IMG/VR virus record: IMGVR_UViG_3300005239_003333 | DNA: 20,525 nucleotides | Source: an uncultured virus (IMG/VR IMGVR_UViG_3300005239_003333) | Lineage: Duplodnaviria; Heunggongvirae; Uroviricota; Caudoviricetes | Reading direction: 5' to 3' (one strand) | Shown: positions 1 through 20,525 of the stretch, piece by piece | Numbering within the stretch: position 1 is the first letter of the stretch | Layout: every line of letters starts with the position of its first letter | The notes under the pieces: generated by a model | Database searches by the model: none | Told to the model about the DNA's origin: nothing | What the model saw: the letters and a program-made list of their open reading frames with translations, nothing else | Translations under genes and position numbers: made by a program

Positions 1-10
1 CCTTCTCTCG

Positions 11-238
11 TTAAGCAGATACGATCGAGTTATTACGCAACGCTCGTGCCATTTCCCTAGGCGCTACCTTCTCCCACACTCCGGAGAACTGATTCTTCAT
101 TACCAGACGCTTTGCCTGATGACCTACGACGGAGAACGCTCCTGTTACGGGATTTCGCTCAAGCATTACGCTGAACAAATTCGGGTTACGAGTCTGTGAC
201 TCAACTTTACGACGGCTATTTACTTTACTTTTCTTCAT
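11..238 (-). CDS. hypothetical basic phage protein (75 aa)
   Basis: ORF; ATG lies 6 nt after the GGAACT-N4-TATAAT motif at 245-260. Confidence 0.8.
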   Translation of the reverse strand: MKKSKVNSRRKVESQTRNPNLFSVMLERNPVTGAFSVVGHQAKRLVMKNQFSGVWEKVAPREMARALRNNSIVSA

Positions 239-244
239 ATTCTA

Positions 245-260
245 ATTATATTGGAGTTCC
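245..260 (-). promoter_or_regulatory. early-type promoter motif GGAACT-CCAA-TATAAT
   Basis: one of 13 copies; ATG 6 nt downstream (238). Confidence 0.8.
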
Positions 261-274
261 TTTTTTAAATTATT

Positions 275-368
275 GCGAGAGATAGACTGTATTTTTTAAT
301 TGTATTTGTGGTTTTTAGTTATGAGCCTATCTCTCGCTGATCATCCGGTGATCGCAACCGGTTGATCT
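275..368 (-). ncRNA. candidate small structured RNA (two hairpins)
   Basis: directly downstream of promoter motif 375-390 with no ATG; hairpin 339-367 and 14-bp stem 275-288/324-337 (G-U pair on minus strand). Confidence 0.5.
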
Positions 369-374
369 ATATAT

Positions 375-390
375 ATTATAGCGTAGTTCC
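375..390 (-). promoter_or_regulatory. early-type promoter motif GGAACT-ACGC-TATAAT
   Basis: exact motif copy; followed by structured non-coding sequence. Confidence 0.75.
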
Positions 391-400
391 TAATGGCTAT

Positions 401-458
401 CGCCTGTGGGCGGCATAATGCTCAGGCGGGGCGCCTTCGGCGCTTTGCTCCTGCGGAG
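401..458. other. GC-rich triple-hairpin element
   Basis: inverted repeats 401-406/423-428, 431-443, 448-458 in an AT-rich context. Confidence 0.45.
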
Positions 459-461
459 GGC

Positions 462-623
462 TTACCAACTTATCCGACCATTGTACTTTGGAAGACTATT
501 ATACTGTCTATCGTACGGGTTAAGCTTTTTAGGCTCGGGGAGAGTGTCTTTGAATGGAGTATAGCCTCCGGTCGCTATCCGACGCATACGATCGGAGATT
601 ATCTGTGCTTTACCTGATTTCAT
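462..623 (-). CDS. hypothetical protein (53 aa, MKSGKAQIISDRMRRIATGG...ISW)
   Basis: manually translated; ATGA start/stop overlap with upstream ORF. Confidence 0.65.
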   Translation of the reverse strand: MKSGKAQIISDRMRRIATGGYTPFKDTLPEPKKLNPYDRQYNSLPKYNGRISW

Positions 624-781
624 AAGTTGTTTAGTTTACGCTGTTTTTTCTCCCATTGAATTTGTACTGCAAGAGGGTTACCTCCGAACTGGGGCATCAT
701 ACGCTTGAACGTTTCCCAAGAGGGTTTCGGTTCCGGCATATTATCCCAATGGGTCTTCTCTTCTTTTCTCGTTAAGGCCAT
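620..781 (-). CDS. hypothetical protein (53 aa, MALTRKEEKTHWDNMPEPKPSWETFKRMMP...NNL)
   Basis: manually translated; fills gap in minus-strand gene train. Confidence 0.65.
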   Translation of the reverse strand: MALTRKEEKTHWDNMPEPKPSWETFKRMMPQFGGNPLAVQIQWEKKQRKLNNL

Positions 782-814
782 TATATTGAATCGTTTATTA
801 TTTCAAAGTTTGTA

Positions 815-940
815 CTAGAGGAGGTTTAACCAAAAGAAAAGCCCCACGAGCATACATATAGAGAACACTGCTATAATCACCTTCTCGTGCGGTTGTAACG
901 GTTGGTTGTTATTACTGCGATTGTTCCTCGACTTCTCCAT
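815..940 (-). CDS. small membrane protein (41 aa, C-terminal hydrophobic helix)
   Basis: MEKSRNNRSNNNQPLQPHEKVIIAVFSICMLVGLFFWLNLL; starts 1 nt after upstream stop. Confidence 0.55.
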   Translation of the reverse strand: MEKSRNNRSNNNQPLQPHEKVIIAVFSICMLVGLFFWLNLL

Positions 941-941
941 G

Positions 942-1031
942 CTATGTTAGAATCAATGTTAATATACAACCTACCCCGATCGTTAGAAAGAGTAGTGCGA
1001 ATGCTAAGTCTGCTAGTTTTTGATTATCCAT
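942..1031 (-). CDS. small membrane peptide (29 aa)
   Basis: MDNQKLADLAFALLFLTIGVGCILTLILT; ATG 6 nt after promoter motif 1038-1053. Confidence 0.65.
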   Translation of the reverse strand: MDNQKLADLAFALLFLTIGVGCILTLILT

Positions 1032-1037
1032 ATTACT

Positions 1038-1053
1038 ATTATATTAATGTTCC
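1038..1053 (-). promoter_or_regulatory. early-type promoter motif variant GGAACA-TTAA-TATAAT
   Basis: 1 mismatch to consensus; ATG 6 nt downstream (1031). Confidence 0.7.
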
Positions 1054-1220
1054 TTAAAAAATTCTGATGACTCTTTCATTAGCTCGTTCCTTGCCTGTCT
1101 GGTAAACTCTATACCTGCCTCATAGAACTCTTCTGCCTGTTCATGAGTTATAGTGAAGCCATCGTTCGAAGAGATAAACTCTTTGTCGTCTGTTATGTCG
1201 ATTATATCAAAAGGATCCAT
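1044..1220 (-). CDS. hypothetical acidic protein (likely start MDPFDIID..., 58 aa)
   Basis: ORF track 1044..1265 uses a GTG inside a hairpin; ATG at 1220 just after the hairpin is more plausible. Confidence 0.65.
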   Translation of the reverse strand: MDPFDIIDITDDKEFISSNDGFTITHEQAEEFYEAGIEFTRQARNELMKESSEFFKEH

Positions 1221-1229
1221 GTTATCATT

Positions 1230-1273
1230 GGCCCGGGGTGCTGATTGCCATCTTAATAAATACACCCCGGGCC
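1230..1273. other. intergenic hairpin, perfect 11-bp GC stem
   Basis: GGCCCGGGGTG (1230-1240) / CACCCCGGGCC (1263-1273), 22-nt loop. Confidence 0.6.
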
Positions 1274-1284
1274 CTTCCGCTAAA

Positions 1285-1941
1285 TTATAATATATCTAAC
1301 CCCTGAGCTTTCATTAGATCAGAAAGAGAGTATCCATTACCGTCTTCGAATACATCGTAACATCTAGTACTCGTACCTACGACCTTCCGGCATGCCTGTC
1401 CTAAAGTCTTATACTTGATACCATCTACAATGTAACCTTCCTCAGTTAGAACACCGTTAGCATTAGAGAGATGAGTGGTAGTATATAATTCTATATCGCC
1501 AGTTATCATATGAAGTTCTCGCTCTAGTTTATGCCATGAATTACTTTTCTTAGCGCGCTTGAACTCTTTATCATTCTTATATTCTACTTCTAACTCTAAG
1601 TTTAAAACATCGCTCTTATATTTCAACTCATCAATGATAGCTGTAATGCCATCGATCAAAGTATCGTCATCATCTAGAATCCATTCACCTGCATACGGTA
1701 GACGGATGTTATGTATCAGAGATTCAACTAGATCTGCTACAGGTTCTTCAAAGTACCAAGCCTTAACAACGACATACCCAAAGGGCATTATCGTTCCGGC
1801 ATCACGCTTTAACTGCCCTTCACGAATGGGTAGCGATTTAACACCCTGGGTGATGCCTACTTTCTTACGATTGTTTACATCTACTTGTCCAAGAGGATCA
1901 AATGCTTGTCCTATATATAATACGTTCTTACTCATTACCAT
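1285..1941 (-). CDS. T5orf172/MUG113-like (GIY-YIG superfamily) protein, possible C-terminal DNA-binding (RAMA/DUF4357-like) domain
   Basis: LYI...KVGIT...R..QL...T.MPF...ESLIH...GEW pattern typical of T5orf172; true start may be 1935. Confidence 0.65.
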   Translation of the reverse strand: MVMSKNVLYIGQAFDPLGQVDVNNRKKVGITQGVKSLPIREGQLKRDAGTIMPFGYVVVKAWYFEEPVADLVESLIHNIRLPYAGEWILDDDDTLIDGITAIIDELKYKSDVLNLELEVEYKNDKEFKRAKKSNSWHKLERELHMITGDIELYTTTHLSNANGVLTEEGYIVDGIKYKTLGQACRKVVGTSTRCYDVFEDGNGYSLSDLMKAQGLDIL

Positions 1942-2399
1942 TTACAAAGGTCGTACGAATAACCTTCCAACTCTTCGTAGTCTGATTCCTTATAAAAACT
2001 ATGAACAGAGTTATTACTCTCTCTATTAGGATCATAGACGTTATCAGGTATACTAGTATCGATATTATTATCGGACATATCCCGAGCAATCTTAGTTTCA
2101 AGATAACCTCGAATGCGGCGATTAACAATAGTATCTAAAATTTCATCAGGAATTATGTTCGTGAAGTCATGCAATTGAACAGCGTAACTTTCCTTATTAC
2201 CATCCAAGCGACTTTCGATTGCTGCTTTGAAATCCTTAACACTCTTAGGATTGCAGAAGCGATAGTACTGAGTAGGATAAACCTCTTCATCTGCGAATAC
2301 ATTGCCTCCCATATAAGTTAGGCCTGCTTTCTCTGCATTACGTATTAACGTTATGCGATCTTTTTGCTTTTCAGCATCTGTTCGTGGTGTAAGTATCAT
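1935..2399 (-). CDS. hypothetical protein (154 aa)
   Basis: long ORF coupled to neighbours by overlaps. Confidence 0.75.
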   Translation of the reverse strand: MILTPRTDAEKQKDRITLIRNAEKAGLTYMGGNVFADEEVYPTQYYRFCNPKSVKDFKAAIESRLDGNKESYAVQLHDFTNIIPDEILDTIVNRRIRGYLETKIARDMSDNNIDTSIPDNVYDPNRESNNSVHSFYKESDYEELEGYSYDLCKW

Positions 2400-2620
2400 G
2401 ATTCTAGTTCTATTCCGTTATTAAGGTAAAGTTCAATTTGTTCTCTAGCATTAGTCGATATCGATAAACTCTTATCATCTCTCTTAGACAATGAATGCGC
2501 TAGCTCATAGCCTGCGGCACCTTCCGGAAGAGTTTCACCGTCACCGGTCTGACGATTTAGCATCATAAACCGATCACTCGAGAACATTAGAAACGTGGGT
2601 TGTGTTAATTTACTGTACAT
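2396..2620 (-). CDS. hypothetical protein (74 aa)
   Basis: ATG 6 nt after promoter motif; ATGA overlap with next gene. Confidence 0.8.
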   Translation of the reverse strand: MYSKLTQPTFLMFSSDRFMMLNRQTGDGETLPEGAAGYELAHSLSKRDDKSLSISTNAREQIELYLNNGIELES

Positions 2621-2626
2621 ACTATT

Positions 2627-2642
2627 ATTATATTATAGTTCC
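2627..2642 (-). promoter_or_regulatory. early-type promoter motif GGAACT-ATAA-TATAAT
   Basis: exact motif; overlaps the end of the upstream gene (..EEL*); ATG 6 nt downstream. Confidence 0.8.
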
Positions 2643-2890
2643 TCATCATGGTCATAATGCTTTAGAATCTCTCGTTCGTATAAGCTATTAAGGAACCGTC
2701 TTATATCTTTTGGTTGGTAATGAATATTATTAAAGAAAAAGTCTAGAAACTCATCCTGCAATTCCGGAAACTTTGCTTTGAACTTCGCAGGAAGCTTCTT
2801 AATGAACTTATCGAACATGCGGTCGTTCGCGTTACAACGCGATACAATCTCTTCTCTTATATCGAGAATGCTTTCTTCAGTCAGAGCCAT
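2633..2890 (-). CDS. hypothetical protein (85 aa)
   Basis: ORF in minus-strand train, ends in promoter motif. Confidence 0.75.
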   Translation of the reverse strand: MALTEESILDIREEIVSRCNANDRMFDKFIKKLPAKFKAKFPELQDEFLDFFFNNIHYQPKDIRRFLNSLYEREILKHYDHDEEL

Positions 2891-3089
2891 CTTTTAAACT
2901 CTCCTTTATAGTCTCTTGAAATTCATTCCATCCGAACCGTTCGCTATATGATACAACGAACCACAACCAACCTCGATGATGGTAAACGACACCTAGGTCT
3001 TCATGTTCACCTTCGTATTCAATCTCAACTCGTTCCCAAAACTTGGGTTCGAACTCAGTAACGTCTATGCAGTATTTTCCTATTCTCAT
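2877..3089 (-). CDS. hypothetical protein (70 aa)
   Basis: ORF in minus-strand train. Confidence 0.7.
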   Translation of the reverse strand: MRIGKYCIDVTEFEPKFWERVEIEYEGEHEDLGVVYHHRGWLWFVVSYSERFGWNEFQETIKESLKDGSD

Positions 3090-3115
3090 AAATTAATCTC
3101 TTAAGCAGTAAGACT

Positions 3116-3472
3116 CTATACACAATCAGGATACTGCTCGTCGCACCAATCATCCGGGTAACCATTCTCAAAGTCTATCGCGAACTTTGCTTCTGCTATC
3201 TTATCAGCTTCATACTGATCATAGATAATTTCTACCGCATACTTACCTTCTTGTTCTTTTGCATTAGGATAAACCTTTGCAAACAATTCAGGGTCGCCCC
3301 ATTGAAGATCTTGGTAATACATCTCCTTTTCGGAAGTATCATTTTCGTAAATAAATCTACGGATTGCTTTAACATCATGAGTAGTTACAAGATTGATCAT
3401 CTTGGTAAGATTTCCAACGTCTTTTAGCTTATAGCTAATTGACTGAGTAAGTTCGGTAATTAGTTTGTTCAT
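3116..3472 (-). CDS. hypothetical protein (118 aa)
   Basis: ATG 6 nt after promoter motif 3479-3494. Confidence 0.8.
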   Translation of the reverse strand: MNKLITELTQSISYKLKDVGNLTKMINLVTTHDVKAIRRFIYENDTSEKEMYYQDLQWGDPELFAKVYPNAKEQEGKYAVEIIYDQYEADKIAEAKFAIDFENGYPDDWCDEQYPDCV

Positions 3473-3478
3473 ACAATT

Positions 3479-3494
3479 ATTATATTAGAGTTCC
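3479..3494 (-). promoter_or_regulatory. early-type promoter motif GGAACT-CTAA-TATAAT
   Basis: exact motif; ATG 6 nt downstream (3472). Confidence 0.8.
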
Positions 3495-3769
3495 TCTTCT
3501 GGAATATCATCATCCGATTCTAAAGCTCTAAGCAGTTGCTTATCAGTAGTATAGAGTGTAAAGTACCTTCCAAAATGATCGTTAAATATCTTGACGAGGT
3601 CGTATAATCTCCAGACATCATCTGATCTGTAAATTTTTAATCTCATCACTATCATAATCTACTGCTTAGCGGTACTTGTAATATTCCCATCAAAGCAAAT
3701 GCATACATCTGGTCCATCTAGATCGATCTCACGTTGAGATTCTTGAAATGCTTTATGTCTAATGCTCAT
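3485..3769 (-). CDS. hypothetical protein(s): in-frame ORFs 3659-3769 (36 aa) and 3485-3655 (56 aa) separated by one TAG
   Basis: manual translation MSIRHKAF...TAKQ* I MIVMRLKIYRSDDVWRLYDL...DIPEEEL*; ATGA overlap at 3766-3769. Confidence 0.55.
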
Positions 3770-4122
3770 GATAATCCATATACAAGTTCTACCTCAACCT
3801 CATTACAAGGCTGGTCTAATTCTCTCCAACCATACGACTCGCAGAGGAACTGCTTACCTTTCACTTCGACTACATCACCGACCGAGAGCGAATAGTTACC
3901 AGGTTCTCTAAAGTCTTTAGCTAATGCCTGCTCCCAGTTAGAGAGGATCTCTTCCGGGGCGTTAAAGATATGGAACATCTGCTCTGCTCCTTCTTTACCT
4001 TCTTTGAGTTGAACAGGTCCAACGTTCGACGAAGTCTTAAAAACTTCTGTACGAGGACCAGCGTAGTCAGCTCCGTCTCCGAACTGATCTCTGCTTGATG
4101 TGGGTCGTATTATTCTTATCAT
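3766..4122 (-). CDS. YodL-like domain protein
   Basis: E.MFHIFN ... YSLSVGDVV ... FLCESYGW resembles the YodL SLSvsDVV signature; ATG 6 nt after promoter motif. Confidence 0.6.
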   Translation of the reverse strand: MIRIIRPTSSRDQFGDGADYAGPRTEVFKTSSNVGPVQLKEGKEGAEQMFHIFNAPEEILSNWEQALAKDFREPGNYSLSVGDVVEVKGKQFLCESYGWRELDQPCNEVEVELVYGLS

Positions 4123-4128
4123 ACTACA

Positions 4129-4144
4129 ATTATATTACAGTTCC
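4129..4144 (-). promoter_or_regulatory. early-type promoter motif GGAACT-GTAA-TATAAT
   Basis: exact motif; ATG 6 nt downstream (4122). Confidence 0.8.
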
Positions 4145-4314
4145 CGAAACTCTTTGCCCCATCTTGCTCCTCTAGTCCAAAGGTTGAATATCTCATCATT
4201 TGTATATCGGATCTCTTGAGTAGTCTTGCGTATCTCTTTAATATCGACGGGTTTAGAAGTAGATGCACATCCTGAGAGGAGGGTTAAAGCGCAAAGTAAG
4301 AGGGGGATTTTCAT
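4135..4314 (-). CDS. small lipoprotein (59 aa)
   Basis: MKIPLLLCALTLLSGC-ASTSKPV...: signal peptide with LSGC lipobox; ATG 6 nt after promoter motif; missing from ORF track. Confidence 0.75.
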   Translation of the reverse strand: MKIPLLLCALTLLSGCASTSKPVDIKEIRKTTQEIRYTNDEIFNLWTRGARWGKEFREL

Positions 4315-4320
4315 TCTATT

Positions 4321-4336
4321 ATTATACTATAGTTCC
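4321..4336 (-). promoter_or_regulatory. early-type promoter motif GGAACT-ATAG-TATAAT
   Basis: exact motif 4 nt after the tRNA CCA; ATG 6 nt downstream (4314). Confidence 0.8.
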
Positions 4337-4340
4337 AAAA

Positions 4341-4417
4341 TGGTGGGCCCGGTCGGACTTGAACCGACGACCAAACGATTATGAGTCGTTTGCTCTGACC
4401 AACTGAGCTACAGGCCC
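4341..4417 (-). tRNA. tRNA with CAT anticodon, most likely tRNA-Ile2 (lysidine type)
   Basis: GGGCCTG TAGCTCAGTTGGTCAGAGC A AACGA-CTCATAA-TCGTT ... GGTTCAAGTCC ... CGGGCCC ACCA; body resembles bacterial Ile2 rather than fMet; encoded CCA. Confidence 0.9.
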
Positions 4418-4427
4418 AATAATTCTA

Positions 4428-4943
4428 TTAACAAAATCTAGCAAATTCAAACTCAACCTGCTCTAGAGCGTTCTTCAGCTTAATCTCAAAAACACTCTCA
4501 ACTTTACGAGTTGGTCTCCATTCCTCACCAACGTTATCGATCATCGTTCCGTTCTTTACAGTAAAGACGTGACCTGATACTAGGATCAAATAGATACCTT
4601 TACTAAAGTCCTTAATGAAAGACTTAACAGTCTTCTTACGAGAAATATGCTCACCGTGAAGCTTATATACATTCGTAACCTTCTCGGGTGGAAGTACCTC
4701 GAGGTTAAACTCTACCCCATCGATCTCTTGAGTCTTGCCTTCAAGAGAAATTTTCCGACCAGTCGATTCCATATGCTTACAGCCTTTTTTATCTTCACGT
4801 TTGAAAGTCTCTTTCAAGTAGCTATGAGCAGCGTCATAGTCAACATCAAGTGCAGTTGTAAATGCACGTACCGAGCAATCATTCTTCTCAGAACTCTGCT
4901 TATCAGTAGATTTAATAATATCTTTAGCGTTTATGTATTCCAT
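4428..4943 (-). CDS. phage protein with DCxVRA motif, possible Cys-His-Asp peptidase-like fold
   Basis: NDCSVRAF...SGHVFTVKNGTMID pattern recurrent in phage proteins; function inferred only. Confidence 0.6.
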   Translation of the reverse strand: MEYINAKDIIKSTDKQSSEKNDCSVRAFTTALDVDYDAAHSYLKETFKREDKKGCKHMESTGRKISLEGKTQEIDGVEFNLEVLPPEKVTNVYKLHGEHISRKKTVKSFIKDFSKGIYLILVSGHVFTVKNGTMIDNVGEEWRPTRKVESVFEIKLKNALEQVEFEFARFC

Positions 4944-4978
4944 TTTAGTTTTAACAGGTTAATAATTTGTACTCTTTT

Positions 4979-4994
4979 ATTATATCATAGTTCC
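4979..4994 (-). promoter_or_regulatory. early-type promoter motif GGAACT-ATGA-TATAAT
   Basis: exact motif; ~30-nt A-rich leader without SD before ATG 4943. Confidence 0.75.
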
Positions 4995-4999
4995 GGAAA

Positions 5000-5191
5000 C
5001 TAGAAAGAGTGTTGAAGTTGCATGGCTTCGAGAATTGAGTCAATTTGATCACTAGCACGCTTAGTAGTACGGCAGTTATATCGACGAGCGGACCAATCAA
5101 AAGCTTCTACTTCTGAAAGAGTAGTTTCAGATTTAGTAGCCCAGTTAGTAAGAACAAACGTTCCGAAGTTATAATCTAATTCATATTCCAT
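5000..5191 (-). CDS. hypothetical protein (63 aa)
   Basis: ATG 6 nt after promoter motif 5198-5213. Confidence 0.8.
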   Translation of the reverse strand: MEYELDYNFGTFVLTNWATKSETTLSEVEAFDWSARRYNCRTTKRASDQIDSILEAMQLQHSF

Positions 5192-5197
5192 ACAACT

Positions 5198-5213
5198 ATT
5201 ATATTATAGTTCC
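5198..5213 (-). promoter_or_regulatory. early-type promoter motif GGAACT-ATAA-TATAAT
   Basis: exact motif; ATG 6 nt downstream (5191). Confidence 0.8.
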
Positions 5214-5496
5214 TCATCCGGAATGTCTTTGTCAAAAGGATGCTTATCGTCCTCATAAACTTCATACTTTGAATCATCCAAGCTAACAGCGTTTGATATG
5301 CTATTTCAAAATGCTTAGTTAAGTCTGGACCAAATGTACCTGTCCAATTTTTAAAAGGAGTGTGTGGAAGCTTTTCTCTATTTCGGAAATAACGTATAAA
5401 CTCGGGATGGTCTAAGGTTGATTGAAGGTTAAATATCATTCCCTTCTTCTCAGTCTCCATTATAACGAGATCCTTATCAATATCCGGTATATCCAT
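5204..5496 (-). CDS. hypothetical protein, probable 1-nt indel near 5292-5294 (true C-terminus ...NAVSLDDSKYEVYEDDKHPFDKDIPDEEL)
   Basis: adding one A to CAAACG joins the frames and gives a stop inside the promoter motif, as in neighbouring genes. Confidence 0.6.
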
Positions 5497-5545
5497 TGTT
5501 TAGTAACGTAAATGAATGTGTAACTATATTAAGAATTGCTTTACT

Positions 5546-6106
5546 TTACATATAATCTGAGATATCATTTACAGCCTCGACATGCCTTTGCTGAGCTATT
5601 TGAATTGCTTTTGCTTCAGCTGAATTACTTTCATATCTTTTCTCAGGCGGCGGACAACAAACATCTTCATAGTTTAAAGTACAAGATGAGAGCGACGTTG
5701 AATTATATTCGGGGCGGTTTAGATCTACAGAACCAATTCCATGATTACGTTCAACGTTTACAGCATAAGCAGTATTATTTCCATTGTTAATATCATTGAT
5801 TAGATATCGCTTACCTGGCCCTAGCCCCATTACTAAATGATCCCAAAATATACCAGCGTCAGTTAATAGCTCTTCGGTAACCTTCCTCATAGATTCTTTA
5901 CGACCTGTGGTTAAGATAATTCGATATCCATGTGTCTCCCATTCCCATAGCTTATCTAGAGTACCTGGTAATACCTCTAAAGCGTTATGACCTTTAGGAA
6001 GATCTTTAAAACCTTCCGTACCATCAGGGAACTTTACTAGAGTACCATCAATGTCGCAGAAAATTGTTTTTGTTGCGTTTTTAGCGTTGTTGTTTAGATC
6101 TTTCAT
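5546..6106 (-). CDS. HAD-superfamily phosphatase (capless, phage-type)
   Basis: motif I FCDIDGT, motif II ILTTGR, downstream LVMG...YLIND. Confidence 0.8.
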   Translation of the reverse strand: MKDLNNNAKNATKTIFCDIDGTLVKFPDGTEGFKDLPKGHNALEVLPGTLDKLWEWETHGYRIILTTGRKESMRKVTEELLTDAGIFWDHLVMGLGPGKRYLINDINNGNNTAYAVNVERNHGIGSVDLNRPEYNSTSLSSCTLNYEDVCCPPPEKRYESNSAEAKAIQIAQQRHVEAVNDISDYM

Positions 6107-6113
6107 ACCCCTT

Positions 6114-6129
6114 ATTATAAGACAGTTCC
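6114..6129 (-). promoter_or_regulatory. early-type promoter motif GGAACT-GTCT-TATAAT
   Basis: exact motif; ATG 7 nt downstream (6106). Confidence 0.8.
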
Positions 6130-6338
6130 TAACTGGTCGTCTTTGCGAACCCCATCAACATCAATACTAAAAGCAACCCGCCACCGATATACAATAATAT
6201 TGATTGCCAAAAGTCTTTATTTTTCCAGAAGGTCATTGAACCATAACCAGGGGAGCATACGACAGGTTTACTTTTATTCTGCTTATCGACCATTGTAATA
6301 TGCTCGCCTTTGACTCCGTTATATACTTTTTTTCTCAT
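6129..6338 (-). CDS. small membrane protein (C-terminal TM helix); likely start MRKKVYNG
   Basis: ILLYIGGGLLLVLMLMGF hydrophobic stretch; ATGA overlap with an upstream ORF fragment ending at 6335. Confidence 0.65.
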   Translation of the reverse strand: MRKKVYNGVKGEHITMVDKQNKSKPVVCSPGYGSMTFWKNKDFWQSILLYIGGGLLLVLMLMGFAKTTS

Positions 6339-6469
6339 AAATCCTCCAAATCTTTTACCCATTCATTTACCTCAGTAACTACAATACTAACTAACGCGCA
6401 GATATGTATAAGGTAACACTTGTAAAATTTGACATTACAATATTCATTANNNNNNNNNNNNNNNNNNNN

Positions 6470-9400
6470 ATAGTTACTACTGTACTTGAACTACCTGCAA
6501 ATAGTGAAGTAGGTGGTTTTTTTGGAAATAGAATTGCATCCGGTTTGTCGGCCGGCAGCTATACTGTTAAATTATTAAATCTTGTCACTAGTGTCACCTA
6601 CGAGCAGGTTATAGAAGTTAAAGCATCTACAGGCCGCGTTTTGAGCAATAACTACACGGTAGTAGCTGGGGCCTTAGAAGGAAACATTGAAACAAGTAAT
6701 TTCCCATCAAAAAAGGTAATGGTATACCCGACAACAAGAGATAAAGCATATAAGGCTTTCTACGGAGATGTTGCTGTTATCGAGATTCTCGCGCTTAATA
6801 TGGTAGGCTATGATTATTCATCGTATTTTAACCAACGCGGTGTCGCCGGCGGGGCCACTTCATCTCCGCGAAATAGTTCTTGTTTAGTGCTAGCGAAACT
6901 CTTAGCCGGTGGATCTGGCTACAGGCCAAACGCCTTCTACCCTGTATTTTGGGAAGAGAATAGAACCGCTGGTATAGCTGGCCAGTTCGAGGCCGATGAG
7001 CGACTCCCGAGGAACGCCGGCTTCAGCGGTCCAGACTATAGTATACCGTATGAGCCATTCAGAGGCGTAGGTCGTCGTGCACCTATTCAGCAAATAGTAC
7101 CAGTATTTGTAGCTCTTACTGATAGTAATGGTTCGGTATATGATATTGTAGAGTACGATGAACAAAAGTATGGTTACCGGCTATATAATGACAGGTCTAG
7201 CGGTGCTGGAATGCATTGGTTACACTTTCATAGTACATATACAAGAGATCTGTTTATAGGGTTTAGCTACGGCGGCTATTGGTCTGTGGGTGGCGATCGG
7301 AATTTTTCGTACTCTTCGTCCGGTATTGCCGCTCCATATGCCCCGCAGTACGTTACGTACTTTGACTCCGCTACCGGTTCGCACGTAACAGATAGTGCCT
7401 GGGTCAGTTTAAATATCCGAAATGACGCTGGTCAAATTAGCCCGGTAACAAAAACTTTAATTGATCCTTTTAGTGCCACGGGTGGCGCCGATATAGTAGC
7501 TGTTTTAGCTAATATTGGTAATGAAAATATGAGCCCATTCGATGGAGTAAAGGTGAGTGAATATACCGATGCTCCTATAACATTTCATACTCTTGATCCA
7601 GAGGAAGAATGGTTTCAGCTGCCGAATAATGCTTCATTTGGCGGGTACATTTACCCTTATACGGACACCAGCTGGCGCGCCGGTATTGGAATTTATCCTT
7701 TATCAGCTGATGAAAATGGGCTACCTGTTATTATCAAAAACGGTAAGGGAACTACCCGGGCTACTAGCCGCACGAGTAGCTTGCTTCCAATCGACGGGCT
7801 AACCAATATGTACGACGAGTTCGACAATCCAGTAGTGTACGATGCAGTAGCTAGCTTTACGCCCTACTATCAGAAAGGTATAAATGTAAACTTAGGATAT
7901 GATCGTATTCAAAATGACCCACCAAAAACGGGGTGGCCTATGAATCCGAGTCAGTATGATAGTTCTGGCTCCATGACTATGACGTATTATAAGGCACCAT
8001 ATTCTGGCAGTACATTTGCATGGTTTTTTCCGAACGCAGCGCCGTTGTACGACACTAGTGATATGATTACAAATGCCGATGGATCACTAGTAGCGCCATG
8101 GCGACAAAGCTTAGGTCCTGGTGGGACAGGTGTGGGTTCTCCAGTCTACGGGTTAGTTAACTGGCGCGCGATACATTCGGTTGGCATGGCTACACCCGGA
8201 ACGAGTTTCGGTTATTACAACGAGGGTGCCGCGCTTACATACGATACCGTACCGCTTAGAGTACGGTTTGGTGGAAACTTTTCTAAAAAATCTATTGAAT
8301 TTGTAAATTATACTGGTAATGGAGGACCCTTCGGACAGCCTGCAGGGTTTATACCTAACACCTTAGAGGGTGATTCTGAAGTGGAGCCTGTTACTATGGT
8401 TAATTTTAATGATACGTCAGTAAAAGGGGTGACAGCTATTGCGCAATCTCCTTTAAAGTTATTAAGAGGTTCAGATTTTACTCAAACAGCTAATGCAGCT
8501 AACGGTATAGATACTAAATTAGATTTTACCCCTAATAATTTAGAGAGTGTGTATGGTGAAGATATAGCATTTACTGATGTTAATGAGTATTGCGTTCTAG
8601 AAATAGGAGCTGTTATACCTTACGGTTGTATGGAGGGTATATCATCTAAGTTAAATAAGCATCCAGGGGATCCGCTCAACCCTACGTGTTTATCTGTAGC
8701 CGGTACCGGTGATGCTAATTTTTCACTGTATACATTTTATATAAGATTAAAAGCCAAGGGGACTGGTTACCCTCCTAATTCAAAAATACCAGTTTATATA
8801 AGAAGAGGAAAAGACCATCTTCCATATTATAACCAAGGGTCGTTGCCAGCTAATCCCGGGCCTACTTTAGAGATTGGCCAGGTTAGTAATATTACCGTCG
8901 ACGGTCGTGGTTCAGGCGGGCCGTGTGTCTGTATGATACACACAGACGATGATGGTGTAACAACCCATATTACAGAATATGTCGATCCTAAGAGTAAATG
9001 CAGATCAGAGGGCGCTAGTTCGCTATATCCTAGTAAATCTTTAACCGCCGGTTTAGATCCAAATGTTCAAGATTTTACAGCAGATGTTAATGATGGTGTA
9101 AATTATGATGGTGCCGAAAGTCCTCCTATGACTCACCCTGATGGTAGCGGTCAATGGTATAATGAAAGACCATCACAGTACAGGAGATTAATGAACCTTG
9201 GTGAAGTGAGCGATTCTTTGTATGGCTACGCTAAGGATTATATCGCACCCATTGATTTAGTTGACGACACAGATAGCGGTAAAGTAGGGTGGGGAAATGC
9301 ATTTTCTACTGATATAGGACAGGCTATTACAAAAGCTGCCAACTTCGGGACAATAGCAAGATATAAAAACGCTTCAACTTTTGAAAAAGACCGCCAGTAT

Positions 9401-9727
9401 ATCAATAAGGACCTGTTACCCGCTCTATCGGGTGTGTTTCCGTTCGCAACAACCCAAGGATACTACATCCAAAATAAACAGCATTATCAAGGAGAACCGA
9501 ATTCGGTTTTTATACCATTCCTTGGATATGCATATTGGGTGCCACCCGATATTCAACAAGGCCCGCTGCCATGGCACCAGCGCATAGGTAAGAATGAAAA
9601 TTTTCAACTTAATACATATCCCAACAGCCTTTACATGACAGGTACGTATCAGTTTGGAGGATATTATACCTACACGGACAATCCCTCACGCGATCAATTT
9701 CCGATGAAATTCTTATGGCAAAGTTTT
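6470..9727 (+). CDS. giant virion/tail-associated protein, paralogue 1 (truncated at both ends by N-gaps)
   Basis: >1080 open codons; G(S/T)GY motifs as in T4-like structural proteins; collinear similarity to 13432-17250. Confidence 0.75.
8715..8808 (+). repeat. near-identical block shared with 15817-15910
   Basis: 94 nt with one mismatch by eye. Confidence 0.9.
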
Positions 9728-9747
9728 NNNNNNNNNNNNNNNNNNNN

Positions 9748-9833
9748 ATAACTCCTTTATAAGGAACGGTATTACGGGCAGGGGGTTCATCTAAACCAAG
9801 TATCTTTCTAACAGTAGGATCGGTAATTTCCAT
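9748..9833 (-). CDS. 5' fragment of hypothetical protein (MEITDPTVRKILGLDEPPARNTVPYKGV...), runs into gap
   Basis: ATG 6 nt after promoter motif 9840-9855. Confidence 0.65.
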
Positions 9834-9839
9834 ACACCT

Positions 9840-9855
9840 ATTATATGATAGTTCC
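9840..9855 (-). promoter_or_regulatory. early-type promoter motif GGAACT-ATCA-TATAAT
   Basis: exact motif; ATG 6 nt downstream (9833). Confidence 0.8.
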
Positions 9856-9858
9856 TAG

Positions 9859-9866
9859 TATAAATA
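9859..9866 (+). promoter_or_regulatory. T4-like late promoter TATAAATA
   Basis: exact T4 gp55 consensus 7 nt before ATG 9874. Confidence 0.7.
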
Positions 9867-9873
9867 ATATTAT

Positions 9874-10725
9874 ATGGCAAAACCAGACTTAACTCGTAGC
9901 GGCTTTAGAGGGCCACGATCTCCTAATGACTTAGCTCGTATGAAAGCTAGGATGAAAGACTTTAATAAAGTTGCGAGAGTTGCTCAAGGAGGCAGCGGGT
10001 CTAATGTAACTTATAGTAGTGGAAGTAGTGAGAGTAGTGGAAGCAGTGGAAGTAGCGGTACTCCTTCCCCGGAATATAATGTTGCAACAGCTGGTAATGT
10101 TACTAGTATTAATGAAGGAAGCGCGTTAACAATTAACGTTACAACTACTAATGTATCAGATGCGACTCCGCTTTATTGGACAATTCTTGGTAATACAGGA
10201 GATTTCAGCACAACAAGTGATAGCTTTAATATTAATAGTAATGCAGGCTCGTTTACCGTAACACCAACTGCTGATTCAACTACTGAGGGCACTACTGAAA
10301 CCTTCCAAGTTCAAATCAGAACTGGAAGTACTGGCGGTACTGTAGTAGCTACAACTAATGCAATTACTATCAATGACACGAGCCAAACACCTGCATTTAG
10401 TCCGGACTATACCTTATCAGTTAGTTACGGCGGTACCGGAATATATACAGTAACAGGATCTGATCGGGATGGTTCAGTAAGTGGCAGTAATCCATCTCTT
10501 GCATTTAATGCAGGTGATAAAGTAAGATTTAGTAACTCAGATAGTAGCGCGCATCCATTATATATTAAAACAGTGCAAGAAACAGGTAGCACTTATAACC
10601 TAGCATCAGGAGTTTCCGGAGCAAGTACAGCAACAGTCGATTGGACAATACCAGCTGGTAGCGATACTTATTACTACCAATGCTCAGTGCATAATGCAAT
10701 GTATGGCACAATTACTGTAACATAG
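9874..10725 (+). CDS. virion structural protein with Calx-beta/Ig-like domain and C-terminal cupredoxin-like domain
   Basis: SINEG..LTINVTTTNV...LYWTI module; HPLYI ... YYYQCSVHNAMYGTITV (H, C-x2-H-x2-M). Confidence 0.7.
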   Translation: MAKPDLTRSGFRGPRSPNDLARMKARMKDFNKVARVAQGGSGSNVTYSSGSSESSGSSGSSGTPSPEYNVATAGNVTSINEGSALTINVTTTNVSDATPLYWTILGNTGDFSTTSDSFNINSNAGSFTVTPTADSTTEGTTETFQVQIRTGSTGGTVVATTNAITINDTSQTPAFSPDYTLSVSYGGTGIYTVTGSDRDGSVSGSNPSLAFNAGDKVRFSNSDSSAHPLYIKTVQETGSTYNLASGVSGASTATVDWTIPAGSDTYYYQCSVHNAMYGTITVT

Positions 10726-10727
10726 AT

Positions 10728-11993
10728 ATGACCCAGATACCTACATTATTTGATTTAAACCGGTTACAGGCTAACAACTACACTAGGAAACGTTTTAAAA
10801 TAAAACCGGCTGCATCGTCGCCCGCGCCACCTCCAACAAGAACTATACGTATACTATATGGGCGGTATAACACACCAGAGGCGAAAGTATTTGATGCAAC
10901 TATTCAAAGCGGTACAATGGTCAGGTCGGCCCAAGTAGGGTCTACTATTCAAGGAGCAAATAATCCTTTTGATGGAGGATCAACGTATGCAGTTGATGAT
11001 AAGATGGGGTATTCGGTCAGCCTATCAAAGGATGGAAATATAGCAGCTATTAGCTCGCCGGAAGCGTATGATACAGCTGCCCCGGGTAGTATAGGCGGTG
11101 ATCCACCTACAATGACTGGTAATGTAAAGGTATATGAATATAATGGCACTAGTTGGTCGCAGAAAGGCTCTACGTTATACGCGGGGGAAACTAGCTACGA
11201 AGCCTTCGTAGGCACTAGTGTAGATTTATCAGACGATGGATTAAAATTATTGGTTGAATCTGCAGGATATAATAGTGGCGACGAAGGTTATTCACAATCA
11301 CGATCGTCATATTATGTATATGAATCTGGTGATTGGGTTTTAAAAAGTAGACCTAGTCAAGTTTTCAGATACGGTTACCGAGCTCAAATGTCGAATGATG
11401 GTAATGTAATAGTTGCAACTAACCCAGCCGAAGCCTTTCCTTCTCCTGGGCCTAAAGCATCGATATGGGAGTACGATTCAACAGGTGATTCATGGAGTAA
11501 AAGAGAAGATATTGCTCCTCTCAGCCTTAATGGAGGCGGGGGATTAGATATTAATAATGATGGTTCTATAATCTGTGTATCTCAAGGCTATAATTCAAAT
11601 AATGTAAAGGTATTTAAATGGAACGGATCTTCATATGACTTAATGGGCGCGCAATTCGGATCTCTTCAACATATGAAGTGTAGGATGAATGATGCTGGAG
11701 ATATTGTAGTTGTTTCAGGTACTAACGGTCTTCGCGTCTATAGATGGAATGGTACTACTTGGGTCCAAGATAGTACGACTCTAGGGTCCGGTGATGTAAA
11801 TACAGCTTTTGAGATAAACCCCACAGGTGATATTGTAGTAACCGGTACACCGGCGGTATTCCAATATTATAACGGTGATTGGACTAATACCGGTAGTATA
11901 GATACTGGAGGACAATATCCAATAACTAACAATACCGGATACGCGTATCCATCGTTTGGTGGTCAGTTTACTATAGGACTTAGCGAGATTTAA
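10728..11993 (+). CDS. beta-propeller (FG-GAP-like repeat) protein, putative adhesin/structural
   Basis: repeats GYSVSLSKDGN, GTSVDLSDDG, AQMSNDGN, LDINNDGS, RMNDAGD, EINPTGD with V.VY...G.SW segments. Confidence 0.75.
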   Translation: MTQIPTLFDLNRLQANNYTRKRFKIKPAASSPAPPPTRTIRILYGRYNTPEAKVFDATIQSGTMVRSAQVGSTIQGANNPFDGGSTYAVDDKMGYSVSLSKDGNIAAISSPEAYDTAAPGSIGGDPPTMTGNVKVYEYNGTSWSQKGSTLYAGETSYEAFVGTSVDLSDDGLKLLVESAGYNSGDEGYSQSRSSYYVYESGDWVLKSRPSQVFRYGYRAQMSNDGNVIVATNPAEAFPSPGPKASIWEYDSTGDSWSKREDIAPLSLNGGGGLDINNDGSIICVSQGYNSNNVKVFKWNGSSYDLMGAQFGSLQHMKCRMNDAGDIVVVSGTNGLRVYRWNGTTWVQDSTTLGSGDVNTAFEINPTGDIVVTGTPAVFQYYNGDWTNTGSIDTGGQYPITNNTGYAYPSFGGQFTIGLSEI

Positions 11994-12002
11994 TAATTAA
12001 AA

Positions 12003-12079
12003 TGGTACTCCGAGCAGGACTCGAACCTGCGACCCACGGTTTAGAAAACCGTTGCTCTATCCAACTGAGCTATCGGAGC
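12003..12079 (-). tRNA. tRNA-Arg(TCT)
   Basis: GCTCCGA TAGCTCAGTTGGATAGAGC A ACGGT-TTTCTAA-ACCGT ... GGTTCGAGTCC ... TCGGAGT ACCA. Confidence 0.93.
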
Positions 12080-12087
12080 ATCTGGAT

Positions 12088-12103
12088 ATTATAATATGGT
12101 TCC
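12088..12103 (-). promoter_or_regulatory. early-type promoter motif variant GGAACC-ATAT-TATAAT
   Basis: 8 nt upstream of the tRNA-Arg 5' end. Confidence 0.7.
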
Positions 12104-12107
12104 TATT

Positions 12108-12873
12108 CTAATTACAGAAAAAATGGCACCCAGTTTTTTCGAGAATATCTTCAAGTCCTTTCTCGTCTTGTAGAATAATATCTCCAGTTGGTATATAGTT
12201 AATACCATTATGCTCTTTTACTAAATATATACCTTCATCGTCAATACCAGAACCAATACCTTCGAATGAAATATTATATTTTATCTTTAATATAATCTAC
12301 TTTATTATACTCCTCTTTAAAGTTATCTAACTTAGAACCTCTTAAAAATCCGTTGTATAAGGCACTTACAACTTTTTCTTCTATTTTCTCTATGTCAATA
12401 TGTTCACCGGCCTCTATTTTTAAACTAGTAGCTAACGAATGGTAATTTGACGGGAAAGTTGTTAAACTAGTATTTACATTTAATCCAATACCGACAATAT
12501 AATGCGGTACAGGCAATCCAAGCCCTCTCGAAACCATGCCAGAAATCTTTTTACCGTTACAGTATATGTCATTAGGCCATTTAACTTGGAAGAGTAATTT
12601 AGGAAATATTTTTTGTAATGCATTGCAAACTTCTAAACCATACCAAACAGACGCGCTTTTCATTTCCGCCCATTCAATACCGGGTAAATTTATACATAAA
12701 TGTATATTATCACTGCACGTCGCGTGCCATTTTTTATTAAATCTACCGGATGCAGCGGTCATCTGCTTGGAAATAACTGCAAAAGGTGGTTCAATATTAT
12801 CACTAGCTTGTAAATTTACAGCCTTACTCATTACACTATCCACGACATTAAATCTATATATTGGTATGTCCAT
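12108..12873 (-). CDS. birA: BirA-like biotin-protein ligase family protein (no HTH), probable 1-nt indel near 12278-12281
   Basis: VKWPNDIY, GKKISG, VGIGLNVN, GR..KKW; BPL_C-like tail FEGIGSGIDDEG..LV...TGDI continues in the adjacent frame to stop at 12108. Confidence 0.8.
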
Positions 12874-12880
12874 ATTAAAG

Positions 12881-12888
12881 TATAAATA
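12881..12888 (+). promoter_or_regulatory. T4-like late promoter TATAAATA
   Basis: exact consensus 15 nt before ATG 12904. Confidence 0.6.
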
Positions 12889-12903
12889 TATATATAGTTA
12901 ATC

Positions 12904-13088
12904 ATGTCCGTAAATAAAACAAGTTTAAATTTAAATAATGCATATCTTAAGCAAAACGGAGTGATGCACTCGCCACAACTTATCAAATTAGGTAATAATA
13001 TAGTATGGCCTAGGACGAAAGTTGTAGAATTTAAAACATTACAATCAGGCGGCGAGTTAAATTTTACCGTCGGCGCTACAACAAAATA
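12904..13088 (+). CDS. 5' fragment of a tail-associated protein (runs into gap)
   Basis: N-terminal NAY...IKLGNNIVWP motif shared with the 13432 protein (NAY...MMLGPSLVWP). Confidence 0.65.
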
Positions 13089-13108
13089 NNNNNNNNNNNN
13101 NNNNNNNN

Positions 13109-13435
13109 ATTTTAGAGTACTGGTCTAGATTTAATGATGATGAAAAACCTATTGTAATTACATTAGAGCGGGACTTAGACAAAGTTAAAGAAAGTTATAA
13201 GCGCCGGTTTAAACGACAGCATCCTATGTCAATTGATGACTCGATCAGTGAATCTATGGCTGATGTCGCATTTGAAAAGCATTACAAACATCACTTAAGT
13301 GTGTTGGAGCAAATAAAACCAGATTTTACCCTTTCAGTTGATGCTGATGATAAGCAAGCCAGATTAGATGAACTCGCGACCACTCTCGGCGTATCATTAT
13401 CTACCGACTGGGCGCCTATCAACAGCACGTCATGA
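13109..13435 (+). CDS. C-terminal fragment of a sulfotransferase-like (P-loop) protein
   Basis: frame is open from the gap: ILEYWSRF...PIVITLERDLDKVKESYKRRF (Ixx xRD-x5-S, 3'-PB-like) ... LDELATTLGV. Confidence 0.5.
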   Translation: MLEYWSRFNDDEKPIVITLERDLDKVKESYKRRFKRQHPMSIDDSISESMADVAFEKHYKHHLSVLEQIKPDFTLSVDADDKQARLDELATTLGVSLSTDWAPINSTS

Positions 13436-16400
13436 TATCTAATGTAACATTACAAAACGCCTATAAGGGCGCTAACGGGATTACCCGTATGATGTTAGGA
13501 CCATCTCTAGTCTGGCCAAAAGCTCCGACTTTAATGTTTGATATCACAAACGCTCTTTTACCTTTTGATATAAGTATCGACGCTCCTGCGCAATTTTTAA
13601 TATTTCAAGAAGTTGGCGGAGCCGCTTATTTGTTTAATGCGGGGAGAAGCACTTCTAATAAAACGCTCAGTACAGAAGCTCGTGGTACTGAAAGGCCATA
13701 TAAAATGGTACATACACAGGTTGATCCTAAGGTTTCATATAATATACCTATACAAGCTAAGTTCGTTGGTTCTCTATCTGTTCAAATAATAGCAAGGTCC
13801 TCCAGAGTCTCTAGAGCAAATCGATACACATCATATACAGATCGAAATAATGGATCTATATCAGCTTATATTAAGAATGATTATAATATTAGTATTTCTT
13901 TTCGTATTGAAGTGCGTAATGCCTCGGGTACTATAGTAGCTAACACAGTACAAAATGTTTCTCCAGGCGAACATGACATAGGTAATTCTACATATATTTC
14001 AAGCGGTCGCACTATAAAAACTGCTTTACCGGCTGGTCGTTATAATATTAAGGTATATAATCTTACAACTGGTATAATCAATGAGACTACTGTCGAATGC
14101 CAATCTGTTACACGTGGCTGGAAAGTAAACCGTTATACATTATTATCAGGCGCTTTAGATGGTCTCGAGAATCTTACTACAACCGGTGCTTTTTCAAGGA
14201 GAGTATTAGTATACCCGTCAACAAGAAATAAAGCATATAAGGCTTTTTACGGCGATGTTGCTGTTGTCGAGGTTCTTGCGTATAATATAAAGGGATATGA
14301 CTATAAAGCTTTTCAAAACTTTCTTGGAAACAGCGTCTTACAAACCGCCAGTACCGGGGAAGGTGCTTGTATTCTGCTTGCAAAATTAATAGATGGCGGT
14401 TCTGGGTACAGAGCAAACGCTTTCTACCCTATATTTTGGGAAGAGCCTCCTTCAGGTAACTCATTTGAAGCAACCGGTGAAATGGTTCCGTTTTTTGTAG
14501 CTCTTACTGATAGTAATGGATCGGTATATGATATTGTAGAGTATGATGAACGGAAGTATGGTTACCGAGAATATAATGATAGAACTAGCGGTGCAGGTAT
14601 GCATTGGTTACACTTTCATAGTACATACTACCAGGTAGGTGGTTACTATTCTGTTTGGTTAGAAAGCTGGGCACCACAATACGTTACATACCTCGACCCC
14701 GCTACCGGGCCACATTTAACAGATTCTGCATGGGTCGCTAAAAATATTCGAGCTGACGCCGGTCAAATGAATGATTCAACCGGGACATTAATCGATCCTT
14801 TTTCTGCAGATGGTGGTGCAGATATAGTAGCTATTTTTGGTAATATTTCAAGCCAGCAATACGGCTATACATCCTATGTCCCGTGGAATCCATTTAACAC
14901 CAGCACAGCTGAATATATTGACGCGCCGCGGACACTACATACTTTAGACCCAGAGGAGGCTTGGTTTGACCTTCCAACTCATAATATAAGTAATAATATT
15001 GTACTCGATGAGAATGGGTTACCAATTATTGTAAGATCTCTTAACTCCAGTAATGGTGATTTTGATAACGAGAGGTTTAACTATGGTAATAAAGCTGGTA
15101 GAGGCACGTATATAGGCACAAACTATACTATTATCGACCCCCCAACGGTTGGATATAGTAGTGGATCAGGCTATTGGTATTACCCGAATGGCGGCCCATA
15201 CTACGATACAAGTGATCTTGTAAATGGTATAGCCCCATGGCGTCAAAGCTTAGGTGCTGACGGCACTGATGTTGGTTCACCGGTTTATAAAAAATATAAT
15301 ATTGGAGCGAGAAACGCGGTGATGGGTCTATTTGCTCGTCCCGGCTGGGATTATAGCGAACCAACACTTAGACAGCAGACCGGAGGAAATTTCTCTAAAA
15401 AATCTATTGAATTTGTAAATTACACCGGCAATGGTGCACCGGCTGTACAGCCCGGCGGGTTCATATCGAATACTTTAGACGGTGACCCGGATGTAACACC
15501 CACTACGAAGATTAATTTTAAAGATACGTTAATAAGCGGAATAACAGCTACAGCGCAACCTTCCTTAAACATAATTGGAGGTGCAGATTTTACTCAAACA
15601 GTTAACGCAGATAAGGAGACGATAGATAGTAAGATAGAAATTATACCTAATAATTTGGATAGCGTGTATGATGAAGATATGGCATTTACCGATATTAACG
15701 AATATTGCGTTCTAGAAATAGGAGCTGCTATACCGGCGTTTGTATGACCGGTATAGGTAATCAACTAAGGTTGCACCCTGGCTCAAGTTCGACGTGTTTG
15801 TCTGTCGCAACTTCAACTAATTTTTCACTGTATACATTTTATATAAGATTAAAAGCCAAGGGGACTGGTTACCCTCCTAACTCAAAAATACCAGTTTATA
15901 TAAGAAGAGGGGCAGCTTGGGTTCAAGGATATAATACAAGCTTATTACCATCTAATCCCGGTCCTACTTTAGAGATTGGACAGGTTGATAACATTACTGT
16001 TAATGGTCGTGGTTCAGGAGGGCCGTGCGTATGCATAATACATACAGACGTTAATGGTATTACAACGCATATTACAGAATATGTCGACCCGGCAAGTAAG
16101 TGTAGAACTGAAGAGCTGCTGGATGGGGATTGGAATAAACCATCAAATCGCGACTATCAAACATATACTTTTAGAGCAGATGTTAATGATGGTGCGAATT
16201 ATGATGGTTCACAAAGTCCTCCTATGACTCACCCTAATGGTAGTGGTGAATGGTATAATGAAAGACCTTCACAATATAGAAGATTAATGAATTTAGGTGA
16301 AGTGAGTAATTCTATATATGGCTATGCTAAGGATTATATCGCACCTATTGATTTAGTGGATCAAACGGATGCTGGTAAAGCTAAATGGACTGGATCGGCT

Positions 16401-17250
16401 TCTAGCGATAGGGTTTTAAAAGCTCACTGCTTCGGTACAATAGCGAGATATATGAATGCCACAACGTGGGAAAAAGATAATAAATCGATAGTTTACAGCA
16501 CTTTTCCTACTCTATCTGCGTTGGACAAGGTCACTATGAATTATATCTATGGAGCGACGCCATGGCAGAAGGTTATAAGTAAGAAGGATGCACAACAACC
16601 TATAATACCTTCCAGCTGGATGAACCATCAAATTACGGACTCTAGAAAATTCTCATGGCAAAGTTTTACAGCCTGGCAGGCTTATAGAGATGTATATAGA
16701 ACTAAAGGCGTTACTTATAATAGATCGAGCAATTTAACAGACTTGGCGCCGAAAGGGCAACTCTTATACGGTGGTACTGGTGCCGCTGCTGTTCATGATC
16801 TACCGGCGTATAATAAATACGATGGAAACTTCTTATCAAATCGCCCACCCGCAGCTGATGGTACGAGTTCGAACTATTATTTTAGACCAGGTACTAATCA
16901 AAATTTAAAAGACGACTATTTGTTGTTCGATAGACACGGATTCACAAACGAAGGCTTTGCCGCTAGTAGTAAGATCCCATACCAGACGCCAGATATGGGA
17001 CCCGATTATATAGTTTGTAGAATAGCAACACCTAATGGTTATGTACCATGGTACAATCCATCATCGACTAGTTGGTTTTATCAGTCGGTAAAATTACGAC
17101 CCATTACTAACGCTCTATGGGTAAATTCTTATGCTGCTATTCAATCTTTAAATATAAGTACACCTGGGTTACAGGGGCAAGTACTTGATGTAGTAGAGGA
17201 TCATTGCTGGCTCATTAAAGGCCATCGCAATTGGGTATCGCTAGGAGATG
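13432..17250 (+). CDS. giant virion/tail-associated protein, paralogue 2 (single gene split by 1-nt indel near 15733; 3' end in gap)
   Basis: ORFs 13432..15747 and 15705..17250 together align collinearly with paralogue 1 (IPYGCMEG vs IP[G]VCMTG). Confidence 0.8.
15817..15910 (+). repeat. near-identical block shared with 8715-8808
   Basis: 94 nt with one mismatch by eye. Confidence 0.9.
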
Positions 17251-17593
17251 NNNNNNNNNNNNNNNNNNNNNNNNNNNNNNNNNNNNNNNNNNNNNNNNNN
17301 NNNNNNNNNNNNNNNNNNNNNNNNNNNNNNNNNNNNNNNNNNNNNNNNNNNNNNNNNNNNNNNNNNNNNNNNNNNNNNNNNNNNNNNNNNNNNNNNNNNN
17401 NNNNNNNNNNNNNNNNNNNNNNNNNNNNNNNNNNNNNNNNNNNNNNNNNNNNNNNNNNNNNNNNNNNNNNNNNNNNNNNNTAAAACACGAAGTAGACGCC
17501 ATATGCTACATTAAACGGTGCGACCGCGATAGTTGTATAATTAACGCGAATATAATTTTCTTTTAGATTTTCTTTCATTTTTGTATGTTTAGT

Positions 17594-17601
17594 TATAAAT
17601 A
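17594..17601 (+). promoter_or_regulatory. T4-like late promoter TATAAATA
   Basis: exact consensus 6 nt before ATG 17608. Confidence 0.7.
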
Positions 17602-17607
17602 ATTTAT

Positions 17608-17862
17608 ATGAGTGCTTTAACAGTAAATTTAACAAAATCAGTAGATTACACCGCAACACCGGCCGAGATAGTCACACTACCAAAGGGCGATATTGTAATA
17701 AACCGTATTGTCGATATTCCTGGTAATAAAAAAGTCATAGTTTTTGTTGATGGTGTTGGTCGTTTAGAACTAGCAGCTCTTAGTGATGCTAATTACGATT
17801 CACCTGCTGAATGGACTAATGCAGATGTCGTAGCAGCAGTAAAAGCTATACTAACTAGCTAG
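17608..17862 (+). CDS. small late (likely structural/tail accessory) protein, 84 aa
   Basis: clean ORF behind TATAAATA box. Confidence 0.75.
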   Translation: MSALTVNLTKSVDYTATPAEIVTLPKGDIVINRIVDIPGNKKVIVFVDGVGRLELAALSDANYDSPAEWTNADVVAAVKAILTS

Positions 17863-18016
17863 ACAGTTTTCGATTCTTTTTAATAGCTTCGTCAATCTTC
17901 TGCGTTACCTTAATACCTACTACCTCGTTATAAACAAGAGGTCCTCGAGATCTACCAGTTGTTTTACCGATATGACTTTTTAATTGGGTTCTTCCTTCTA
18001 GATTTTTCTTACTCAT
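17855..18016 (-). CDS. hypothetical basic protein (53 aa, MSKKNLEGRTQLKSHIGK...)
   Basis: manual translation; ATGA overlap with upstream ORF. Confidence 0.6.
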   Translation of the reverse strand: MSKKNLEGRTQLKSHIGKTTGRSRGPLVYNEVVGIKVTQKIDEAIKKNRKLSS

Positions 18017-18237
18017 AATACTTGCCCTCCTTCCGGGACTTCGTTTAGTAACGTTACAATATCATTAGGGTTAACATAAGTCATACTCTGACCGCCATTA
18101 CCTTCTGCCACTAGATACTCTGTACGTCCGTTTTTTTCTATAATTTGTTGAATATGACCACTAGCGTGAAACTCTGTCTCGCTACCAGCATATTTAACTC
18201 TGTATGTGATATAATCACCTTCTTTTTGTTGTCTCAT
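18013..18237 (-). CDS. hypothetical protein (74 aa, possibly SH3-like beta barrel)
   Basis: ORF; TATAAT 8 nt upstream; KEGDYI.Y...GHI.QI...YLV pattern. Confidence 0.7.
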   Translation of the reverse strand: MRQQKEGDYITYRVKYAGSETEFHASGHIQQIIEKNGRTEYLVAEGNGGQSMTYVNPNDIVTLLNEVPEGGQVL

Positions 18238-18255
18238 ATATATATATTATAATAT

Positions 18256-18426
18256 CTATTTGCCTGTTTTGCTAGCCATTTTTTTTGAATAGCTTAATAT
18301 TTCTTCCTTAAAACTTTTAAGGTCTAACGCCAGTTGGTCATTACCACCATCTTCGGCTCTATTAATAAACTTATCTATTTTAAGTATAAACTGTGAAAAT
18401 AAAAACTCTGTCATTTCATCTTTCAT
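18256..18426 (-). CDS. hypothetical protein (likely start MKDEMTEFLF..., 56 aa)
   Basis: ORF track start lies upstream of a hairpin; ATG at 18426 follows the hairpin. Confidence 0.6.
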   Translation of the reverse strand: MKDEMTEFLFSQFILKIDKFINRAEDGGNDQLALDLKSFKEEILSYSKKMASKTGK

Positions 18427-18437
18427 AATAATTGAGA

Positions 18438-18465
18438 AGCTGGGGACACGTTTGCATCCCCAGCT
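18438..18465 (-). terminator. intergenic hairpin (terminator/processing-like)
   Basis: AGCTGGGGATGC-AAAC-GTGTCCCCAGCT on minus strand, 12 bp with two G-U pairs; weak U tract. Confidence 0.5.
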
Positions 18466-18473
18466 GAAACACT

Positions 18474-18668
18474 TCAATTAGAGGCAGCTAAATGATCCAT
18501 CAAGATATAAGATATCTCAACTTCAAAATCTTTCTGCGTCTTAACACTTTCAGTACTTATGAATACTGGATCGAGACCGCTAAGGTCACCAACCGTATCA
18601 TAAGCCTTAATAGCCTCACCCTCATTTTGAATAAAGGTATAGCCTTGAGTTACTTCTTTGAATTGCAT
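18474..18668 (-). CDS. hypothetical protein (64 aa)
   Basis: ORF; ATAAATA box 5 nt upstream. Confidence 0.7.
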   Translation of the reverse strand: MQFKEVTQGYTFIQNEGEAIKAYDTVGDLSGLDPVFISTESVKTQKDFEVEISYILMDHLAASN

Positions 18669-18690
18669 AATACTATTTATCTCAATTATG

Positions 18691-19692
18691 TTACTGATTT
18701 ACTAAAGAGAGAAGTTTTGTACCTCGCTCAATTGTTCGTTCTGCAAGCTCTCCGTTATTAACAACAGTCCAGAAGCTTTGCTTATTCATACGACCTAACC
18801 CGAATTCTGACGAGACGTATTGGTTAAGACGGTTCTTACCCTTACCACGAGTACTATTATGTGAGTAGTAGTCAGTTACTGCAGAGAACGCATCTGCGTA
18901 GTTCTCTCCTCGGTTACCAGCACCTCGCTTAAACAATGTATTCAAGCTATCTACCGTATTTAAACAGCGTGTACTAAGTCCTTCCTTAGGGTTATTACGC
19001 ATCAAGAATCCAGTAAACAATGACTGGGCTTTCTTTTCAGTAATTCGTTTCTTGAGAAGCTTATCAAACTTCTGACGGAAATCTTCCTGAGTACCGAGAA
19101 AGTCCTCTACTACATTAGATAGATCAGCAAGTTTAAGCTCGATATCACCGCGGTGAACTGCACTACCTACCATTGCTGATTTATTATTTAAATTATATGT
19201 AAACGTATTATCGCAGACAGTACATACATTCGTATTATTGATCCAGAGCTTAGATGTCTGATCATGAGCATTACCGAAGTTAAGATAGTCCTCAAACTCC
19301 CGATCACCAACTTTATACTTACTCTTACCATCTAGGCTTACAGTAACAAAAACTTTACCTCTTCCGCAGACCGAACCAACAGATTCAATTTTAGCTTTAG
19401 GTAGTCTTTGCATTGCATCACTAACTAAGTCCAAAAACTTCTCGTTAGTAATTTCCTTATACGAAGGAGACATTGGTTTACCGATAATCTTATCATCGTC
19501 AGTACCTACTAGGATACCATAACCTGTCTCTTGTTCATTACCATCTACATCGACGTATGTAAGCGGCTTACGCTCTACGTCCCATTTAGTCAAGACGTTA
19601 TCACTAACGTCGATTTTATCAACGACATCGGTTAAACCGTGCCATGCTTGGCTCAAACCTACTTGAGCATCGTTTTCTTTTATGTTATGCAT
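18691..19692 (-). CDS. DUF932 (TIGR03299-like) phage/plasmid protein
   Basis: AWHGL...WDV...Y..ITNE.F...GSV.G...VF...NAHD...VCDNT...AFSAVTDYYSH pattern. Confidence 0.8.
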   Translation of the reverse strand: MHNIKENDAQVGLSQAWHGLTDVVDKIDVSDNVLTKWDVERKPLTYVDVDGNEQETGYGILVGTDDDKIIGKPMSPSYKEITNEKFLDLVSDAMQRLPKAKIESVGSVCGRGKVFVTVSLDGKSKYKVGDREFEDYLNFGNAHDQTSKLWINNTNVCTVCDNTFTYNLNNKSAMVGSAVHRGDIELKLADLSNVVEDFLGTQEDFRQKFDKLLKKRITEKKAQSLFTGFLMRNNPKEGLSTRCLNTVDSLNTLFKRGAGNRGENYADAFSAVTDYYSHNSTRGKGKNRLNQYVSSEFGLGRMNKQSFWTVVNNGELAERTIERGTKLLSLVNQ

Positions 19693-19726
19693 TTTTATAC
19701 ATTGTTATTATTAAACTCTTATATAT

Positions 19727-19742
19727 ATTATATAGTAGTTCC
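19727..19742 (-). promoter_or_regulatory. early-type promoter motif GGAACT-ACTA-TATAAT
   Basis: exact motif; A-rich leader without SD before ATG 19692. Confidence 0.75.
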
Positions 19743-19821
19743 AATCGGTTTTCAAGGAGTTATTCCTTTAAAGTTAAAAGAGTAGTTTAAAGACTTACTC
19801 AGGTCATGAACCATATAAAAT

Positions 19822-20525
19822 TTAGCTAGCTACTTTTAAGAATAATTTCATACTATCAGCTGCATTAAGCAGACCGTTTACGTTACCTCCGTTATCGAGA
19901 TTTTTATGCTTGTAAATAGCACTCTTACCTTTACCGAACTTATCTATCTTACCGTTAAGTACTAACTCTCTAAGCAAGTTATAAGCGCGGTTATATTCTA
20001 CACCCAGCTCAGTCATTACTCTATCAGCAGTAAGATGAGGAGGCTCAGTAATATTCAATATCGCCTCTAGATCTTTAGCCTTACGACCCTTCTTACTAGG
20101 AGCTTTATTTTCACTCTCTTCTACTTTTACAGGAGCTGAAAAGTCATAACCTTTAGCACCGATGAACAAAGTTAACTCATTAAGAGCGCCGAAACGATTC
20201 TTAGTAAAAAAGATCTTACGAGCATCATCATCAATATCACCATCGATTACAATATTCATATTAACATCGACAGTATGAGGTACAATAGTACCACCCTTAA
20301 GCTTACCGTCTTTAGTAAGATGCATAATAAAGAATACAGTACACTCTTTATCTTTAGCAGCTCTAGTAAGCTTACTTACAGCATACTTTTCTAGAGCTCT
20401 ACTATTCATCTTCTTCTTAGAAGTTAGAGCCTGAAAGCTATCTATCACAAGAGCATCAAGATCGTCCATTGCATCCGCTAGGTCATCATATCAGTCATAT
20501 TAGCGACTGCTACCTCTTAACCCCA
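19822..20525 (-). CDS. RadA/Sms-like RecA-family ATPase (C-terminal part; continues beyond window) with winged-helix tail
   Basis: Walker B LVIDSFQ, HLTKDG..KG...HTVDV, KNRFG signature. Confidence 0.8.

Follow-up and report, generated by a model that had tools for sequence, protein, structure and literature searches.

A candidate early non-coding RNA gene with two covarying hairpins and a conserved 35-nt loop in uncultured marine phages

The analysed window, a stretch of 20,525 nt from an uncultured virus (IMG/VR IMGVR_UViG_3300005239_003333, Caudoviricetes), revealed a module of two adjacent hairpins that is very probably a functional structured RNA on the minus strand and that, with only slightly less assurance, is equipped with a promoter of its own. 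We propose, with a probability of about 0.5, that in a group of uncultured marine phages this module serves as a self-contained early gene for a non-coding RNA acting in trans via its large loop. The proposal builds on the anatomy of the module, its conservation and covariation, its strand, its linkage to a promoter and its behaviour as a cassette, all of which were established. The minus strand is the coding strand for the genes within positions 1-6400, and the gap of 223 nt between ORF 462..623 and gene 11..238 contains the whole module, with the following features in the order of transcription:

390-375, minus strand: promoter P1, an exact copy of the promoter motif (GGAAC 390-386, 5 nt, TATAAT 380-375)
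368, minus strand: predicted transcription start, an A, the 7th base past TATAAT
339..367, minus strand: hairpin 1 of the minimum-energy fold (arms 367-357/349-339, loop 356-350 UGCGAUC)
275..337, minus strand: stem-loop 2 (5' arm 337-324, 35-nt loop 323-289, 3' arm 288-275)
261..274, minus strand: AAUAAUUUAAAAAA, a spacer or tail rich in A/U that separates stem-loop 2 from P2
245..260, minus strand: promoter P2 of the leaderless gene 11..238, an exact copy of the motif, with the ATG (238-236) 6 nt past TATAAT
11..238, minus strand: neighbouring gene for a basic protein of 75 aa, highly conserved, with no family match
1..10, minus strand: start of the hairpin/terminator region behind the 75-aa gene, cut by the window end and equal to the sequence in loci L198 and L206

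Hairpin 1 is built of 5 bp, an A.A mismatch and another 5 bp, and six bases separate it from P1. The single base A338 links it to stem-loop 2, the stem of which has 14 pairs including G326.U286. The initial annotation, made without database searches, had described the promoter, hairpin 1, the 14-bp stem and the loop, and all of them were recovered at the same positions on the minus strand, as was the G-U pair (G326.U286) into which the only mismatch of the stem was said to turn on the transcribed strand. Folding of 368-262 (minus strand) with RNAfold resulted in exactly this structure with -35.1 kcal/mol (z = -8.6), as good as none of 200 shuffles, whereas the plus strand folded more weakly in comparison with its own shuffles (z = -5.4), the G.U pair turning into C.A there. 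The distance to the next promoter, given as 15 nt before, had to be corrected to 14 nt (274-261). Immediately upstream of P1 lies a G+C-rich non-coding stretch (391-461, minus strand) with a hairpin GCGCC-GAA-GGCGC, which recurs nearly letter for letter in locus L206, while L197 and L198 have coding sequence in its place. Elsewhere in the window, at 1230-1273 (minus strand), a perfect G+C-rich stem of 11 bp (GGCCCGGGGTG / CACCCCGGGCC) with a 22-nt loop was found between the stop of ORF 1285..1941 and an ATG at 1219, preceded by a TATAAT-like box without GGAAC. Several long ORFs of the window are broken by runs of N, namely 20 each at 6450-6469, 9728-9747 and 13089-13108, and 230 at 17251-17480.

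Both promoters belong to a motif, GGAAC-N5-TATAAT, which occurs 13 times in exact form in the window and only on its minus strand; when up to two mismatches were allowed, 27 sites were detected vs. 11.2 expected, a number that 0 of 100 shuffles reached. An ATG follows exactly 6 nt past TATAAT in eight of the 13 copies and 7 nt past it in one more, so that these genes seem to be leaderless. The other four copies comprise two with A-rich leaders of 34-35 nt, one before a tRNA-Arg gene, and P1 itself. With regard to the leadered genes (4944-4978 and 19693-19726, minus strand), their leaders are G-poor and show no Shine-Dalgarno-like box near the ATG. The copy at 12103-12088 sits 8 nt ahead of tRNA-Arg(TCT) (12003-12103, minus strand), which indicates that promoters of this type serve a non-coding RNA of the genome as well. 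A tRNA-Met(CAT) gene (4341-4417, minus strand) ends 4 nt short of another promoter copy, and based on the placement of both genes, tRNAs appear to be built into the same promoter-cassette array. Among the relatives described below, 231 distinct leaderless promoters, which were collected on the leaderless-ATG spacing, led to the consensus A-GGAAC-W-S-T-G-A-TATAAT-A-N-T-A-G-T-ATG. Judged by its sequence, the promoter is of the extended -10 type (TGnTATAAT) plus an extra upstream box. By analogy with the spacing of the leaderless ATGs, transcription from P1 is predicted to start at A368, one base ahead of hairpin 1.

In the search for a close cultured phage, comparison of positions 1-1300 via blastn and of three window proteins via tblastn with 50,697 phage records resulted in no match. 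The relatives found in IMG/VR are fragments, estimated to be 9-14% complete at 19-29 kb, so that their genomes probably have a size of about 200 kb. A hairpin scan of the relatives' loci revealed that the large stem-loop recurs with different stem sequences, and a covariance model of stem-loop 2 (R1) was built from four copies. This model scored the window's stem-loop 2 with 85.3 bits as its single match in the window and detected matches in four IMG/VR contigs and in 37 of 55 marine metagenome loci, which had been collected through the 75-aa neighbour protein; in these loci all matches were on the gene-sense strand. In a complete phage of 221 kb carrying this promoter motif, R1 had no match, which marks the module as accessory. 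Viral contigs searched with a strict pattern of the element returned only an already known contig, and a fixed-length DNA pattern likewise matched one contig there, already known. The fixed-length pattern also matched one of 185,579 species-representative genomes, in a coding region of a Gammaproteobacteria MAG; this match is rejected by R1 and was dismissed as chance.

A search of the whole window against Rfam 15 brought only two tRNAs above threshold. For region 200-480, with E values up to 10 admitted, it resulted in only two chance-level matches (CRISPR-DR12 with 20.1 bits vs. 37 and Acido-Lenti-1 with 10.5 vs. 37), and the same database applied to the loci of six relatives revealed tRNAs only, plus one tmRNA match at a tRNA-like gene elsewhere. 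No tRNA or tmRNA was found at 275-368 with ARAGORN and Rfam. The comparison with Rfam that the initial annotation had proposed thus yielded no family of release 15 for the module, either in the window or in the six relatives; as far as sequence and predicted fold go, the module matches no described RNA family, and we consider it a candidate new family for Rfam. In regard to tRNA-like genes of the relatives, locus L203 carries one at 2306-2373 (plus strand), whose D region is short and whose acceptor stem includes G3.U70; it scored 61.4 bits as tmRNA (threshold 47) in the whole-locus scan and 32.1 bits as tRNA when the region alone was scanned, and was not called by ARAGORN. In L204, 4 nt separate the end of its counterpart from P1.

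The large stem-loop forms in the folds of all 31 aligned homologues, 28 of which share the two-hairpin minimum-energy shape of the window. For stem-loop 2, 39 matches were aligned by fitting to the model, a procedure that leans towards the structure; the resulting 26 distinct rows, including two weak ones with E values of 0.063 and 0.69, revealed 97.9% of cells paired vs. 75.5% in shuffles and 36-55% in slid registers, double-sided changes in 10 of 15 pairs, and a covariation score of 0.577 vs. 0.177, which none of 500 shuffles attained. Hairpin 1 is present in 29 of the 31 aligned homologues; in a MAFFT alignment, 94.4% of its cells were paired, seven of ten pairs displayed changes on both sides, and the covariation score was 0.405 vs. 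0.177 (0 of 500 shuffles). An ungapped, loop-anchored listing gave the same picture. Covariation in homologues had been named in the initial annotation as a check on the structure, and across the homologues aligned here it supports both helices. In the 29 sequences possessing hairpin 1, inspection by eye showed the UGCGA of its loop to be invariant. The A.A mismatch of hairpin 1 is kept as well, and the large loop measures 35 nt in 29 of the 31 sequences. The third pair from the loop in stem-loop 2 is G.U in 24 of 25 rows, and all wobble pairs are in sense orientation, whereas the opposite strand would show C.A. These sense-only G.U pairs, one of them nearly invariant, make an RNA in the orientation of the genes more plausible than a cruciform in the DNA. 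A small protein-coding ORF starting with the ATG of ATGAT in the foot of hairpin 1 was also considered and rejected: the ATG becomes ACG in many relatives, by-eye reading showed the change to be accompanied by a change of the pairing partner, and the reading frame in the window has 5 codons.

In the window, the large loop (323-289) consists of 22 A, 7 C, 6 U and no G. The initial annotation had emphasized this G-free composition, which is correct for the window's own loop but not conserved, as two of the 12 distinct 35-nt loop variants are G-free and the other ten carry 1-3 G; the length of the G-free run is ordinary, too, the longest such runs on the minus strand of the window measuring 39, 38, 38, 38, 35, 35 and 35 nt. 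What is conserved instead is apparent from the loop consensus, C.U.acaa.AgACcacaAau...a.uAa.A..UAC, namely the 5' half (A-G-A-C-C/U-A-C-A-A-A-U) and the last three bases, the remainder being A/U-rich and variable. This conserved 5' half speaks for specific recognition rather than for the generic A-rich binding of an S1-type decoy, as suggested before. The distal face of Hfq, the other protein named for a decoy, binds A-R-N triplet repeats. Runs of such triplets reached at most 2-3 in 14 loop variants and never exceeded composition-matched shuffles, and the window's loop has two triplets in a row, which 1990 of 2000 shuffles equalled or surpassed; without A-R-N enrichment, a decoy for Hfq finds no support. 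As to an antisense guide, the complementarity search of the loop revealed only A/U-rich matches of 9-11 nt in the phage DNA examined, none of them recurring at orthologous places in different lineages. Two further candidates were discarded by eye: a pairing with the loop of the hairpin that follows the 75-aa gene, that loop measuring only 5 nt in the window's lineage, and a tmRNA-like tag frame, as frame 2 of the loop has a stop in 11 of 12 variants, the commonest variant losing it, and there is no start.

The module is flanked by promoters on both sides, the upstream one at a fixed distance, in 30 of 34 distinct contexts; the promoter of L232 was seen, by eye, to lie 16 nt farther upstream, and that of L242 to be a TAAAAT variant. 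What lies upstream varies between lineages, with tRNA genes there in L204 and L209. The gene downstream varies as well: the 75-aa gene directly follows the cassette in 24 of 37 cassette-bearing loci, loci of the L220, L227, L209 and L242 types carry other genes after the module, and in L242 the module lies 1.3 kb downstream of the 75-aa gene. Conversely, L210-L212 and L001 have the 75-aa gene without the module. In L210, L211 and L212, the flanking genes are as in L199 and L203, yet exactly this cassette is absent, that is, hairpin 1, stem-loop 2 and one promoter copy, an outcome expected of recombination between promoter repeats. A stop codon precedes the module in contig L075, where a canonical terminator (GGGCCTAG...CTAGGCCC with TTTTT after it) is reached 15 nt behind the module, while L175 and L177 carry stem-loop 2 alone, without hairpin 1, after a stop codon. 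Three IMG/VR contigs with the stem-loop lack the 75-aa gene in 13-34 kb (L075, L012 and L138; also given as L075, L175 and L177). Altogether, the promoter linkage, the varying neighbours, the loss of the cassette and the contexts in L075, L175 and L177 argue against the module being a mere 5' UTR of gene 11..238, the very outcome that would have spoken against the initial annotation. Its suggestion of a promoter-equipped, structured non-coding RNA in a cassette of its own is borne out by the 30 of 34 contexts, the covariation of both helices and the constant loop length.

Next to the stem-loop, L075 (720-1310), L177 (980-1505) and, in shorter form, L175 display conserved non-coding DNA, at most about 600 bp long, with CCCGCTCT repeats and G+C-rich hairpins. 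The gene behind this region was found in 19 loci, and a search of the 16 new ones revealed no further significant stem-loop. Sixteen of the 19 contigs with this gene (L178-L196) begin no more than 2.5 kb upstream of it, and four IMG/VR contigs (L002, L075, L138 and L012) begin 10-630 nt upstream of the stem-loop. These recurrent contig starts perhaps reflect a systematic assembly break, maybe a genome end or the boundary of a terminal repeat.

The 75-aa protein is basic and displays 83% mean column identity over 25 homologues; searches in Pfam, PHROG, PDB sequences and the Atlas gave no lead, and its AlphaFold model was poor (mean pLDDT 50.6). By eye, a long hairpin was identified behind the 75-aa gene in the folds of 32 of 35 distinct downstream sequences, and bases 1-10 of the window are the start of this downstream hairpin; in L203 a canonical terminator follows as well (3303-3322). 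This second conserved hairpin (L199-L239 etc.) is found within the first 60-110 nt after the gene, has a stem of 12-21 bp and a partly conserved loop of 5 to about 22 nt (AUUUCGGUGAGAUUAGGUCCA type), and often has a classical terminator behind it. An intrinsic (Rho-independent) terminator consists of a G+C-rich stem with a loop of 3-8 nt and a U-tract directly after it. Stem-loop 2, with its 35-nt loop and the tail AAUAAUUUAAAAAA, which is no U-tract, was therefore rejected as a terminator, and a terminator scan of the minus strand (1-1400) detected no terminator-like site after it. Canonical terminators do occur in these phages (L075, L203). Given that none follows stem-loop 2, transcripts from P1 probably read through the 75-aa gene, so that a discrete small RNA of about 95 nt, as put forward in the initial annotation, would need trimming.

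Several known RNAs were compared with the module. 6S RNA, about 180 nt in length, mimics an open promoter with an internal bubble between two long helices and thereby sequesters the sigma-70 holoenzyme. The module likewise holds a single strand open by a helix, and according to a matrix made from the phages' own promoters, six of 12 loop variants, including that of the window, share one register in which they look promoter-like, with 0-20 of 3000 shuffles doing equally well. The remaining six show no such likeness (229-971 of 3000 shuffles), and the promoter-like loops score between -10 and +4, far under the real promoters at 13-37. Moreover, the module is only about 100 nt long and has a terminal loop instead of a rod with a central bubble, and as it has no Rfam 6S match, membership in this family was rejected. 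We regard the promoter likeness as a lead, not a finding, and it is very doubtful that the loop reproduces as RNA the non-template strand of the phage's own early promoter (about -23 to +2) and is kept open by the 15-bp stem. Should this apply, the module would be a minimal 6S-like decoy that, on accumulating, titrates a GGAAC-reading phage factor or the sigma-70-type holoenzyme and so shuts off early promoters. The stable RNAs C and D of phage T4, whose function is unknown, lie among tRNA genes and are processed from tRNA precursors. Set beside them by this description, the module resembles them in having tRNA genes within 0-4 kb, in L204 and L209 directly upstream, and differs from them by a promoter of its own. 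To 3'-UTR-derived or Hfq-dependent sRNAs it is similar in L075, where it forms part of a 3' UTR closed by a canonical terminator hairpin, but in the window and in most relatives it lacks a terminator, a U-tail and A-R-N repeats.

Four rival explanations were weighed. Its frequent position immediately before the 75-aa gene (24 of 37 module loci), the absence of a terminator in between, with gene and module sharing one behind the gene, and the basic, very conserved nature of the protein would agree with a 5' leader, in which P1 gives rise to a leadered mRNA and P2 to a leaderless one, the leader controlling translation or stability and perhaps being bound by the protein. We consider this improbable, as the gene has its own promoter positioned for a leaderless start, other genes stand behind the module in the L220, L227, L209 and L242 types, gene and module are found far apart (1.3 kb, in reverse order, in L242) or the gene without the module (L210-L212, L001), and the stem-loop occurs on contigs (L075, L012, L138) that have no 75-aa gene in 13-34 kb. 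Even less weight falls on a DNA-level element, i.e., a cruciform, a replication origin or a recombination site, which we hold to be highly improbable. The inverted repeat as such, the neighbouring non-coding region of up to about 600 bp in L075, L175 and L177, near which many contigs end, fit such an element, but its arms covary rather than keep their sequence, G.U occurs on the sense strand only, in one place nearly invariantly, with C.A mismatches on the other strand (though a G.T pair in single-stranded DNA is conceivable), and the orientation is always that of the genes.

The PeSLs of T4-type phages are described as combining a stem-loop with an early promoter in regions of small variable genes and as being tied to the gain and loss of cassettes (PMC4122927, PMC2839356). 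The module shares this stem-loop-plus-promoter logic and the link to gene shuffling as outlined there (PMC4122927), and a reading in which the stem-loop serves termination or processing within a shuffling promoter-terminator cassette, without any function of the RNA product, could account for the stem-loop immediately preceding a promoter copy and for cassettes gained or lost between promoter repeats, as in T4-type phages (PMC4122927). PeSLs are portrayed as short G/C stem-loops in many copies per genome and without conserved loops, whereas the module has two hairpins, conserved loops and its own upstream promoter and is single-copy: R1 matched once in the 20.5-kb window vs. 13 promoter copies, and the other promoters have no such stem-loop, so that membership was rejected. 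As there is also no U-tract, and as the conservation of loop sequence and length, of the G.U pair and of the second hairpin would be needless for a mere terminator, this reading is very improbable. Closer in plan are the putRNAs of phage HK022, described as about 70 nt long, with two stem-loops just downstream of early promoters, and active without a protein factor (PMC9378689, PMC11658703). An element of this type would act in cis, its nascent stem-loops binding the very RNA polymerase that has made them and rendering it resistant to pausing and termination, so that transcripts from P1 would pass the terminator behind the 75-aa gene and reach later genes. The architecture of two stem-loops just past an early promoter is indeed that of the module, which has them 0-1 nt apart at +1 or +2 and, like putL and putR (PMC9378689), does not end in a terminator. 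Relatives have canonical terminators some 75-330 nt farther downstream, and in L075 one stands 15 nt after the module. Based on placement and plan (PMC9378689, PMC11658703), a put-type element is conceivable, though still unlikely. The put elements, as described there, have no large open loop and act on the RNA polymerase of E. coli, while the module displays a single-stranded 35-nt loop of conserved length and sequence, which is no put feature there. In addition, L175 and L177 retain only stem-loop 2, there is neither sequence likeness to any family nor an Rfam match, and the genes of the array are individually equipped with promoters, by which read-through becomes less needed.

Returning to a self-contained RNA gene, P1, a promoter of the kind used by the leaderless early genes and one tRNA, would start transcription at about 368, so that hairpin 1 would form from the first bases and stem-loop 2 after one unpaired base. 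The transcript would probably continue to the terminator behind the 75-aa gene and then, as we infer, be trimmed back to the two stable hairpins like the tRNAs in the same arrays. The resulting product of about 100 nt would act in trans, with the stem of 14-15 bp and its conserved G.U pair keeping the 35-nt loop open and the conserved 5' half of the loop, AGAC-C/U-ACAAAU, serving as putative binding site for a specific partner, which is likelier to be a protein than an RNA. For action in trans through the loop, taken by itself, we see about even odds.

To our knowledge, lytic phages have yielded very few small RNAs so far, and even fewer with a known function. The comparative record of the module is unusually clean, comprising a promoter, a start predicted at +1, covarying helices, a fixed loop length, a conserved wobble pair, and gain and loss of the cassette. 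Its carriers are widespread ocean phages with leaderless early mRNAs throughout, and the module represents a well-defined object for binding studies and in vitro transcription.

Follow-up and report, generated by a model that had tools for sequence, protein, structure and literature searches.

What are the two very large, similar coding regions in this viral DNA, how did they come to differ and what might their products do? The window, the whole 20,525-nt stretch analysed here (IMG/VR record IMGVR_UViG_3300005239_003333), has small genes that are tightly packed, two tRNAs and phage-type replication genes, and it comes from an uncultured marine virus of ~188 kb that is most likely a large phage.

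An orphan family of giant proteins

Four N runs (6450-6469, 9728-9747 and 13089-13108, each of 20 nt, and 17251-17480, of 230 nt) split the window into five pieces, and both giant genes are incomplete within it. Copy 1 (6470..9727, + strand) is an internal piece of 1086 codons from a giant gene of the same type as relative P0001 (88% identical). Since N runs lie on either side, it is an isolated 3258-bp piece wholly within the gene, and compared to P0001 (1429 aa) it is ~170 aa short at the N end and ~190 aa short at the C end. Copy 2 opens with 771 codons from an ATG (13432..15744, + strand, stop at 15745-15747) that include the N-terminal domain of the family. A one-base frame break lies near 15735, with the shift falling between 15733 and 15741; homology picks up in the -1 frame by 15741, past the stop of the 771-aa ORF, in a continuation (15741..17250, + strand) that is cut by the 230-N run and lacks ~32 aa of the C end. 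The first-pass annotation had described two giant paralogous genes here. They are collinear relatives and both belong to one family, but neither is complete, copy 2 occupies two frames and is cut by Ns at 17251, and a third family member was missed: only its start (12904..13088, + strand; first 61 codons, 48% identical to the N end of P0018) is present before it enters the N run at 13089.

Full-size members of the family are proteins of 1,300-1,480 aa with a high content of beta strand and of Tyr/Gly/Ser, and their framework carries conserved His and Cys motifs, including an invariant HxxH. The N-terminal domain is the only part common to the full-size giants, the window's third member and a member of 507 aa in related locus L003. 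Relatives were rare, at 13 among 1.84 billion representatives. Neither Pfam (E <= 0.01) nor PHROGs (E <= 0.001) returned a family for copy 1, copy 2, P0001, P0005, P0014 or P0018, and a PDB profile search with the giant family gave no matches at E <= 1. No relative of the giants was found in INPHARED phages by tblastn, in GTDB species genomes, or in IMG/VR, where both a single query and an alignment of full-length rows only were used; the best score in the ESM Atlas (0.75) was not informative. As judged from these searches, the giants form an orphan family.

A conserved framework interrupted by length-variable segments

Copy 1 matched the first frame of copy 2 (13432-15744) by BLASTP at 45% identity over 712 columns (21% gaps, E 5e-177), and 15705-17249 at 66% identity over 270 columns (E 5e-113), bearing out the proposed collinearity of 6470-9727 with 13432-17250. 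In a pairwise MAFFT alignment of the two copies, 519 of 891 aligned residues (58%) were identical, and there were 28 indel runs, 14 of them of at least 5 aa; copy 1 was the longer partner in 13 of these 14. All of the conserved blocks named by the first-pass annotation are present in both BLASTP alignments and in the family alignment, and its three examples of inserts were all recovered. The alternation of a conserved framework with length-variable segments holds across the whole family, where invariant blocks are interspersed with gappy segments. The inserts had also been described as rich in Tyr, Trp, Gly and Ser; this enrichment is real, if modest, with these residues making up 34.7% of the 216 inserted residues compared to 25.7% of the 1782 aligned residues between copies 1 and 2 (Fisher p 0.006), and 29.8% (inserted) compared to 24.7% (aligned) across the whole family.

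Structure prediction was informative for one region. The AlphaFold model of copy 1 (1086 aa, 18 rows in the alignment) was unusable at a mean pLDDT of 34.6, and a 410-aa model of copy 2 had a mean pLDDT of 59.7, its confident part being a single Ig-like sandwich (residues 112-240, pLDDT 76-94). A wide search with VIA placed this predicted sandwich closest to 4kty_A (Z 8.4, rmsd 2.4, 93 aligned residues), with 8gul_A (Z 7.5) and others among the matches, consistent at the level of fold with an Ig-like beta-sandwich domain in copy 2. The VIA matches, with Z up to 8.4, were all generic Ig-like sandwiches, for which such values are common. With these low-confidence models, Foldseek gave no match in PDB or BFVD at E <= 0.001. 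Four variable segments within residues 169-377 of the 410-aa model (184-190, 243-251, 287-311 and 338-351) all had pLDDT below 50, which may simply mirror their variability. Residues ~80-235 of copy 1 aligned with residues ~680-842 of the same protein (hhalign probability 40%, E 3e-4, 143 columns; BLASTP E 0.01), a similarity that is only suggestive of an internal duplication of two core domains in the giants.

Two tandem paralogues in a probably mis-ordered scaffold

The two copies could be alleles of two co-occurring strains joined by the scaffolder, with no genome carrying both. Copy 1 is isolated between N runs of no determined size, its position in the scaffold disagrees with the synteny of relatives, and a relative 88% identical to it exists elsewhere, as would be expected if strains had been merged. 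Public contigs, however, connect the end of copy 1 to a small ORF upstream of copy 2, and individual contigs carry this link: record 12 of run X2 (2407 nt) matched 9083-9714 with 11 differing letters and, 933 nt further on, 13109-13950 with 3. The chain of joints 9714>16655, 16708>16971, 17043>17204 and 17250>13109 was present in two of the four runs compared (X1 and X2, from one study), and the first of these joints was also present in X4, from a second study. Run X3 matched the window most closely, each of its contigs differing at 0-1 letters. The contig comparison spanned 13 kb of the window, and contig depth in it cannot rank regions. Hardly any contig of X1 or X2 covered 9840-12009 and 12444-12877 at 90% likeness, and such absence of cover is not evidence. 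The linking contigs are close relatives of the window (98-99.6% identical), not provably its own strain.

Related loci pointed the same way. Two full-length copies were adjacent in all three long related loci; L003 and L004 are 99.8% identical and therefore the long loci count as two independent viruses, while L001 (2.1 kb) was left outside this count as too short to tell. Both independent viruses with enough sequence thus had two copies per genome, and dS between copies 1 and 2, at ~1, is far above strain-level divergence. A merger of strains is very improbable on this evidence and already largely refuted. The copies are paralogues linked in tandem, and the earlier view that they belong to one genome is supported by both the linking contigs and the two-copy loci.

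The order of the pieces in the scaffold was another matter. Window 4677-6260 matched L002 1-1585, window 9778-9880 matched L002 1971-2073, and the tRNA-Arg (TCT) of the window (12003..12079, - strand) matched L002 4709-4794, where it immediately precedes the first of the L002 giant genes; this tRNA had the same position in one public contig. The pieces 6470-9727 and 9748-13088 were most likely swapped in the scaffold. The small ORF, of which the window holds the 3' part (13109..13431, + strand, 107 codons), had no family match and was 90% identical in L002 and 66% identical in L003 and L004. In all related loci this ORF immediately preceded a giant gene; the two full-size giants stand in tandem with a small conserved ORF between them. 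For assembly practice, the locus illustrates how divergent paralogues in tandem break a scaffold and put its pieces in the wrong order.

A hypervariable island between conserved flanks

The giants lie in a hypervariable island between well-conserved flanks. The left flank (4677..6260), with a HAD/PNK-phosphatase-like gene and small genes, was 85% identical to L002 at the nucleotide level, and the right flank (17488..20249), with a DUF932 protein and the C end of a DnaB-like helicase, was 92% identical, its proteins being 94-99.5% identical to those of related loci. Across both flanks, proteins were 85-99.5% identical to related loci, whereas the giants were only 37-64% identical between genomes; in nucleotides, the flanks were 85-92% identical to L002 and the giants matched solely in patches (68-79%). 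The type of giant was independent of position, as the upstream copy of L002 was 81% identical to the downstream copy of L003. The conserved flanks carry replication and early-type genes. The DUF932 gene had 288 homologue clusters on contigs of up to ~220 kb and no match in the phage collection, and the helicase and one small protein had only distant matches to cultured phages (24-32%).

Beside the giants, a 283-aa protein (9874..10725, + strand) has a C-terminal part that matched PHROGs annotated as tail fibre and baseplate wedge tail-fibre connector (E 1e-15 to 7e-12 for the tail-fibre PHROGs), as well as cyanomyovirus proteins; these tail-fibre matches depend on a single domain common to cyanomyovirus hypothetical proteins. 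The same protein had a weak plastocyanin-like Pfam match. It is followed by a 421-aa protein (10728..11993, + strand) with a weak FG-GAP-like match, 76% identical to the gene at the start of L004. Other genes of the island are passengers: a biotin/lipoate protein ligase family protein (12274..12873, - strand) in the window, a GH10 gene in L003 and a GT2 gene in L002, the latter two also beside giants. Pfam and PHROGs scans found no capsid, tail or baseplate genes in the window or the related loci.

Mosaic alleles and the source of variation

Comparison of family members pointed to recombination on two scales. P0002 shares the type of P0001 and copy 1 as far as residue 995, beyond which it is nearly identical to P0003, equivalent to a C-terminal swap of ~430 aa: left of residue 995, informative sites favored P0001 over P0003 by 150 to 62, and right of it P0003 over P0001 by 123 to 1 (Fisher p 3.5e-43 for the switch). 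Copy 1 alternates between P0001-like and P0002-like runs, and short exchanged patches were found in L002_A and L003_B. The alleles are mosaics, built both by small patches and by a large C-terminal swap, though they were assembled from metagenomes, where a chimeric contig could pass for a recombinant, P0002 above all. The first-pass annotation had proposed exchange of loops rather than swaps of whole C-terminal domains, a distinction that P0002 does not uphold, since its swap occurs beside small patches.

One stretch may record exchange between the copies themselves. A 94-nt tract at 8715..8808 in copy 1 and 15817..15910 in copy 2 (both + strand) is 99% identical, in surrounding DNA that is 71-89% alike, and is a candidate gene-conversion tract or recombination anchor. 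In its 66-nt core, copies within a genome differed at one site in the window and two in L002, compared to 3-11 sites between genomes, a signal of within-genome conversion with few sites behind it. Overall dN/dS between copies 1 and 2 was ~0.33 (dS ~1.0), and 0.12-0.3 in framework blocks, indicating purifying selection on the copies.

Hypervariable segments could also be written by a diversity-generating retroelement (DGR), for which their existence is the one point in favor. No reverse transcriptase was found among 16 ORFs scanned with Pfam and 25 with PHROGs, and the repeats of the window comprised paralogous blocks and a promoter-like motif only, with no pair of template and variable repeats. 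The segments also vary in length, and retrohoming mutagenesis produces no length change. We therefore give a DGR next to no chance here, and the earlier proposal of diversification by recombination and not by a DGR agrees with the mosaic alleles.

Possible roles of the giants

We postulate that the orphan giants are virion appendages for host recognition, encoded in a hypervariable island and varied by recombination, a reading to which we assign a probability of roughly 0.55. We infer from context their location in the virion and their binding of receptors; conserved blocks would be used as recombination anchors. The genomic surroundings fit a role in host recognition, with the tail-fibre PHROGs matches of the 283-aa neighbor and the GH10 and GT2 genes beside giants of L003 and L002. 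Each protein has the conserved N-terminal domain (also borne by shorter paralogues), one or more Ig-like sandwiches, a pair of core domains that may be duplicates of each other, and a conserved C end, with the framework broken at a minimum of 14 sites by segments differing in length and sequence. Docking and folding would fall to the shared ends, and the contact surface would be made up of the variable segments. The antibody-like design of scaffold and loops that the first-pass annotation proposed would be a putative one, with inserts that might share one face. Variation would arise by homologous recombination at conserved blocks, both between alleles in the population and between paralogues of one genome, and the units exchanged are short patches as well as large C-terminal parts. 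Neither sequence (Pfam, PHROGs, PDB profile) nor fold (Foldseek against PDB and BFVD) linked the giants to a known tail fibre, tailspike or adhesin.

Alternatively, the giants might not be parts of the virion. They could work inside the infected cell or at its surface, for example as factors of counter-defence or superinfection exclusion, or as large proteins that are carbohydrate-active or modify surfaces, and their hypervariability would then reflect a host target that varies but is not the receptor. The lack of homology to structural proteins, the non-structural passengers of the island (biotin/lipoate ligase, GT2 and GH10), the replication and early genes of the flanks, and the His/Cys motifs of the framework, which with the invariant HxxH could form a metal site, would all suit such a role. 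On the other side, the giants are large, abound in beta strand and in Tyr, Gly and Ser, and contain an Ig-like domain, all of which suits appendages, an N-terminal domain common to long and short paralogues suits a common docking site, and adjoining proteins have tail-fibre-like domains; moreover, the counter-defence genes known so far are mostly small. We regard a non-virion role as somewhat unlikely. The Ig-like sandwich, together with neighbors that have Ig-like or cupredoxin-like domains common to cyanomyoviruses, might instead indicate decoration of the virion surface or capsid fibres for adhesion to particles or mucus, with some other protein as the primary receptor-binding protein. The island pattern suits host recognition better, and genes for decoration proteins do not usually vary and recombine the most, nor do they usually persist as several divergent paralogues, making decoration quite unlikely.

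A bolder version of the recognition role is that the giants are a new, phage-encoded type of combinatorial recognition scaffold, a 1,400-aa framework with at least 14 independently exchangeable sites, in which two to three divergent tandem paralogues double as working proteins and as a store of cassettes, and segments are shuffled by gene conversion at anchors conserved in nucleotides, such as the 94-nt tract. Its logic would be like that of antigenic-variation loci in cellular pathogens and unlike ordinary tail-fibre mosaicism; we consider it speculative and unlikely. Should the giants serve a widespread lineage of marine viruses as host-recognition organs, varied by recombination as postulated above, they would offer a new orphan scaffold in which to study how specificity is rewritten by segment exchange, and would also be usable as a marker of virus-host micro-diversity in ocean metagenomes.

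Comparison with known systems

DGR variable proteins, such as Mtd of Bordetella phage BPP-1, display variable receptor-binding residues on a stable scaffold. DGRs alter a fixed set of residues at constant length and require a reverse transcriptase and a template repeat, whereas the segments of the giants differ in length, and neither component was present in the ORFs scanned or in the window, respectively. Long-tail-fibre loci of T4-type phages have large genes whose proximal part is conserved and whose distal parts are mosaic, and they recombine at conserved motifs; likewise, the 94-nt tract is the kind of short, highly conserved stretch at which crossovers could occur here. The giants differ in that the searches returned no homology to these fibres and in having neighbors other than the genes of a T4-type fibre locus, and a trimeric fibre architecture would be hypothetical for them. 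Trojet et al. (2011; PMC3157838) place long tail fibre genes among the most variable.

The same source describes the gp38 adhesins of T2/T6-type phages as an N-terminal attachment part and, after it, a specificity part whose core of conserved motifs separates hypervariable segments, and presents these segments as easily swapped determinants of specificity. gp38 is small, with four hypervariable segments and glycine-rich motifs, whereas the giants have 1,300-1,480 aa and at least 14 variable sites, come as two to three tandem paralogues and have a putative role; they show no PHROGs or Pfam similarity, so they fall outside the gp38 family by sequence. By analogy only, the giants too alternate conserved blocks with variable segments and have mosaic alleles. 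The design principle is already known from such T-even adhesins and from metaviromic islands, and the function of the giants is a putative one. In metaviromic islands, as Mizuno et al. (2014; PMC3909814) relate, host-recognition genes and their recognition parts vary among otherwise near-identical, co-occurring marine phages. The giant family is not among the known host-recognition genes, and the island here was delimited by comparing loci; as in those islands, flanks conserved at 85-99% enclose a divergent region, here of giants that are 37-64% identical.

Tandem giant paralogues within one genome

The collinear alignment of 6470-9727 (copy 1) with 13432-17250 (copy 2) claimed in the first-pass annotation was recovered by BLASTP (E values of 5e-177 and 5e-113), with 58% identity across 891 aligned residues and 28 indel runs, of which 14 spanned at least 5 aa. 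The DNA of the copies was alignable in conserved blocks only (71-89% identity). Overall dS was ~1.0 and dN 0.35, and the dN/dS check that had been suggested gave 0.12-0.3 in framework blocks versus ~0.33 overall; the copies are old, with purifying selection acting on both. Many inserts had also been described as rich in Tyr, Trp, Gly and Ser, and the inserts were indeed enriched in these residues (34.7% vs 25.7%, p = 0.006), but only modestly so.

One framework block (7200-7240 and 14590-14630) contained an HxxH motif that was invariant across the six full-length relatives, and another (8900-8990) contained Cys-x-Cys followed by His. The invariant His and Cys of the framework could form a putative metal site; no family match backed such a site at either block.

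Merging of two strains in the scaffold, raised earlier as another possible origin of the two copies, is largely refuted by public marine contigs that join them, and related viral loci agree. In metagenome run X2, a single contig (record 12) matched 9083-9714 and then, 933 nt on, 13109-13950. The 933-nt spacer touched nothing but the conserved blocks in the C-terminal part of copy 2, by way of the joints 9714>16655, 16708>16971, 17043>17204 and 17250>13109; this chain was repeated in run X1, and its first joint was also present in X4, a run from another study. The length of the link fits, since completing copy 1 at its C-terminal end takes ~580 nt and the remaining ~350 nt match the spacing in the related locus L002. 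The linking contigs belonged to close relatives (98-99.6% identity). L002 itself carried two giant copies in tandem, and loci L003 and L004, counted as one virus given their 99.8% identity, carried two each in divergent orientation. We consider it highly probable (roughly 90%) that the two copies form a genuine tandem pair of paralogues and have evolved as mosaics.

Scaffold order and incomplete genes

The window is a scaffold of five pieces, as it is interrupted by four N runs (6450-6469, 9728-9747 and 13089-13108, 20 N each; 17251-17480, 230 N). The left piece (1-6449) carried tightly packed minus-strand small genes, a tRNA-Met (CAT; 4341-4417, minus) and a HAD/PNK-phosphatase-like gene, and the right piece a DUF932 protein and the C-terminal end of a DnaB-like helicase. 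The recorded source of the 771-aa ORF of copy 2 is a 187,955-bp contig.

The order of these pieces is probably wrong. Window 4677-6260 matched L002 1-1585, and 9778-9880 matched L002 1971-2073. A small minus-strand gene, of which the first 28 codons were present (9748-9833; starting at 9833 and running into the N run at 9747), had a ~70-aa counterpart at the corresponding position in L002, which favours locating the piece 9748-13088 beside the left flank. The tRNA-Arg (TCT; 12003-12079, minus) corresponded to L002 4709-4794, at the left border of the pair of giant genes and just upstream of its first member, and X2 record 10 joined a tRNA-Arg-like end to ~600 nt ahead of 6470. From these matches, the likely true order would be left flank, 9748-13088, copy 1, small ORF, copy 2; since the linking contigs come from close relatives, a strain difference in order could also account for the discrepancy.

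Both copies are incomplete. Full-length relatives measured 1,312-1,476 aa, whereas copy 1 covered residues 170-1240 of the related protein P0001 (88% identity), and no continuation of its gene was found beyond the two flanking N runs. The reading frame of copy 2 shifted between 15733 and 15741. Over 15492-15753, a contig from run X3 had 263 letters per 262 positions, with one gap (site not shown) and otherwise complete identity, which is most simply explained by one base missing from the window at the break. Single bases were omitted elsewhere, as all four public runs compared had one additional T after each of positions 17535, 17555 and 17560; the assembly seems to drop single bases within T runs. 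Programmed frameshifting was set aside on these grounds, and the break is probably a sequencing error or strain variant.

The start of a third giant-family gene (12904-13088) was cut off by the N run that begins at 13089. The 61 residues encoded carried the N-terminal signature of the family and were of the type of P0018 (48% identity), a 625-aa protein that, like one of 507 aa at L003:972-2495, has the N-terminal domain alone in common with the giants.

A 42-nt motif was present in seven copies (1017-1058, 2606-2647, 3458-3499, 4108-4149, 4300-4341, 5177-5218 and 9819-9860), all of them overlapping start codons of small genes on the minus strand, with related sites at 368-401 and 19720-19753. 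Read on the gene strand, a GGAAC box precedes a TATAAT-rich stretch ending a few bases before the ATG, and the motif looks like a virus-specific promoter yielding near-leaderless transcripts.

Mosaicism and diversification

Up to residue 995, related protein P0002 belonged to the P0001/copy 1 type, and from there on it was almost identical to P0003; its informative sites split 150:62 (P0001:P0003) to the left of this residue and 1:123 to the right. Within copy 1, P0001-like runs alternated with P0002-like runs, and single giant copies from L002 and L003 (L002_A and L003_B) each held one short foreign patch. These patterns, all from metagenome assemblies in which chimeric contigs are possible, indicate exchange in small patches and of a C-terminal block of ~430 aa. 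The C-terminal exchange contradicts the earlier proposal that diversification proceeds by loop exchange rather than by whole C-terminal domain swaps. The dismissal of DGR-type diversification held, with no reverse transcriptase or template repeat found using Pfam, PHROGs and window repeats.

A 94-nt tract was 99% identical between the two copies of the window. Its 66-nt core differed between copies within one genome at one site (window) or two (L002), versus 3-11 sites between copies from different genomes, a pattern that fits gene conversion between tandem copies, with few sites behind the signal.

A hypervariable island between conserved flanks

Flanking proteins were highly similar to those of related loci (HAD, 85%; DUF932, 94-98%; helicase, 97-99.5%), and right-flank DNA shared 92% nucleotide identity, whereas giants shared only 37-64% identity between genomes. 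At least five giant sequence types were found, with type not bound to position. Passenger genes varied from genome to genome: the window encoded a biotin/lipoate ligase together with proteins of 283 aa (bearing a tail-fibre-PHROG domain) and 421 aa (FG-GAP-like), while a GT2 glycosyltransferase gene (L002 3127-3975) and a GH10-family glycoside hydrolase (L003 2517-3647, E value of 5e-46) adjoined the giant genes of other loci. The ligase-family gene (12274-12873, minus; Pfam E value of 1e-9) is an unusual auxiliary gene for a virus island. A small ORF, without family match, always lay directly ahead of one giant gene. The giant family was narrow, with 13 of 1,835,955,588 representatives at E ≤ 0.001 and seven clusters by word-indexed search, compared to 288 clusters for the flanking DUF932 gene.

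Putative function and comparison with known systems

The giants had no informative match in Pfam, PHROGs, a PDB profile search or the ESM Atlas. Predicted structures had mean pLDDT values of 34.6 (copy 1, too low for the model to be used) and 59.7 (copy 2 residues 1-410). In the latter model, a single Ig-like sandwich was predicted with confidence, at residues 112-240, and Foldseek searches with the models returned no match at E ≤ 0.001. Two core domains compared by hhalign (probability 40%, E value of 3e-4) may represent an internal duplication. On the basis of the island pattern, the neighbouring genes, the N-terminal domain common to long and short paralogues, and composition, we lean slightly towards the giants being putative virion host-recognition appendages.

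In design, conserved motifs between hypervariable segments, the giants resemble gp38 adhesins, whose interchangeable hypervariable segments are set apart by conserved motifs according to Trojet et al. (PMC3157838). The locus behaves like the metaviromic islands of marine phages (PMC3909814). Within the libraries that were searched, the giant family is a new one.

Follow-up and report, generated by a model that had tools for sequence, protein, structure and literature searches.

The ligase gene and its frame break

The window analysed here, meaning the whole 20,525-nucleotide stretch of DNA (39% G+C, part of a 187,955-base contig), carries on its minus strand a gene for a protein of the biotin protein ligase (BPL) family. 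As it stands in the window, the gene is split between two frames that overlap in an A/T-rich stretch. The 5' part encodes 199 amino acids and the 3' piece in the +1 frame comprises 62 codons. The clade named in the following list is described in the next section.

12274..12873, minus strand: 5' part, BPL catalytic domain, 199 aa; ends at a premature TAA at 12274-12276 in the window version
12108..12296, minus strand: 3' part in the +1 frame, SH3-like BPL_C domain and clade-specific tail; stop codon at 12108-12110
12267..12279: where the frame breaks; the window has one G too few behind 12267 and one T too few behind 12278
12829..12837, minus strand: Ser-Val-Met in place of the canonical Ser-Thr-Asn, aa 13-15; Val stands at the position of the ureido-contacting Thr
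12727..12762, minus strand: equivalent of the biotin-binding loop, MTAASGRFNKKW, aa 38-49
12700..12702, minus strand: His58, the same in all clade members; most cellular BPLs have Tyr here
12538..12582, minus strand: KWPND (12568-12582) and GKKISG (12538-12555, catalytic Lys109), neither of which varies in the clade or in cellular BPLs
12472..12492, minus strand: GIGLNVN (Gly-x-Gly-x-Asn), aligned with the adenine/biotin-tunnel segment of Staphylococcus aureus BPL
12111..12170, minus strand: clade-specific C-terminal extension of 20 aa, ending Thr-Gly-Cys-His-Phe-Phe-Cys-Asn

An earlier, sequence-only reading of this DNA had described intact adenylation motifs, the Ser-Val-Met triplet and the altered loop, and both the translation and a scripted check of the motif coordinates agreed with it. 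The frameshift that it had noted was also found, with the C-terminal domain lying in the +1 frame at 12108-12296(-).

To assess the frame break, contigs from four public marine sequencing runs were aligned on positions 11900-13080; one of these (X3) does not reach the break. The extra G behind 12267 and the extra T behind 12278 were present in all three runs that cover the site (X1, X2 and X4, from three studies), and both missing bases are homopolymer lengths. The X1 contig was otherwise identical to the window (no other letter differed over 318 bases) and may come from the window's own sample, so it is not counted as independent support; X2 and X4 are independent. With both bases restored, the gene becomes a single open reading frame of 255 aa whose junction aligns with intact relatives. 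Because the two bases are present in other assemblies, the break in the window is attributed to an assembly fault or a rare allele and not to decay. Programmed frameshifting was dropped as an explanation for the same reason, the other assemblies simply having two extra bases. A frame break in the large neighbouring gene, considered as a sign of poor assembly, was also rejected: 12904-13086 and 13429-14562 are two paralogues with a common N-terminal module.

Family, fold and distribution

Profile searches placed both parts of the gene in the BPL family. The 199-aa piece matched PF03099 (BPL_LplA_LipB) with 38.9 bits (E 9.7e-10, cut-off 21), a profile on which the clade loci scored 47-53 bits, and the +1-frame piece matched PF02237 (E 1.9e-4, 21.7 bits, cut-off 21). 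On TIGR00121 (birA_ligase, an equivalog-domain profile) the 199-aa piece scored 76.3 bits (E 2.6e-21; curated cut-off 83.1). Full-length clade proteins scored 57.3, 71.8, 85.3, 92.3, 105.8, 107.2, 113.5, 120.4 and 123.2 on this profile; seven of the nine exceeded the cut-off, and the lowest scores belonged to the window's own sub-lineage (P0002-P0004). A sequence search of the PDB returned 29 distinct entries at E <= 0.01, the best being S. aureus BPL 3rir (E 6e-15). All were biotin protein ligases or BirA except 6jhu, a biotin/lipoate protein ligase-like entry (E 1.5e-4). The BirA-like assignment made from the sequence alone is thus upheld by PF03099, TIGR00121 and 3rir matches far beyond chance.

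The AlphaFold2 model of P0002, a protein 73% identical to that of the window, had a pLDDT of 92.2 and a pTM of 0.90. All Foldseek matches of this model listed from the PDB were biotin protein ligases (best 6ndl, E 1.5e-19, TM 0.78), and a search of the ESM Atlas returned BPL clusters only. The model, the Foldseek matches and PF02237 together indicate the BPL fold, with a catalytic and an SH3-like C-terminal domain.

The closest matches in sequence and fold were class II BirA proteins (E. coli 1bia/2ewn, S. aureus 3rir/6ndl), from which the clade differs in having no helix-turn-helix (HTH) repressor domain. In its two-domain, HTH-less layout the clade resembles the class I BPLs of Pyrococcus horikoshii (1wnl, 2dxu), Aquifex aeolicus (3efs) and Mycobacterium tuberculosis (3rux), which Foldseek matched at E 7e-18 to 4e-16 (TM 0.75-0.78 by query). 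The clade shares with class I BPLs the catalytic Lys, KWPND, GxGxN, the loop Gly-Arg and the Trp. It differs from them in four replacements (Thr to Val, Gln to Met, Tyr to His and, in most members, Gly to Ala or Pro), in a 20-aa C-terminal helix and Gly-Cys-x-Phe tail, in being phage-borne and in its link to a 2OG-Fe(II) oxygenase (2OG) gene. LplA, LipB, LipM and LplJ belong to the same superfamily (PF03099); they adenylate or transfer acyl groups with a non-polar C8 or valerate chain to a lysine of a biotinyl-fold domain. No specific sequence kinship of the clade with LplA/LipB was seen, the clade being clearly derived within BirA. LplA-B_cat (PF21948) scored 16.4 bits against a cut-off of 27, and LplA and LipB were absent among the structural matches listed.

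A word-indexed search of protein databases returned 48 proteins at E <= 1e-5 among 197 candidates. Four of these were intact relatives of 254-269 aa with 73, 52, 46 and 44% identity; the next match had 32%. A profile built from the four found 31,587 proteins at E <= 1e-3 among 1.84 billion representatives. Clade members accounted for seven of the 150 profile matches listed (P0001, P0004, P0005, P0049 and P0050, and the fragments P0051 and P0055) and were followed by ordinary class II BirA-like proteins. Scans of contig DNA added three clade loci among four relatives on viral contigs and two among the best 80 of 556 relatives on metagenome contigs, one of the latter on the same contig as viral locus L001. 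With cluster look-ups added, all 19 full-length clade sequences retrieved (254-269 aa) carried the Met-Thr...Gly-Arg-Phe loop, the Gly-Cys-x-Phe tail and a KWPND-type motif.

By its sequence relationships, the gene is a member of a small monophyletic clade that was found only on uncultured marine phage and metagenome contigs. In a maximum-likelihood tree of 74 rows, all 11 clade rows fell on one branch (SH-aLRT 99), as would be expected if the substitutions marked out a phage lineage, which the sequence-only reading had proposed to check. The clade stem measured 0.29, with end branches comparable to those of cellular BPLs. The sister group consisted of two canonical class II proteins, P0052 and P0053 (SH-aLRT 91). 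These nearest cellular relatives have canonical Ser-Thr-Asn and Gln...Gly-Lys-Gly-Arg motifs and scored 166-175 bits on TIGR00121, compared with 57-123 for the clade.

The possibility had been raised that ordinary bacterial BirA proteins carry the same changes. None did, and no clade member was found, among the best 80 of 476 relatives in 185,579 species genomes, where the top identity was 37%, over a partial match, and the best E was 1e-24. A BirA homologue had also been called unusual for a phage. This view is borne out: no PHROG family matches a phage BPL, and 50,697 GenBank phage records yielded no clade member and 12 weak matches (best-segment identity 23-36%). The full-text literature searched, largely open-access, contained no report of a phage-encoded BPL or of this clade. 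Hits for 'BirA' in PMC7029224 and PMC12185513 were an author name in reference lists and not the enzyme. The fold and chemistry are known; the pocket, tail, carrier and gene partner appear not to have been described before.

In the window, the surroundings of the ligase gene look phage-like. Locus L001 lies with T4-like baseplate and clamp-loader genes and loci L002 and L003 with lambda-like tail-tip genes, so the ligase gene occurs in at least two phage types. For the one close pair available (L002 and L003), dN/dS of the ligase was 0.30 at a dS of 0.48. The X2 and X4 strain contigs differed from the window at 18 single bases within the gene (6 synonymous and 12 non-synonymous, in 10 codons). 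These differences spared the motif residues, and five clustered in a variable loop at aa 117-120. With 12 of the 18 changing an amino acid, constraint is real but moderate outside the motifs and the active site.

Conserved and altered residues

Residues were compared in two sets: the first set 10 clade rows against 63 cellular rows, the second 8 clade proteins against 184-186 other BPLs. Conservation of the loop Gly-Arg, the Trp, KWPND, the catalytic Lys and GxGxN reached at least 90% across the clade rows and at least 85% across the cellular rows of the first set. In the second set the same residues were found in all 8 clade proteins; among the 186 other BPLs, the Lys and the Asp occurred in 186, the Asn in 184, the Gly in 185, the Arg in 177 and the Trp in 164. 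We take the catalytic Lys of the clade to be the equivalent of E. coli K183. The positions that differed were the following.

Thr of Ser-Thr-Asn: Thr in 180 and Ser in 4 of 184 other BPLs; Val in 7 and Ser in 1 of 8 clade proteins
Loop Gln: Gln in 181 and Met in 5 of 186 other BPLs; Met in 8 of 8 clade proteins
First loop Gly: Gly in 185 of 186 other BPLs (Cys in one); Ala in 5, Pro in 1 and Gly in 2 of 8 clade proteins
Arg after the first loop Gly: Arg or Lys in 170 of 186 other BPLs; Ser, Arg, Gln or Glu in the clade
Tyr on the next strand: His in 0 of 186 other BPLs; His in 8 of 8 clade proteins

None of the 184 other BPLs thus had Val at the Thr position, and none of 186 had Ala or Pro at the first loop Gly. 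Three cellular BPLs that at first seemed to have this Val were misaligned: in each, a canonical Ser-Thr follows one or two residues later. The Ser of Ser-Thr-Asn was also replaced, by Gly, in three clade lineages (P0004, L002 and L003). In the window protein, HMMER alignment with S. aureus BPL paired M38 with the loop Gln, A41/S42 with the first Gly-Arg, G43-R44 with the next Gly-Arg, K47 with Arg and W49 with Trp. The loop MTAASGRFNKKW therefore has Met for Gln, Ala-Ser for Gly-Arg and Lys for Arg, with the later Gly-Arg and the Trp kept. Across the clade, the loop was variable in its head-group-contacting half and fixed in its phosphate-contacting half. The full polar set expected of BPLs (Ser-Thr, Gln and a Gly-Arg-Gly-Arg-x-Gly-Arg-x-Trp loop) was absent from the clade.

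The Gln to Met change was also seen, alone, in six otherwise canonical cellular proteins (P0063, P0073, P0101, P0104, P0168 and genome locus L115). Since it is tolerated in presumed biotin ligases, we give it little weight by itself. The sequence-only reading had taken Val and Met, in place of Thr and Gln, as signs of a remodelled pocket: the Val is, among the BPLs compared, indeed specific to the clade, and the Met, shared with 5 of 186 otherwise canonical BPLs, adds little when taken alone.

In E. coli BirA, S89, T90, Q112 and R116 hydrogen-bond biotin's ureido ring, and G115-R118 form the biotin loop. Thr to Val and Gln to Met are nearly isosteric replacements, so the pocket would stay the same shape and the two ureido NH groups would lose hydrogen-bond acceptors. 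The loop that closes over the head group would be made bulkier by Ala or Pro at the Gly position. For S. aureus BPL, PMC5039522 likewise names Ser, Thr, Gln and Arg as contacts of the ureido ring, and attributes contacts with phosphate, with adenine and with the hydrophobic valerate-chain tunnel to the motifs kept in the clade. According to this paper, the modified biotin analogues tested were not used by BPLs. Residues are given here by motif position because the Gln, Gly and Arg numbers in PMC5039522 are one below the PDB chain numbering. A search for literature on mutations at the Thr position yielded nothing useful.

All clade members run about 20 residues past the end of cellular BPLs, in which the extension is absent. 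Leu, Leu, Gly, Cys and Phe are invariant within it, the last three as Gly-Cys-x-Phe. In the window's sub-lineage the ending reads Gly-Cys-His-Phe-Phe-Cys; in another it reads Gly-Cys-Asn-Phe-Tyr. In the P0002 model the tail formed a confident helix (residues 236-248) followed by a short strand, with a pLDDT of 61 for the last seven residues; structural matches from the PDB and the Atlas stopped at about residue 236-241.

Neighbouring genes and proposed activity

In the window, a tRNA-Arg(TCT) gene lies just downstream of the ligase gene, at 12003-12079(-), and 30 bp upstream is the start of a tail-fibre-like gene on the opposite strand. The tRNA-Arg was the only part of the region matched by blastn in a search for close phage relatives. 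A tail-fibre connector domain in the surroundings matched 198 records, 195 of them Synechococcus, Prochlorococcus or other cyanophage entries. Two tRNAs in all lie in the window, which also encodes a PNK-like HAD protein, a DUF932 protein and a helicase fragment. A scan for promoter-like sites gave no excess over chance (4 found, 5.9 expected).

A gene for a 2OG oxygenase (PF13640) of 225-232 aa was found less than 2 kb from the ligase gene in L001 and L005. In L002 and L003 it abuts the ligase, with the oxygenase stop at 9999 and the ligase match from 10001. The HxD...H and Arg-Arg motifs were invariant in the four copies, which are 47-73% identical, similar to the ligases; dN/dS between the L002 and L003 copies was 0.10. 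A search of viral contigs from the oxygenase side returned four full-length orthologues, three on ligase contigs and the fourth on a contig that ends 230 bases past the gene. Of the 15 oxygenase clusters in the protein database, some shared contig sizes with ligase clusters: 5601 (P0004 and P0204), and 8044 and 9242 (the P0003 and P0205 clusters). These coincidences suggest two more linked pairs. No such coincidence was seen for P0002, the closest relative, and a profile of the four orthologues found no copy among the open reading frames of the window's 20.5 kb (best E 1.6). Either the pairing is common without being universal, or the window's genome has the partner at another place. No third gene was conserved across the clade loci.

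The oxygenase protein had no sequence match in the PDB, and tblastn of this protein and of the DUF932 protein found nothing in 50,697 phage records. Its model (pLDDT 78.5, residues 49-88 poor) resembled protein prolyl hydroxylases and PiuC/YbiX-type proteins, with PHD2 4bqy as best match (E 1.6e-6, TM 0.42). A complex prediction for the L002 ligase and oxygenase gave a score of 0.01 (mark 0.32), which decides neither for nor against binding. We also looked for an acceptor domain. Biotin_lipoyl (PF00364) was found in none of three viral records, about 15% complete, nor among the 41 translated open reading frames of the window that were scanned; it was found in 14 of 14 control genomes.

These results are best explained, with a probability that we put at roughly one half, by an active BirA-derived ligase whose head-group pocket has been re-specified, probably for a non-biotin or at least a non-canonical carboxylate. 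A carboxylate other than ordinary biotin is proposed because the polar head-group contacts are lost and the adenylation machinery is kept; the case for a change of substrate is one of residue chemistry. The locus would hold a working phage gene for a class I enzyme, with no HTH, derived from biotin protein ligase. The enzyme would retain the machinery to form an acyl-adenylate from ATP and then to transfer the acyl group to a lysine. Its ureido sub-pocket would have become non-polar and partly filled, through Thr to Val, Gln to Met, Gly to Ala or Pro, in some members Ser to Gly, and a new invariant His, and the protein has gained the C-terminal helix and Gly-Cys-x-Phe tail. The predicted substrate would combine a valerate-like chain with a less polar head group, being lipoate- or fatty-acid-like, or would be a biotin derivative without NH donors, and would be loaded onto a host or phage protein. 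Lipoate and octanoate, which have a biotin-like valerate or C8 chain without a ureido ring and are loaded onto BCCP-fold domains, are natural candidates. In most lineages the ligase is inherited with the oxygenase, and it may act with it. The comparisons themselves establish the fold, the kept and altered residues, the single clade, the intact allele, the purifying selection and the gene linkage; catalytic activity, substrate, acceptor and joint action with the oxygenase are what we infer from them.

Several observations count against a new substrate. Thr to Val is isosteric and does not remove the backbone NH, and a compensating hydrogen bond could come from the new His. Seven of nine clade proteins exceed the TIGR00121 cut-off, the cellular sister group is canonical BirA, and canonical BPLs include some with Met for Gln. 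No acceptor was found in the window translations scanned or in the three viral records, and the oxygenase is absent from the window. In addition, E. coli BirA is reported to accept a ketone isostere of biotin.

The main alternative is that the gene encodes an ordinary auxiliary BPL, which still uses biotin, biotinylates host BCCP and so sustains fatty-acid synthesis during infection, its substitutions being tolerated drift or a tuning of affinity. We regard this as possible though somewhat doubtful. It would account for the BPL fold and two-domain architecture and for the retention of every catalytic and adenylate-binding residue, as well as for the TIGR00121 scores, the sister group and the occasional Met in canonical enzymes. 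It fits poorly with the Val, loop Gly and His positions, at which the other BPLs almost never vary in this way, and with the further loss of the Ser in P0004, L002 and L003. Moreover, the clade has diverged to 43-47% identity with the changes remaining fixed, which points to selection and not drift, and hydrogen bonds to biotin are not what a scavenger of this scarce vitamin should be expected to sacrifice.

The protein might instead be a non-catalytic member of the BPL fold, serving as a regulator or as a decoy that blocks an apo-biotinyl or apo-lipoyl domain or another host protein. An altered head-group pocket would suit such a role, as would a new tail whose invariant Cys and aromatic residues could plug the pocket or bind a partner, and the lack of an acceptor gene nearby. 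We consider it unlikely, since a mere binder needs none of the catalytic Lys, KWPND Asp, GxGxN, loop Gly-Arg and Trp that are invariant in the clade. Very improbable is a decaying pseudogene, with a real frameshift and odd residues produced by relaxed selection, an option that the sequence-only reading had kept in view. The +1 frame break and premature stop in the window are what prompted it, yet the missing bases are present in every covering run, including the contig otherwise identical to the window, and the downstream frame still codes for the conserved domain and tail. All 19 full-length relatives retain the motifs, and the dN/dS of 0.30 indicates purifying selection.

The BPL ligand pocket is among the most uniform known, with the Thr, Gln and first loop Gly 97-99% conserved in the 184-186 other BPLs, and the BPL fold underlies BioID/TurboID and biotin-analogue labelling tools. 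A clade under purifying selection that has kept the chemistry and rewritten the pocket is a natural experiment on specificity in this fold. If the substrate is new, the active ligase proposed here would perform an unknown protein modification, possibly coupled to a hydroxylase, in phages that infect abundant marine bacteria. Should biotin still be the substrate, the supposedly essential ureido contacts would be dispensable, which bears on the design of BPL inhibitors.

As a more tentative and rather speculative extension, the ligase and the oxygenase may form a two-gene phage module that places a non-biotin acyl modification (lipoyl- or octanoyl-like, or derived from some other hydrophobic carboxylate), possibly hydroxylated, on a host or virion lysine. 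The modification would then be new, and a hydrophobic-acid ligase would have arisen independently for a second time within the BPL fold. In the EpmA/EpmC system, an adenylate-forming ligase of the class II aaRS/BPL superfold acylates one lysine of elongation factor P and is paired with a hydroxylase. The likeness to the clade is one of logic only: there is no sequence relation, and EpmC is not an oxygenase of this 2OG type. The invariant Cys of the clade's tail might carry the acyl group as a thioester or act as a gate to the pocket.

Oxygenase and tail-fibre-like genes beside the ligase gene

The ligase gene and a gene for a prolyl-hydroxylase-like 2OG-Fe(II) oxygenase travel together in four viral or metagenome contig loci carrying relatives of the ligase: L001, which has T4-like baseplate and clamp-loader genes, L002 and L003, phages with lambda-like tail-tip genes, and L005.

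2OG-Fe(II) oxygenases, prolyl-hydroxylase-like
L001:7230-7928
L002:9316-9999
L003:9316-9999
L005:1148-1825

All four oxygenases retain the whole HxD...H...RR motif and share two invariant motifs, Cys-Pro-His-Thr-Asp and Glu-Trp-Trp-x-Tyr-Asp-Ser. Searches with the oxygenase found no match among PDB sequences or in 50,697 phage records. These prolyl-hydroxylase-like proteins are a family of their own.

Large tail-fibre-like genes also adjoin the ligase gene, and their divergent orientation relative to it is kept across the window, L001 and L005. They have an N-terminal module of ~60 aa in common, beyond which the sequences diverge; in both the window and L001 they occur as a tandem pair of paralogues.

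Large tail-fibre-like genes
window 12904-13086 and 13429-14562, plus strand, two paralogues
L001:4958-7021 and 8217-9884, minus strand, two paralogues
L005:1833-3749, minus strand

Accessory genes in the lambda-like-tail phages

In the phages with lambda-like tails, the oxygenase-ligase pair comes after two genes, one encoding a BspA-type leucine-rich-repeat protein and the other a sulfotransferase-like protein; a cytidylyltransferase-like gene lies farther along. Together these genes form an accessory cluster, possibly surface- or protein-modifying, which adjoins the tail-tip genes.

L003:7382-8425 and 8648-9319, BspA-type leucine-rich-repeat protein and sulfotransferase-like protein
L002:16199-16633, cytidylyltransferase-like gene

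Cellular ligases with Met at the loop Gln

Outside the phage clade, Met at the loop Gln, the contact to the biotin ureido ring in canonical biotin protein ligases (BPLs), was seen in the otherwise canonical cellular BPLs P0063, P0073, P0101, P0104 and P0168 (database proteins) and L115 (a genome locus). They serve as natural controls on the importance of this contact.

Other features of the window

window 4341-4417, minus, tRNA-Met(CAT)
window 12003-12079, minus, tRNA-Arg(TCT), directly downstream of the ligase gene
window 18691-19692, minus, DUF932 protein
window 19822-20469, minus, 215-aa ORF, AAA-domain end plus HTH
window 6450-6469, run of N, 20 bases
window 9728-9747, run of N, 20 bases
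window 13089-13108, run of N, 20 bases, cutting the short tail-fibre-like paralogue
window 17251-17480, run of N, 230 bases

DNA matches of the ligase region in phage records (blastn) were confined to the tRNA-Arg stretch (1162 records, identity mostly 80-90%). The DUF932 protein had no tblastn match in the 50,697 phage records; its gene adjoins the 215-aa ORF, in which the last part of an AAA domain of the DnaB/primase-helicase type is joined to a TrmB-like HTH. Large ORFs are broken by the four N runs. At window 12891, inside the 30-bp gap separating the divergent ligase and tail-fibre-like genes, strain contigs from marine runs X2 and X4 carry one additional A, absent from run X1.
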